Positions 1 through 64,000 of a DNA stretch of 64,000 nt are shown piece after piece (positions within the stretch are counted from its first letter, which is position 1; each line of letters starts with the position of its first letter). The translations under genes and the position numbers were made by a program. The notes below the pieces were generated by a model. That model was not told the DNA's origin and did not search any database. It was given only the letters and a program-made list of their open reading frames with translations. The stretch comes from Mobula hypostoma (Eukaryota): positions 169,138,001-169,202,000 of the forward strand of contig NC_086097.1 of the NCBI RefSeq assembly GCF_963921235.1. Reading direction: 5' to 3'.

Positions 1-476
1 CTGGAGAGAGTTCAGAGAAAGTACACAAGAATGATTCCGGGAATGAAAAGGATTGATGGCTCTCGGGCTAGACTCACTGGAAGGAAGAATTGGGGGGGGG
101 GGGGGGGCGGGGTCTCACTGAAACCTGTCAAATGTTGAAAGGCCTCAATAGAGTGGAGAGGATGTTGCCTTTAGTGGGGTCTAGGACCAAATGGCACAGA
201 CTCTGAAAAGAGGGATGTCCATTGAGAATGGAGATGAAGAGGAATTTGTTTAGCTAGAGAGTGTTGAATCTGCCACAGGTGGCTGTGGAAGCCAAGTCAT
301 TGAGTATATTTAAGGTAAAGGTTGATAGATATTTGATTAGACAGGGCATGAAAGGTTATGGGGAGAAGGCAGAAAATTGGGACTAAGTGGAAAATAGATC
401 AGCCATGATGAAATAATGGAGCAGATGCGATGGGCCAAGTGGCCTAATTCTGCTCCTATATCTTAATGTCTTATGG
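1..476 (+). mobile_element. CR1 (HER1-type) LINE, 3' end, degenerate
   Basis: Reads LERVQRK.TRMIPGM, then the CR1 RT C-terminus and 3' UTR, ending in a tcttatgg-type tail. Confidence 0.85.
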
Positions 477-499
477 AAGTGAACCTAAATCCTAAGATG

Positions 500-1190
500 T
501 GATTGTAGAGTGTGCTAAAAGCACAACAGGAAAACTCAACAAACAAAAATCAGCATGAACCACAAAACTAAAATCATAAGAGCAAATTGTGGCAGCATTG
601 TACTGGTTAATTAATATAGTGAGAGTAGAAATACCCAACAAATAAATTTACAGAGCAGGTAACAACAAAATGATAAATTAATGGGGAAATAAGCACTATA
701 AAATCATAAGTGAAAAGTAAACCATATCAATCATACAGTGAATCACAAAACACCAGACAATTAACAATAAATATATAATTGAATTAATACAGAAGCAAGT
801 CTCTTGTGCAATAAATCAATGTAATTTCTACAAAAGTGAAATCGAAACATTAATGGGGAAGCAGGCACCCGGGAGTCAGTTAATCAATAAATCTAAACAA
901 ATAGAGCTGTGAGCTCACAAAAAACTCAATAGATTAATAAAAATAATTGGCACTGGCAAATGAAGTGGAGCAGCTAACACACAAGGTCTAATTATTAGAA
1001 CTTTGTGCACCATGTAAACTAATGAAGCAGCAGCCACCTAAGATGAATATACACATGGGATCAGACACCAAGAATTGATAAAATCACTGGACAACAATTT
1101 CAAAGCTTGGATGATGGGGATCACTAGGCTGTGTGTGAGAAAAACAGATAGCTAAACATCAAGAAATGAGTATAGGAAAATACCTGTAAG
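500..1190. repeat. Degenerate A-rich tandem array, period about 171 bp
   Basis: attaatggggaa at 677 and 849, with a related actaatgaagcagcagccacc near 1018; gtgaatcacaaaa at 738 and gtgagctcacaaaa at 909. Confidence 0.45.
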
Positions 1191-1218
1191 GTTCTGCATT
1201 TTTATCACACATTTTCAT

Positions 1219-1512
1219 GTTTATTTATTTTATTTACTTATTGAGATACAGTGTGGTATAGGACCTTCTGGCTCTTTGAGCCATGCTGCCCAGCAACTCC
1301 TGATTTAGTCCTAGCCTAATCATGGGACAATTTGATATGACCAATTAACCTACCAACCAGTAGGTCTTTAGATTGTGGGAAGAAACTGGAGCACCCGGAA
1401 GAAACCCACACAGTCACAAGTAGAACGTACAAACTCCTTACAGACAGTAGTGGTAATTGAACCCAGGTTACTAGCAAAGTGTTGTGCTAAGTCCTGCACT
1501 ACCATGCCACCC
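1219..1512 (-). mobile_element. HE1/V-SINE-type SINE
   Basis: V-SINE core on the minus strand (gtgggtttcttccgggtgctccagtttc...ttaattggtca) with a (ttta)n tail. Confidence 0.75.
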
Positions 1513-1643
1513 ATGAACAACATTTAAACATGCAGCAAATAAACAAAATTAATGAATTTGAGAAATTGAGCACATAACTTTATTCTAATTTATTTTCTGC
1601 AAGTCTTATCTTCTATAATACTTGAACATACATTTCCTTAGAA

Positions 1644-3120
1644 CAACCCTTCTCAACCATTTTGCCCTAGAGGACCCCTTGAAATAAGTTTCAGGTCTCA
1701 GGGAACAACTGCATAAAAATTATTATATCTATAGCTCACAGTACATTAGTGTCATCAGTAAGTTGTAGATATAATCAAAAATATTTGACAATGCTCTTTT
1801 GAGTAAAGAATGATTTTTTAGCTTACCTTTCTTGAAATTAATCTCTTTCTTTCCCTTTCATAAATAACAAAAGCTCCTAAGGCAAACATAGTAAACTCCT
1901 CAATTCTGGGTCGCACTTGAGATAAACACATCAAGATTTTACCTTCAGCTGAAAAGAGTCAATTTCTATCCTTGCTCCTGATGCTTGTTAAACAAGAAAA
2001 GGCTTGCTCACATATGTAAGAAGTTGAAAACTGCTGCAAAATGTTCATTGCACTCCTATGAACGGCAGGATAGTCTTCTTTCACAGAATTCCAGAACTTG
2101 TCCATGGGATGGTCAGTAAATCTTATCTTGAGTGCAAGATCAGATAGTCATAGTCATAGTCATACTTCATTGATCCTGGGGGAAATTGGTTTTTGTTACA
2201 GTTGCACTGTAACAGGCTGCATGCACGACCGATGCAACTCACAAAGCTCTTCCTCCTCTTTCAAAGTCAAGTTCTTAGGCTCAGCAGAAGATTCAGAGAA
2301 AGGGTCCCTCACCCAGGCATACACTTGTGTTCAAAGAGACGAAAAATACTGTTCAATTTTGTTCTGCAGTTCTTCCAGGTGGATTTCAATCAGCCTCAAG
2401 ACCTTCTGATATCTTTTCTCACTCTCAAGCCCAAGCAGCAGTGAAAACATTTCAAGATTTCCTTTTGCAGCATGACTTTTCCAAAGATTATTTCCTTTTA
2501 AATCCAAGAATCTTGTCACTTAAAGTCAAAACATTTTCTCCAGGGCCTTGCAGAGACTTGTTCAACTAATTCATACAGCGAAAAATGTCTGTTAACTAGG
2601 CTAGTTTCTGCAGCCATTCTTTATCTTCAAAGCACTCAGCAAAACCTGGCCTACTATTTTCTTGAAAGTACTCCTACAATTCACCTTTCAGCTCAAACAC
2701 CCTGTTGAGAACTCTTCCTTTGTTAAGCCACCAGATTTCTGTATGAAGCAGGAGATTGTTGTGCTCCTCGTCCAGGTTTTCACACAGTTTTTTAAATGTT
2801 CTCTTGTGAACTGGTCTTAAAGTTACTAAATAACTTGCTTCCTGAACACTTTAACTGACTGGGACTTTATTTTCAAAAGCTTTTTTCTGTTTGTTTTGAG
2901 ATTCCAATAATCGTTTAAAATAATCAGCACTTTTATGTGTCATATGGCTACTATAATTACTTGCCTTTTCAATTTTGCTGGAGCCATTTCTACTTTTGTA
3001 AGTTGTTTGCCACAGACTAGGCACTATGGAATAGGACAACTTGGATCACCAGTCCATATAAAACCCATTTATAAATAGCTTTCATTGTAAAGACAGACTT
3101 CTTTTTGTGTCTGGTGTTGC
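1644..3120 (-). mobile_element. hAT (Charlie/Buster-like) transposon relic
   Basis: Broken transposase on the minus strand (WLNKGRVLNRVFEL, GNLEMF, FSTSYICEQAFS dimerisation motif) and a TIR-like caacccttctcaacc at 1644. Confidence 0.8.
2144..2236 (-). mobile_element. Short LINE 3' tail inserted in the hAT
   Basis: (catagt)n tail interrupts the hAT reading frame between ELCEL and SDLAL. Confidence 0.55.
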
Positions 3121-4081
3121 TGAAAAAGTAAACCTGAAAAAGTTTACTGTTTCTTATCCACAATCACTGCCCAATCTTATGAGACACATGGTCTTTCAGT
3201 TTTATTTCAAATTTCTAGCACCTAGCTTTATAGGAATTCCTGATTTTCTGGTACTATAATAACCATGTCTCAGTGCACATTTCATTAATAATCTGAGGAG
3301 TTATAAGCAGATATTTGAATTTTATTTTTTTAAAAACAGGCTATTACTCATACTATTTTCTGGTCCTTGGAGGTGTTGGAGGAATTATAGACTTTAAATA
3401 ACTAGATCATCATATCACAACTCTAATAGCTAGCACATATATTAGTTATGGATGATAGAAGCTATTGGGTCAACTACTAAGATCTACAAAGCTAATAATA
3501 TTCTACATTTATATGGTTGAAAGTTTATGTCTTCACTGGGCTGCTTTCAAGACCATGTTTTATCTAACAGTTGAACCCAGCAAATGGGAGAACAAATAGA
3601 TACATAATTAAATAACATATAGCCTGTTGTCATAATAAAATGTTAACATGTTCCTTTATTTTCAGGTAAACCAAAAGAGTTTGCCATTTGGCCCAGTACA
3701 TTTCTAATGGCTCTTATCAAGAATTTTCCAATTAATTTTACTCATCAATTCTTTCACCATTTCCCTTAAATGTTTGCTTTTAACATAATTTTTTTCATAT
3801 AGGAGTAAGCCAACTCCAGACAAATCTTTGTTTAAATAAAATTATCATGTCCTTAATTTGCCAGTAACCTTAATTCACATTATCTAGATATCACCCATTT
3901 AGCAGATGAAACAGTTAGTCATGGATTATAGTCAAAGTGACTTTAAAATTCACAATACAAACAAATGGCAATGAAATCTTATTTTTAAAATATTTTTTGC
4001 CCAGAAGAACAATCTAGAAAGACACTATTTGATGATCTCCCAATCAGAAATTTCCTACAGTAAATCTATATAAATACATAC

Positions 4082-4471
4082 CTTTTAAAGCATTTGTGGC
4101 TTGAAAACCAGCTTCCTGCATACTGTTTTTCAAGCAATGCTAGGAATTCCAACTTCAACCTGCCCTTATTGGGCAAAACCAAGCAGGAAGCAGCCAGTAT
4201 ACTTCCACTGCAGGTCTTGACAGTCCATTTCTAAATGTAGTGTGTCTCATCTGCAAACAATCTTTAGAAGCAAATGCACAAATAAACAAAGTTCCAAACT
4301 GAAGTTTTGTAAGCAGTCAATTATCCACTAAATCACAAGAAGCTTGCCGTAGTCAATTTTGAAAGTCTTATTCCACAGATGCCCTTTCAAGAAGTTAGAG
4401 TCACTGTGTCTTCTCCAGGATTCATCCAGAAGCATTTTCCATTCACATTCTATGTAGCTTTAGGCAAACTC
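4082..4471 (-). other. Candidate 390-nt exon of the minus-strand gene (5' UTR with uORFs; possible start MQEAGFQATNALK at 4121)
   Basis: Acceptor gtttgtttctaatttttcag|G and donor AAG|gtatgt around non-repetitive sequence. Confidence 0.5.
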
Positions 4472-4539
4472 CTGAAAAATTAGAAACAAACTTCTTTTCA
4501 TTATCTATAGACATGAACACTGACTTGAGAGGCATTTAG

Positions 4540-5635
4540 ATTACAGAAACTTTAAAAAGAAGCAATTATAAATCTCAGAATGCTCCTCTTGTAGGATCTA
4601 GGAAGGTAGGGAGACCTCCAGCATCCCTGATAACTACACCTGCAAGAAGTGCAGCTTCTAACAGACCCTGTTAAGAATTTGGAGCTGTAACTGGATGAAT
4701 TCTGGATCACTTGTGAGGCTGAGAGGTTGATAAGACAGGACATACAGGGAAGTAGTTACACCCAAAGTGGAGGTAACTAGATGACCATCAGGAGGGGGGA
4801 AAGGAGATAAGCAGACAGTGCAGAATACACCTGTAGCTGTTCTGCTCAACAGCAGATATGCTGCTTTATACTGTTGAGGAGAATGACCTGGCAGAGGAAA
4901 GCCATAGTAGTTAGGTCTCTAGCACTGAGTGTGGCTCTGCAATTCAAAAGTGAAGGTGGGGGAGAAGAGATTTCTTGCAAAAGGGACTAATATCCTAGCC
5001 GGAAGGTCTCCCTGTGCTGCATGGTGTGGTTTAAACTAGATTTGCATGGGGATGGGAACCAAAGTGCCAGTATGGATAGTGATTGTGGAGAAAGATGTTG
5101 TTAAGCGTACAAACAAGGTCAAGAATCAAAATATCGAACATGGTGGGACTAATGTTCTGAGCTGCATGCATTTCAATACAAGGAGTATTGCAGAAAAGGT
5201 ATGATCTTGAGCTTAGGGCATGATCATCACGTGGAATTATGATATTGTAGCCATTAGATAGCTTGATTGCTGGTGGTGGGGGGGCAGGCAGGACCAGCAG
5301 CTCAGCGTTCCAGGGTTCAGTTATAATAGACATGATAGAGCGGGAGGGATTAAAGGGGGAGAGGTGACATTAGTTAAGGGAAATCTCACTTCAGTGCTCA
5401 GTCAAGACAGACTAGAGAGCTCATCTAGTGAGGCTTTATGGGTAGAACTGAGGAAAAAGAAAGGTATGACCATGTTAATAGGACTATCTTATAGACCACC
5501 CAATGGTCCATGAGATTTAGAGGAGGAAATTTGTAGAGAGATTGCAGACTGATTTAAGAAACATTTTTCTTTATGATAGTAGGTGATTTTAACTTTCCAC
5601 ATATTGACTGAGACTCCCATATTGTAAAAAAGTTG
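4540..5635 (+). mobile_element. CR1 LINE 5' portion (ORF1 and APE endonuclease relic, internally deleted)
   Basis: Endonuclease-like segments (YDIVAI, EALWVELR, YRPPN, IVGDFNFPHID) with stops. Confidence 0.7.
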
Positions 5636-5639
5636 GATG

Positions 5640-6170
5640 GGTCAGTTTAGGTCACTCACCTATAAGAAAAATGCAAATAAGATCAAGAGTGTTGGGAAAA
5701 TTTACAAGGATATTGTTGGGATTTCAGGACCTGAGTTATAGGGCAAGGATGAATAGGTTAGTACTTTATTCTTTAGAACGTAGAAGATTAAGGGGAGATT
5801 TGATAGAGGTATACAAAATTATGAGGGGTACAGATAGGGTTAATGCAAGTAGGCATTTTCCTCTGAGGTGAGGTGAGACTAGAATTAGATGTCATGGGTT
5901 AAGGGTGAAAGGTAAAATGTTTAAGTGGAACATGAGGGGAAACTTCTTCACTCAGAAGCTGGTGAGAGTGGTGAACAGAGCTATAAGCGCAAATGCTGGA
6001 TACAGGGCCAATTTCAACATTTCAGAGAAATTTGAATAGGTAAATGGATGGGAGGGGGATTGAGGGCTATGATTCAGGTGCAGGTCAATGGGACAAGACA
6101 AATTATTGGCTTGGCATGGACTAGTTGGGCCAAAGCCTGTTCCTGTGCTGTAGTGTTCCATGAACTATAA
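5640..6170 (+). mobile_element. CR1 LINE 3' end
   Basis: ORF 5671-5871 contains YSLERRRLRGDLIEVYKIMRG; CR1 3' UTR follows. Confidence 0.85.
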
Positions 6171-6709
6171 AATCCTAATCATCTTGACCTACCTTATCCA
6201 TGCCAGTTACAATGCTTATCTATGTTAATTTCACATCCCTCACTTGGCTCGTATCCACCTACATTTATCCTAAATAATTAACCAAAAATCTTTTAACCAT
6301 CCTAATTACATCCGTCTTTCTATCTTATTCCTGATAACCACAACTATCAGTGGGAAAAACATAAAGACCCATCCACCACTATCGCCTTCTATCACCAAGC
6401 CAATTCTGGGTTTTAACATGCCTTATGTCTTAGACTGATCCAAAAGGTTATCATATGTGACCTTGTCAAAAACCTTCCAGCCTTTGGTTTGAATTGAGAG
6501 ATATATTCTATCTTTGTTCTGCATACTGAGATATGGTGAAGTCATACGTACAGGAAATATGGTTGAGGACAACTATGGAAGAAGGGAAGCCATGATTCAG
6601 GAAGGAAGACACCAGAACAGTAGGTGTCATGCAACAAATGTGACAGAAACAAAGAAACTAAGAAAAAGGAATGCCCTCCTTATTGACAAAGGATGAGAGG
6701 ATATATAGT

Positions 6710-6941
6710 TGCCTGTAGGGAGTTTGCACGCTCTCTCCATGACCTCATGGGTTTCCTCCGGGTACTCAGGTTTCCTCCGGGTGCTGTGGTTTCCTCCCAC
6801 AGTCGAAAGACATACTGGTTGGTAAGTTAATTGGTCATTGTAAACCGTCCCGTGATTAGGATTAAATCCGAGGATTGCTGCCCACCACGGCTCAAGAGGA
6901 CGGAAGGGCCTGTTCCGCGGTGTATGTCAATAAATAAATAA
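6710..6941 (+). mobile_element. HE1/V-SINE-type SINE with a short internal duplication
   Basis: V-core gggtttcctccgggt present twice, ttaattggtcattgtaaa, and a (taaa)n tail. Confidence 0.75.
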
Positions 6942-7169
6942 CAACTGTAAGAATGCTTGTAAATTGTCTTGTTTATCTCCTGAGATAAAAACAGATAAAC
7001 CCAGAAAGGGAAGAGAAATGTCTGAGATAAACAATGTAAATGAGAGTACAATGGAAATCAGCAGCAAAAGTGATGAAATTTGAGTTCTGTATGGGTGCCA
7101 TATACAGCATCAATGCACTCATCAACATTACTGTACCACAGTTTTAAATGCCCATTACCGACACATTTT

Positions 7170-7530
7170 ACCTACTGGATCTCCTTTCCTTTCTGTTCCC
7201 ATCTGCCCACCACCTCCATTATTTGGTTTATTGCTCCATCTTCCTTTCCTATCAGATTCCATCATCTGTAGCCCTTTGTTACCTCTAGCTGTTACCTCCC
7301 AACCTCAACTGCTAATTCCATTCTTCTATCCACCATCTGCCTATTACTTATCCTTACTTAGATCCATTTATCACTTGCCAGCTCTTGCTCCACCCCTTCC
7401 CCTCACCTCATTATACTGGATACCTCCCTTCCATTTTTCAGTCCAGATGAAGGGCCCTGACACAAAACATCAACTATTTTTTCCCTTCACAGAAGACACC
7501 TTACCTGCTGATTCCAGCATCGGTAGTTTC
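7170..7530 (+). mobile_element. Penelope-like pLTR, degenerate
   Basis: Pyrimidine-rich pLTR body followed by a decayed hammerhead, cagtccagatgaagggccctgacacaaaacatc. Confidence 0.6.
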
Positions 7531-8286
7531 TCCTATCTCCAAACTAATTGGAATGATCAGTAATGTCTTTGACACAGTGAATTACATACATTTTGCCCTC
7601 TAAAAGTAAATTTCCTCTTCCTTTAAAACTTTATTTATTCTCAGGACTAAATTTACCCTCCTTACTCATTCTTAAATCATTTTCACTCCAGTTCTACAAT
7701 TTTTGATGCAAGAAGATAGAAACTGCTTGTCTTATTCCAGAACTGGTTCACCAGTCTGCACAATGTCAATGACTACTGTTCTAGTTTAAACTTTAGTGTT
7801 GTCAAGTTGAAGTTCATTATCACGTACGTGCTAGGATATAAATGCCTTGAAAACTTGCCCCAGAGACATCATAGCATTACCTTCTTTATTAGTAACTGCC
7901 ATTGCTGCATAAATCCAATTATGCTTTGAGCTTTTTGTCCAAGAAGCTCCTTCCACAACTAAGCAATGATAGTCCGCAGGTTTGTGGGTAACAAATCAGC
8001 ACAAAGATGTTCACATATTATAAAAATGAGTAAGGGCAATTTTTAAAATTTATATTGTCCTACATCAATTAATATCCACAGTCTTGAAACATTATTTCCT
8101 ACTCTGTGATCCAATACTTGTCTCATCAAAAAATTTGTTCATTCATACCAATACATATTGAAGTGTCATTCACAATACAGTGATGGTCCCAGAAATAATA
8201 ATTCTCAAACACCAGAGCAATTTGCATTTATGGCATTTACTTACCAAGTCATCTAGTCAATTTGTATAATAAACCACACTGCTTAC

Positions 8287-8332
8287 CTTTTTTTGTTGCC
8301 CTCTTGGTTGGATGGGATGGTTCTTAACAAAG
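8287..8332 (-). other. Candidate 46-nt exon
   Basis: Acceptor tactatttctgcag|C and donor AAG|gtaagc. Confidence 0.45.
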
Positions 8333-8494
8333 CTGCAGAAATAGTATCATGAATGCTAATTCAGATACCTTAATTTAATTTTGCAATAAGCGCTAGTGAA
8401 CCCAAGAATTTCATGTTATATTCCAATGTAAAGTAAATTATAAATAGAGTCATAAAGTACTACAGCACAGAAACAGGCCCTTCACCCACCTAAT

Positions 8495-9930
8495 CATGGT
8501 TAGAGCATTGGCTGATTGGTAGGAGGCAGCGAGTGGAAATAAAAGGATCCTTTTCTGGTTGGCTGCCAGTGACTAGTGGTGCTCCACAGGGGTCACTGTT
8601 GAGACCACTTTTTTTTGGGCTGTATATCAACGATTTAGATGATAGCACAGATGGCTTTGTTGCCAAGTTTGCAGATAATACGAAGATTGGTGGAGGGGCA
8701 GGTAGTGTTGAGGAAACAGGTAGGTTGCAGAGTGACTTAGACAGATTAGGAGAATGGGCAAGAGAGTGGCAAATGAAATACAATGTTGGAAAATGCACGG
8801 TCATGCACTTTGGTAGTAGAAATAACTGTGCGGACTATTTTCCAAACAGGGAGAAAATCTAAAAGTCTGAGATGCAAAAGGACTTAGGAGTCCTTGTGCA
8901 GAACAACCTAAAGGTTAACTTGCAGGTAGAATCAGTGGTGAGGAAGGCAAATGCAATGTTAGTATTCATTTCAATAGGTCTAGAATACAAGATCAGGGAT
9001 GTGATGCTGAGGCTTTATAAGGTACTGGTGAGGCCTCACTTTGAGTGTTGTGAACAGTTTTGGGCTCCTCATCTTAGAAAAAATATGCTGGCATTGGAGA
9101 GGGTTCAGAGGAATTTAACAAGGATGATACCAGGAATGAAAGTGAATGAAATGAATTAGGCATTGATTGTGTGGATAGTCAGAGGCGTTTTCCCAGGGCT
9201 GAAATGGCTAACACAAGAGGGCACAGTTTTAAGGTACTTGAAAGTAGGTACAGAGGGGATGCCAGGGGTAAGTTGTTTTTTTTTTACACAGAAAGTGGTG
9301 AGTGTGTGGAGTGGGCTGCTGGCGACTGTGGTGGAGGCGGATACAATAGGGTCTTTTAAGAGACTCCTGGATAGGTACATGGAGTTAGAAAAATAGAGAG
9401 CTATGGGCAAACCTAGGTAATTTCTAAAGTAAGTACATGTTCGGCACACCATTGTGGGCCATGGACCTGTATTGTGCTGTAGGGTTTCTATGAAAGGGTT
9501 ATACGAGGAATGTTTGATGGCTCTGGGTCCGTTTAGAAGGATGAGGGGAATCTCATTGAAACCTTTCAGATTTTGGAAGGCCTAGACAGAGTAAATGTGG
9601 AAAGAATGTTTCCCACGGTGGGGGTGTCAAAGACAAAAGGGCACAGCCTCAAGGTAGAGGGACGTCCATTTAAAATAGAGATGCACGGAAATTTCTTTAG
9701 CCAGAGGGCAGAGAATTTGTGGAATTTATTACCACAAGTAGCAGAGGAGGCCAGGTCATTGGGGGTATTTAAAGCAGATCGGTTCTTGATTGGACATGGC
9801 ATCAAAGGTTACAGGGAGAATACTGGGGAGTGGGGCTGAGGAGGGGAAAAAAGGATCAGTCATGATTAAGTGATGGAACAGACCCAATGGGCCAAATGAC
9901 CTAAATCTGCTCCTTTGTTTTATGGTCTAA
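8495..9930 (+). mobile_element. CR1 LINE RT and 3' end, interrupted by a second CR1
   Basis: ORFs 8533-8862 (SGAPQGS, YINDLD, KFADNTK), 8872-9159 and 9573-9839; CR1 tail near 9925. Confidence 0.9.
9143..9489 (+). mobile_element. Nested CR1 3' fragment of a different subfamily
   Basis: DSQRRFPRAEMANTRGHSFKV with its own 3' tail; flanked by atgaaag direct repeats at 9136-9142 and 9490-9496. Confidence 0.8.
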
Positions 9931-12900
9931 ATACTTTGAAAAAACAATAAGGAACAGGCCCTTCTAAAATATGATATTGTTTAATGAAGAAAGATCAACT
10001 GATGATCTGCCATTAAATAGGCCTTCAGGGAATAGTGATCAAAATATGATGGAATTTTATACACAAATCAAAAATAAGTGGATTCAATCTGGAAAAAAAG
10101 CAAACTATGAAGGCATGAGGCACAAGATGATTTTGTAAAAATGGGAAACCACATTAACAAACAAGTAGTGGCTAACATTATAAGTATAGCTTCCAAGTAT
10201 ATAGCTTACAAGTAATACTATATATACTTTAAAAGCAAGTAAAGTCCACAATTAGAGGAGACTTGAGGACTTTTTTTTCCATCCAGAGGATGGTCGAAAT
10301 CTGAAATACACAAGGGATCAGTAGTGACTGATTCTCTCACAATATTTAAATACTTAGATGAGCCATGACATAGAAGGCTACAGCCAAATGCTGTGAAATG
10401 GGATTTGTATAGATATTTGCTGGCCACCAGAGACAAGGTGAGCTGAATGATTCTATCAGTTATAAAATGCACTAGACATGGCTATCAAAAGATGTTAAAC
10501 ATTGCATTAGATGAAAGGAAAGGTTGATGATTAAAACTTTATTAAAACAGCTGTAAATGACTGTGTCTCCACAAAATTATTCACGATTTATCCTAATCAG
10601 AAGCACTGGATGAACTATGAAATCTGGAATTTGTTGAGAGCCAGATCAGAGACATTCAAGTCTGGAGATCAAGAATGCTACAGACAGTGGTCAGTATATG
10701 GAATGAGCTGCCGGAGAAAGTTATAGAGGTGAGCACAATTACACTGTTTAAAAGGTAATCTATGACTCTACTACATTCATTGTTCACAATGTTGTGACAG
10801 AGCACCTGTGGTCAGTCAGCAGAGATAATCCTGAGCTTCCTGTGCTTGACACGTTAATTCCAAATCCCACTCCTATTGCAACCTGCCTGAAGCCTTCTCC
10901 ACATCAGATTCCCAACAAACACCAACAAACTTTCCATTGTCTTGAACTGCCATACAATTATTTGAGCAGAAATTTCCTCTAACTAAATATAACAATGATC
11001 AAAACCAGTTTCCTCATACGCTCAAATTAAGAGTCACTATAGGCCATTTGGCTCTTGGAGTCTGCTAGTTGATAAGATAACGGCTAATGCAATTATAATA
11101 GCAATTTCATATTCTCATCTACCCTTGGTAAATTTGCAAAAACCACCCTCCCCCTCCTTCCCCCCCCTGCCCCAACACACACATCAAATGCATATCAAGA
11201 ATCCCTCTATCTTTACTTTAAAAATAATCAATGATTCTGCTTTCATTATCCTAGGAAGTTCCAAATACTTCCAAAAAAAAAATCACCTAATCTGCATCTT
11301 TATTAGGTAATCCCCAAATCCAGATTTCCTCACACAAGGAAACAGTCTCTCCTTACCTGCCATGAAAGAACACTCCCAATCTCAGTTCCTGCTGCAATCC
11401 TAGTTGCTAGACAACACTTGCAACCTTCTTCCCAGCAAATGCTCAAGATCAGTCTAGATTGTTCTTAATTTTGATATCATATTCAACTCTATGCTAAGAT
11501 TCAGAGCATATATCGATACCTGTCACAAAGATGGCAATTTTCCACACATGAACACCTGACTCTAACCTGCTTCACTTCACTTGCTGAAACCTTCCTGCAT
11601 ACATCTACCATCAATGAAACTGAACACAGTCCTGGAGACCTCTCCATTTTCTATCCTCTTTCAAAAGTAGTGTTGGACAAGCAATGTTCTAACTGCCATG
11701 AGCACCCCATTAGCAATAACCTGTGTTAAGTGGTCTACCTTTCTCAACCAAGACCCAACCGGCTGCTTCATCATTGTTGTTTCATGGTGATACCTTATTT
11801 TCTTTCTATGTTGTTTCTACTCTGACACCACTTACATAGAGTGGCAAATGGTAAACTTCAAAAGGTCAATATTATTTTGGTTATTCTATGTGATAGAAAA
11901 GCATAGCTTCATACCCACAATTCTTAAAAAGCATAAATTCAGGAAGCAAAGCTAGCACTTATTGGCTACTTTTAGGACAGCTGCAGTATGTGTGATGCAA
12001 AGGTGGTGAAGGTTATCTAAATGTTGAGGATGATTTAAATCTAATGACAAAGGTAGACTGCTTATTTACTCCTCAACAAATCACAAAACATGAAGGGTAA
12101 CATCCAGATTGTAATACAGTAGATTCCATTTGATCAGGGCAGTCATTTATTTGGGACAACTCTTAAGGGACAAAAACTGAGAAAATTGCCAGGATTCCCT
12201 TCATTTATTGGGGACACCATGCCATTTAAATGGACTAGGAGATTGTTGCTGAAGTTTCTAACTAGCAAAAGATGCATGTACTTGTGTGGCCATAAAACAC
12301 TAGACCCTGCTGAGACTGAGCAGTTTGTAAATAGCGCCAGTTGTGTGCACTTGTGTTCAAAATGCAGTGATTTGTGTCACTGATAGCCGGTGAGAAATAA
12401 GTAGTAAGGCGATTCAGAACTGCTTTGCTCCCGCGGCTCCAAGCATTCAGGCTTGAGATGCCAGAAATAGCTGGGAGTGAAAATGAAACAATTTAACTAC
12501 TTCAACAAGTTTGGAACTACAAAGGATCCGAAGACATTGACAACCATGGATAACAAAGATTTTGCTTCCTGAATACTTTTGGGTGTAGTTTATGGATTTT
12601 GGGCTGCTGATCATGAAAATCATCACGAAATTTCCCTATCATGCAACTTTTTTTTTGAAATTGCCTATATACGTTTATTTCAATTCATAATTCAAGTCAA
12701 TTAAAATGTTGCCAACAATGTAAGCTGAAAATATTTCTAGCTTGTCCATGCATGCTTAGGCAGGGCAAATGCTGCATGGAGGACAGGTTTTAGAAAGACT
12801 ATAAAAGCATCACACACATACCGTTCTATGCATTGCATTTACATGATTATCGGTTTGCAATCACGTTGATGTGCATGCTCTACACACATAGCATTTTGTG

Positions 12901-13763
12901 AGTACTCATTATAATAAAGTAATAGTATTTTCAGGAGTATTTGTGATAGCAAAATGTCTTGCCAATCTTACAACAGTGCGATACTTTCTGTTATATTTGT
13001 GAGAAGTATGCATTTAAATCTCAAAGACAGAGCGTGACTCCTGTTATTAAGAAAGCCTATGAGCTCTACTTTGGGTGTAAAATTGGCAACCAAGACTAAG
13101 CCTGAGCTCCTCACATTTGTTGTTCAACATGCGCTGTTGATCTTAGAGCCTGGCTCAGAGGTACTCGGAAGTCAATGCCACTCGTAGTCCTGAAGATATG
13201 GTGAGAGCAGAAGGATGATGAGATAGACTGCTTCTTCTGTCTGACCAGTGTGTATGGTTTCTCTGCTAAAAACAACAAATCCATTGATTACCCCAATGAC
13301 CCTTCTGCCAAGAGACCTGTGCCACATGATGATAGTCTTCCAGTACCGAAGACACCAGAGACATGGAGTCGAGAGGAGGCAGACGAAGATACACGAGCCA
13401 GGAATTGAAAATGACAACAATACTAACTGATAGATTTTGAACCCTTTATGTTGAGTAAGCCTCATCTGATAACTCAATCTGAGTTAAATGACCTGGTCAG
13501 AGACTTTGGTTTGTCAAAGGCAAAAACAGAATTACTGGGTCCAAGACTGCAAGGATGAAATCTGCTATCACCAGGCACAAAACTTGCCATCTTTCTCAGT
13601 TACTAAGAAGATATGACGCAATTCTTTGGGCAGGTTGATAATCTGTGTTTCTGTACTGACGTTAGTGGCTTTTGACTTCTTTGGGTTGCCAGCATGACCC
13701 ACAACAATGCCATATTTTTATTGATTCTTCAGTGTTAAGCCTGAAAGCTATGCTTTCCGATTT

Positions 13764-13965
13764 GCACTGCTGTCTGATTTGCAAATGAAACAACTTGGTG
13801 TATGCGAGCTGCATTCCTGTAGCAATGCTACTTCTTTCAGATTATCACAGATGTCCCAGTTGTAGTTGCTGTACTTATTACATACACTCTCTGTGGAGAT
13901 CGGCTGCAGAGGTTTCCCAGCCAAATCAGCATGTTGGTTGTTGTCAGATCTGAGCCTGGACAAAA
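13764..13965 (-). repeat. Inverted two-segment copy of 14305-14382 plus 14482-14605
   Basis: Reverse complement matches those two blocks, joined without the intervening 99 bp. Confidence 0.9.
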
Positions 13966-14057
13966 CGGCAATGTCCACCCTTCAATACTAATCGTCTATG
14001 CAGTACACATGAAAAAAAACACTACTGAAATTTGGAAGTCTTGTTGAAACACATATT

Positions 14058-14465
14058 CTCCAGTTACCTTATAAGGTAACCGTAGCCTTCAGCCAGAAGC
14101 AGATGTCATTAGGTGGTTCCCAACCTTCACCGAGTGTTTCGACCCTTAAGTACAACAGTCTCCAGTTGGTGGGCAGGCAGTGGTGGCCAAATCACTGCCC
14201 ATCTGCTCCTGGCTTCCAGCTTCCCTCCTCTCGCCTACTCCAAATCCAACAAGAGGCTCGTTCTGCCTCTTCCCCCATCCTATGAGCTGCTTGTTTTTTG
14301 CTCCTTTTGTCCAGGCCCAGATCTGACAACAACCACCATGCTGATTTGGCTGGGAAACCTCTGCAGCCGATCTCCACAGAGAACCACCATGCCTGCCATC
14401 CCTTGTCTTTACACTCCTGCACTTAGAGCTGGTACTTCAAGGCCTTTCTCTCGTGGGCCTCTGGA
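14058..14465 (-). mobile_element. HERO-like (RLE-type) non-LTR retrotransposon, 3' fragment
   Basis: EAHERKALKY...GWQAWWFSVEIGCRGF...EEAERASCWIW, the C-terminus of a restriction-like endonuclease, followed by a 3' UTR. Confidence 0.75.
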
Positions 14466-16034
14466 GAATGCACCCTAACAGGTGTATGTAATAAGTACAG
14501 CAACTACAACTGGGACACCTGTGATGATCTGAAAGAAGTAGCATTGCTACAGGAATGCAGCTCGCATACACCAAGTTGTTTCATTTGCAAATCGGACAGC
14601 AGTGCTAAAGAACCTCTTTACATTAAAAAGGACAGGCCACTCCATAACCAGTTGGTTCCAGGGCAGAAAAGTGTGGCACATAAGCCACTTATAGACCCAA
14701 AAAAGATATTTTTGCATCCTCTTCATATAAAACTGGAGCTCATAAAAAATCTGTGAAAGCGATGAATAAGGAAGTTGAAGGATTTTGATATCTAAGACAG
14801 ATAATTCCCAAAATAACTGGTGCCAAGAATAAGGAAGGCATTTTTGTTGGTCCACAAGTCAAACAGATCACCAATGACAGGCATTTTGAAGTACTTCTAA
14901 TGGGACTGGAGAAAATTGGAGGGAAGGCATTCAAGGATGTTGTTGAAAATTTTCTTGACAACTAGAGCACCAAGCTGTATGCAGCTGGTTGACAAATTGT
15001 TTCAAGCATACAAAACCATGAAGTGATGAAGTGCAACATGTCACTAAAGAATTATTTCCTGCATTCCCATTCAGACATCTTCGATGCAAATCTTGGCGCT
15101 ATCAGTGATGAGCATGGTGAAAGATTTCAATAGGACACTGCAGTCATGGAGAAACAGTATCAGGGCAACTGGAATCCATCAATGCTGGCAGATTATTGTT
15201 GGACACAGTGAGAATCGGCGGACACTGAGTACAAACAAAAATCATCAACAGAATATTTTTAGCTTAGTTGAACTATTGCAAACTGTCAGCACTGTTATGC
15301 AATTAAATGCATTATATTCAATAAACGTTAATTCCATGTTTCTCCAGATGCCTACTTGATACAAGTAGTCTGAAATTATATTTGTGTTCAGCTTTAAAGG
15401 GTCTATCATAACTACAAAAGAATTCTGAGGAAGCAACACTTTTGAAAAAATTTATTGTCCGGTGCAATAATTTTGAATGTGACAATGAAAATGAAGATTT
15501 GATGGATACAATCATCAAAAGCATTGTATGAAGGCAGCCCATCATCTACACTAGGTGTCTGCTAATTTTGTTAATTTACAGTGTACACTGGATTAATTCT
15601 TCCATCAACAACTATTAGGAACTATTACACAGTTTCATAGTACTATAGTAGTATTTATAGTGTTCTAATTTGCTCTGTATTTCATTTAAATACATAATTT
15701 GTTACTCAGTTAAAAAGTAGTTTGCCTTTTTTTATTTACCTTTTTAACTATTTCCATGAAACTTCGGTTAATTGGTGCAGGTGCTTAATTGGACCAAAAT
15801 ATACTGGTCGGGATGTGTCCCTATGCACTGTATTCCCACAAGCCTTCTTTTGGGTGGCAGAGGTTTCCGATTTGGGAGCCAGCACAAATCATTTGGGAAG
15901 TGAAAACTGGTATTTGCAGAAAGTGAATGTTAAGTCTGAAGACACAATGCCAAACCACAGGTTGTTTTACTCTGGTGGTGTCAAGCTTCTTGGTTGTTAC
16001 AGAGACAGAATTTGCTGCAGGTACTGCACCTAGA

Positions 16035-16182
16035 GTGAAGAAACAAACTACTGGAGAGACTCAGCAGGTCATGCATTATGGAGGCAGGAATTGATGCAGG
16101 GTCTTGACCCAAAATATCAACTATCCCTTAGCCTCCACAGATGTTGCCTAACCTGCTGAGTTCCTTCAGCAGTTTGTTTTCT
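16035..16182. mobile_element. Miniature inverted PLE pLTR derivative
   Basis: aaacaaactactggagagactcagcagg is inverted against cctgctgagttccttcagcagtttgttt, around a decayed hammerhead. Confidence 0.6.
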
Positions 16183-16398
16183 CATTGGTTGTTATGGGAG
16201 TTGTATCTTCCCTAGCAATTGAAAAGTATTCTTTTTTTCTTCATATTCCCTACTTCTCTTTATAATGGTTCCAAATTTAAAATTGAATTATGTTAAGCAT
16301 AAAGGTGACAATCATGGGGAAAAAATAAATCATTAAAACAATCGGATCCCATTTACAAGGTTAAAAGCAACATTTACAAAAGCTTGGAACTCACTTAC

Positions 16399-16437
16399 AG
16401 AACAAGTACTTTCCTTCTTCAAGCAATATCCTTAAAG
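16399..16437 (-). other. Candidate 39-nt exon
   Basis: Acceptor taattcttttgtag|C and tandem donors gtaagt/gtgagt in an AT-rich unique context. Confidence 0.45.
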
Positions 16438-16834
16438 CTACAAAAGAATTACAATTTGCTCTTCATAATATATAATCATTTTACGATAATTAAAGATAAA
16501 ATTCCTACTTTAAACAAATAATGAAAAAAGCAAATTATTTTCTTCAAATGTAAACTTTTTTCACTGAAATGTGCATTGTCAAAACTGAATGTTGTCATTT
16601 GAGATTGGGACTGAAATAGAAGTCAAAATGACATAAAATTGGTTAATAAAATGTTGAAGAACTACTAATTAAATGACAAATGGCACCATTTCAAAATTCA
16701 CTTTTTAAATATTTTGTATTAAACATGTAATATTTTCCACTGTATGAGATCAGACAATAAAGTTGTTATGCTTATTATTACATTACCAACTCTCCAGAAA
16801 GGATGCCATAGTCAATCAGCTTTATTAAATATTA

Positions 16835-17625
16835 TGTAACGCCCTGGTTAAGATTTTACTACTATGCTGTAAGCCTTTCATTTTAGCAGTTCTACAAGAG
16901 CAGTCTGTTCTGCTTTTAGCTTGTTTGGGTTTGAGCTGAGATAAAAGGCTTGTTGTTCAACTTAAGAATGTGGTGTCAGCCATTCAGGATGGTAGAATTG
17001 TGAGAAGGTTCTAGAGAACACTGGGCGAAAAGGTCTTTGTTGGCGGCAGCTGGGAGAAGACAGGCGGGAAGATGGTGGAGGATGCTGTCCCTGTTGCACA
17101 AGGTGCTTTGTGCAAATGAATGGCTTGGAGGAGGAAGGACCAATACTCCCGTGGGAGAGCCCATTTGTTCAAGATGGATTTTGAGCGACTTTCAGAAGGT
17201 AGTGTGCGCTTTCACACAGACCGAGGGTCCAGTGCGTGATTTACAGACAAGTTCAAGATTTGAGCTCCACTGTGCACATGCGACTGTTCAAGTATAATGG
17301 GCGCTTTTTGTTTTTTTTCTATCTTTCCTTCAATAACTGTTTGCTTAAGTTAACATTCTTAAATATACTTCTGATTAACTGTATGCAGTGTACGATCTGT
17401 TATTTCTTGCCGACTGGCAAGGGCCAGGACAGTAAATCACACAGCATTCACACAAACCAGGGTTTGGGTGGGCGAGACATCTCAACTTCACAGATTTGGC
17501 AGGACCAAAGTTATATACACCCTAGGTATATGAAGCCTGAGAAAGGTGAGTTTCTCGACGTGGAATCCAGTGGCGAGGGGCTAACGAGCCACATTTCCAG
17601 AGACACCCAGTAAAAGAGGGTTTCA
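16835..17625 (+). mobile_element. Probable solo LTR (Gypsy-type)
   Basis: TG...CA termini with imperfect inverted ends (tgtaacgccc / gagggtttca), a sharp GC rise, and flanks atta/gtta. Confidence 0.55.
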
Positions 17626-19353
17626 GTTAAATCAACATATGTCATGAAATGGCAAAATGTGAAGTCATCAACTAACTTTAAAATATTTCGTAACATTTTC
17701 TGTAAAGTATTTTTGGAAAGGGAACTGAGATTTGGTTGTCACTAATTTACTGGATATGTGATGAGTAGTACTTGCACTCTGTTAACATTACTCTTGTTGA
17801 AGTACTCTCAATTACACATCTTATCAAAATACAGAGCCACCATACTCTTAATAACTCAGTGAATTCAACAAATACTTTAAATTCTGTTTCATAATTTCAT
17901 TATACCCAAGACTTGACCTACATTGCGATCCTGTAGAAAATGAAAATTCAGCAATATTGGGACTCTTCTAAACTGCTTATTTTTCCAGGATCACTGGCCT
18001 GCATCTCTGCAACTTTCATTCTAGGTTACCCAACTCCAGACACTATACTCACCTGTTTCTCACCAGACACCATGAACCAAACTAAGTGCTTCTCTGGACT
18101 GAAGTAATGAATTGTTTTGCACCAACTGACATGTATTGCAAACAAAATCAATAGTTATTTGGGCAAAACTCTCTGGGATAACACAAACTTTGATGTTTCA
18201 ACAAGGTATTTTAAAATCTGTTATTTAGTTTAAGTTATTTTATCCCCAACAAATGAACGTGCCTACTGACATGTGAAACTTACCACAATCAATAGAAATA
18301 ATATTTCCCCATAATTTTGTTTGTTCTGCCCGAAATTAACTTTGAGTTCATCCTGCAATTTACTTAAGGCATTATTGTATCCTTCTCTTGTGTGAAAGGC
18401 TCTGAAGAGCAAGCAAAATAGATTGCAAAAGGAACTTATTTACAAAAATACAGATTCAATGTGGTTTTAGGAGGTACAGTCAAAGTGATTTTAAATTTTA
18501 GCCCCTGAAAGCCAATAATGGAGAGAAATTAAGTCTTAATGTAATAGATGGCATGGCAATCAGATCAGCTACTTTGACCTATTTGGAGACCTTCACCCTG
18601 GAATGCATAATTTCATCACCCGTCTCGCATAATAAGAAACTGAAGAAAGAGGAAGCCATTCTGCCCTTCACATCTCCTTGACTATTCAATAAGATCATGG
18701 TTGATTCTTTTACCTCAGCACCACGTTCTAGCATTCTTCGCAGCTAACAAGTCAAGGGTTATCAACTCAATGCAGAGTACCAAGTCTCTACCTTATTCTT
18801 GCAGTTGTCTGTATAAAGGTTCAGATAAATCTCTGGCCCATGACAAATTTTCCCACCATTAGAGTAATATTGAGTTATATTTGAGGACTGTAATGTCATA
18901 TAATTTTCAAGATAAGGTAGCGAGATTCCTTCTTATTTGAGGTGATCAATACCTGGAACATATTTGCACTACACTTCAGCTCAAATCAAAATATTGCCTG
19001 TGTCTTTATAAAAGAAGGCAGGATAACTTCATTGAACAACTGATATGACAGCCCCCAAACAAAATGTGTTTCCTTCTCCTGTTGGCACCATCACCTATTC
19101 TCCCCGCACTACCCAATGACTTCATGTTTACAGGGATTCCTTGCTGCTACATTACGTCATGGACACTGCTCTTGAACTGCCATTCCCTATCCCAAAAAGT
19201 CAAGCAAACAACTTTTAAAACCCTGATTAAAATGCAAAAAACTGCAAATGCTAGAAGTATAAAATAAAAACAAAAAATAATGGAAATATTCAGATCATGT
19301 AGTATCTAAAGAAGTGCCATTGACCTAAACTCATCAATCATTTCTCTCCAAAT

Positions 19354-20349
19354 TGTGACTAGTGGTGTCCAACAAGGATCTGTTCTGGGACCTCTACTTT
19401 TCGTGATTTTTGTTAACGACCTGGATGTGGGGGTAGAAGCGTGGGTTGGCAAGTTTGCAGACGACACAAAGGTTGGTGGTGTTGTAGATAGTGTAGAGGA
19501 TTGTCGAAGATTGCAGAGAGACATTGATAGGATGCAGAAGTGGGCTGAGAAGTGGCAGATGGAATTCAACCCGGAGAAGTGTGAGGTGGTACACTTTGGA
19601 AGGACAAACTCCAAGGGAGAGTACAAAGTAAATGACAGGATACTTGGTAGTATGGAGGAGCAGAGGGATCTCGGGGTACATGTCCACAGATCCCTGAAAG
19701 TTGCCTCACAGGTGGATAGGGTAGTTAAGAAAGCTTATGGGGTGTTAGCTTTCATAAGTCAAGGGATAGAGTTTAAGAGTTGCGATGTAATGATGCAGCT
19801 CTATAAAACTCTGGTTAGGCCGCATTTGGAGTACTGTGTCCAGTTCTGGTCACCTCACTATAGGAAGGATGTGGAAGCATTGGAAAGGGTACAGAGGAGA
19901 TTTACCAGGATGCTGCCTGGTTTAGAAAGTATGCATTATGATCAGAGATTAAGGGAGCTAGGGCTTTACTCTTTGGAGAGAAGGATGATGAGAGGAGACA
20001 TGATAGAGGTGTACAAGATAATAAGAGGAATAAATAGAGTGGATAGCCAGCGCCTCTTCCCCAGGGCACCACTGCTCAGTACAAGAGGACATGGCTTTAA
20101 GGTAAGGGGTGAGAAGTTCAAGGGAGATATTAGAGGAAGCTTTTTTACTCAGAGAGTGGTTGGTGCGTGGAATGCACTGCCTGAGTCAGTGGTGGAGGCA
20201 GATACACTAGTGAAGTTTAAGAGACTACTAGACAGGTATATGGAGGAATTTAAGGTGGGGGCTTATATGGGAGGCAGGGTTTGAGGGTCAGCACAACATT
20301 GTGGGCCGAAGAGCCTGTACTGTGCTGTACTACTCTATGTTCTATGTTC
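19354..20349 (+). mobile_element. Young 5'-truncated CR1 LINE
   Basis: Uninterrupted 309-aa RT C-terminal frame and a (ctatgtt)n tail. Confidence 0.95.
19355..20284 (+). pseudogene. CR1 ORF2 fragment (RT C-terminal half), open but 5'-truncated
   Basis: SGVQQGSVLGPLLF, FVNDLD, KFADDTK, LVRPHLEYCVQFWSP. Confidence 0.9.
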
Positions 20350-22194
20350 AAATGGCCTTCTCCTGTTTCAGTTTATTGTGTTCTTATACAAAGATGATGC
20401 ATACTACTGGATGAGGGTCAAATTGTTCAAAGCAGCCTATTTAATTGTCATCCTTCCTATTACTTTAAGCATTCACTTCCTCTCCATCCCTGGCCCACTA
20501 AAGCTGAAATATGCATTTTGTATAAGAGGTACTTCACCAACTTCTTCAATAGCACATCCTCAATCCACTGCCAGACCAGCTGAATTCATTCAGCATGTTC
20601 GGCTTTCCGACTTCAAAACGGTCGTGCAGTTATAAAAACCACTAAAGGTACACAAGGGTTGCTACTCCTTCTGCATGCCTACATAAGTTCATTCAGCATA
20701 TTTTATCCAGCTTCAAGGAAGATGATTAGAACATCCCTATATGTGAAAAGCACTCCAAACCTAAGGTGTGTTGCAGTTGAAACACAACATAGGTTACCTG
20801 AAAAGGTTCCAGTGCAGACAAACTATGACAGAAACACAGAAATGAAACCTACAATTACATAGTCCTTTTAACAAAGGACCCAACCACTTGACCTTCATTT
20901 ATATGCAGACAACCTATCAAAGAGGAAGGTACTGAGCAACACAATCAAATATCATGATCAAGAGTACTGACTTTTATAATAGGTATAAAAAAAACGTAAA
21001 AGGCTTAGGTATGTAATTCAGAACAATAGATCCCAAACATCTAAAGGCATGCATAGCCATCAGTTGTTGGAGGGAAAGAGAAAAGTACAAGAGGCCAGTT
21101 TTAGATGAATAATTTGCAGAATGGTGAGGCATATAGTATTTAGGGAGGAGGTATTAAACAATGAAAGGATTGAAATGCAGGAATTGTAGTTATTAAAAAT
21201 GCATGGAATTACAATGGTTTAACGAGTGTTATTCCAAGTTAAGAAAGTCTTCACTGTTGTTAAAGAATGCTGTTTTCACAGTTTAATCTGTATATACTTG
21301 TTCACAATTTATATTTAAAAAATCAAGAAATTAATTTTAAGTTTCAGGGCATTAAGTGACCTGTTTATGCTTCCTTCCATTTCTGGTAATTATTTTCCAT
21401 ATTAAAACAAAAAGCATTTTGAATGCAATGGTGGTACTTATGGAAAATCAGAGATTTTTGGGGGGAGGGATGTTATTAAACATTAAAAATTGAATTTCCA
21501 CTAATTACATCAGCACAATCTAGGCAAAATCAGCTGGATCTGCAGAAGAGATGAGAAAATTTCACACATATTCAAATTAAACTAAAGATATCATAGGCTG
21601 TGCTTACTACAGCCTTTTATATCTATACATGATTTAATTTTCGTTAGTCTGTCTTGATCCACAATCTCAGTGAAAAACTGCAAGATTCTGATTATATGGT
21701 TTGTGGAGTGCTTCAGATTTACACTTACTCTTTCCATTACTTCTTCCCATAGTTATGAATTTAACAACAATGCCAAAATGAAAATATTAGATGGGTTGCT
21801 AAAGCTTCAAGACATTTTCAGCAACTTTAAAATCAAGTAACTCATGATGAGGGTTGGGGGAATGAGAGGACAAAGACTGGACAACCTTATTAACACAGCT
21901 ATTACTTCCTGATAAACCTATTTTCAGCCTTTTTTAAATATTTGTTTCAGACATACATATTTTATGATGGAAAAAATCATAAAATATGTTGTTTAACTAT
22001 GTACTCATTCACTAAAGATCTTCCATTTGTTTTAACTGAAACATAACCCAAGCTAATCTACACAATTTAAAGTATATTTTGACACAAGATTTCTACTGTA
22101 TTTCAGCAATTCCACCAAAAATATTTACATAATTATTACTGACATTCAACTGGTTTGTTCAATAAAACGTAGCACTTCAAAGCAAGAATATAAT

Positions 22195-22985
22195 GCTACA
22201 ACTGTATAAGGAATGAAGGAATGGGCCAAACTGTATTTGGAGTATTGTGAGCAGTTTTGGGCCCATATCTAAGAATGGATGTGATTTATTTCCCAGCTCT
22301 TTACTTCACCCCTCCTTCTCCCGGTTTCACCTATCACCTTGTGTTTCTTCCTCCCCTCCCCCCACCTCCTTACTCTGAATCCTCTTCTTCTTTCCTCCAG
22401 TTCTGATGAAGGGTCTTGGCCCAAAATATCGACAGTATGCTGAGTTCCTCAAGCATTTTGTATGTGTTGCTTGGATTTCCAACATTTGCAGATTTTCTCC
22501 TGTTTGTGAAGGATGTGCTGGCATTGGAAAGGGTCCAGATGTGGTTTACAAGCATGATCATGGGAATGAAAAGGTTAAAGTATAATGAGCATTTGATGAT
22601 GCCTGGCTTGTATTTGCTGGAGTTTAGAAGAATTGAGGAGGGGATCTCATTAAAACCTACCAAATATTAAAAGGCCTAGATATAGTGAGTCCTCTGGTCC
22701 TAGATTCAGAATGCAAGCACATCCCTTTAGAACAGAGATGAGCAGGAATATCTTTACCCAGAGGGTGGTGAATCTGTGGAACTCATCGCCACAGTTAGCT
22801 ATGGAAGCCACATCATTTAAAGCCGAGGTTGATAGGTTCTTGAATAGGAATGGTGTCAAAGGTTATGGGAAGAAAGCAGTAGGAGAGTGGGGTTGAGAAG
22901 GAAAAAAGCAGCCAGAATCAAATGGTGGAGCAGACTTAATGGGCTGAATGGCCTAAATCTGCTCCTATGCCTTATGGTGTTATGC
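22195..22985 (+). mobile_element. CR1 3' end interrupted by a PLE pLTR (about 22284-22509)
   Basis: The CR1 frame resumes after the insert; ggatgtg is duplicated at the insert borders; hammerhead-like ctgatgaagggtcttggccc near 22403. Confidence 0.8.
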
Positions 22986-23317
22986 CCGTCTGTGTTAGAG
23001 AAAATCAAGATGTTTCACTAGTGCTTATCAGGACTGATATTGTGATCTTTAACATATTTCTCCAAAGATATTGACTTAGACGTTAGGTAACTAGTTTCCA
23101 TTAGTCTAACAAATACTGTTCTATTTTGATATATAATAAATTATAAGAATTAGACTTTGTAACTTTAACCTGACAAAAATCATATTTTTGCATTCCTTAA
23201 ACGAACAGTCAAATATAGTAATCAACAATCTTAACTGCTTTGTTAAAGCCTATTTGCTTTATTATTAATTTTAACTTAGAAATATTTTCCAAAACAAAAC
23301 GAATTCTGTTAAATATA

Positions 23318-24229
23318 TAAGGAAGAGAACATTTGCAGATGCTGGAAATCCGAGCAATACACACAAAATGCTGGAGGAACTCAGCAGGCCAGGCAGCATC
23401 TATGGAAAAAAGTACAGTCAATGTTTTGGGTCCAAATCCTTCGGCAGGACTGGAGAGAAAAAAAGCTGAGGAGTAGATTTGAAAGATGGGGGCGGGGGGG
23501 GGGAAGAGAAATGCCAAGCGATAGGTGAAATTTGGAGGGACAGGGATGAAGAAAGAGCTAGGAAGTTGATTGGTGAAAGAAACAAAAGGCCATGGGAGAA
23601 AGAAGAAAGTGGGGAGAGGAGACCTAGAGGGAGGTGATGGGCGGGCAAGGAGATAACATGACAGAGGGACAAGGGGATTGGAAATGGTGAAGGGGGGAGG
23701 GTGGAGGCCAGAACAAGTGTGATCTCCCAGTGGCCACCCATTTCCATTCCAATACATCCATCCATAGCCTCCTCCACTGTCAGGATAGGGACACACTTAG
23801 GTTGGGAGAACAACACCTTATATTCCGTTTCGGTAACCTCCAAACTGATGGCACGATCATCAATTTCTCCAACTTCCGATAATGCCTCTATCCTGCCCCC
23901 TTCACCATTTCCTATCCCCTTGTCCCTCTCTCACGTTATCTCTTAGCCAGCCCATCGCCTCCTCTGGTACTCCTCCGCCCACCCCCCTTTTCTTCTTTCT
24001 TCCATGGCCTTCTGTCTCTTTCACCAACCAACTTCCTAGCTCTTTGCTTCATCCCTACCCATCCAAGTTTCACCTATCACCTGGCGTTTCTCTCTATCCT
24101 ACCCCCACCTTTCAAATCTACTCCTCAGCTTTTTTCCTCCAGTCCTTCGGCCCAAAACGTTGACTGTACTTCTTTCCATAGATGCTGCCTGGCCTGCTGA
24201 ATTCCTCCAGCATTTTGTGTGTGTTGTTA
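23318..24229 (+). mobile_element. Penelope-like element with inverted 5' pLTR
   Basis: Minus-strand pLTR at about 23320-23700, then GIY-YIG C-terminal relic (LGWENNTL in the ORF track) and a plus-strand pLTR; 11-bp TSD tgttaaatata at 23307-23317 and 24230-24240. Confidence 0.85.
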
Positions 24230-24624
24230 TGTTAAATATACATTGACTCAATTTTGACTTTAACAATGAGACATTAATAAAGCAAAAACATTTTTAAAAA
24301 GCACAATTAGGATTCAATAACTTGTTCCTGTTTTTCTACACACCCAACCTCCAACCAGGTGTTTTTTTAAATCATAACCAATTGTGCCTGAAAAAGGCTT
24401 TTGAAATTGTGCCCTAACTTTTTCTTAAACTGTGTCAGAATGAAACACTTAAAGTGCTGACACAAAGGATGCAGACATCCCACCTCTCCCGGAAGTTCCG
24501 TGAGTCTCCCGCATATCGATAGTGACTCCCTGACGCTCGGAAATTATATACGATATCCCAGAAATAGATTTTTTTGAGAGGGAGAGGGAGAGCGAGCAAC
24601 CTGATTGGTCTCTCTTCCTCCTAA

Positions 24625-25799
24625 GAGTGGTCCCCAACCACCGGGCCACGAGGAAACAATATGATTTGATGATATGAAACGATATGAGTCAGCTGCACCT
24701 TTCCTCATTCCCTGTCATGCACTGTTGAATTTTAACGCGCGCGAGGTCATCAGTGACCCAAGACATGCAAAGGAATAGGTCTGTGGCCCATTTGTGAATG
24801 TCCCCAGAGAATCATCCATGTCAGCGCGGGAAGAAGATCAACTCCTCGAGTTTGCAAATGACGGCGGGCTGAAAAGTATGTTTGACATAACATCTCTGCC
24901 AGCATTCCGGATCAAAGTCAAGGCTGAATATCTTGAGATAGCCACGAAATCACTGAAAACGTTGCTTCCATTTCCAACATATTTCTGCGAAGCGGAGTTT
25001 TCTGCAATGAATGCAACGAAAACTAAATTGCGGAATAGACTGGACATAAGGACCCTTCGAGTATCGCTGTCTCCCATCACCCCTCGATGGCATCATCTTG
25101 TTGCAGGGAAACAAGCCCAGGGCTCCCACTGGTTCAGCGATATTGGTATGTTGCAATGATTTTATATGTTCATACAAGGAAAATATGCGCTGTGTGTTTA
25201 ATATCCAAACGTTACTTAAAATGTTATGATGCTATTAACTTATAAGTGACTTATAATTCAGTGGTCCATAACCTCCGGGCCGCAAAGAATACCGTACAGC
25301 GGTGGCCGGAACACACCCAGCACATCTTTAAGAAAAAAGCCGAAATAAACAAGCTAATTAATTAGGTGCCGCCCAGCACGTAAATGTCGGCCCAGATCAG
25401 AGACGATTGCCGATTGCGTCGTCTCTGATCTGGGCGGACATTTACGTGTCAGGCAGCACCTAATCAATTAGCTTGTTTATTTCGGCTTTTTTCTTAAAGA
25501 TGTGTTGGGTGCATTCTTGCTACAGCTGTACCGCTGCATTCTTCGCGGCCCAGAGGTTTGGGACCACTGTTATAATTGACTTATCACTACATTCATGCGA
25601 GGAAAATATGCGCTGTGTGTTTAATATTAAATTCGTTAGATAAACCCCTTTAGAAATGAAATTGAGTGTATTAGCCACTTACAAGTGACGTATAGTTGAC
25701 TAATTACCTATATTCTGGTCGTGTTTAACACCCCCCACCACCCCCCGTCAGGTGGTCCGCAAGAATATTGTCAATATTAAACCAGGCTGGGGGCCCCTG
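24625..25799 (+). mobile_element. hAT (Charlie-like) deletion derivative
   Basis: ORF 24794-25159 with LLPFPTYFCEAEFSAM..KTKLRNRLD (hAT dimerisation domain); TIR-like ends gagtggtccccaacc / ggctgggggcccctg. Confidence 0.8.
25259..25569. mobile_element. 311-bp palindromic hAT MITE
   Basis: cagtggtcc...ggaccactg with near whole-length self-complementarity; perfect 8-bp TSD ttataatt at 25251-25258 and 25570-25577. Confidence 0.92.
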
Positions 25800-28700
25800 A
25801 TTTAAACTAGCTGGCTAGCTGCCAAGGAGCTACGCCATTGATGTCCTACGTGATGAGGCCAAACTCCCTGTAGACTTGCTTAAAGTTGTAATACAATAAA
25901 CATGATAATATAAGTACATATTTTAATGTCACATTTGCTGCATATACCCAACTCGGTTTACAGATTAGACAAAATCACTAAACAAAGTATTACATACACC
26001 CTTGGAGGTCGACGGCGGGGGGGGGGCGCGGTAAGGGGTGGATATGGGGTTGCGGGGAGCGGGGTGCTACCTCGCTGAAGTGGTGGTGTTACCTCCCTGA
26101 AATGAGTTTTTGCAGGGTGGGATGTCTGAGGATGTATCCTGGAACTGTGCATCACACTTTAGGGTCTGCCCTCAAAATCACAGCTCAGAGCCAAAATATC
26201 AGACTGAATTCCAAACTTTTGAAATCCATTGAGGATTTAAAAGGCACGTTCATAGTTTCTGCGTAATACGGATTATTTCAACAACAATTTGCACTTATTA
26301 GCATCAGTCATACTGGAATCACCCTAAGGCAATTTACAGAAGTATTATCAAATAAAATTTAACACTGGGCCACAAGGAAATGTTAAGAACATATGACTAA
26401 AAGAATTACCAATATATTAGCTTTAAAACAAACCTCACTGGGAGTTGTAGGCCTAAGCACCGGTGGTGAGACATGATTAGGTGATCAGAACTGAAAAAAC
26501 ACTGCCTCTCCACCTTTTTTCAAATTCACACTGTTCTTTTAGTGAAGTAACCAGTCATTTTGAGCCACTTCCCACTTCTGATTTGTGTTCTCCCATCTCT
26601 TCAACTCCCCAATTCAATATGGTTTTAATTTGCACCAAGGAGGAGCCAAATTAAAATGTGAAATAACAAAAGCAATAAAACTCTAGTGTGGAAATTGCTC
26701 ACAATGTCATAGGTACATTCTAAAGCTAAAGCAAAATAACTATTTGGTGTCACAATCCACCTTCAACATAAATCAAAGAGGAGCCTGGACTAACACCACA
26801 CAACTGAACTCTTAGTGGCCTTCAAAACCTAATCATCATGATGAGTGGAGAGAGGCATAACCACCATGTATAACAACAGTACTGCTTTTTGAACACCGTT
26901 AACACATATGAAGGAATCCAAGATTAAAAGTATGAGATATAAACACCTGACAATATTATGCTTCAAGAAACAATAACATTGAAATGAGGCTTGTATCATA
27001 TGTTTATTCAGGAAGGGTAAAAACACAGATTTAGTTGAGTATCAAAACTGAAAGAGAAATGTGTCAGTATGGGACATGATGCTTTCCTTTGGATATCTTT
27101 GATCAGATACAGAACAAAAGTGGCATTAAATGAATATCTTGCTTAAAGCCATTAGTTTTAAGATGATGAAACAGCATTGCACGAACAACATTTGGTTCAC
27201 TGGGACATGGGTTTATGACCATGATAGAAACCACATGTATGTAAAGAAAACTCAGAGACAATTAGTTTGTTCCTTTCAGAAAATGTTAACAAAATTTCAC
27301 TGAAATCACTGCACCACTGTGATAAAACACAAACAGGATCTCAACATTTTAAGACAAAATTCTACCATTTTAAACTTAATGCTAAATTTGCATGATTCTG
27401 TTTTTATGCAATATTTCATTTATCACCCACACATAATAGAGTACAACACTCTCCTGAAGTCCATAATTATAAAATGAATTACAACTCTTGCACTATTACA
27501 GGGTAACCTGAATCTACTTTAGACCATAAGACACAGGAGCAGAATTAGGCCATGCAGCCCATTTCATAATGGCTGATCACAGATCCCATTCAACCCCATA
27601 CATCTGCTTTCTCGCTATATCCTTTGATGTCCTGACAGATCAGGAAACTATCAACTTCCGCCTTAAATGTATCCATGAACTTGGCCTCCACGGCAGTCTG
27701 CGGCAGAAAATTCCTCCTTACCTCCATTCTAAATTGTCACCCCTCAGTGTTGAGGCTGTGCCCTCTTGTTCTGGATATCCCCACCATACAAAGCATCCTC
27801 TCTACATCCACCTTATCTACCCTTTCAACATTCAGTAGGTTTCAATGAGATCCTCACACATTCTTCTAAATTCCAGTGACTGCAGGCCCAAAGCTGCCAA
27901 ACACGCCCCTTATGTTAACCCCTTCATTCCTGGAATCATCCTCGTAAACCTCCTCTAGACTCTCTCCAATAACAACACATCCTTTCTGAGATATGGAGCC
28001 CAAAACTGTTGACAATACTCCAAGTGCAGCCTGACTGTGTGTGTGTCCTCAGCATTATCTCCTTCCTTTTATATTCTATTCACCTTGAAATAAATGCCAA
28101 CGTTGCATTTGCCTTCTTTACCACAGACTCAACCTGTAAATTAACCTTCTGGGAGTCTTGCACGAGGACTCCTGAGTCCCTCTGCACCTCTGACGTTTGA
28201 ACCTTCTCCCCATTTAGATAATAGTCCACAATCTTGTTCCTTTTACCAAAATACATTACCATACATTTCCCATCACTGTATTTCATCTGCCCCTTTGCTG
28301 CCATTCTTCCCATTTGTCTGAGTCCTGCTGTAATTGCATTGCTTCCTCAACACTACCTACCCCTCCACCTATCTTCAAACTTTACCACAAAGCCATCAAT
28401 TCCATTGACAAACAATGTGAAAAGTAACGGCCCCAATGCTGACCCCAAAGGAACACCACTACTCACTGGCAGCCATCCAGAATGGGCCCTCTTTATTCCC
28501 ACTTGCTGTCTCCTGGCTGTCAGCCATTCCACTATCCATGCCAATATCTTTCCATAGGATTTTATCTTGTTAAGCAACCTCATGTGTGGTGCCTTATCAA
28601 ATGCCTTCTGAAAACCCAAGTAAATGACATCCACTGCCTCTCCTTTGTCCACTCTGCTTGTTACTTTATCGAAGAATTTTAACAGATTTATCGGGCAAGA

Positions 28701-29691
28701 TTTCCCTTTAAAGAAACCATGCTGACTTTGATTTATTTTATCATTAATCTCCAAGTACCCCGAAACGTGATCCTTAATAATAAACTCCAACACTTTCCCA
28801 ACCACTAAGGTTAGGCTAACTGGCCTACAATTTCCTTTCTTTTGCCTTCCTCCCTTCATAAGAGATGGAATAACATTTGCAATCTTCCAGTCCTCCGAGA
28901 CTATGCCAGAATCAAGTGACTCTTAGAAACATAGAAAACCTACAGCACAATACAGACCCTTTGGCCCACAAAGCTGGCTGAACATGTCCTTACCAGAGAA
29001 ATTACCTGAGGTTACCCATAGCCTTCTATTTTTCTGTCCAGGAGTCTCTTAAAAGACCCTATCGTATCCACCTCCACCACCGTCGATGACAGCCCATTCC
29101 ACACACTCACCACTCTCTGCGTAAAAAACTTACCCCTGACATCTCCTCTGTAACTACTTCCAAGCACCTTAAAACTGTGCCCTCTCATGTTAGCCATTTC
29201 AGCCCTGGGAAAAAGCCTCTGACTATCCACACGATCAATGCCTCTCATCATCTTATACACCTCTATCAGGTCACCTCTCATCCTCCGTCACTCCAAGGAA
29301 AAAAGGCTGAGTTCACTCAACCTATTCTCACAAGGCATGCTCCCCAATCCATGCAACATCCTTGTAAATCTCCTCTGCACCCTTTCTATGGTTTGCACAT
29401 CCTTCCTATAGTGAGGTGACCAGAACTGAGCACAGTACTCCAACTGGGGTCTGACCAGTGTCCTATATAGCTGCAATATTACCTCCCGGCTCCTAAACTC
29501 AATCCCACGATTGATGAAGGCCAATGCACCATATGCTTTCTTAACCACAGAGTCAACTTGCGCAGCAGACTTGAGTGTCCAATGGACTCAGACCCCAAGA
29601 TCCCTCTGATCCTCCACACTGCCAAGAGTCTTACCATTAATACTATATTCTGTCATCATATTTGACCTATCAAAATGAACGACTTCACACT

Positions 29692-30357
29692 TAAGCAACA
29701 CACATCAAAGTTGCTGGTGAACACAGCAGGCCAGGCAGCATCTCTAGGAAGAGGTACAGTCGACGTTTCGGGCCGAGACCCTTCGTCAGGACTAACTGAA
29801 GGAAGAGCTAGAAAGAGATTTGAAAGTGGGAGGGGGAGGGGGAGATCTGAAATGATAGGAGAAGACAGGAGGGGGAGGGATGGAGCCAAGAGCTGCACAG
29901 GTGATTGGCAAAAGGGACATTAGAGGATCATGGGCCAGGAGGCCCAGGGAGAAGAAAAAGGGGGAGGGGGGGAAAAACCCAGAGGATGGGCAAGGGGTAT
30001 AGTTAGAGGAACAGAGGGAGAAAAAGGAGAGAGAGAGAAAGAATGTGTGTATATAAATAAATAACGAATGGGGTACGAGGGGGAGGTGGGGCATTAGCGG
30101 AAGTTAGAGAAGCCAGTGTTCATGCCATCAGGTTGGAGGTGACCCAGGCGGAATATAAGGTGTTGTTCCTCCAACCTGAGTGTGGCTTCATCGTTACAGT
30201 AGAGGAGCCTGTGGATAGACATATCAGAATGGGAATGGGACGTGGAATTAAAATGTGTGAGATGCTGCCTGGCCTGCTGCGTTCACCAGCAACTTTGATG
30301 TGTGTTGCTTGAATTTCCAGCATCTGCAGAATTCCTCGTGTTTGCGTTTTTAATTTC
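29692..30357 (-). mobile_element. Penelope-like element (GIY-YIG C-terminus and pLTR) with inverted 5' pLTR and tail
   Basis: HFNSTSHSHSDMSIH.LL...LRLEEQHLIFRLG.LQPDGMN on the minus strand; inverted pLTR piece at 30260-30350; 10-bp TSD acttcacact at 29682-29691 and 30358-30367. Confidence 0.9.
29758..29793 (-). ncRNA. Minimal type I hammerhead ribozyme in a PLE pLTR
   Basis: Minus strand reads AGTC-CTGACGA-A-GGGT CTCG GCCC-GAAA-CGTC^GACT: intact core, stems I and II, loopless palindromic stem III. Confidence 0.8.
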
Positions 30358-31625
30358 ACTTCACACTCATCTGGGTTGAACTCCATTTGCCACTTTTCAG
30401 CCCAGCTTTGCATCCTATCAATATCCCACTGTAATCTCTGACAGTCCTCCACACTATCCACAACACCCCCAACCTTTGTGTCATCAGCAAATTTACTAAC
30501 CCATCCCTCCACTTCTTCATCCAGGTCATTTATAAAAACCACAAAGAGTAGGGGTTCCAGAACAGATCGCTGAGGCACACCACTGCTGACCGACCTCCAT
30601 GCAGAATATGACCCATTTACAACCACTCTTTGCCTTCTATGGGCAAGCCAGTTCTGGATCCACAAAGCAAGTTCCCCTTGGATCCCATGCCTCCTTACTT
30701 TCTCAATAAGCCTTGCATGGGGTACCTTGTCAAATGCCTTGCTGAAATCCATATACACTACATCTACTGCTCTTCCTCATCAATGTGTTTAGTCACATCC
30801 TCAAAATATTCAATCAGGCTCGTAAGGCTGTAAGTCATCCCTACAATTGCCAAGATCCTTTTCCATAGTGAATACTGAAGCAAAGTACTCATTAAGTACC
30901 ACTGCTATCTCCTCTGTTTCCATACACACTTTTCCACGGTCACACTTGATTGTTCCTATTCTCTCACGTCTTATCTTCTTGCTCTTAACATACTTGTAGA
31001 ATGCCTTGGAGTTTTCCTTAATCCTCTCTGCCAAGGACTTCTCATGGCTCCTTCCGGCTCTCCTAATTTCTTTCTTGAGCTCCTTCCTGCTAGCCTTATA
31101 ACCTTCTAGCTCTCTATCATTACCTGGCCTTTTGAACCTTTCATAATCTTTTCTTTTCTTCTTGACTAGATTTATAACAGCCTTTGTACACCACGGTTCC
31201 TGTATCTTACCATCCTTTCCCTGTCTCATTGGAACGTACCTATGCAGAACTCCACGCAAATAACCCCTGAGCATTTGCCACATTTCTTCCATACATTTCC
31301 CCGAGAGCATCTTGAAAGATCATAACCAAGAAAGATTATTTCTTCAGCAACCTCTCTCAAGACTCTGGGATGTAGTCCATCTGGCCCAGGTGATTTATCC
31401 ACCTTAAGACCTTTGAGGTTGCCCAGCACTTTTTTCTTTGTAAAAGCAATGACACTCACTCCTGCTCCCTGACACTCGTGGACCTCTGGCACACTGCTAG
31501 TATCTTCCACAATGAAGACTGATGCAAAGTACCTACTGGAAGTTCATCTGCAATTTCTTTTTCCCCATCACTACCTCAACACCATCATTTTCCAGTGGTC
31601 CAATATCAACTCTCACCTCCCTTTT

Positions 31626-31755
31626 AATCATATAACCATATAACAATTACAACATCGAAACAGGCCATCTCGGCCCTTCTAGTCCATGCCAAACTCTTAC
31701 TCTCACCTAGTCCCACTGACCTGCACTCAGCCCATAACCCTCCATTCCTTTCCTG
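31626..31755 (-). mobile_element. Short CR1 3' tail insertion
   Basis: (catataac)n tail and gaaacaggccatctcggccc 3' UTR interrupt the host CR1. Confidence 0.7.
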
Positions 31756-31919
31756 CTCTTTACTCTTTATATAACTGAAAAATCTTTTAGTATTCTGCTT
31801 TATACTACTGGCCAGTCTCATATTTCAACTTTTCCCTTCTTATAGCTTTTTAGTTGCTTTTTGTTGGATTTTAAAAGCTTCCCAATCATCCAATTTCCCA
31901 CTCACTTTACTACTATATA

Positions 31920-33538
31920 CTGTGGCATGCAAAAGTTTGGGCACCCGTGGTCAAAATTTCTGTTATTGTGAATCACTAAGCGAGTAAAAGATGACCTGAT
32001 TTCCAAAAGGCATAAAGTTAAAGATGACACATTTCCTTAATATTTTAAGCAAGAAAACTTTTTTATTTCCATCTTTTACAGTTTCAAAATAACAAAAAAG
32101 GAAAAGGGCCTGAAGTAAAAGTTTGGGCACCCTGCATAGCAGTACTTAGTAACACCCTCTTTGGCAAGTATCACAGCTTATAAACGCTTTCTGTAGCCAG
32201 CTAAGAGTCTTTCAATTCTTGTTTGGGGGATTTTCGCCCATTCTTCCTTGCAAAAGGCTTCTAGTTCTGTGAGATTCTTGGGCTGTCTTGCATGCACTGC
32301 TCTTTTGAGGTCTATCCACAGATTCACGATGATGTTTAGGTCAGGGGACTGTGAGGGCCATGGCAAAACCTTCAGCTTGCGCCTCTTCAGGTAGTCCACT
32401 GTGGATTTTGAGGTGTGTTTAGGATCATTATCCTGTTGTAGGAGCCATCCTCTTTTCATCTTCGGCTTTTTTACAGACGGTGTGATGTTTGCTTCCAGAA
32501 TTTGCTAGTATTTAATTGAATTCATTCTTCCCTCTACCGGTAAATGTTTCCCGTGCCACTGGCTGCAACACAAGCCCAAAGCATGATCGATCCACCCCCG
32601 TGTGCTTAACAGTTGGAGAGGGGTTCTTTTCATGAAATTCTGCACCCTTTTTTCTCCAAACATACCTTTGCTCATTGCAGCCAAAAAGTTCTATTTTAAC
32701 TTCATCAGTCCACAGGACTTGTTTCCAAAATGCATCAGGCTTGTTTAGATGTTCCTTTGAACCTTTAGAATAGAACTTTTTTGGCCGCAATGAGCAAAGG
32801 TATGTTTGGAGCAAAAAGGGTGCAGAATTTCATGAAAAGAACCCCTCTCCAACTGTTAAGCATGGGAGTGGATTGATCATGCTTTAGTCTTGTGTTGCGG
32901 CACGGGGAACATTTACTGGTAGAGGGAAGAATGAATTCAATTAAATACCAGCAAATTCTGTAAGCAAACATCACACCGTCTGTAAAAAAGCCAAAGATCT
33001 AAAGAGGATGGCTCCTACAACAGGATAATGATCCTAAACACAACTCAAAATCCACAATGGATTACCTCAAGAGGCTCAAGCTGAAGGTTTTGCCATGGCC
33101 CTCTCAGTCCCCCGACCTAAACATCATCGAAAATCTGTCAATAGACCTCAAAAGAGCAGTGCATGCAAGATGGCCCAAGGACCTCACAGAACTTAGAAGC
33201 CTTTTGCAAGGAAGAATGGACGAAAATCTCCCAAACAAGAATTGAAAGACTCTTAGCTGGCTACAGAAAGTGTTTACAAGCTGTGATACTTGCCAAAGGG
33301 GGTGTTACTAAGTATTGACCATGCAGGGTGCCTAAACGTTTGCTTCGGGCCCTTTTCCTTTTTTGTTATTTTGAAACTGTGAAAGATGGAAATAAAAAAG
33401 TTTTCTTGCTTAAAATATTAAAGAAATGTGTCATCTTTAACTTCATGCCTTTTGAAAATCAGTTCATCTTTTACTCACTTAGCTATTCACAGTAACAGAA
33501 ATTTTGACCACGGGTGCCCAAACTTTTGCATGCCACTG
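31920..33538. mobile_element. Fold-back Tc1/mariner element made of two inverted 3' halves
   Basis: TA|ctgtggcatgcaaaagtttgggcacc ... ggtgcccaaacttttgcatgccactg|TA; QQDNDPKH and WPSQSPDLN encoded on both strands; IR/DR-type inner repeat near 32117. Confidence 0.95.
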
Positions 33539-35039
33539 TATGCCCTTTCCTTGGCTTTTATGTAGTCCTTAACTTCCCTTGTCAGCCATGGTTGTCGACC
33601 CCTGCTATTTGAGAACTTCTTTCACTCTGGAACATATCTATCCTGCACCTTGTGAACTATTCCCAGAAACTTCAGCATCTCTGCTCTGCCGTCATCCCCA
33701 CCAGTATTCTCTCCTCCAGTCGACCTGGACAAGCTTCTCTCTCATGCCTCTGTAATTCCCTTTATTCCATTGCAATACTGATACATGTTACTTATGCTTC
33801 TCCCTCTCAAATTACAGTATGAATTCAATCATATTGTGATCACTGCCGCCTAAGGATTCCTTTACATTAAGCTCTTTCTAAAGATGTAATTCCATCTCTT
33901 ACCAAGAGAACCACACCACTGCCTATGCCTTCCTTTCAATATGAAGTATACCCTTTGATGTTAAGCTCTCAACTATGGTCTTCTTTCAGCCAAGCCTTAG
34001 TTATGCGCACAACATCATACTGACCAATCTCTAGCTCTGCCACGAATTTGTCCACCTTATTCCAAATGCTACACACATTTAATACAGCACCTTCAGTCCT
34101 GCCTTCTTTGCCCTTTTGAATTTCACCTCTGTGGTACAATTTAACTCTTTGCTCTATCTGCATTTGTACCAAATCATTGGCTTCTTTCTTACATTCATTT
34201 AACACCTATCATCTAGATGTAAATCTGCTGCTTCATCCTCAGCTCTATCATACTGGTTCCCATCCCCTGTCATATTAGTTTAAACCACTCCCAACAGTTC
34301 TAGTTCAAAATTGCCCATGAGAATATTGGTCCTCCTCGGATTCAAGTTCAACCCTTCCCTCTTGTACAGGTCACAGCAGCCCCAGAAGAGGTCCCAGACG
34401 TCTAGAAATCTGAATCCCTAGTCCCTGCTTGAATTCTTCAGTCACGCATTTATCTGCCACCTCATTCTATTCCAATCCTCACTGTCACATGGCACAGGCA
34501 GCAATCCTGACAATACTACCCTTGAGGTCCTGCTTCTCAGCTTCCTTCCTAATTCCCTGTATTCTGTTTTCAGGACCTCCTCCCTTTTTCCACCTATGTC
34601 ATTGGTACCAATATGTAACACGACTTCTGGCTGTCCACCTTCCCTTTTCAGGATATTGTGGACACATTCAGAAACATCGTGGATCCTGGCACCCACGAGG
34701 CAAACTACCATCCATGTTTCTTTTTCGCATCCACAGAGTTGCCTATCTGTCCCCCCTAACTATAGCGGTCCCTATTACTGCTGCCATCCACTTCAGTTCC
34801 CTCCCCTTCTGAGCTACAGGGCCAAAGGCATGGCTGCTCTTATGACATTGAAAGGTGGAAATAAGTGAATCCGTGTAAAAGATCAGTGGAGAGAAAACAT
34901 TCTCCAAGATAGTGGTGGAGGAATTCAAAATTAAATGAGACCCATGTGTCAATTTGTTATGGAATCACGCAAGGTCAAAAATCACCTGCTTCCACTCTGT
35001 TTCTGCAGATTCGGGGATGGTTGATATGGGATCTGCAGT

Positions 35040-35640
35040 CAGATGGGGATTGATAGGGCAAATGGACATGTTATTTGGAATGTGGTTCACCTCATCCATT
35101 TGACTTCTGCATGCTCCCATCATCTAGACTTGAAGTGCCTTATACTTTCCCAGATGTTCTTTCTCCATTCTGATTCAGCTGTACAACAAGGATTCCCATA
35201 TGAAGGAGCAGATGCTGCATATTTTGAGAATTTTCTTGAAGGTTTTCCCTAACCTCCTGGGAATATCTTGCTGTGTCAGAGCTCAAGTCAACTACTTGTT
35301 TCAGGAATCTAGAATCAGAAACATGGATAATGTGACTAACCCAGCAGAGATGGTTGACCATGTTCAGAGTCTTCCTGCTGGGAAACTGGCCTGGTGGAGA
35401 ACACTGGCACTGGCTCACCTATCCTGCTATTGGATCTGAAGGATCTGCAAAGACAGCATTGGTGGTATATCTGCAGGGCTTTGAGATATTTACTGTAGGG
35501 CACTTCTGTCCCTAAAGCACACAGAAGAACAGAGATCACTATGAGTTTAATGCCTAATCCAAGGTCTTGGTCTTCAAAGAGTTTTATTTCCTAAATCAGT
35601 CAAAGGCCGTACTAGCAGAACAGATGCACCGTGACTCTCA
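35040..35640 (-). mobile_element. Old RTE-clade LINE fragment
   Basis: LCWVSHIIHVSDSRFLKQV resembles the RTE ORF2 C-terminal WAGHV.RM...R.PKQ motif. Confidence 0.55.
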
Positions 35641-36639
35641 AGATATGGAAAGTGATCCATAATTTCCAATGTTTTGCCATAATTTCATCCAACAGTGGAG
35701 GAAATATGACAGACCAAATTCCCTACTCCTTCCACTACTTGTGTTCTTTTGCAACTTAATTTACCGGGGAATGGCTTTGAAAAGTTGATGCAGACCTTTG
35801 TCTTTTCAATGCTTAGTTTAGGATCCATCTTCAGTCACATTTAGAGAAAGAAATGTAGAATTATTTGGAACTCAGTCTCTGTATGTACATGCATAAATGT
35901 GGTTGAACTTGAAACCTGATGATCAAAGTTGGAGTGATGTAGTTCTGAGGTGGAGGTAAAGGTTAAATAGTTTCTTAATCATCCTGTAGATTAACTCTAG
36001 TGAGGATCTATTGAAGATGTAGTAATGATTGCATCCAAGATGACTGAAAAGGTCCCTGTGCTTGAGTGAACCTTGTCTGCACTGTCTAAAGATGTACTGG
36101 AGGAACACAAATTTTATGTCATCATTTAGTAGATAGAGACAGGAAATAAGTTTTAGAAAGGTGACCCTTCTGAAGCACCCTTGAATCATCCTTTCCTTTT
36201 GTAACAACTCATTTCTTTAGAAAAATTAAAAGTTGAACCCTCCATTACTTTCAGATTATGACAATTAATTCATTTATAATTATGCATTTCATATCTTTTT
36301 AATTGTCCCATTTACTGGGTAAAAAAATATTTAGCAATTCAGCCTGTAAATGACCCAAAAACGTCCATCAATAAAATTCGCACAAACCGAGCCGAGGTGA
36401 AATTTTAAGTTATTTTAAAATCAATATCGCATTGAGTAACTACCGAAGGTTTACTTCCAGATTTCAAATGGGTTTTATTTTGCTGTCACAAAGTGCTTTT
36501 GTGATGGTGTTCGGCTTATGTGATTACTGTGCTGTTGACTTTAAACTTAGGCCTGTCTGGCTAGCGCACAGACAACACATTCTGTGTTATTGCCCCAGTC
36601 TGGCTGCAACTCTCCTCCCTGTCTGGCTTCTATAGGAAT

Positions 36640-37230
36640 ACATAACGCTTTCATTTTCTCTCTCTCTCTCCTCTCCACGCCACAAAACCATTTCGCACCC
36701 CGCCAGCCATACCCTTGGAAATTATAAATGTATTTACCAGACACAAATCCAACTTAACCGTCTCCACCAGCCCTCCTGCTCCTCTGATCGTGAGTACATG
36801 ACAGCAAGCCTCACTCAGCCCGGGGCTGCTGTCTGGCGCGGTGTCAGTCACCGACTGACTGATTGAGCGAGCGGCGCTCGAGCTCGCCTCCTCCCGGCTC
36901 GTGCCTCCTCCCCCTCCCCCCAACCCCAACCCCAACCCGCCCCCCCCCGGGCCAACCGTCCTAACCGTCTCTCGCTGCTACCTCCTCCTGTCGTCACCCC
37001 CCCACCCCAGACGGCCCGCTCAAGCTCCAGCCAGACAGTCACACAAGACGGGGTGGGGGGCGGGGGGTGTTGCAGGATGGCGGGGGGGGGAGGGAGGGGA
37101 AGGAAGCCAGTAACATTGAAGGAAAGATGAGCTCCTCCCCTTGGTTGTCGTCCGGCTCGTTCCGCCGCTGCACCGCCACCTGCAGGACTGGATGGAAGAT
37201 GACCCGCCGCTGGAACCAACTAAAGAGGGG
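36640..37230. promoter_or_regulatory. CpG island, probable promoter and first exon of the minus-strand gene
   Basis: The only CpG-rich non-repeat block in the window, with a GC box (ggggcgggg near 37058); candidate minus-strand donors ACG|gttaag (exon end 36759) or CTG|gtaaat. Confidence 0.7.
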
Positions 37231-37423
37231 TGGTGAGGAGGGGCACATAATGGAGATGCTCAAAATTTTGTGGAACATGGATGGGAGGTGAATTTTCCCC
37301 AGAGTATGACTGAGACACAGTGAAAAACTTGAGTTTTGCATGCCAAGCAGACAGATAATTGTCCTGCACAATTACATGAAGATAGTAAAAAGAAAACTGA
37401 AGTTCCAACACATTTTTTTTGCA

Positions 37424-37857
37424 TCAGAGTAGCCCGATTTGTCACAAATACCTATGAGACAGAAGCGAGTGTTACTCAACTTTTAAATTCATTAAAGTGG
37501 AACTCTCTCCAAGACAGACGTGAAGCACACTGCCTGACCTGTTTTTACAAAATGTTAAACGGTCAACTCAACATAGACTAACAATCCCACATCAAACCCA
37601 AACCTATTAGGAGCAGACGAGGGCACTCAACTCAATTTGAAATACTACCTACCAAATCAGATGTGTACAGCAATTCATTTTTCCCCTGCACAATTAAAGC
37701 ATGGAATAATCTTAATCCTAACAGTAACACAACCAAACCCAATTAAATTTAAGGCAGCTTTTCTTCTTCAAAAATCTCCTTCTTAAGCCTACCCTCCACC
37801 ACCTCCAGTTTAAATTCCATGCGGAATATTTTGGAGGATCAAGAACCAAGAACCAAG
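37424..37857 (+). mobile_element. Divergent CR1/L2-group LINE 3' end with a (caagaac)n tail
   Basis: RVARFVTNTY..EASVTQLLNSLKWNSLQDRR...CFYKMLN...RSRRGH...YSNSFFP.TIKAWNNL. Confidence 0.75.
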
Positions 37858-38239
37858 GGTCCAGTAGTAGTGTGACAGAAGGTGTCCTTGACATTGGAGG
37901 TATATGTTCTCAGGATTTTGTGTCTTCTGTTGGATGGGCAAGGGGAGAAGAAGGAATGACCATGGTGGGAGGGGTCCTTGATTATTATTTATCTGCTGTG
38001 ACAGATAAATAATATGGCATATTCACTCTTTTGTTATATACTATTAAGTAGGATTGTGATTGTGCTTTCAAACTCCACTTCAAATTTCTGTGTGTTCCCC
38101 TGCCCAGGAAGTATGCTGAAGTTACCTTGATGCTGAAAGGTATTGACTGCACACAATATTCCAGGTGTAGGTTAATGTTTTATAAACAGCATACTATAAC
38201 AGTCTACATTTGTTGAACATTATGTGAAGGCAACATTGT

Positions 38240-38405
38240 TATGATAGATTAATTGGCTGCTGTAAACTGTGCCTTGTGTGTGATAAAATCTGATGAGAAA
38301 TTGTTGGAAATATGGGAGGAATAAAAAGGATGAGGGTAAAATTAGATGTCTGATGATAGTTTTGGACCTGGTGGGCTAAAGGGCTTGTTTCCATATTGTA
38401 TCTCT
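38240..38405 (+). mobile_element. V-SINE 3' part
   Basis: ttaattggctgctgtaaactg core end followed by a CR1-derived tail. Confidence 0.55.
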
Positions 38406-38729
38406 CTAGGGGTCTGTGAAAGCTGAGTTTAGTTATCCATATGGTACCATTCATTTTAGACAAGTTGAACACAATACAGGATGAAAGATCAAAACAACTT
38501 GTCCAAAAAGACTTTGAAGTCAGTGTTGATAGGTAATTAAAATGTCCTGGCCAGGGAAAATAAATAATCAAATGAGTATTGCAATTCTATGCTTTATATC
38601 TGGAGATCTAAAGACAATGATGCATCTGTACAAAAGCCTGTTTACATCGGAGTACTATGTTAATGTCTGGGGAAAATATGCATAAGTAAAATATTGAACA
38701 TGCGGGTAATCGGAGGTGAAGTTGGAAAA

Positions 38730-38825
38730 CTGAAGAAGGGTCTCGGCCTGAAATGTTGATTGTTTATTCATTTCCACAGATGCTGCCTGACCTGCTGAGC
38801 TCCTTCAGCATTTTGAGTGTTGCAT
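38730..38825 (+). mobile_element. PLE pLTR fragment starting at the hammerhead core
   Basis: ctgaagaagggtctcggcctgaaatgttg...gatgctgcctgacctgctgag. Confidence 0.7.
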
Positions 38826-39374
38826 TTTTTCATAATTTATTTTTGAAATTTATAGTAATTTTCATCTTTTCATTGTATTGCTGCCACAAAACAAATTTCA
38901 TGTCATACAAGCCACTGATAATAATTTTGATTCTGATTTTGAAGTTCTCAACAAGTCCAGCAGCATCACACAGTTAATGTTTTGGGTCAATACTCTTCGA
39001 TCAGAAAATTTCTGTAATTTTTTTACAGTACTGTTGGGGAGGCATCTCAATTGTTTATTATTAAGAATATTGATACTGAGGAGATGGAGTGTAGATTTGA
39101 CTGGCACCTTGTGTGCCTCTGTTAGAGGTGGAGGGAAGAGACACCTTATATGTATCATAGGCTTTGTCCTGATTTATTTATTTTAAATAGTTATTCACTG
39201 CTAATTGCATAGATTTCAATGTCTCATAAAAGTAGTTTTATCTAAAATATTGCCTTTTCTAAACATTTAAATAAGATTTTTCATGTTAGATGTTAACTGA
39301 TTTTTTCAAATATATTTTGTTTTAATTTTTTAAAACAAGTGACAGAATGGGTAATTATACATGACATCAAACTG

Positions 39375-39820
39375 TTTTGAGCATTTGGCAGCTTTGGGCC
39401 TGTACTCACTGAAATTTAGAAGAATGTGTGGGAATCTCATTGAAACCTACTGAATGTTGTAAGGACTATATAGGGTGGATGTGGAGAGGATGTTTCCTGT
39501 GCTGGGGGTATCCAGAACTAGAGGACACAGCCTCAAAACAGAGGGGCAATCCTTTAGAACAGAGGTAAGGAAGCTTTTTTTTAAACCAGGGAGTAGTAAA
39601 TCTGTGGAATGTTCTTCCACAGACTGCAGTGGAGGCCAAGTCCATGCATATATTTAAGGTGGAAGTTGATCTTTTCCTGATCGGTCAGGGCATCAAAGGA
39701 TATGGTGAGTAGGCAGGTGTGTGGGGTTGAGTGGGATTCAGGGTCAGCCATGATGGAATGGCAAAGCAGACTCGATGGGCTGAATGGCCTAATAATCTGC
39801 TCCTATGTCTTATGGTCTAA
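39375..39820 (+). mobile_element. CR1 3' end
   Basis: DVERMFPVLGVSRTRGHSLK and a tcttatggtct tail. Confidence 0.85.
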
Positions 39821-40046
39821 CAATTGTATTGCCCAGTATACACTATCTACACAGGTTATCCACTTTGAACCCAACAAGAATAAAGACTCCTCCTGCCCCA
39901 ATGTTTTTCTCTTCTTTCCTCTCCCATTGGACAGAAGATACAAAAGCTTGGAGCACATTCCACCAGATTCAAAGACAGCCTTTATCTCACTGTTAGCAGA
40001 CTTGAGTGGACCTCTTGTATGCTGTAGATGAACTAGTCTATCTCGA

Positions 40047-40439
40047 ACAACAGGAATTCTGCAGATGCTGGAAATTCAAGCAACACACATCAAAGTTGCT
40101 GGTGAACGCAGCAGGCCAAGCAGCATCTATAGGAAGAGGCGCAGTCGACGTTTCAGGCCGAGACCCTTCGTCAGGACTAACTGAAGGAAGAGTGAGTAAG
40201 GGATTTGAAAGCTGGAGGGGGAGGGGGAGATGCAAAATGATAAGAGAAGACAGGAGGGGGAGGGATGGAGCCGAGAGCTGGACAGGTGATAGGCAAAAGG
40301 GGGATACGAGAGGATCATGGGACAGGAGGTCCAGGAAGAAAGACAAGGGGGGGGTGACCCAGAGGATGGGCAAGAGGTATATTCAGAGGGACAGAGGGAG
40401 AAAAAGGAGAGTGAGAGAAAGAATGTGTGCATAAAAATG
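40047..40439 (-). mobile_element. Young PLE pLTR insertion
   Basis: Closely similar to 29692-30060; 12-bp TSD agtctatctcga at 40035-40046 and 40440-40451. Confidence 0.9.
40143..40178 (-). ncRNA. Minimal type I hammerhead ribozyme
   Basis: AGTC-CTGACGA-AGGGTCTCGGCCT-GAAA-CGTC^GACT. Confidence 0.75.
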
Positions 40440-40604
40440 AGTCTATCTCGACATGGCTCTTATTTTGTTCACTTTCACTGCACTTTCTCTGTATCTGTAA
40501 CACTACATTCTGTTTTCCTTTAAACTTTTGAAAATGCTGAAAATATTGAAATTTGGGGATTCATGTACATAGATCTTTAAAATCTCAGGGATGGGGTTAA
40601 AAAA

Positions 40605-40980
40605 AATAGAGTCAGAGGGATAGAGTAATTCAGCGTAGTAACAGGGCCTTCAGCTCAACTCGTCCATGCTGATTATGGTGTCCATCATACTAGTCCCATT
40701 TACTTGCATTTAGCCCATATCCTTCTAAATCCCTCCTACCATGTTTTTTGTATTCTTTTATTATACATGCCTCAACCATTTCTTCTGGTAGCTCATTTGT
40801 GTGATGATGATTTTGCCCCTCCAGTCACTTTTACTTCTCACCTTAAATCTATGCCCTTTAGTTTTTAATTGCCCTTCCTTGGGTATAAGACCATTTGTGT
40901 TCGCCCTATCTGTACTCCTTGTGATTTTGTACATGTCTATAAGGTCACCCCTTAGACTCCTACATTCCAAGGAATAAAAT
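40605..40980 (-). mobile_element. CR1 3' end
   Basis: YSLECRSLRGDLIDMYKI...KGHRFKVR within ORF 40761-41192. Confidence 0.8.
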
Positions 40981-41749
40981 AAAGGCGACACAATGTTAAC
41001 GTTGAGACTGAAGTACAGGGCACTCGAAAGTATACTATTACACAAAGCCTTAGTTAGACTTTGGAGAGTCAAGAGACTGTAGATGATGGAATCAAAGCAA
41101 CAAACAATCTGCTGGATGAACTCAACAAAATTCAGTAGGTCTCTGCCTCTATCTGTGATCCACCAGCCACAGTCTTCTAACTCCAGTCCCACTTATCTCC
41201 TCAACCTGGCACCACCTGCCTGACATCTTACACCTCACAGATGCTGCTCAGCCCACTGAGTTCCTCCAGCAGATCGTGTGTTGTTTGGTTAGACTTGAAG
41301 TATTGTGAATAGTTCTGGGTAAAATTTAATGGTAATAAAGTAGTCATTACACTGCTTTCAATTTAAATCTAATAAAATGAGATCTGGACTCCAAAAGTTA
41401 AAGTTCAAAAAAGGTATTCCAAACTTGATACTGAGAAGATTACAGAGTATTTGAATAATTTTTTACAATATTTGAAGGAAAACTGAAAAGCAAGTTACAA
41501 AGAAACCATTTCTGCTGATATGAGGAGTTAAAGACCAAAGAGCTCATTAAAAAATCAGAATAAAGGTTTTCTGCAATGAAGATTTGAAAAAAAAAACTTC
41601 TTCACACAGAAGGCAGTAGAAACTTATACATCTTCCATAATCGTCCATTGACGCTGGATCAAATGTTACAGAATTTTGTTCACCAAAGAGAGGAAGGATC
41701 TAACCTTGCACAGCATTACTGAAACATTGCTGCAATAAGGAAGAATGCA

Positions 41750-42340
41750 CGCCAGTGGAACTTCATGAGGAGTTTGAAGAGATTTGGCATCACTAAAGAC
41801 TTTTCCAGATTTATACAGATTAACAGTGGAGACTATGCCGATTGGTTGCATCACAGCCTGGTATGGAGGCTCGATGAGCAGAATCAAAAGAGACAATGCT
41901 ATCAAGGACATCTTCACGAGGCAGTGGATCGAGGGGATGGCATCCTTCATTAATGAGCCTCACCATCTAGGACATGTCCTCTTCTCATTACTGCCATCAG
42001 GGAAGAGGTACAGGAGCCTGAAGACCAGCACTCAACGTTTTAGGAACAGCTTCTTATAGAAATGAACAAGATTACAAATCTGAAATACTTGTAAAAAAAG
42101 TTTTCTCTCAATTCCTATTACTCCTGAATCTAAGTGCCATTGTGGTACGTTAAGAAGGACTCATGACCTCATTATGATCTTGACCTTATTGTTTACCTGC
42201 ACTACACCTTTTTTTTAATTCTGCGCTGTTATTCTTTTATCTTGTTTTACCTCAATGCACTGTTTAATGATTTGGTCTGTATGAACAGTCTGCAAGCAGG
42301 CTTTTCGCTGTATTTTGGGGGCAGTAATAATAAACCAATT
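41750..42340 (+). mobile_element. Rex1/Babar LINE 3' fragment
   Basis: YRLTVETMPIGCITAWYG...HHLGHVLFSLLPSGKRYRSLKTSTQRFRNSF. Confidence 0.8.
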
Positions 42341-42399
42341 CCTTTTGTGATCTCTCCAGATGAGTAAAGTACTGATTGGAAAACAGAGAGGAAGGCAAC

Positions 42400-42660
42400 C
42401 AGCAGATTGCTTGTTCACGATGTTCAGGCATTTGCTTCCCAAATGCAGCACTGAGAGAGTGCTCTCTTGTTGGAAGTGCAATCTTTCAGGTGGAACTACT
42501 TACCAAGGCTCTTTCAGATGGATGCAAAAGATCCTATAGTTATATTTCAAAAAAGAGAAGTGGAGCTAGCTCTGGTGCCCTAGGTAAAAATTGATTCCTT
42601 GCACAGCATTACTGAAAACAGAACAAATAGTTATTTTCAAATTACTATTTGTCAGAATTT
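42400..42660 (+). mobile_element. Old DeuSINE-like relic
   Basis: agtactga...gcagcactg...tcagatggatgcaaaagatccta matches the remembered Deu-domain pattern. Confidence 0.4.
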
Positions 42661-45274
42661 GGTGAGCTCAGTGAAGTAGGAATGTGTAATTTAAAAATAT
42701 AAATAATAACTATTTAATTTAGCTATAGCAACAAGAAATAGAAGTCCACTCGTGCACAAATATCTGTTGTGCAAATGCTTGTAGTAATACATTTATCCCA
42801 AAATTGTTCATTCATTTTTTGTTATCGTGCTGTTCTTATTCAATCAGATATTTTAGTAACACTGTTACCCTGTAGAATAGTTTCAATTTCTGCAAGTATT
42901 AGTAGCAATGGGGTTAGTCATATGATTCCACAAACTGCTCATACACTTCAGTTATCATCACAGCCATTGTCTCAGACTCCAACACTGTTTGACATTTAAT
43001 ATTCAGTGCTGGCTTTTTGCTGTTTGTGTGATTTGTTCTTTTTTTTGCACGTTGGGTGTTTAATGTTTTCTTTGAATGGGTCCATGGTGTTTCTCTGTTT
43101 GGTGGCTGCTGTGGGAGGATGAATCTGTGGGTTGCATACTGTATACATACTTGGGTAATGTAATCACAGTTTTTATTCAATCCCAAACTGATCATTACAT
43201 CCCATTTAATCACCACCACAAATTGTGCCTACTACCATTTATATATAACTGTTACATATCTGTTACTAATCTTTTGTGTACATTTGGAAACTGTATTTTG
43301 TGATCCTTCTAACTGACCATGCATTCTTTATGAACCTCCTAAATTTACTGCCATGTTGGGAGCTGGATCCACATTTCCCAATGATGCTGACCTATAAGAT
43401 TCAATACCTCAGTTTAAAATACAAATTCTTATTCTCAAATCCTAATTTGAGCTCCCCATCTCTTCTACGTTTAAAGGTAGATAAAACTTTTCACTACTTC
43501 CCAATTTGCTTAAAAACTAATGAAGTATTCTTAATGTCATCTTGGTAATACTGAGGTTGTCACATCCAATATGTATTAAAAAGTCCCACGAATAGCAATG
43601 AAATAGTTGACCTCCTACAGGCTTGAAAATTCTCCAATTACAACAAGATGGCTTTAATCATCCAACTGTCCAACTGTGAGTGGCTTCATCACCAGCTGGG
43701 AGTTTACCTCTAAAGCACACATTATCCTTCATTGTTCATGGAATTCCCTTTCAAACATTCATGTAGGAGAGTCTACACATTTGGACTGCAAGATGAAAGC
43801 TTATCGTCATCTTCTCATTCTTGTTGTTTGACAGCAATGACTGAAAACAATCCACACACCAGACTCGTCAGTTCCCTCTTAATCTTCTATGCATCTTCAC
43901 CCTCCACTCTAATCTACGACCCCTATAAAGGTTCTCCCTTTCACAGATAATTTGATCATCCCTCCTCATATCTTTATCTTCTTTGTGCATCGATTTCAGT
44001 CCATTTACATGCTTACGTTGAAATAATTTAAATGGTTTGCATACTTAAACTTTTCTATTCCATAAGAACCCAAGAAATTAGGAACTTAAGGTCCTTCAGA
44101 CTGTGTAAGGCATTGGCATTTCTGCAAGTTCTGCACTAAACCAAGTGACATATTCAATATAATTTCTGACTTCGTAAGCTTCAGTAAGTGGAGTAATTGT
44201 ATTTTATATCTGATGATGTATTGCAGTTATATGCTGTATTTCTGTAAAAATGACAGAAGGCTGATTGCATGTCAGTAATCCTATAATTATTGTTTACTGT
44301 CTCCATCAAGGAAGACAGAGTTGATCCAATATGTTGCAGAGGAAGGAACATAAAAAATAAGGGAGATCTCTCTGGTAAATATGAGTTACAGCAGGTCTTT
44401 TATGAGTGAGCAAGAGTCATAATTCCTCAGTACTGCATGAATGCACAAAGCAATGTTCACAGCCAATGATAGGATGTTTTGAATGTTTTACTCAGAAGAT
44501 ATTTTTCAACTTTTAGGGCAAATTAAAAGTAGGGAAAGATAGATAAAATTACAGAATTTTCTTTTCAGACTTCTTTTTTTTGATAGCAATTTACAGACTA
44601 TGCCCAGGTAATGAACAGGTTCCTTGTTTTACAGATAGCCTTAAGTTAGTTCTGTCTAACAATCTCTCAACATGGCAACCCCACCACCATAGTATTGTAA
44701 TGAATAGTATCAAATGCACACCAGACTGATAAGAAAGAACAAATACTAAAAGTGGAGAGGGAGAGGAAACTAAATACGTATGTATGTACATATGTCAGAC
44801 TTTTGAATTTAATATTCGGGAGTTTAACTGTAGAGTGTCCATAAGACAGATGTTCTTAATGATAAGACAGTCTGTAATACAATCTATTTATAATTTCCCT
44901 GATTATATCTAATAACAAGAAAGAAGCATTTATTAAATAACTTTTAAAAATCAACAACACTATGTGATGCACAGACTTTTCGGTGTGGTTAATTTGTCGG
45001 CTATATATGAAAAAGATGCTTCTGAAATAATCTTACTCATTTGTAACCTTGGTCTCTGGTCACTGAGAAAATTAATACTCATTATCATTAATACTGATGT
45101 ACAGTGTTACCCTGAATTGGCCATTTAACATATGCTTGTCATTTTAAGTAACTCTCTCCATTAATGATTTATTCTTCAGCTGCTTGCTCACTGCACTTAT
45201 ATGGCTACTAACTGTTTGATTATAGACACAGCAAGTTGTAGTTATGTTTATTACTACTAAAATCAATTTTCAAA

Positions 45275-46092
45275 ACTTGAAACTAGGGAAACTGGACTCA
45301 AGAGGGAAAACTTACAAAACACTAGTATTATTGATGTCCCACACAAAATGTGGTACATACACACAATCATTCCAAAATAAGCAAGATCTGTGTGCATTAA
45401 AAATTAAATGGTACATAAATACTCTTAACCTTTGAGGAGCATTGGATGACAAAACTCTGTGCAGTAGTTGAAGTCCGAGGTGTAAATGGTGAAGAGAAAG
45501 GGAGACAAGACAGTCCCCTGTGGAGCCCCAGTGTTGCTGATCACTCTGTCGGACACACAGTGTTGCAAGCACACGTACTGTGGTCTGCCAGACAGGTAAT
45601 CAAAAATCCGTGATACCAGGGGAGCATCCACCTGCATCGCTGTCAGCTTCTCCCCCAGCAGAGCAGAGCGGAGCGGATGGTGTTGAATGCACTGGAGAAG
45701 TCAAAAAACATGACCCTCACAGTGCTCGCTGGCTTTTCCAGGTGGGCGTAGACACGGTTCAGCATGTAGACGGTGGCATCCTCAACTCCTAGTCGGGGCT
45801 GGTAGGCGAACTGGAGGGGATCTAAGTGTGGCCTGACCATAGGCCGGAGCAGCTCCAGAACAAGTCTCTCTAGGGTCTTCATGATGTGGGAGGTCAATGC
45901 CACAGGTCTGTAGTCATTGAGGCCACTGGGGTGTGGCGTCTTTGGCACAGGGACGAGGCAGGACGTCTTCCACAGTACAGGAGCCCTCCAGAGCCTCAGG
46001 CTCAGTTTGAAGACGTGGCGAAGTACTCCACGTAGCTGAGGGACACAGGCTTTGAGCACCCTGGTACTGACACCATCTGGTCCTGCAGCCTT
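45275..46092 (-). mobile_element. Rex1 LINE RT fragment
   Basis: KAAGPDGV, LNDYRPVALTSHIMKTLE, DPLQFAY, MFFDFSSAFNTI, TGAPQGTVLSPFLFTIYTSD. Confidence 0.9.
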
Positions 46093-46949
46093 GCAGCCTC
46101 TAAGGAAGATGGTTGTCATTGCAGGAGGGCAATGCAACTTGTAATTAATTTGTTTTTCTTGTGAATGTTGCTTATATTATGCTATGTGCCTGTGATATTG
46201 CTGCAAGTAGGTTTTTCATTGCACATGTGCATATGACAATATACTCGACTTGGCTTTACCTAGAGGTGTTCCTCAGCGCGTGCACTACACCCTATCATTC
46301 TCAGATGCTTTAACTATCACCTCCTCCCAGCAGAGAAGTGGGAATATTTGCTGGTAATTGTTCATTTCTATTTGCAGGTGCTCATTAAATGAAATATTGC
46401 ATGCCTGCATGCAGCAAGATCTAGCTTTCAAACAGAACCAAGCTATTGATAAATAATATTCAGTGACCACCTGCATTTACTCTCAACAGTCAACAGCAAT
46501 TCTGTCACTGGGTCCTTCAATATCAACATACGGTGGTCACCATAGACGAGAAGGTTAACCGGATGAGCTAACTGTGATGACGAGAGCCGGTGAGAATCTG
46601 AATATGAGAGACTGATCACCAACCTTTTAAATGGTCCGTATGTAACCACTTTGGCAATCCTAGATACATCTGCACCCCAATTTCCCAGAAGGACTTGGAA
46701 GTTAAAGGGTTAAGCTGATGACTTTCCAGAGTAAGGAAAGATCCAGCAATGGAAAGTGCATCATTTACATACAAGCCTGTATTATTTACCAATGATCAGC
46801 TTTTAACAAGTTTCTATTAGTTTTACAAAGGTTGGATTCTCATTTCTTGTAGCTGATCACTATAATTGTCTCTATATTTCTTGAATATCATGGGAATTTG
46901 CCAAACATGAAGTTCATATAATGTCAAGGGCACAACTACTGAGTTTCAA

Positions 46950-47880
46950 TTCTGTATTGTGTGCAGTTCTGGTTGGCTAGCTGTATGAAGGGTGTCATTG
47001 AGTTGGAAAGGGTGTAGAAAAGATTTACAAGGATGTTGCCAGAACTGGGAGGCTTGAGTTATAAGAGACTGCAGCTGTTTTTTTTTTCCCCTGGCTTGCA
47101 GGAGACTGAAGGATGACCTTATAGAACTTATAATATAATAAGGGGCATAGATAAGATGAATGGTCACAATCTATATCCCAGAGTTGGAGAGAGTAAAAAC
47201 TGAGTTTTAAGCTGAAAGTGGAAAGATTTAAAGGGACTCTGAGGAATAGCTTTCTCACATGGAGGCTGGTGGGTACATGGAATGAGCTGGCAGAGGAAGG
47301 TAAGGGCAGTTGATGTTGTGCCAACTTTTTAACCTACTCCAAGATTAATCCTTATCTCCACTTAGTCATCATTTTTCTTTCTTCCATGTACCTAGCTAAG
47401 AGTTTCTTAAATGTCCCTAAGGTATCTACCTCTACCATCACCCCTGGCAGTGTGTTCCACATATAGTACCTGCCACTCTCTGTGTAAAAAACCTGCCACT
47501 GACATCATACCTATACTTTCCTTTCATCGCATTAAATTATGCCGTCTTGTATTAGCCATTCCCGATTGAGGAACATGGTGCACTGGCTGTTCATTTTACC
47601 TATGCCTCTTATCATCTTATATATCTGTATCAATCACATTTCATGACATTTAGACAAGCAGATGGATTGGAATGGTTAGAGGGATATGAGGCAAGTGATT
47701 CTAGCTCAAGTACTGATTAAGGGTCTCAGTCCAAAATGTTGACTGTTTATTCCTTTCGACAGATGCTGCCTGACCTAGTGAGTTCCTTCAGTACTTTGTA
47801 TGTGTTACCTGGATTTCCAGCATCTGCACAATATCTTGTGTTTATGATCTAGCTCAATAGGCAACTTGATCACATGGATG
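46950..47880. mobile_element. Mosaic of a plus-strand CR1 3' end, a minus-strand CR1 (about 47305-47640) and a PLE pLTR (about 47710-47850)
   Basis: CR1 motifs on both strands; decayed hammerhead ctgattaagggtctcagtccaaaatgttgactg. Confidence 0.7.
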
Positions 47881-49339
47881 AGCTAGGCATAGGGTCTGCT
47901 TGCATGCTGTATAACTGAGTTTCAGACTAGGGAAAAAAATGCGAGAAAGTTTATAGCTGGAACCAGGGTCCAAATTTTTGTATATTTTTTGTTCCCTTTA
48001 AACTCACCTGGTTCAACAACAAATATATTGTACTGCTGTGTAACATTGAAAAATAGAAATAAACATATGTTTGCAGATCCAAAAATCCAGAAAATCTGCT
48101 TGTCCGGCACTCTCATATTCCCGAGAGTGTCAGGTTTTATCAATGTTTTTACTGCATTGCGGATGTTAGAAATTTGAAATAAAAATAGAAAATCTCAGGC
48201 AGTATCTGTCTGTATGACTTTCTGAGTATTTCCAGTATTTTCCGTTCTTTTATTTTAGGGTTTTGAAACATTTGCTTGTTTGTGCAATTTGCCAGCCCAG
48301 TGGAGAAGAGGGAGAGAGTGAAAGACAAAAATAATTACTGTCATTATCTGGATGACTAAGTTTCTGAAATCAAGGTTAATGCACACTTCTGAGTACCTAA
48401 TCTTCATGAGACAATTTGGCTCAAACCCAGGCAGGGCATTAGGGAATAATAACTTCCTTGATAAGTTTTGCAACACAATCCACAATCTGAACAAAAAAAA
48501 TAGCAGACACCACAGTTCCTGATAAAAATTACAAGTAAGTCAACAGTGTAACCACCTCCAATCTCTACTTAAGAGCTTGCAAGTAAGATTCTGGATTGAG
48601 AGGCTATCTGCAACATTTCCAAGTTCACTGATAATCCAAAAACAAAAGCAAAGAGATTAAATTATCTGAAAAAGAAAATGGCAGATGGAGTATAATGTGG
48701 GGAAATGTGAGGTTGTTCACTTTGGTAGAAAAAAAATACAGAAGTGCAAAGTACTACACTGTTGTGTATTTAATATTTCAGTAAGATTTGTTTCATTAAG
48801 CATTCTCATTTGTTTAAATACTTCATTATGATTACATGTCAAAGTATGTGAATGGCATACATCACCACACCACTGCATCATATGTGTGCGCACCTTGCTT
48901 AAAATAAATACAAAGTTAGACTCATATTTCAGACTCTCACCTTTTCCTTTCAATGAGTTTAATGTTTTGGAGCTACAAAACAACATCCACCAAATCTTGT
49001 TATTTGCTGACTTACTATCCTTGGATCCATGTACTTGTGAAATTGATTGTGCTTTACTAAACGTGTTGGTAAATATGATGTGTTCCTTTACAGCCCTTTC
49101 CTATGGTATTCAGCAAATCCCTTTTGCCATTAGATGAATTACATTTGAAGTCTTGAGCCAGCATATAGTGAGGTATCAAATAATCCAGGCTGGGAACACT
49201 GAGGTTGAGCAATGTGGTTACGTTCACAGGCTCCAAAGTGCGGTTAGGGTGCACAGTTAGAACTGGGTGGAGGATTGGAATTGGGGCTGGAAACACCAAG
49301 GATCAGGATGAGTGGCTGGAGACAGGATCTAGAGTATTT

Positions 49340-49880
49340 GTATGTTTCAACTGACTGGTTGCATCATGGCATGGTACAGTAATTCCAATGCACCAGGAAT
49401 GCAGAAGGCTCCGGACAGTTGTGGGTACAGCACGCCAACCACCATTGACAGCATCTGGAGAAGTAGTTGCCTCAAGAAGGCTGCACCTATCATCAAGGAT
49501 TCCCACCATCTGGGTCATGTCCTCATCTCACTAATACAATCAGACAGGCCTGAAGTCCCACACCATCAGGTTCAGGAACAGCTACTATCCTATAACCATC
49601 AAGTTCTTGAACCAACCTGCACAATCCTAATCCTACCTAGCAACAGAACACCACAGATCACCTCCTCCATAGAGGTTTTCAATTTGGCGTTTATTTATTT
49701 TGTACTAAGAACTTAAGCTTGCAAAGACTTCTCTTCCACTGTAATATATACTTTATGATAACTCATTTATAATTTATATACTGTGTTACCTGTACCTATG
49801 TCTGTGATGCTGCCACAAGCAATTTTTTCATTATACTGTACATCACTCTACTTGTGTACATGACAATAACGTTGACTAAT
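49340..49880 (+). mobile_element. Rex1/Babar 3' fragment
   Basis: LTGCIMAWYSN...CLKKAAPIIKDSHHLGHVLISL. Confidence 0.75.
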
Positions 49881-50127
49881 GCTTTGGTAACTTTTGGTGC
49901 ACCTACAAGAACACGGTTTCATTATTTGCTGATGACCTTGCACTTTTCCCATCCTTTATCCAAACCCAAATGCTCAATTCCTTTCAACTTAGTGCTTTGT
50001 ACATCAACTCCTTTATTTTGACCCTTCATTAGATTCTTTGCTGGAATTACTTAGAACAGCCTCCCAAACTATTGTCATGCCCAATAATCAATCCGTATTT
50101 CTTTTGGATAAAGCTCTAAACTCTCTT

Positions 50128-50390
50128 AGGTGGAGATAAAAGATCCCTTGGCATAACAGCAGAGAAGTTCTCTTGAAATTCTGGGCAATATTTCTCTCTC
50201 AGCCATTATCATTAATATATTACTTGATCATTACCTCATTGCTTTTAGTGAAGGCTTGCTGTATACAAACATTCTATTGCATTTTCCACATTACATAACC
50301 GACTACGCTTCAAAGAGCATTGCATTGACATTAAGATGCATTGGGATATTCTGAGGTCATGAGATGGCAGATCACCAGGTTCTCCTCTTA
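50128..50390 (+). mobile_element. DeuSINE (AmnSINE1/SacSINE1-like) relic
   Basis: aggtggagataaaagatcccttggca...gcttgctgt...cattaca...cttcaaa...ttgggatattctgaggtcatga follows the remembered Deu-domain and L2-tail order. Confidence 0.55.
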
Positions 50391-50689
50391 ATTTATTATT
50401 CATACTTTGTGATGCACTTTGGGATTATTTTGTTAAGGGCTTTACACAACTGGAAATTGTTTTGATGGATTAAATTTTTCAGCCATGTTACTACTGAGGT
50501 GCAAGTTCTGAATGGATACTGTCAGAGGTCCTTGTTGACAAATTGTATATCCAACTGTACCCAAGTCTCTGTTTTACAAACATGCTTTTGTAGACAGCTT
50601 TGCTCTTAGTTATGGCTGCAAACTCTCACCCTGACACTTCAAGAAAGTGATTGTCCAAGCTATCAATGTCATAAATACAGCATATCAGA

Positions 50690-51270
50690 ATGGTAGAGTC
50701 AAAAAAGAACTGCTCGAGAAACCCAGCAGGTCATCCAGCATCCATGGAGTGAGAAGGATAGTGATGTTTTCCACACCCACTGTCCACGTCCCTCCATAAA
50801 GGTACCTGATTCACTGGGTTCCCCAAACATCTCTTTTATTTGTTCCAGATTCTAGCATCTGATTCCAACATGTGATGGCTCTGGACCTTTACTCATTGGA
50901 GTTTAGAAGAATAAGGGGACATCGCATTGAAACTTACCGAAAATTGAAAGGGCTGGAGAGAGTGGATGTGCAGAGGATGTTTTCGTAGTGAGCGAGTCAA
51001 GGACCAGAGGGCACACTCTGGTTAATAGTGTGATGAGGAGGCAGCTTCTATGAAGGGAATAAACAGTTGACATTTCATGCTGAGATCAGCTTATGTTCCT
51101 TCCCCTCCCCCACCTTCTTATTCTGGTTTCTGCCTTCTACCTTTCTAGTCCTGATCAAGGGCCTCAGCCCAAAATGTCGAGTTTATTCCCCTCCCTGATG
51201 TTGCCTGACTCGTGAGTTCCTCCAGCATTTTGTGTGTGCTGCTCAGTATCGCCAGCATCTGCAGACTTAG
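50690..51270. mobile_element. Two small inverted PLE derivatives around a CR1 fragment (about 50870-51020)
   Basis: pLTR motifs in both orientations; agtcctgatcaagggcctcagcccaaaatgtcga near 51147. Confidence 0.6.
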
Positions 51271-51848
51271 CTCTGTGAGTCTGCTGTGTCATTCAGTTAG
51301 AGATGTGCATTGGTTCCATAATCAATGAGAATATTCCCATCAAAAAAACTATCAATCTCAGTTATAAACATTCGTATTGACTGAGCACTGTCGTCAAGAA
51401 ATTGAGATTGCATATAGTGTATCCACGGGTTAAGGATGTCACTAGTATTACTAGGTGGATTTTTGCAAAATCTGGGAACTTCATGTTCACTGTTACTCTT
51501 TAACTCTTCACTTAACACTTTTTTTTTTAATCCAGTTTTATTTAATTAACTGAGTTCAAATTCATCAAATGCTATGGTGGGATTTGAAGTCATCTTCCTC
51601 AGTCAATAATCTAGCACTCCATAAATCAGTCTAGTAACTTAATACATTATGATACCATACCCTGCAGTTTCCTGCTTGCCTTTAGTTTCACAATTATGGC
51701 CCCTCATTCTTAATTGCTCCATTAAAAGAAATAATTTCTTTGCATTTACCCCTGATGTTAAACACCTTAATATCATTAGACCTTACCCTTTCAAACTTTT
51801 CATAATTACCATCAGAAATTATTAAAAACAAATCAACCAGAATCAGAA

Positions 51849-51980
51849 AACACACACAAAAATGCTGGTGAACGCAGCAGGCCAGGCAGCATCTTTAGGA
51901 AGAGGTACAGTTGACGTTTCGGGCCAAGACCCTTCGTCAGGACTAAAATTTCCAGTATCTGCAGATTTCCTCGTGTTTGC
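51849..51980 (-). mobile_element. 132-bp hammerhead-only PLE derivative
   Basis: Minus-strand hammerhead and pLTR end plus an inverted tail of about 34 nt; aatcagaa flanks at 51841-51848 and 51981-51988. Confidence 0.8.
51909..51944 (-). ncRNA. Minimal type I hammerhead ribozyme
   Basis: AGTC-CTGACGA-AGGGTCTTGGCCC-GAAA-CGTC^AACT; core intact, one stem I mismatch. Confidence 0.7.
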
Positions 51981-53197
51981 AATCAGAATCAGGTTTATTA
52001 TCACCGGCATGTGTCATGAAATTTGTTAACTTAGCAGCAGCAGTTCAATGTAATACATAATATAGAAGAAAAAAAAGTAAATCAATTACAGTATACGTAT
52101 AATGAATAGATTAAAACCTGTGCAAAAACAGAAATAATATATATTAAAAAAGTGAGGTAGTGTTCACAGAATCAAAGTCCATTTAGGAATTGGGTGGCAG
52201 AGAGGAAGAAGCAGTTCCTGAATCATTGAGTGTGTGCCTTCAGGCTTCTGTATCTCCTACCTGATGGTAACAGTGAGAAAAGGTCATGCCCTGGGTGCTG
52301 GAGGTCCTTAATAATGGACACTGCCTTTCTGAGACACTGCTCCTTGAAGATGTCCTGGGTACTTTGTAGGCTAGTACCCAAGTTGGAGTCAACTAAATTT
52401 ACAACCCTCTTTCGGTCCTTTGCAGTAGTCCCCTTCCCTCCTACCCAGACAGTGATGCAGCCTGTCAGAATGCTCTCTACAGTACATCTATCGATGTTTT
52501 TGAGTGTTTTTGTTGACATACCAAATCTCTTCAAATTCCTAATGAAGTATAGTCATTGTCTTGCCTTCTTTATAACTGCATCGGTATGTTGGGACCAGGT
52601 TAGATCCTCAGAAATCTTGACACCCAGGAACTTGAAACTGCTCACTCTCTCCACTTCTGATCCCTCTATGAGGATTGGTATGTGTTCCTTCATCTTACCC
52701 TTCCTGAAGTTCACAATCAGCTCTTTTGTCTTACTGACGTTGAGTGCCAGGTTGTTGCTATGACACCACTCCACTAGTTGGCATATCTCGCTCCTGGACG
52801 CCTTCTCATCTCCAACTGAGATTCTACCAACAATAGTTGTATTGTCAGCAAATTTATAGATGGTATTTGAGCTATGGCTAGCCATACAGTCATGTGTATA
52901 CAGAGAGTAGAGCAGTGGGCGAAGCACACATCCCTGAGGTGCACCAGTGTTGATCATCAGTGAGGAGGAGATATTATCACCAATCCACACAGATTGTAGT
53001 CTTCCGGTTAGAAGGTTGAGGATCCAATTGCAGAGGGAGGTACAGAGGTCCAAGTTCTGTAACTTCTCAATCAGGATTGTGGGAATGATGGTGTTAAATG
53101 CTGAGCTCTGGTCGATGAACAGCATCCTGACGTAGGTGTTTGTATTGTCCAGGTGGTCTAAGGCTGTGTGAAGAGCCTTTGAACTTGCGTCTGCCGA
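51981..53197 (-). mobile_element. Rex1/Babar LINE, RT to 3' end
   Basis: ORFs 52553-53125 ([24 protein letters not shown]) and 52223-52534; (aatcag)n tail. Confidence 0.92.
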
Positions 53198-53787
53198 TCA
53201 TTGAATGAGCAGAAAATTGATGTTATTACAATTAAGTCAACCTCCATTCAGAATATATATTACTTGCAACACCGATAATAACACACAACTGAAAACATCT
53301 TGCAACACTGTGGATTGATAATTGCTTCACAAAACATCAGAAAGCTAATGTTAATTTTCTAGGTGGCCAGATTTTTTTCGTGCAAGTGTTAAGTTTTGAG
53401 TTGGCTAATAATTTTTCACTCAGTTTCTAACTCATGTAATTAAGTGTCCTACATTTATTTAAACAGAAAATGTTTTCATCCAAAGGATGTAAGAAAATTT
53501 ATATTAACATAAATTAGGAACAGAATCTAATCAACAAGTCAGCTTGAACGATCAGCTTTCACTAACAGTTAGCATATTAAATGCTCGTTAGATGTGTCCC
53601 AGAGATCTCACGATATAACTCCCTGATCTCTAACTACCCAGCTCTCAGTTACACTATTGATTCCCTGCCACGTCCATTCTCACAACCTCGTTTTGTTCAA
53701 CATTTAGAAAGTGAAGGTATACTCTTTAGGTTGAATGAGACTTGGCTATTAGCCAAACAACATTTTCTCCCCCATGTCCAGTATTTA

Positions 53788-55100
53788 AAATCAGGTTTAT
53801 TATCACTTACTTCACAGTTCAAAGTTCAAAGTAAGTTTATTATCTAAGTACATTTATGTTGCCATAAACAACCCTGGGATTCATTTTCTTGTTGGCATAT
53901 TCAATAAATCTATAATAGATGAATAACCGTAACAGAATCAATGAAAGACAGCACTAACTTGAGTGTACAACTGGTGTCCAAAAGACAACAAACTGCAAAT
54001 ACAAAAAGAAAGAATTAATAATAATAATAATAAATAGATAAGCAATAAATATTGAGAACATGAGATGAAGAGTCCTTGAAAGCGAGGCCATTGGTTGTGA
54101 GAATATTTCAATTATGGGGATAAGTGAAGTTGAGTGAAATTATCTCCTCTGGTTTAAGAGCCTGATAGTTGAGGGATTAAAAACTGTTCCTGAACCTGGT
54201 GATGTAAGTCTGAGGCCACTGTACCTTCTTTCTGATGGCAGTAATAAGAAGAGAGCATGTCCTGGGTGGTGGAGGTTGTTAGGGATGGATGCTGCTTTCC
54301 TGCAACAGTGTTTCACGCAGATGTCGTGAAATTTATTGTTTTATGGCAATAGTACAGTGCAAACACATAAAATTCCTATAAATTACTAAATAAATAGATA
54401 ATGCAAAACAAAAGAATAACAAAGTAGAGTTTCTGGCTTCACAGACTATTCAGAAATCTGATGGCAGAGGGGAAGAAGCTGTTCCTAAATAATTGTGTGT
54501 GGATCTTCAGGCTCCTGTAGCTTTGCCCTGATGCTAGTAATTAGAAAATGTCATGTACTGGATGCTGAGGGTCCTCAGTAATAGATGTTGCATTCTCAAG
54601 ACACTGCGTCATGAAGATGTTCTCAATGGTGTGGAGAGTTGTGTCTGTGATGGAGCTGGCTGAGACTACAACTCCCCCAACCACCACCCCCCCCCCACAA
54701 CCTTTTGTGATCCTTTACATTGTAGACTCCATGCCAGACTGTGATGAAAACAGTCAGAATGCTGTCCACCGTATATCTATAGGAATTTGCAAAAGTCTCT
54801 AGTGACATACTAAATCTCCTCAAACTTCTTCTGAAGTAGAGCTCCTGGCTGTCTTCTTTGTGATTGCATCAATGTGTTGGCCTAGGATAGAGCTTCCAAG
54901 ATGTTTACATCCAGGACTTGAAGCTGCTCACCCTTTCCACCACTGACCCCTCAATAAGGACTGGTGTATGTTCTCCTAAGTTCCCCTTCTTGAACTCCAC
55001 AATCAATTCCTTGATCTTGCTAGCGCTGAGCGAGGTTGTTGTTGTAACAGCAGTCAACCAACTGATGTATCTCACTCTTGTATGCCTCCTTGTCACTACC
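53788..55100 (-). mobile_element. Rex1/Babar relic with a second Rex-type 3' end nested at about 53817-54323
   Basis: Two tails (aatcaggtttatta and gttcaaagttcaaag); KELIVEFKKG...VERVSSFK. Confidence 0.75.
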
Positions 55101-55642
55101 TAATTATTCTCATAGAAGGAAGAACTTAACATCCTATTTTAATGCACCTTTGTCCTCTTGAGTTGCTTTAAAGCAATACCTTGGAAATTCCTAGAAACCC
55201 AGGAGCATTCCAAAAAGATGGCAATTCCACATGATACAAAATAAAAAGGGTGCAGTTAGATTGCAAATTATTTACTGTCTAGTTTTTTTTTTACAGTTGT
55301 ATTGTACACTTTTTTTTCTTGAACTGGTAGTGTCCAGTTTCCCACTACAAAATTTGCTCAGAAATATCGTGTGGTGATAACTACGTTTTGTGACCTGTCG
55401 TTAAAGCAGAAATCCTACAAAGAGGAAAAATTGTAAAATAGGCATGATTTTAATACAGTTTCAGAATAGGAACAGTGTAAGATGAAACAATAGATGATAG
55501 CTGTTAAAAAAAAAAGGTTCTCTAACAGTTGCTACTGGATATTGTATTAATGTAGATGTAAACAAAATATGTAGCTGAAGTATTTCATGAGTCATTAGGA
55601 GATTTTCATTTTCAGTGTGGCTGCAAAAATTAAATTTGCTTT

Positions 55643-55746
55643 AGTATTCTGGAAGATATATCGTAGAATACATTTGAGGCTATTTTCTAGTTGGCTTAAG
55701 TATTCTGGAAGATATATCGTAGAATATATTTGAGGCTATTTTCTAG
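55643..55746. repeat. Tandem duplication, period 56 bp
   Basis: 55643-55690 and 55699-55746 are identical except for one C/T. Confidence 0.9.
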
Positions 55747-56474
55747 AGTATAAAGTATGAAATCAAACAGGGAAATAGCTACTTTAGATCTTGACTTGTA
55801 TACAGAGACTGAATTAATTAATAATTTCATAGAAAATCCTCTAAGGATTCTTATAATCTATTAGAATTTTGCATTGAAAGCTAATTATTTAAGTACAAAA
55901 CCAGAGTAAACTATCATAATTTAAAATGAACAGTTTTGCAGCTAATAGGAATTAAAAATATCTGAGATAAATATAAATATTAGATTAAAAAGTATTTTCT
56001 TTTTTGATGATAGTGAAACAGTGCAAAGCACTTAAAGAAATGGTTCATTATTCTAAACTAAAATGCATTACATTGAAAAAGCTCCAGAAGAAATGTCATC
56101 CGTCCATGGCTAACACTTGAGAATTATGATTACATTTAATTTGAACAATAGGCTTGAAACTTTGATACGAAGTGTACTAGGGTTCAGGATAGGTGAAGGA
56201 ACAAGAAAAAGACAGTTTAAAATTAAAAATAAAAGGAAAGTAGAAATATAACATGCAAGAATTATAAAAACATTGTAAGGGTTGACACAAGTATGAAGAA
56301 AATTTAATAAAAATATAAGCAAATGCTTTAGAGGCTACAACGAGAGGTTCATAAAGTCTGAGGAAACCAAGGATTAAGGGTGTTGAGCAGGAAAGCAGAG
56401 TTCGGGTTGAAGTTAATGCAACTATATTGAATTGTAGAGCAAGTTCCAGTGGTGGCACAGAGACAGATGTGAGA

Positions 56475-56860
56475 GGTTGCAGATGTTGCATTTTGGACAA
56501 CAGGCAGGATGCTGGTGGATCTCAGCAGGTCAGGCAGCAATTATGGAGGGAAATGGATAGTTGACATCTTGGGTCAAGAGCCTGCAGCTGGACTAAGAGA
56601 TAGAGGGGAGCCAGCCAATGCAAAGAGGTGAGGGAAAGAGAAGATCAAAAGCTAGCAAGCAACAGGTGGATCCAGGTGAGATGAGGTGATAGGCAGATGG
56701 AGAAGGAGGGATGGAAACAGTAACAACAGAGAGCTGAAGATGATGGAATCCAATAGGAGAGGAAGGTGGAGCATGAAAGGAAGGTAGGGAGGTTGGAAGA
56801 ACAGGCAGGAACAGTTGGGATGGGGAAGTACTGGAAGGAATGTGAGGGTAATAGGTAAAC
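56475..56860 (-). mobile_element. PLE pLTR, degenerate
   Basis: gcagatgttgca...ctcagcaggtcaggcagca followed by a purine-rich body; decayed hammerhead near 56560-56595. Confidence 0.65.
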
Positions 56861-57859
56861 GTTCAGTGGCGATTTGACCAATTGTGGATCCTATTTTAAT
56901 TTTACATCCTCCAAAGAACAATTGCACAATGAAATTTATTTTCATGCACTGTGCATTGCAGCTGCAGGACTGGAAAAAAATTGCTTTCTTAATGGCATCA
57001 TGAAAATGCAAAAATGAAGTAACACTGATTGGAATCCGTGAAACCTCTTCCAACTTATATATTTCCTGTAATGTTCAGGGACATAAAAAAAAACACTAAA
57101 AAAACTTATAATGTTCCACATGTGACTTAACAGTTGGGTAGTTTTGTTAATCTTTTCTTAATATTTCTCAAACCCCTTTTCAGTTAAACTTTCAATTTAT
57201 TTTTCCATGCACAAGTTGTGCCTTCCCCATTTTCTTTTCTTGAGTAATCTCAAAAATACGTCTACTTTCACCAACATTTTTGCTTCAAATTAAGTTTGTG
57301 GATAGGCCTTAACCTTAGTTCAGTGGTAACATTCTCATCCAAATCCAAAGGAGACTTGCACACATAGACCAGCATTCTTTTCCAATATTTAAAGAATGTT
57401 GTATGATTCAGTGTACTGTAGGCGGCTGCCACAGAAGGACAAAGATCTCCTAGCCTTTTTCAAAGAATAAGAACATCTTCCCCAGCATCCTGACCACTAA
57501 TAATACATCGATCAATTTCATATAAAAATGAAAAAAATACATTATGACGTAGTTGAGGTCGTTGGAACATGGCTTAAAAAAGGACAGAACTGGGCAGTTA
57601 ATATTCCAGAATTAAAGGTGTCCAAAAAAATAAAGAGAAAGTAGAGGTGGAGTAGAAGCACTTATTAAGATTAACTGGGACCCTGTTTTGCACTAATCTA
57701 TAGAACACTGATCTGTTACATACACCATGTCTTGGAGTCAGAGCATGTGCAGATATGAACCACAACATCCATCTTAAAAAAGCTATCAGCGAAAGCTGCA
57801 TACTGTGGACCACTATGCCTGGGACCTGGAGTGAACTCTGCACCCACTGGCACTCCCAC

Positions 57860-58335
57860 TCTCAAACTCAACACCATTGATGTAGACAGGAGCATGTGCT
57901 CTGTCCCCTACTGAGGTTAATGACCAGCTCTTTTGTTGACATTGTGGGAAAGTTTGTTATCATAAAACCCTGTCACTAACCTCTCCATCTCCTTCCTGTA
58001 CTTCAATGCATCATTATTTGAGATGCAGCCCACTACTTTGTTGCCATCTGCAAACTTGTAAATGCAGTTAGACCAGAATGTGGCCACAGTTATGAGTCTA
58101 CTACAGGGAGTGGTTGAGGATGCAACCTTATGGAGCACCGGTGTTAGTAATAATCGTGCTGGAGATGTTGCTGCCTATTCTTACTGACTGTGATGTGTTG
58201 GTCAGGGAGTTAAGAATTCACTTGCAGAGGAAGGGATTGACTCCCGGGTCTTGCAGTTTGGTGATATTTTTGCCTGGAGTTATTATATTGAGGGCAGAGC
58301 TGTAGTCAATAAATAATAATCTAACATAGGTGTCT
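57860..58335 (-). mobile_element. Rex1/Babar RT relic
   Basis: IYKFADGNKVVGCISNND...Y. Confidence 0.7.
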
Positions 58336-58399
58336 ATATCTCAGAAGCCACAAGTCAATAAAGATATACATGGATGATGAAAATTCACCATTGCCTTCA

Positions 58400-61300
58400 C
58401 TGTACCAATTTTGTCTGTCAGAGGAGGAGTTTAAGATTAGACCTCAAACCCAGCACAAAGCTCTTGCTATACCAAGCAGCAGTGATCCCTGCTCTCTTGC
58501 TTCTGATACATGGACTGCTTACAGCAGGCTCCTCAGACTACTAGTGGGTGCTACCATAACACTGTCTCCATAAAATCCATCAAATCCAAGGCCGGAGGAG
58601 CAACTCAATGTCAGCATCCTCTCCCAACATAAAGCCCATAATTTCAGTCAGCTCTGACGGATGGGCCATGTTGCTTGTATGTCAGACCCATGAAACAATA
58701 ATCTGTTCAGAACTCTTTAACAGTAAACACTACCAAGGTAAGTTCCCACAATAAGTTCTCCACAACTACTTTGTCAAGTGCATGCACCACTGCATTGTGA
58801 ATTCACTCGACTGCTGGGCGAATTACCAGACCTCACAAAGCCCACATACTCCACTATAGTCACAAAACATGGGGTTAAACACCACATTCCCACAACTGGC
58901 CCACCTGTCCATGCCCGCATGTGTAGATTGCACCCAGAAAAGCTAGCAACCGTGAAGGCTGAGTTGTCCAACAAGGAAAGACTTGGAATCGTACACCAGT
59001 TGAATAACCCCTGGGCTTCACTCCTTCATATGGTCCCTAAGTTTGATGGTGGTTGCCATCCACTGATGATTACCGTTGTCCTAACGAGGCCACCGCCCCC
59101 CGATTGTTACCCGGTACCATACATTCAAGACTCTTAGCCCGAATGTTAATTTTTTTTTCCAAAATTGATCTAGTTAGGGGCTACCATCAGGTGCCTGTGT
59201 GCTTGGAGGACATTCACAAAACAGCTGTGATAACCCCATTTGGCTTTTCTGAGTTTCAGCGCATGCTGTTCGGACTGAAAATCATAGCACAGACTTTCCA
59301 AAGGCTGGTGGACTCTGTATTAAAAGACTTAGATTTTCTTTTTGTCTACCTGGATGACATCTCTGCACATTTTTCAAGCATTTAAGCCAACACGGGTTGA
59401 TTATTAACCCTGCTAAATACCAGTTTGTGTTGTCAACCATTGACTTTCTCGACCATTGCATCTCCACAGGAGGTGCAAAACTCCTCCTCGTCAAAGTTAG
59501 CCGCTATTATGAATTTCCCACTACCCTGCACTACTAAACAGGAGGTTTTAGGCATGGTGAATTTCATCACCGCTTCATTCTGCTAGCTGCCGAACTTATG
59601 CTCCCCTGTATAGTGCATTTAATACCCCTAATCAAGTGCTTGACTGGTTAGCGGACATGACCAGGGCACTTGATGATACCAAATGAGCTCTTTCTCATGC
59701 AACTCTACTGGCGCACCTGCTCCCCAATGCACCCATAGCCATTACTACTGACGCCCCAGACCATGCTGTGGGTGCCAGGCATGAACAGCTGTCCGGAGGC
59801 GTTTGGCAGCTGCTTGCCTTCTTCAGTTGGCAGCTCCGTTCTCCCGAAAGAAAGTAGAGCATGTTTGACCTTGAGCTTCTCACTCTCTATCTGGCTGTCT
59901 GCCACTTCACAGCATTCATTGACCGCAATCCCCTCATGCATGGGGCTAGCCAAAGTATCACGGCAGCATGCATGGCAGCGACGCCACTTGGCCAACATAT
60001 CCAAGTTCACAACTGATGTACAACATATCAAGGGGAAAAATAATGCCACGGCCAATCCCTCTCACAGGCAGCTATTGAGGCCATACTCATAGTGGTGGAC
60101 AATGCTGGCACGGTAGCTGACGAACTTATTGACCCAGAGGTCCAAGCTTACCAAACAGCAGTCATGGGCCTGCGGTTGGCTAACATTAAGTTCAGGGAAG
60201 CTGGGGTTTCTTTCCTGTGCAATATCTCAAGCAGTTGTCCTCGCCCCATCAAGTCCACAAAATGGAGGTGGACAGTTTTTGACACCATACATGGCCTTTC
60301 ACATCCGGGCCAGAAGGTCTCACAGAAACAGGTTGTACTAAAGTTTGTTTGGCATGGCCTCAAAAAGGACGTGCATGATTGGATTGCAGCTTGTGTGCAA
60401 AAATTAACCTTCATGTTCAAGCACCATGGGCACCTTTTGAGGTCCCTGAGTGATAGTTTGACCATGTCAATGTGGACCTTGTTGGTCCTCTTCTCCTCTC
60501 CCATAGTTTCACACTACTTCTAACCATAGTGGACTGTACCACCAGGTGGCCAGAGGTTGTCTCTCTAGTATTGATGACAGCCTCAGATGAGGCTTAGGCG
60601 TTCATCAGCACCTGTGTTGCTCAGTTTGGCAGCCCATCTGATGTTTCCTCTGACCGCAGTCCTCAGTTCACTTCAGACCTCTGGGCTGTGACGGCCCAGC
60701 TCAGAACCATAGTGTCAGGATAAAACACACCACAGCATATCACGCGCAGTCAAATGGTCTACGCGAGCAGTTTCACTGCTTCCTTGACCAATGAGTGCTA
60801 GCATGATTGCTCCGTGGATCCTTCTGGGTCTTAGAACTGCTCCAAAAGAAGATCTCCATTCGTCCTCCACCAAGTTGGAATATGGGCAGCTGTTACGAGT
60901 GCCAGGTAGGTGACTTAATTCCTGTTGTCACGACCACCTGGACAGCCTCTCAACAGCGTTCCACCATCTTCGGTAAATTCAATTTCTTTTCACCTATTCC
61001 TACCACCCATCATGGTGTACAGCATTCTTGGGTCCTTGTTTGTTTTTATCCACCATGACGCACACCAACATCTCCATAGGCCCCCTTACAATGGCCCGTT
61101 CTACGTTTCGCATCAGGGAGAAAATACTTTTATGATTGATAAGAGGGGTAAACCTGAAAATATTTTAGTAGATCTCTTTAAACTAGCCTACCAAGATTTG
61201 GAGAATTCCACTGCCATGGCCCTGGCGTCACAACGTGACCATGAGCATGTCAATGCACCTCTGGACGAGCCAAAGGCACCTGTGTTTCCATCACCCATAG

Positions 61301-61592
61301 ACAAGGACCCGAATCAGGCAGCTCGTCTGAGCTCAGTACAGACTCACAATGCCGGTTTTAGTGAATTTTAGGATGCCTGTATACGGTAACGTAATTGGGA
61401 GAAATGTACATCATTCACAACCACACACATTGAGTTGACGTTTTGCTTTAAGAGTCTGGTCTGACATGATTACATTTTTACGTAAGGATTTTTTAGCATA
61501 CTTTTGTGTTTAGATTTTGGAGTTCAATAAAATGTGTAATGGGTTTCGTTAAACATAAAGCACCTCACTTCATTTTATTTGCATTAACCCAC
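58400..61592 (+). mobile_element. Gypsy/Ty3 LTR retrotransposon pol relic, with a probable 3' LTR at about 61378-61592
   Basis: Domain order RT (SKIDLVRGYHQVPV, YLDDI), RNase H (TTDAPDHAVGA, VQHIKGKNN), integrase (HGLSHPG, VDLVGP, SSDRSPQFTS, TTAYHAQSNG) and PPYNGPF; many stops and frameshifts. Confidence 0.9.
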
Positions 61593-61615
61593 ATGCACAT
61601 TGGAAATAGATTACA

Positions 61616-62702
61616 CTAGACAACGGGGTGACTTGTTGGGGCACCCTTTGAGAGAAGGGTAGTGCAGTCTGATGTGACCAGAATGTACATTAAATTTTTC
61701 TGAATGCTATTGGTATCACTTTGCTTTGGAAACTGAAGTAGAAAACCTCAGTTTATTAAAAAAGAATGACGCGTAGCAAAGCAAATATAGCTCCTCCTCG
61801 TTTAACGAAGGACACTTTTGATGGCATCATTTCTGGTTTATCTGCCACCCTTGTGCCTCTCGTTGTCATTCTGGAGATGTGCAGTCCTTTCATCCCCCAT
61901 CTCTTCAGCTGTTTGTTATTTGTCTCTGATCCTGCAGATGTGCATGCCTCTCCTCCTCTGTCTCTTCTTCTCTCATCTTTTTTTGTCCTAACTCTTTGAT
62001 CCTGGAGTCGTGTGGCCCTGGCCTCATCCAATTCTTGTTCTCTCCCTCTCCTTGCTGCTTCCCGACGTTTGGCGTCATCTCTTGACCATAATGTCCCCCT
62101 ACCCTTTCCATGTGGCATAATTAGGCTGACCATTTTTTTTTTACCCTAATGCTGGATAGAAGATACGAAGCAGTAACACCAAAGGATGCTGATTATTCTT
62201 GATGATGTGGTTGGCTCTCTCCTAAATGGACGTGATATAGTCACCGCTGTCCTTTGACTGCAGCAAAGGGTTTGATGGGTGTCTCGAAGTACGTCATTAC
62301 AATAAGATTTAATTATCTCTTATTGATGGGTGACAGTTGGATCTGTCCCAATCCTGCACATGCTGATGGTGATTAGCAGAATGTGACCCCTGGAAATAGA
62401 GCTGCCCTGCCCTTTTGCTCCGGTAGGTGTCGCTGCTGAGGCTGGCCATGCGCATGCATCGGCTGTCGCGTCCCGATTTCCATGACGGCGGATGGGCTCT
62501 CAGGTGAAAACGAGCCTGTTGATTTTGGCGAATGAGCAATTTTATATGAATACATAACCCTGAACTTTGCCTGCATTCTGTAAGTTAGCACATTTTAATT
62601 CGATTTGGCCAAAAAAGGTGCCGCTGTAATGCACCATTTGCAGTAGTTGGAGGTCACAAACAGACAAATAGACAGAGCATGAGAGTTTTAGTAGTATATA
62701 GA
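61616..62702 (-). mobile_element. Non-autonomous Helitron with both termini
   Basis: A|TCTATATACTACTAAAA ... gggtg-N11-caccc hairpin, cgttgtCTAG|T, no TSD; relic N-terminal charged repeats ARATRLQDQR and ETEEERHAHLQDQR. Confidence 0.85.
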
Positions 62703-62939
62703 TGTGAGAACTATTTGCAGGTTGCCCTTTTAGCATTTCATAACTTTGATTGTACGATTAAACCTGTAAATTAGCTTGTTCTATTTTGTCTTGTATTTTA
62801 AAGATGATGATTCAGAGTGTAGTTCCAATTCCTTTGTCAGCCCTACTTATCCAAATACATGTCTAGACAGTGAATGCTGCCAAAACTTTACCGTGGCAGC
62901 ATTTTAACTGAGATCAATACTGCTTGTAAGTTTTCCCAA

Positions 62940-63240
62940 GACCATGATTGCTCTTGGCAAATTTTTCTTCAGAAGTGGTTTGCCATTGTCTTCTTCTGGA
63001 CAGTGTCCTCATAAGACAGGTGACCCCAGCCAGTATCAATACACTTCAGAGATTGTCTGCCTAGCATCAGTGATCACATTATCAGTACTCGTGATATGCA
63101 CGAGTTGCTCCTATAGCTTCAGGTGACCCTGATCAGGACGATAAGCAGGTACTACACCTTGCCCAAGAGTGACCTACAGGCTAGTGGAGGGAAAGAGCAC
63201 CTTACACCTCCTTTGGTAAAGGGATATCTCCACCCTCCCA
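62940..63240 (-). mobile_element. RTE-related SINE-like element
   Basis: agaagaagacaatggcaaaccacttc resembles the RTE/BovB-related gaaggcaatggcaacccac motif; non-coding. Confidence 0.5.
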
Positions 63241-63249
63241 CCCTCTTTT

Positions 63250-63955
63250 TCTTTGTAAAAGTACGAAATGCCTCAGATTTCTTCTTGATCCTGCTCACCA
63301 GGGACATTTCATGACCCCTTTTGGCCTTTGTATTCAACTGCTGCAGCATTTTCCTATCATCTTTATCACAAGGGTCCAGTCTGATTCTGGCTTCCTAAAC
63401 ATTACGTATCCTTCCTTTTACTTCCTGACTAAATTTACAACTTCCCAGATCATCCAAGGTTTCCTTAACATCCTTGTCCTTACTTACAGGAACATGCTGA
63501 TCCTGAACTCTGATCAGCTGGTCTTCAAACATCTTCTACATGTCAGATATAGACTTGCCCGACATCAGCTGTTCACAATGAATGCCCCTCGGCTCTTGTC
63601 TTTTAATGGTGTAACTTGCCCTCCCCCAAGATCCAATTTTATTCTTACCTTAAACCATAATGAGTTGCTGGTCACTATTCCCAAAATCTGTTCCGTCACC
63701 TGGCCTTATTAGCAGGCATACATTTAAGGGGGGGGGAGCTTAAAGGAGGTGTGCAGGGCAAGTTTACACACACACAGTGGGTGCTTGGAATGGCTGCCAA
63801 GGGGAGTGGTAGAAGCAGACATAATAGTGGCATTTAGGAATCTATTGGATAGATGCATGAAATTTGGAGGAATACAAATCATGTGCAGACAGAAGAGATT
63901 TAATTTAATTTAGCATCTTGTTCCACACAAATATTAAGGGCCGGAGCCCATTTCT
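63250..63955. mobile_element. CR1 fragments (minus about 63250-63710, plus about 63715-63955)
   Basis: CR1 ORF2 linker on the minus strand; VGAWNG...VVEAD and the 3' UTR on the plus strand. Confidence 0.65.
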
Positions 63956-64000
63956 GTGGACTCAATGGGTTGGGCAACATCTGCGGACAAACTAAATTAA

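Follow-up and report, generated by a model that had tools for sequence, protein, structure and literature searches.

The minimal hammerhead ribozyme (min-HHR) was defined by Cervera and De la Peña in 2014, who noted an extra base and a palindrome in the motif and described its massive genome-wide occurrence in metazoans (PMC4209133). A review citing Lünse et al. agrees with them on the minimal motif (PMC6765202). In fishes, the min-HHR sits in the pseudo-LTRs (pLTRs) of Xena, Poseidon and Neptune elements, and genomes hold thousands of single copies as well as close pairs on opposite strands. A single min-HHR gave no cleavage and dimers cleaved weakly (PMC4209133). No cartilaginous fish was found in the main-text portion of that study or in two of its supplement files. 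PLE-derived retrozymes have been reported in vertebrates, including one chondrichthyan (2026 preprint, bioRxiv 10.64898/2026.07.22.740005). Literature searches for PLE hammerheads in sharks or rays and for the A6C core change in PLEs, with subscription papers, Repbase and Dfam outside their scope, returned nothing relevant.

The elements themselves have been described by Craig et al. (2021, PMC8557442), who name partial tandems, an inverted copy truncated at its 5' end and an optional tail of 30-40 nt among PLE features, and for whom a CX2-5CxxC linker marks Neptune and Nematis. The PLE hammerhead may be needed for processing, dispensable, or parasitic. In PAc, a Poseidon element of Anolis, catalytic mutants of the hammerhead leave insertion unchanged (Frangieh et al. 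2024, PMC11167929). Its cleavage needs protein, its reverse transcription starts at two internal sites a tail apart, and the study reports no reads found ending at the cut. The A6C change itself is known from the phage hammerhead Bcep176, where it goes with low activity (PMC3088659) and moved activity toward Mn2+ (PMC7151607).

The window, that is, the whole 64-kb stretch of DNA analysed here, holds an intact 36-nt motif at 29758..29793 on the minus strand. The initial annotation had read it as a hammerhead with an extra A and a loopless stem III, and the letters are exactly as first read. A 4-bp stem I opens the motif, followed by C3-A9, the extra A, a 4-bp stem II with a tetraloop, G12-A14, a loopless palindromic ACGU and C17; the 3' strand of stem I closes it. 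The core reads CUGANGA / GAAA / UH in type I order, and both the extra base between 9 and 10.1 and the palindromic 15.2-16.2 without a loop are present, so that the minimal type I anatomy proposed for it matches the min-HHR of PMC4209133. A G10.1-C11.1 pair closes the base of stem II here and in older subfamilies. The predicted cut falls after GUC, between 29762 and 29761. An Rfam cmscan of the window gave no hammerhead among five matches at E<=10, and Rfam thus misses motif copies, in keeping with the probable lack of annotation that had been supposed. A loose core pattern matched the window five times, and 12 of 100 shuffles gave as many, which is chance level on its own.

The motif at 29758 belongs to a 0.67-kb insertion inside a CR1-like LINE (RT match 30120-30776), with the following parts:

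29682..29691, target-site duplication, copy 1 (10 nt), in the CR1-like LINE
29693..29757, minus strand, PLE 3' tail, short form
29758..29793, minus strand, the intact motif
29794..30096, minus strand, pyrimidine-rich 3' UTR / pseudo-LTR upstream of the motif
30097..30258, minus strand, C-terminal piece of a GIY-YIG endonuclease, 5'-truncated (tblastn, 81.5% to residues 695-759 of the L017 ORF)
30259..30357, plus strand, inverted 5'-truncated partner, long tail only, motif absent
30358..30367, target-site duplication, copy 2

An inverted partner was likewise present in all nine of the other top loci of the first genome search.

About a dozen copies had been claimed for the window. An ungapped scan of both strands with the 36-nt motif gave 12 matches at <=14 mismatches and 11 at <=12, whereas 50 block shuffles averaged 0.24 matches and never exceeded 2 at <=14, with none at <=12. 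The motif was found at all 12 places named: 11 were among the ungapped matches, and the copy near 24140, whose core is deleted, was found by blastn at 24147-24226. Besides the motif at 29758, the copies are:

7440..7475, plus strand, decayed, old subfamily, 10 mismatches
16087..16122, plus strand, decayed, old subfamily, 12 mismatches, with an inverted tail piece at 16038-16086
22399..22434, plus strand, decayed, 7 mismatches
23416..23451, minus strand, decayed, A6C subfamily, inverted partner of the copy at 23709-24226
23709..24226, plus strand, partner copy with the endonuclease end at 23709-23879 and the core-deleted motif (~24140)
38726..38761, plus strand, decayed, core letters kept, stem I and palindrome lost
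38972..39007, minus strand, extra relic absent from the initial annotation, 14 mismatches
40143..40178, minus strand, youngest subfamily (U11.1, G·U at the base of stem II), in an element at ~40046-40438 with a long tail
47709..47744, plus strand, decayed, 8 mismatches, long tail
51147..51182, plus strand, decayed, 7 mismatches, with an inverted piece at 51039-51087
51909..51944, minus strand, intact core, A1.1 breaking the closing pair of stem I, in a mini-copy starting at the stem I edge
51947-51980, inverted tail piece beside the 51909 motif
56559..56594, minus strand, decayed, old subfamily, 11 mismatches

A profile search of the window gave 18 matches, tail-only pieces counted. Eleven window matches span the motif and four of these keep the core letters; only the copies at 29758 and 40143 pass a structural descriptor with both stems. 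Intact cores had been assigned to 29758, 40143 and 51909 on the minus strand, and this holds for the core letters but not for all of the stems: stem I of 51909 is broken (G1.1>A) and 40143 has a G·U pair. The U11.1 of 40143 does not reflect decay but a state to which the youngest subfamily is fixed. The nine copies described as decayed are present, seven on the plus and two on the minus strand, except that the C at position 6 of 23416 is a subfamily state rather than decay. The window copies are single or inverted, not direct tandems. Other repeats in the window include a match to an integrase zinc-binding domain at 60044-60523, likely an LTR retrotransposon remnant, a DDE_3 match at 32178-32504, likely a Tc1-like transposon remnant, and LINE RT fragments at 8494-8862, 19310-20284, 28353-28922, 45643-46176 and 52553-53197.

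The very large number of motif copies expected for this genome is borne out by counts over its 3.48 Gb. Exact patterns gave 44,702 young 35-mers starting at G5, 7,474 strict C11.1 copies, 85,789 young tails and 20,697 older tails; reversed-pattern controls gave 0 matches. A 600-kb sample, made up of sixty 10-kb stretches at round positions on 17 large contigs and hence not strictly random, held 116 matches, 80 of which cover the motif. The core is kept in 19 of these 80, with both stems and the palindrome in 12 (15-24% intact), and damaged in 61. By extrapolation, the genome would hold ~670,000 matches, 460,000 of them motif-bearing (367,000-577,000), with 110,000 core-intact copies (66,000-172,000) and ~87,000 that pass the descriptor (49,000-143,000). 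Intact-looking copies number in the tens of thousands and decayed ones likely reach several hundred thousand; the majority are probably inert insertion leftovers.

The Penelope-like origin proposed for the repeats is upheld by full-length copies. These carry, in order, a motif, a 5' region, a single ORF of ~1,040 codons (RT, CxxC linker, GIY-YIG), the 3' UTR, a second motif and the tail. Truncated copies have a tail of either length, frequently alongside an inverted partner and with duplicated target sites. Among 25 loci with the 5' part of the ORF, six have a same-strand motif upstream, and 10 of 20 longer loci (the six picked for their upstream motif plus 14 more) have two same-strand motifs ~3.5-3.7 kb apart around the ORF. 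The direct pLTR repeats are 88-99.7% alike, and at locus L138 the frame is unbroken over 1,044 codons. In loci selected for long open frames, matches to RVT_1 and GIY-YIG (E 9e-5 and 7e-4 for the L017 ORF, 6e-5 and 0.03 for that of L138) all fall below the Pfam cut-offs, and a CX2-5CxxC linker was found between RT and EN. The ORF has 519 homologues at E<=1e-20 among 8000 scored, the best named one, 71% identical, coming from the bamboo shark Chiloscyllium punctatum, which makes a cartilaginous-fish host likely; the ORF was not found in a protein atlas. The element is an endonuclease-bearing PLE, likely of the Neptune clade, the clade being assigned by a linker motif also found in Nematis.

Several details of these loci may be recorded here. 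In L138 (2252-2340) and L143, the open frame begins ~90 nt past the motif start and the long tail overlaps the first codons; an ATG at that frame start was seen in the youngest subfamily only. L139 is a full-length copy whose proline-rich N-terminal region contains an in-frame duplication of ~64 codons. L017 also has an 818-codon LINE-type RT frame free of stops (1511-3967), head-to-head with the PLE ORF.

Where insertions begin was examined in the first 100 young tails on one contig (C1, first 3.4 Mb), picked regardless of motif. The 5' ends of 25 copies lie within -5..+9 of the stem I start, against seven in +10..+24, six in +25..+39 around the cut and five in +40..+54 (stem I edge vs cut, p 9e-4); inverted partners are not independent in these counts and microhomology blurs the ends by a few bases. 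A further 35 copies extend >300 nt upstream, into the ORF end. The templates look uncut, because the 5' ends cluster at the stem I edge and not at the cut, in agreement with PAc in vitro (PMC11167929). Cleavage as the origin of the 5' ends was rejected, since just two of the 100 lie 1 nt or less from the cut. An upstream first exon joined to stem I by splicing was also considered and rejected: copies starting there share no upstream sequence. The cluster, of which the window offers an example at 51946, sits beside a pyrimidine tract ending in AG. Tails are short in 60 of these 100 copies and long in 40, which, by analogy with PAc, fits two reverse transcription start sites a tail apart.

Most of the decay in dispersed copies falls on CpG sites, as in neutral DNA, and the test for selection was therefore placed between source lineages. 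The majorities of five subfamilies (8 to 50 copies each) differ at one to four of the 36 motif positions, all of them in loop II, at N7, at position 6 or at 11.1 (G-C to G·U), apart from a probable CpG artefact. The adjoining 60 nt show 4-15 differences plus indels, and synonymous ORF divergence is 0.27-0.76 for every pair except the two youngest. In the comparison set beforehand, the core was thus better conserved across subfamilies than flanks or synonymous sites. As judged from these alignments, the motif is constrained between source lineages, with counts that are partly forced by collection on motif likeness; in the distant subfamily, five of eight copies came from a core-fixing pattern, so that conservation there is partly built in. 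Within the family, stems I and II show no compensatory pair change. Another family with the same core has a different, paired stem II. A genome-wide pattern with stem II unconstrained picked up, among its first 100 matches, several further families in which an unrelated stem II accompanies the same core; in one of them it folds into 7 bp. A longer, unrelated stem II goes with the shared core and ACGU in at least three other motif families (L316:1501-1534, L329:1501-1532, L074). Frames upstream of the motif in L329 read like a different GIY-YIG end and gave no tblastn match to the Neptune-type ORF.

Two of these changes mark subfamilies. U11.1 was found in 57 of 57 youngest-subfamily copies by hand count (first 100 of the 44,702 matches) and in 49 of 50 in the subfamily set, and this fixation rules out mere CpG decay for that subfamily. 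In the first 100 matches, C11.1 occurs in 13 of 42 copies with one flank type and in 0 of 57 with the other, a single row being of a third type. Position 6 of the mid-age subfamily departs from the hammerhead core, with 29 C, 1 T and 0 A in 30 copies, which had been selected on their upstream flank by a pattern reaching no further than G5. This A6C subfamily makes up 10 of 69 long sample copies, or ~58,000 genome-wide (28,000-107,000). Compared with the young one, its ORF end is changed at 36 synonymous and five non-synonymous sites; since pN/pS is 0.04 and stops are absent, the ORF was under purifying selection and the lineage encoded a working protein. An ORF-only tree of 39 rows, for which four rows were rejected and 13 young rows thinned at random, places the young A6 clade as sister to one C6 copy (97/95) and rejects C6 as a single clade (p-AU 0.013). 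Two further apparent C6 sisters of the young clade proved to be extraction chimeras and were dropped. The topology fits a return to A6, or recombination at position 6, and rests on one C6 copy. A wider account, in which the genome would record a natural experiment on the purpose of PLE hammerheads, is possible but not likely: an autonomous subfamily with the activity-lowering A6C change may have spread to tens of thousands of copies, the active lineage may descend from it and have gone back to A6, and new copies may be made from uncut RNA beginning at the outer edge of the ribozyme. If true, the element could jump without the ribozyme, which would act as a tunable brake or a step in processing.

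Folding models, which ignore tertiary contacts, place the monomer in a best fold that pairs the core with ACGU-C and so buries it (-11.9 kcal/mol, z -0.96), and no single-motif z-score was significant (-0.25 to -1.26). With standard pairs, a double hammerhead can be built geometrically from the copies at 29758 and 40143 but not from that at 51909. In the models a competing duplex reaches -32.1 kcal/mol and two monomers -23.8, so the active dimer fold, at -14.7, is not the one predicted to be most stable, which fits the low activity reported for such motifs.

Collectively, it is probable that the motifs are minimal hammerheads in the pLTRs of an EN+ PLE, likely Neptune, and that the window copies are truncated, probably inert products of its insertion. 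By analogy with PLE biochemistry, the element protein would nick DNA and begin reverse transcription inside the RNA at the tail, giving two 3' ends, and reverse transcription would read through the uncut motif, often stopping at its 5' edge. In source elements, selection may keep the motif as a weak ribozyme that cuts after GUC only when two motifs, such as those in both pLTRs of one transcript, pair via ACGU. Help from the element protein would likely be needed for this cut, which would be dispensable for the insertion of copies.

A rather unlikely alternative is that the 36 bases owe their conservation to a non-catalytic role, as an internal promoter or transcript start, a splice acceptor or a binding site of the element protein, the hammerhead being a non-cutting relic. 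Such a role would suit the pile-up of insertion starts at the outer 5' boundary of stem I, next to a pyrimidine tract with AG at its end, the amplification of an A6C subfamily (29 C, 1 T, 0 A; pN/pS 0.04), the disfavoured active fold, and a conservation that spans all 36 bases and not the core alone. However, the changes that are tolerated lie in loop II, N7 and a wobble, the same core recurs with an unrelated stem II in other families of the genome, and the related PAc motif does cleave with protein (PMC11167929). Further, the young lineage is A6 although its nearest ORF relative is C6.

Sheer numbers (44,702 exact young 35-mers; ~87,000 descriptor-passing copies, 49,000-143,000) might suggest that the dispersed copies work in large numbers as self-cleaving RNAs, cutting host transcripts by pairing via ACGU in cis or in trans. 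This is very improbable: single minimal motifs failed to cleave (PMC4209133), the window copies lie far apart or inverted, insertion starts cluster away from the cut (25 vs six of 100), an A6C subfamily amplified with an ORF under purifying selection, 61 of 80 sample copies have a damaged core, dispersed copies decay at CpG like neutral DNA, and for PAc no cut-ending reads were reported (PMC11167929). Least probable of all is that the repeats have a life cycle of their own as a non-autonomous family of tandem retrozymes or SINEs. Many copies are indeed ~100 nt long with their own duplications, and PLE-derived retrozymes are reported in vertebrates (bioRxiv 10.64898/2026.07.22.740005), but 5' ends are staggered, 35 of 100 copies reach >300 nt upstream into the end of the ORF, few short repeats lie head to tail, with no tandem arrays of a short fixed unit found, and the same sequence is the pLTR of full-length elements.

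For the preferred reading, that of minimal hammerheads in the pLTRs of a PLE, the kind was published in 2014 (PMC4209133), and what is new is a cartilaginous-fish family with an unusually high copy number. Because the kind is already known, the main addition is an abundant family of this fish group missed by Rfam-based annotation. The family also offers a test bed, with young full-length two-motif elements and natural A6, C6, C11.1 and U11.1 variants, in which the genomic success of variants could be set against their cleavage rates.

Compared with the known systems, the motif is like the min-HHR in its type I topology, the extra base between 9 and 10.1, the loopless palindrome 15.2-16.2 and the short stem I (PMC4209133), as well as in its place in both pLTRs and its mostly single dispersed copies with some close inverted pairs. 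Stem II has 4 bp here versus 7-8 in the schistosome motifs, and, unlike the min-HHR described there, the youngest subfamily has G10.1·U11.1 and the mid-age one C6. The element resembles Neptune EN+ PLEs in its RT, CX2-5CxxC linker, C-terminal GIY-YIG, partial tandems, inverted partner and 30-40 nt tail, and no structural difference from those described in PMC8557442 was found. Like PAc, it has its motif at the beginning of the ORF or shortly before it, a pair of 3' ends separated by the length of a tail, and a lack of support for a cut-RNA template; PAc belongs to another clade, and its open frame begins inside the motif, whereas that of the present element begins ~90 nt after the motif start. 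The C6 subfamily has the A6C core change in common with the Bcep176 variant (PMC3088659, PMC7151607), but Bcep176 is an assayed, intergenic phage ribozyme, whereas the change here is fixed in a vertebrate retroelement subfamily. Finally, the copy number is 10-100 times the 4,000-9,000 of coelacanth and Xenopus (PMC4209133).

Follow-up and report, generated by a model that had tools for sequence, protein, structure and literature searches.

The locus at 31920-33538 raises the question of what an element built from two inverted 3' halves of a Tc1 transposon represents: a hairpin locus that silences its own family, comparable to Mu killer in maize, or one copy of a palindromic subfamily that moves as a unit. 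Both were put forward in the original prediction. The window, that is, the whole stretch of 64 kb that was analysed, contains this fold-back as the sole member of its family. The element is highly likely to be an old, decayed copy of a non-autonomous, amplified right-right DD34E IR/DR Tc1 subfamily in a myliobatiform ray. Its anatomy, its one duplicated TA, the high-copy common seam and the canonical copies found alongside are observed; the whole fold-back with its own TA pair is known from the window locus alone. The features, in window coordinates, are as follows.

31229-31917, minus strand: host LINE, ORF2 remnant, the part beyond the insertion, whose frame continues across the empty site
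31918-31919, no strand: left TA target-site duplication
31920-33538: fold-back element of 1619 bp, one unit with TA on each side
31920-32139, minus strand: left end, a 3'-type IR/DR terminal repeat, with DR cores at 31931-31946 and 32117-32132 and AATAAA at 32062-32067 (minus)
32142-32759, minus strand: left half, coding for Tc1 transposase from codon ~136 to codon 340 (pieces 84-95% identical to P0011 by tblastn; Pfam DDE_3, E=3e-9)
32700-32759, minus strand: unpaired loop that the right half lacks (codons 136-156); Asp153, the first catalytic Asp, lies at 32704-32706
32760-32768, no strand: 9-nt seam joining the halves, common to the high-copy subfamily, with A at 32767 in this copy
32769-33318, plus strand: right half, transposase codons 157-340 and stop (tblastn of P0011, 82-86% identity per piece)
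33319-33538, plus strand: right end, a 3' IR/DR terminal repeat of 220 bp, with DR cores at 33326-33341 and 33512-33527 and AATAAA at 33391
33539-33540, no strand: right TA target-site duplication
33541-34900, minus strand: host LINE remnant, the part before the insertion, with the ORF2 start and an esterase-like ORF1; high contig depth
36738-36886, minus strand: spliced exon, probably the first, of the host gene, CpG-rich, with a GT donor at 36737-36736

The arms, 31920-32699 and 32765-33538, are reverse complements, as had been predicted, with 93.4% identity over 771 aligned columns (K2P 0.070); they differ by 51 substitutions (36 transitions and 15 transversions) and 5 gap events. The halves are of unequal length (840 bp on the left, 770 bp on the right), and what had been described as a spacer of about 65 bp is really the continuation of the left half (32700-32759) followed by the 9-nt seam (32760-32768), with no foreign DNA. 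Either a near-copy of the adjoining CCTTTG or an eroded prolongation of the left half would account for the seam. In each arm, the outermost 220 bp form a normal 3' IR/DR repeat, and the symmetry is abnormal only over the inner ~550 bp. The ends had been called intact with their TA flanks; TA is present on both sides, but the left terminus reads CTGTGG and the right CAGTGG, a single substitution at position 2. The claim that both arms encode only the C-terminal catalytic region agrees with the tblastn search with P0011, in which codons 1-134, the DNA-binding half, matched nothing anywhere in the window. The left-half frame has two stops and two frameshifts, keeps Asp153 and Asp244 and has an altered Glu279, and the right-half frame has three stops and two frameshifts and lacks the first catalytic Asp153. 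The fold-back has no intact frame with a DNA-binding domain, such as an autonomous Tc1 possesses, and today it is inert as a transposon. Its organization is that of end replacement, one end being an inverted copy of the other that extends into internal sequence.

The parent family is represented by P0011, an intact Tc1 transposase of 340 aa retrieved by protein search, which is 95% identical over 108 aa to the left-arm frame; the closest named transposases, from Monopterus and Pseudophryne, are 87% and 83% identical over 108 aa. P0011 has a DD34E catalytic motif (Asp153, Asp244 and Glu279, with 34 residues separating the last two), and this transposase, the 220-bp repeats with two DRs and the TA duplication make the family a member of the Tc1 (DD34E) IR/DR group. 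Two changes relative to P0011, L233P and T181P, are common to both arms, and Leu233 is kept in the relatives printed in the alignments; the sharing of both changes favours duplication from one template that was already altered. Four related complete IR/DR elements from the fetched loci measure 1626-1657 bp, so the fold-back has the size of a normal Tc1-like element, as originally stated, and, judged by these relatives, is probably about as long as its parent. It has this length although half of the element has been replaced. In a protein comparison involving P0011, P0014, P0015 and P0019, this ray family has 83-87% identity with transposases of teleosts and frogs, which makes it a candidate for horizontal transfer. 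In one sequencing run (X1, below), the consensus of loose contig ends before 32778 runs from approximately codon 134 straight into codon 153, which hints at a family variant with an internal deletion of ~50 bp, although this consensus may be mixed rather than derived from a real deletion variant.

Relatives were also sought in other collections. No DNA of the ray Tc1 family was found in 93 related loci from prokaryote-genome and metagenome collections, the best segments being at most 68% alike, and none of the 92 related loci with a tblastn match (loci chosen for long matches) had transposase on both strands. The seam motif had no match in metagenome contigs, where ray DNA is not expected, in a search whose pattern carried the private A at 32767, and no relative of P0011 was found in viral contigs. 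Palindromes of 270-600 bp, 70-79% alike, lie in or beside three unrelated Tc1 loci (L018 4151-4753, L011 3697-4116 and L005 233-502), none of them with transposase on both strands. Loci L001-L013 are eukaryote-type Tc1 sequences on mostly short contigs of bacterial genome records, and are probably contamination.

The element interrupts a LINE, which we take to be CR1-type, and whose esterase-like ORF1 matches Lipase_GDSL_2 at E=3e-4, under the curated cut-off. When the element and one TA are removed in silico, the LINE frame reads through, save for a one-base loss a few codons further on, and an uninterrupted LINE consensus with a single TA is present in 73 contigs of another run (X9), before 33539. 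A single duplicated TA in a collinear LINE indicates insertion as one unit. Another LINE protein in the window has stingray proteins as its best named matches (87-88%), which places the host among the myliobatiform rays. Other parts of the window contain further repeats. An almost entirely palindromic MITE of 311 bp at 25259-25569, with an 8-bp target duplication TTATAATT and ends CAGTGGTCC, is hAT-type by its traits and sits inside a hAT remnant at ~24625-25700; a hAT transposase remnant is also present on the minus strand at 1962-3045 (Pfam Dimer_Tnp_hAT, E=4e-4). Within decayed DNA-transposon-like sequence at ~13500-15400, a local fold-back rearrangement at 13761-13965 and 14305-14608 consists of pieces of 127 and 78 bp (97% alike) that have been copied in inverted orientation. 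Decayed pieces on the plus strand at 58742-61371 presumably derive from an LTR-retroelement pol.

The LINE and its fold-back lie downstream of a transcribed exon. In X15, a presumed RNA run, letters 390-539 of a 539-nt contig match 36737-36886 with 0 differences, and the remaining 389 are located elsewhere. The match breaks off at a GT donor of the minus strand, and X15 gives no cover of the unique intron. The element is very probably in the first intron of a spliced minus-strand gene. The intronic placement originally proposed is borne out by the spliced exon and its donor, and the word "first" is read from the CpG-rich start. A possible short frame in the exon starts at 36799. Exon scans of the window found no later exon and no gene identity (a candidate at 18266-18439, and within it 18284-18401, had no protein match), Pfam searches of 30 of the 264 minus-strand frames returned only a hAT remnant, and Rfam gave no match over 30000-38000. 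In folding predictions, 32100-33400 forms one long hairpin at -1021 kcal/mol, a value with no shuffle control at this length. Host pre-mRNA transcribed through the element would likely be able to form an imperfect duplex of ~770 bp, which is a probable ADAR substrate. There is a poly(A) signal in each arm, so that one of them faces the host promoter.

The abundance of the seam was estimated from public sequencing runs. Assembled contigs of four of the 24 listed runs (X1, X5, X9 and X15) were mapped at likeness 88 onto 32690-37400, a region that runs from the loop and seam through the right arm and its flank to the upstream exon, and thus contains one arm of the element; the repeat contigs were 115-220 nt long. 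X1 may come from the assembled individual (2315 nt with 0 differences), whereas X5 and X9 come from other organisms. Depth at 32767, within the seam, was 140016 in X1 (94 contigs reading T), 76620 in X5 (85 contigs reading T) and 95700 in X9 (62 contigs reading T), against unique-intron depths of 9.61, 9.58 and 8.54, giving ratios of 14570, 7998 and 11206; summed contig depth is not true copy number, and these counts are to be read as orders of magnitude. A genome-wide copy-number check of the junction had been suggested, and the seam is far from single-copy, at ~8,000-15,000 times single-copy depth. Among the 32 pieces listed, with 115145 more outside the listing, at least three (one from X1 and two from X15) extend across the seam by 50 letters or more in both directions; they have 13, 9 and 13 differences from the window and therefore belong to other copies. 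No bridging piece among those listed is from X5 or X9, for which the seam evidence is the depth table. The expectation that the palindrome is no assembly mirror is confirmed by these bridging contigs from two runs and by the presence of the seam in two other organisms. Many copies share the same breakpoint, although their count is rough, and the fold-back subfamily appears to number ~10^4 copies, to an order of magnitude, in this ray and in its two relatives.

Canonical copies coexist with the fold-backs, as seen from contigs clipped at 32759 (37 in X1, 20 in X9 and 8 in X15) and at 32778; those that extend past 32759 continue into sequence encoding residues 125-135 of P0011. These canonical copies were considered as a source of the seam signal and rejected, as their clipping points lie on either side of 32767. 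Ungapped canonical copies would read C (left) or A (right) at 32767, where T is found in at least 99.8% of the depth and the window copy has A. A left copy with a gap would give T there, but it needs an insertion behind 32759, and none occurs among the best 12 of 39 gap rows. A second estimate compared the depth of the terminal repeat with that of the 3' frame, every copy having two terminal repeats and fold-backs alone having two 3' frames. It gave fold-back depths of 148755 (X1), 92675 (X5) and 129698 (X9), or fractions of 0.42, 0.44 and 0.63 of the family. The implied share of the family is 1.3-2.1% of run letters in the three runs, with ~0.5-0.9% for the fold-back. TcMar elements are given as 2.30% in rays (PMC12361510), a figure with which the implied family share agrees, as it does with one family copy in 64 kb. 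Contigs leaving the end at 33541 enter unlike flanks in 180 cases in X1 and 174 in X5, canonical and fold-back copies alike; these flanks are not assignable to fold-back copies, and both ends with their own TA pair are documented for the window copy.

A subfamily of this abundance could itself act on its parent. Some ~10^4 palindromes, thousands of them intronic, would supply double-stranded RNA directed at the transposase's catalytic half, and their rising dose would have shut the family down. This is unlikely. Copies would have been born as perfect inverted repeats of ~770 bp with a 69-nt loop, and would have made duplex RNA in either orientation, so that a parasite of the transposon became a self-spreading silencer; they would also rank among the main ADAR substrates in ray transcriptomes and would show, as a natural experiment, how far vertebrate chromosomes tolerate long inverted repeats. 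In X15, seam depth was 7166, or 0.051 of that in X1, and other repeat bins were at 0.020-0.043; as proof of transcription, this value was discarded because it is close to the proportion of other repeats and fits an intronic background or slight DNA carry-over. No contig linked the seam of the window copy to RNA. The ratio of places with A>G or T>C to places with C>T or G>A was 1.06 in X15 vs 0.86-1.00 in the three other runs; the change spectra of X15 and X1 gave Fisher p=0.42 and no clear A-to-G excess, in pooled contigs, which drop rare variants.

The seam could also have become abundant by some means other than transposition of the whole element, either because a piece bearing the seam was amplified in tandem or by segmental duplication, or because canonical copies were repeatedly converted in place at one fragile site. 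The mapped evidence consists of the seam and one arm, the whole element being documented in the window, and in Rhodnius the rearranged Rpmar17 copies mostly differ in their breakpoints and are unlikely to have descended one from another through transposition (PMC4678618). In the rays, however, depth is focused on one seam with common letters: in addition to the T at 32767 (99.8%), an extra T at 32777, which in this copy occurs only in the right arm, is common to ~70% of the X1 depth. The pieces are 7-10% apart, as expected of dispersed old copies, the seam depth matches the estimate from whole-arm depths, and the window copy has a clean TA duplication. We consider either of these routes quite improbable, and a mobile palindromic subfamily, as the second of the two original suggestions had it, best accounts for a seam found at very high summed depth, in diverged versions and in three organisms.

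The transposed subfamily may be traced back to a founder. Repair synthesis begun in the 5' terminal repeat would have switched to the 3' terminal repeat and copied 3' sequence inward, and end-joining would then have replaced the 5' half by an inverted 3' half of approximately equal length. Such a product would have kept two full IR/DR ends and could have been cut and pasted by the transposase of intact copies, rising to ~10^4 copies, near parity with its parent; its like ends or self-pairing arms may have helped by favouring synapsis. The window copy would have jumped as a unit into a TA of the intronic LINE, after which its arms decayed separately. At 21 right-arm sites that deviate from the family majority (sites among the best 40 of 358 rows), the left arm has the majority letter in 20; these deviations, private to the right arm, indicate that the arms began alike and decayed separately by ~3.5% each. 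The C shared at 33014 and 32442, where the family has T, was examined as a sign of arm-to-arm conversion and set aside, as 1 of 21 is within chance. Pieces of the unique intron show 39 differences from the window in ~2670 letters in organism B and 63 in ~1240 in organism C, a divergence suggesting that the insertion probably predates the splits from both; among the pieces listed, none runs across 33538 into the flank.

The proposed advantage of two like ends has precedents. Giving Mos1 two right ends raises its transposition 26-fold over the natural form, and Sleeping Beauty, too, is cited as preferring one end (PMC4505599). The Sleeping Beauty enhancer sits in the left repeat (PMC5224488), so that, by analogy, a right-right IR/DR element would not be expected to be favoured.

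According to the first of the original suggestions, the locus would be a silencer like Mu killer: hairpin RNA made from the host promoter would give rise to small RNAs that silence the Tc1 family in trans, and the locus would be kept for this purpose. The element does lie downstream of a spliced minus-strand exon, it is predicted to fold as a single long hairpin (32100-33400, -1021 kcal/mol), one of its poly(A) signals faces the host promoter, and a family transposase with an open frame exists (P0011). Like Mu killer, it has an inverted transposase duplication between two like TIRs, but here the ends are 3' ones. To our knowledge, vertebrates lack the class of RNA-dependent RNA polymerase to which Mop1 belongs. 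In maize, maintenance of silencing needs this polymerase (PMC1563492), and Mu killer is a single recent locus with two 5' (TIRA) ends and a live target (PMC3440606). The ray locus is one decayed copy among thousands of similar ones, and its arms have decayed independently, by ~3.5% each, with pairing not visibly kept (20 of 21 sites private). A role as a dedicated silencing locus is very improbable. It is hardly credible that the locus consists of two independent head-to-head Tc1 copies whose 5' parts went in a single local deletion, or that it is an assembly artefact. In favour of this, the arms differ by 7%, and Filee et al. propose deletion between adjacent copies as a founder origin (PMC4678618). 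Against it, the collinear LINE has one duplicated TA, derived changes are common to both arms, the same seam recurs in other copies and in three organisms, and the bridging contigs differ from the window. Deletion between adjacent copies may describe the founder rather than the window locus.

End-replacement derivatives of Tc1/mariner elements are known from insects. Rhodnius prolixus has two such mariner groups, Rpmar49 with 13 copies and Rpmar17 with 227 copies, the latter with varied breakpoints and mostly shorter than 1 kb (PMC4678618). As in the ray element, an inverted 3' part with homology to transposase stands in place of the 5' part, so that the TIRs are very long, and Rpmar49 was likewise amplified by transposition from one progenitor; however, both belong to DD34D mariner, a type with short TIRs (PMC4678618), whereas the ray fold-back is a vertebrate IR/DR Tc1 with one seam, about the size of its parent and ~10^4 copies. 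Goblin, which belongs to the Tc1/mariner element Ozma, is an Aedes aegypti MITE of 213 bp with 54-bp TIRs and 15 copies; as in the ray element, the sequence on either side of its junction stems from the right subterminal region, in unequal lengths (PMC3814204). For its origin, a template switch between TIRs, from left to right, during gap repair was proposed, with subsequent end-joining that left an insertion scar (PMC3814204). This model fits the ray fold-back. Goblin is far shorter and rarer. In Drosophila, seven mariner sublineages have undergone end replacement, and Dromar7, Dromar11, Dromar28 and Dromar36, in which one end is the inverted other end and the TIRs are long, are among the most successful sublineages; their authors suggest that long repeats may stabilise synapsis (PMC4161770). 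In these Dromar MITEs, it is always the 3' part that is replaced by the 5' part, and they are shorter than 1 kb with at most hundreds of copies (PMC4161770). TIR extension in Galileo is a looser parallel (PMC3573991).

The likeness to Mu killer lies in a partial inverted transposase duplication with two like TIRs beside a host promoter (PMC3440606); its single new locus, 5' ends, live target, proven silencing and plant maintenance pathway are neither shared by nor apparent in the ray fold-back. For the present effect of the ray copy, the palindromic Harbinger repeat of Xenopus tropicalis would be a better parallel than Mu killer, being dispersed and folding on itself in pre-mRNA with no need of an inverted neighbour (PMC5625713). 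That repeat is ~200 bp long and hyper-edited, whereas the ray arms are ~770 bp and contain transposase sequence. With Sleeping Beauty-type IR/DR Tc1 elements, the fold-back shares ~220-bp repeats with two DRs each, a TA target and a DD34E parent transposase of 340 aa (PMC5224488), but it belongs to a separate lineage and has no left end, no enhancer-bearing left repeat and no intact frame.

No account of a parent-sized palindromic Tc1 subfamily was found for cartilaginous fishes, or for any vertebrate at such a scale, in a search mainly of open-access main texts that left Repbase and Dfam outside its scope. In the human genome, long inverted repeats free of mismatches are described as mostly lacking, and as unstable once introduced (PMC12887540), which makes the scale of the ray fold-back noteworthy. 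The single window locus is unremarkable by itself. The success of a right-right IR/DR element is contrary to what the enhancer in the left end of Sleeping Beauty would suggest and is relevant to vector design, and thousands of self-folding intronic repeats would offer a direct test of ADAR load and hairpin-born silencing in vertebrates. End replacement is already known from short insect mariner/Tc1 families with tens to hundreds of copies, and the ray fold-back differs from them in its full size, its roughly parental abundance and its occurrence in a vertebrate.

Follow-up and report, generated by a model that had tools for sequence, protein, structure and literature searches.

A 132-nt Penelope-like insert in a ray genome and a preference of 5' ends for the upstream edge of the hammerhead motif

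The window studied here, a stretch of 64,000 nucleotides from Mobula hypostoma (contig NC_086097.1, positions 169,138,001 to 169,202,000), is repeat-rich vertebrate DNA, and its nearest named proteins are those of rays (Mobula, Hypanus). At 51849-51980 it carries an insert of 132 nt, flanked by AATCAGAA octamers at 51841-51848 and 51981-51988 (both plus strand). Nucleotides 1-98 of the insert (51849-51946, minus strand) are the reverse complement of the pLTR of a Penelope-like element (PLE), and match 29697-29795 with 93% and 40082-40180 with 90% identity in blastn. This inverted arm is truncated at the 5' end and has no tail of its own, its 3' end lies 5 nt before the position where the tail would begin. 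The remaining 34 nt (nucleotides 99-132, 51947-51980, plus strand) match the tail at 30312-30345 in forward orientation with 94% identity, and their length falls in the 30-40 bp range of Penelope-type tails given in the available text of Craig et al. 2021 (PMC8557442) and Frangieh et al. 2024 (PMC11167929). In long copies the arm and the tail have the same orientation and are adjacent, 5 nt apart; in the insert they are joined at their 5' ends by a blunt junction with no common letters. Local alignment put the 5' start of the arm 2 nt 5' of the A in the stem-I AGUC of the hammerhead motif (position -2). The first-pass annotation had described a 132-bp insertion composed of a hammerhead, the pLTR end and an inverted tail between repeats, starting just 5' of stem I, and the coordinates and the start agree with that description.

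A LINE on the minus strand ends in an (AATCAG)n tail, within which the right flanking repeat lies; this tail was the target. Taken as a single element, the LINE fragment would span 51981-53197; it contains a piece of a reverse transcriptase ORF (52553-53197, RVT_1, E 2.5e-18) and its 3' end aligns with 38868-38938. Because the target is an (AATCAG)n tail, a duplication of 8 bp and one of 2 bp inside the 6-nt microsatellite fit the sequence equally well. Two other PLE copies (22290-22509 and 29691-30346) interrupt LINE fragments and carry flanking repeats of 7-12 bp, the repeat of the latter being 10 bp long, and repeats in the same range are found at the copies 40042-40444 and 23325-24226. The duplications of this family are thus usually longer than 2 bp, and this speaks for the 8-bp reading at the insert. 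Two PLE mini-pieces (in 38868-39006 and 51849-52053) abut the (ATTCTG)n tail of one LINE family, and the ATT beside the 3' end of both is a possible target preference.

The window holds other mobile sequences as well. The broken ORFs at 58742-61371 resemble a Gypsy-type LTR retrotransposon, and the ORF piece at 24779-25159 resembles the C-terminus of a hAT transposase. Three long, young inverted-repeat structures (31917-33541, 13761-14608 and 25294-25531), whose arms are 88-98% complementary, are probably non-autonomous DNA transposons or foldback elements, and a 56-nt unit occurs twice in tandem, 96% alike, at 55638-55746.

A profile of the window copies of the PLE matched 21 pieces in the 64 kb and none in the reversed window. 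Tailed and tail-less ends both occur among these copies, and the profile search found inverted pairs at 16044-16176, 23325-24226, 29691-30346, 41077-41288 and 51039-51270. The unit at 29691-30346 (656 bp) belongs to the same subfamily and has the same layout as the insert: an inverted arm of about 567 nt, which includes the end of an ORF, is followed by 86 nt in forward orientation with the tail. The ORF end of this copy is 76-87% identical to five ray proteins, and a sixth match is 59% identical. The ray proteins that match it carry the RT-type YIDD motif; three of the six gave GIY-YIG matches at E-values (5e-4 to 2e-3) weaker than Pfam's cut-off, and the 54-aa ORF-end piece alone gave no Pfam match. 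In this copy the pLTR is continuous with the ORF end; the 34-nt tail of the insert stands at one end only, and there is an inverted, 5'-truncated partner. The ORF end of the copy at 29691, which is 93% identical to the insert's arm, places the element among the endonuclease-bearing (EN+) PLEs, together with its hammerhead, its 34-nt tail and its inverted partners, and the 132-nt insert is, judged by its sequence, a very short, decayed copy of this highly abundant element in the inverted-arm-plus-tail form. In the minus strand of 40046-40250, within a simple 5'-truncated copy with tail (40042-40444, minus strand, from profile and alignment), one frame is open from 5' of the hammerhead through the tail, which fits an ORF start overlapping the pLTR.

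A minimal type-I hammerhead motif, in the definition found in the available part of Cervera and De la Pena 2014, occupies 51908-51945 on the minus strand of the insert. The motif scan found the core CUGACGA...GAAACGUC at 51940-51913 without a mismatch. Stem I consists of 51945-51941 and 51912-51908, the core of 51940-51934, stem II of 51932-51921 and the GAAACGUC segment of 51920-51913; the predicted cut falls between 51913 and 51912. The subfamily of the insert has CUGACGA, thus a core without AUG. Stem II is paired, and stem I pairs at four of its five positions: a G-to-A change at 51912 has turned the C2.1-G1.1 pair adjoining the cleavage site into C-A, which breaks the closing pair of stem I. 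In 12 window copies the stems pair in 78.7% of the cells, compared with 20-47% when the stems are slid, and the covariation of the stems in these copies is no better than in shuffles (308 of 500). Rfam has no hammerhead match at the insert and one chance-level match in the whole window, hence the motif call relies on the pattern, the pairing and the 2014 description. The predicted folds of the motif were not more stable than those of shuffled sequences, either as RNA (z -0.96, -0.29 and -0.03) or as cDNA, for which the energies were -4.2 to -4.9 kcal/mol (z -0.03 to +0.97). According to the available text of Cervera and De la Pena 2014, the minimal hammerheads of PLEs share with our motif the full core, the extra base before stem II, the short stem I, the palindromic 15.2-16.2 and the lack of a loop 3, whereas the motif in the insert has a broken closing pair and no partner. 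In the same text no cleavage was seen with a single minimal hammerhead.

The combination of an inverted arm and a forward tail is repeated at 29691-30346, 23325-24226, 16044-16176 and 41077-41288. In the available sections of Craig et al. 2021 an adjoining inverted truncated copy and a tail of 30-40 bp are typical of PLEs. EN+ PLE insertions, as described there and in the accessible parts of Schostak et al. 2008 (PMC2377424), resemble the insert in being 5'-truncated with an adjoining inverted copy, in the one-end 34-nt tail, in the hammerhead in the pLTR and in the GIY-YIG ORF end upstream of the pLTR. They differ in that the size of the insert is extreme, its forward copy being the tail only and its inverted copy 98 nt; the parts of these texts available mention no preference of 5' ends for the stem-I edge. 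In the available text of Frangieh et al. 2024, the protein of a PLE from the lizard Anolis carolinensis, Poseidon, cuts and extends both target strands in vitro, uses two start sites that bound the tail and prefers ATT; the reaction does not depend on cleavage by the hammerhead, and none of the reads had its end at the cut site. The insert is similar in that its ends agree with two tail-bounding start sites and extension on both strands, its target is AT-rich, ATT adjoins its tail end, and cleavage is not required for it. The paper differs in its subject, for it maps start sites and not cDNA ends. We infer from this analogy that the insert would be the smallest kind of product of such a reaction.

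The reading that we prefer, with a probability of roughly 0.6, is that the insert is the product of one PLE integration in which both cut target ends primed on the element RNA, and that it is a dead one-off rather than the founder of a mobile family. One target strand would have been primed at the outer start site and would have copied only the 34-nt tail, while the other strand, primed near the inner start site, would have been extended by 98 nt, across the hammerhead; the cDNA ends would then have been joined head to head. In twin-primed 5' inversions of L1 an inverted upstream segment and a forward 3' segment lie inside the target duplication with a small deletion at the inversion point, and the insert shares this layout, the small deletion included. 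L1 synthesis, however, is primed on poly(A) and at internal positions that vary, whereas the inner start of the insert is the fixed tail boundary of the PLE.

The first-pass annotation had offered another origin, namely a non-autonomous mini-element or minimal retrozyme with a fixed structure, mobilised by the PLE protein. It is true that tandem non-LTR retrozymes have been proposed to derive from pLTRs (Li et al. 2026, 10.64898/2026.07.22.740005, in the part available), and that the non-LTR retrozymes of this paper and of Cervera and De la Pena 2020 (PMC7229834, likewise in part) are, similarly to the insert, small, non-coding, pLTR-related and hammerhead-bearing. Theirs are, however, arranged head to tail with a hammerhead in each unit and are released as circles, whereas the insert is a single unit with an internal inversion; it has one hammerhead motif, whose closing pair is broken, and there is no tandem array here. 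One cut site in the insert cannot release a monomer, and a lone minimal hammerhead did not cleave in the available account of Cervera and De la Pena 2014. Moreover, arm and tail point in opposite directions, so that a transcript of either strand lacks the element's normal arm-to-tail order.

In the window the junction was seen a single time and is absent from all the other mini units compared (16044, 41077, 50709, 38730 and 47709), which also speaks against such a family. We aligned the contigs of four of 24 listed sequencing runs (X1, X5, X13 and X15) to the copy at 40031-40450 at 85% likeness; 126,973, 66,096, 17,715 and 9,455 contigs aligned, respectively, and X1 and X5 were saturated. The junction, expected as a strand switch 40180-40076, was not among the best 15 of 79 joints, the best 12 of 118 rows of a further table or the best 24 of 1,423 loose ends. 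Its absence from these best-supported rows argues against an abundant family, in a comparison that had no positive control and in which the focal locus itself did not appear among the rows listed; these rows had depths of at most 102 and at most three contigs, most pieces having about 5-20. The missing control and the two saturated runs leave the mini-element some room, as does a different miniature inverted joint, 40089-40177 at the stem-I edge, which was present in three of the four runs, from three organisms, with 1-2 contigs each, and which is either an old shared insertion or a small family. Four pattern scans of viral, metagenome and prokaryote collections gave no further loci. With no second copy of the junction seen in the window or among the rows listed, a single damaged hammerhead without tandem, and a layout that is a published PLE integration product, neither the mini-element family nor the minimal retrozyme is supported, and we regard both as very improbable.

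The position at which the arm ends deserves separate consideration. Using local alignments, we set the 5' ends of 20 of the 21 window pieces by hand and counted them from the A of the stem-I AGUC; this is a small sample, one piece with E 0.14 was left out, the values of two old copies are lower bounds and the start of the 41233 piece is uncertain. Five of the 20 pieces start between -3 and +6 of stem I, about tenfold more than the 0.48 expected (P 1.4e-4); the excess has P 1.1e-3 when the focal copy is omitted and P 0.015 when any 10-nt window is allowed. The five starts are -2 in the insert; 0/+1 in a short copy with tail (47709-47847, plus strand), where the end is fixed by a target duplication of 9-10 bp; +2 in a decayed mini-copy (38947-39006, minus strand; range +2 to +4 in profile and alignment), which lies beside the tail of the same LINE family that hosts the insert; +4 in a short tail-less copy (38730-38823, plus strand, from motif scan and alignment); and about +5 in the forward arm, at 16092, of an old miniature inverted unit (16044-16176, from profile and alignment). 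They scatter from -2 to +5 and mark no single base. The 40 nt upstream of these starts contain 33-40% pyrimidine, compared with 78-88% in seven long copies, and this drop indicates that the five are true ends. Thus the breakpoints in the window are not uniform along the pLTR, and the preference for the upstream edge of stem I looks real. In the open-licence texts that we searched, taken without their figure supplements, we found no report of PLE 5' ends clustering there.

These placements bear on what had been said earlier about similar units. The miniature inverted units at 16044-16176 and 41077-41288 were recovered as inverted pairs; in the third, at 50700-50860, the minus-strand piece 50709-50769 was scored and the forward tail was recognised by eye. 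Of the two copies thought to start at the ribozyme core, 38730 does so (+4), while 47709 starts at stem I (0/+1).

It is possible to regard the position as incidental, the result of random truncation, joining at a short motif, or an internal deletion that later shortened a longer inverted unit. Copies of all lengths are expected to occur in so abundant a family (21 matches in 64 kb, 126,973 contigs in X1), and four letters at -4 to -7 recur at the inner boundary of the tail, so that joining there with the loss of 3 nt would give the observed junction. Yet the junction is blunt and has no common letters, and the edge is shared by the ends of four further copies in the window, one of which is fixed by its duplication; we consider an incidental position unlikely.

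The clustering at the edge of stem I might instead reflect the reverse transcriptase, which would stall or detach at the ribozyme fold, or the cDNA, which would fold back once stem I had been copied. The predicted stabilities could be exceeded by a protein-bound or dimeric fold, and in the available part of Frangieh et al. 2024 the hammerhead was active only with protein. A stalling polymerase would, however, be expected to stop on entry at the 3' arm (about +32 to +37), and none of the 20 ends lies within 3 nt of the cleavage site. The edge copies have traversed the whole fold, and both the RNA and the cDNA fold are no better than shuffles. The earlier suggestion that reverse transcription preferentially stops at the ribozyme fits poorly with a polymerase that meets the 3' arm first and yet copies the entire, weak fold, and we hold a stall to be even less probable than a chance position. 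Self-cleavage was also considered as the source of the 5' end and was rejected: the cut would fall 3' of the core, which the arm contains, and the 20 ends all keep more than 3 nt away from the cut site. A discrete 5' end of the RNA would fit the edge preference better than a polymerase stall.

The contigs aligned to the 40031-40450 copy are of some relevance here. Loose ends pile up at position 0 (40178) in 518 contigs of X1, 461 of X5, 330 of X13 and 79 of X15; among the piles of loose ends listed for X1 and for X5 this one is the largest, and it is comparable with the tail-end piles in X1, which have 352 and 420 contigs. The loose parts are long (median 56-180) and mixed (agreement 0.39-0.46), in contrast to those at a subfamily edge at 40142 (median 24-41, agreement 0.54-0.59), and in this respect they are more like true ends. 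The consensus of the pile opens purine-rich, like the upstream sequence of another subfamily, which means that part of the pile is not truncation. The pile is a mixture; it agrees with the edge preference but is confounded. Four of the best 12 of 118 rows of the further table and two of the best 15 of 79 joints break at 40174-40178, the letters between being at most three or not known. The summed depth is about twofold lower upstream of the core; the core is common to other subfamilies, depth is no copy number, and the depth profile was left out of the evidence.

Some contigs contain hammerhead units head to tail. The joint 40178-40144 was found in 3, 2, 0 and 1 contigs of the four runs, and there are further joints at 40178-40142, 40177-40140 and 40178-40141, with 1-3 letters between; both ends of these joints are on stem-I edges. 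Such a dimer of the hammerhead unit could form an active two-copy fold.

At the same edge there is a sequence signal. A pyrimidine tract with CAG stands directly 5' of the position that corresponds to the breakpoint of the insert (29796-29815, minus strand), and resembles a splice acceptor. It overlaps a YYAGTC that is initiator-like. A pyrimidine tract plus YAG is present at the stem-I edge in eight of eight long copies, representing seven insertions, and this pattern is matched at 86 of 127,940 positions. The arm of the insert begins on the first base after the acceptor-like AG, an AG which is partly forced by stem I itself. The acceptor is at -2 in the subfamily of the insert and at +2 in the others, whereas stem I starts at -1/0 in all.

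Evidence for use of the signal in splicing is mixed. Two ray gene models, for a STARD3NL isoform and an unnamed protein (P0007 and P0008), truly contain the pLTR stretch within their coding sequence, suggesting that it may have been exonised; in P0008 the acceptor is the exact point, in phase 1, at which host sequence is joined, while P0007 includes three upstream codons. A second gene-model query gave no match, P0009 was a chance match, and the gene models are weak support for the acceptor. A search upstream in the seven long copies gave no conserved strong splice donor (the best sites agree with 4-6 of 9 consensus positions), and there was no joint with intron-type ends among the best-supported contig rows listed for the four runs. 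In Penelope of D. virilis the 3' end of an intron falls at helix I's 5' end (Cervera and De la Pena 2014, available part), and the intron begins 46 nt after the start site (Schostak et al. 2008, available part). The position of the acceptor-like signal in the ray element matches this intron end, but no donor or intron was found in the ray element.

In the preferred reading of one doubly primed integration, the most likely reason for the end of the longer arm is an RNA template that had its own start at stem I's upstream edge. Three causes may be proposed for such a template end. The one that we favour, giving it about two fifths of the share of the template end, is 5'-to-3' trimming up to a protein-bound ribozyme region. 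Frangieh et al. 2024, in the available text, placed a hypothetical protein-binding region among the ORF's first 172 nt, the ORF itself starting at stem II of the hammerhead, and trimming up to a protein bound there would allow the observed scatter of the ends. The remainder is divided equally, three tenths each, between transcription starting at the initiator-like A, which predicts position 0, and an end linked to the signal resembling a 3' splice site. Against the last stand the lack of a conserved donor in the seven long copies and the duplication-fixed copy at 47709, which includes 1-2 bases of the AG. Normal splicing, moreover, leaves no free 5' end at a 3' splice site.

A more specific proposal, which we put forward tentatively and think rather doubtful, is that ray PLEs make a discrete RNA of about 140 nt, reaching from the hammerhead's upstream edge to the tail, with a 5' end set by a conserved acceptor or initiator signal in stem I. 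Copying to the end of this RNA would be a step like 'strong-stop', and such inserts would be its fossils, by which a step in the processing of PLE RNA could be mapped in genomic DNA alone. What the sequence shows is the anatomy of the insert, its family, the damaged stem and the excess of 5' ends at the stem-I edge in this window; an RNA end would be read here from DNA contigs only.

The element type, the ribozyme, the tail and the inversion have all been published before, and the part of interest is the edge preference together with the acceptor-like signal. As an insert it is inert and of an ordinary kind; its possible importance lies in the breakpoint that it shares with other copies. As the acceptor is at -2 or +2 depending on the subfamily, and stem I at -1/0 in all, the edge preference can be counted in a copy-rich genome. 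Cleavage by the PLE hammerhead is dispensable in vitro, and 5' ends that prefer the upstream edge of the motif, where a conserved acceptor-like signal also lies, suggest that the ribozyme region may mark an RNA boundary in some way other than cutting.
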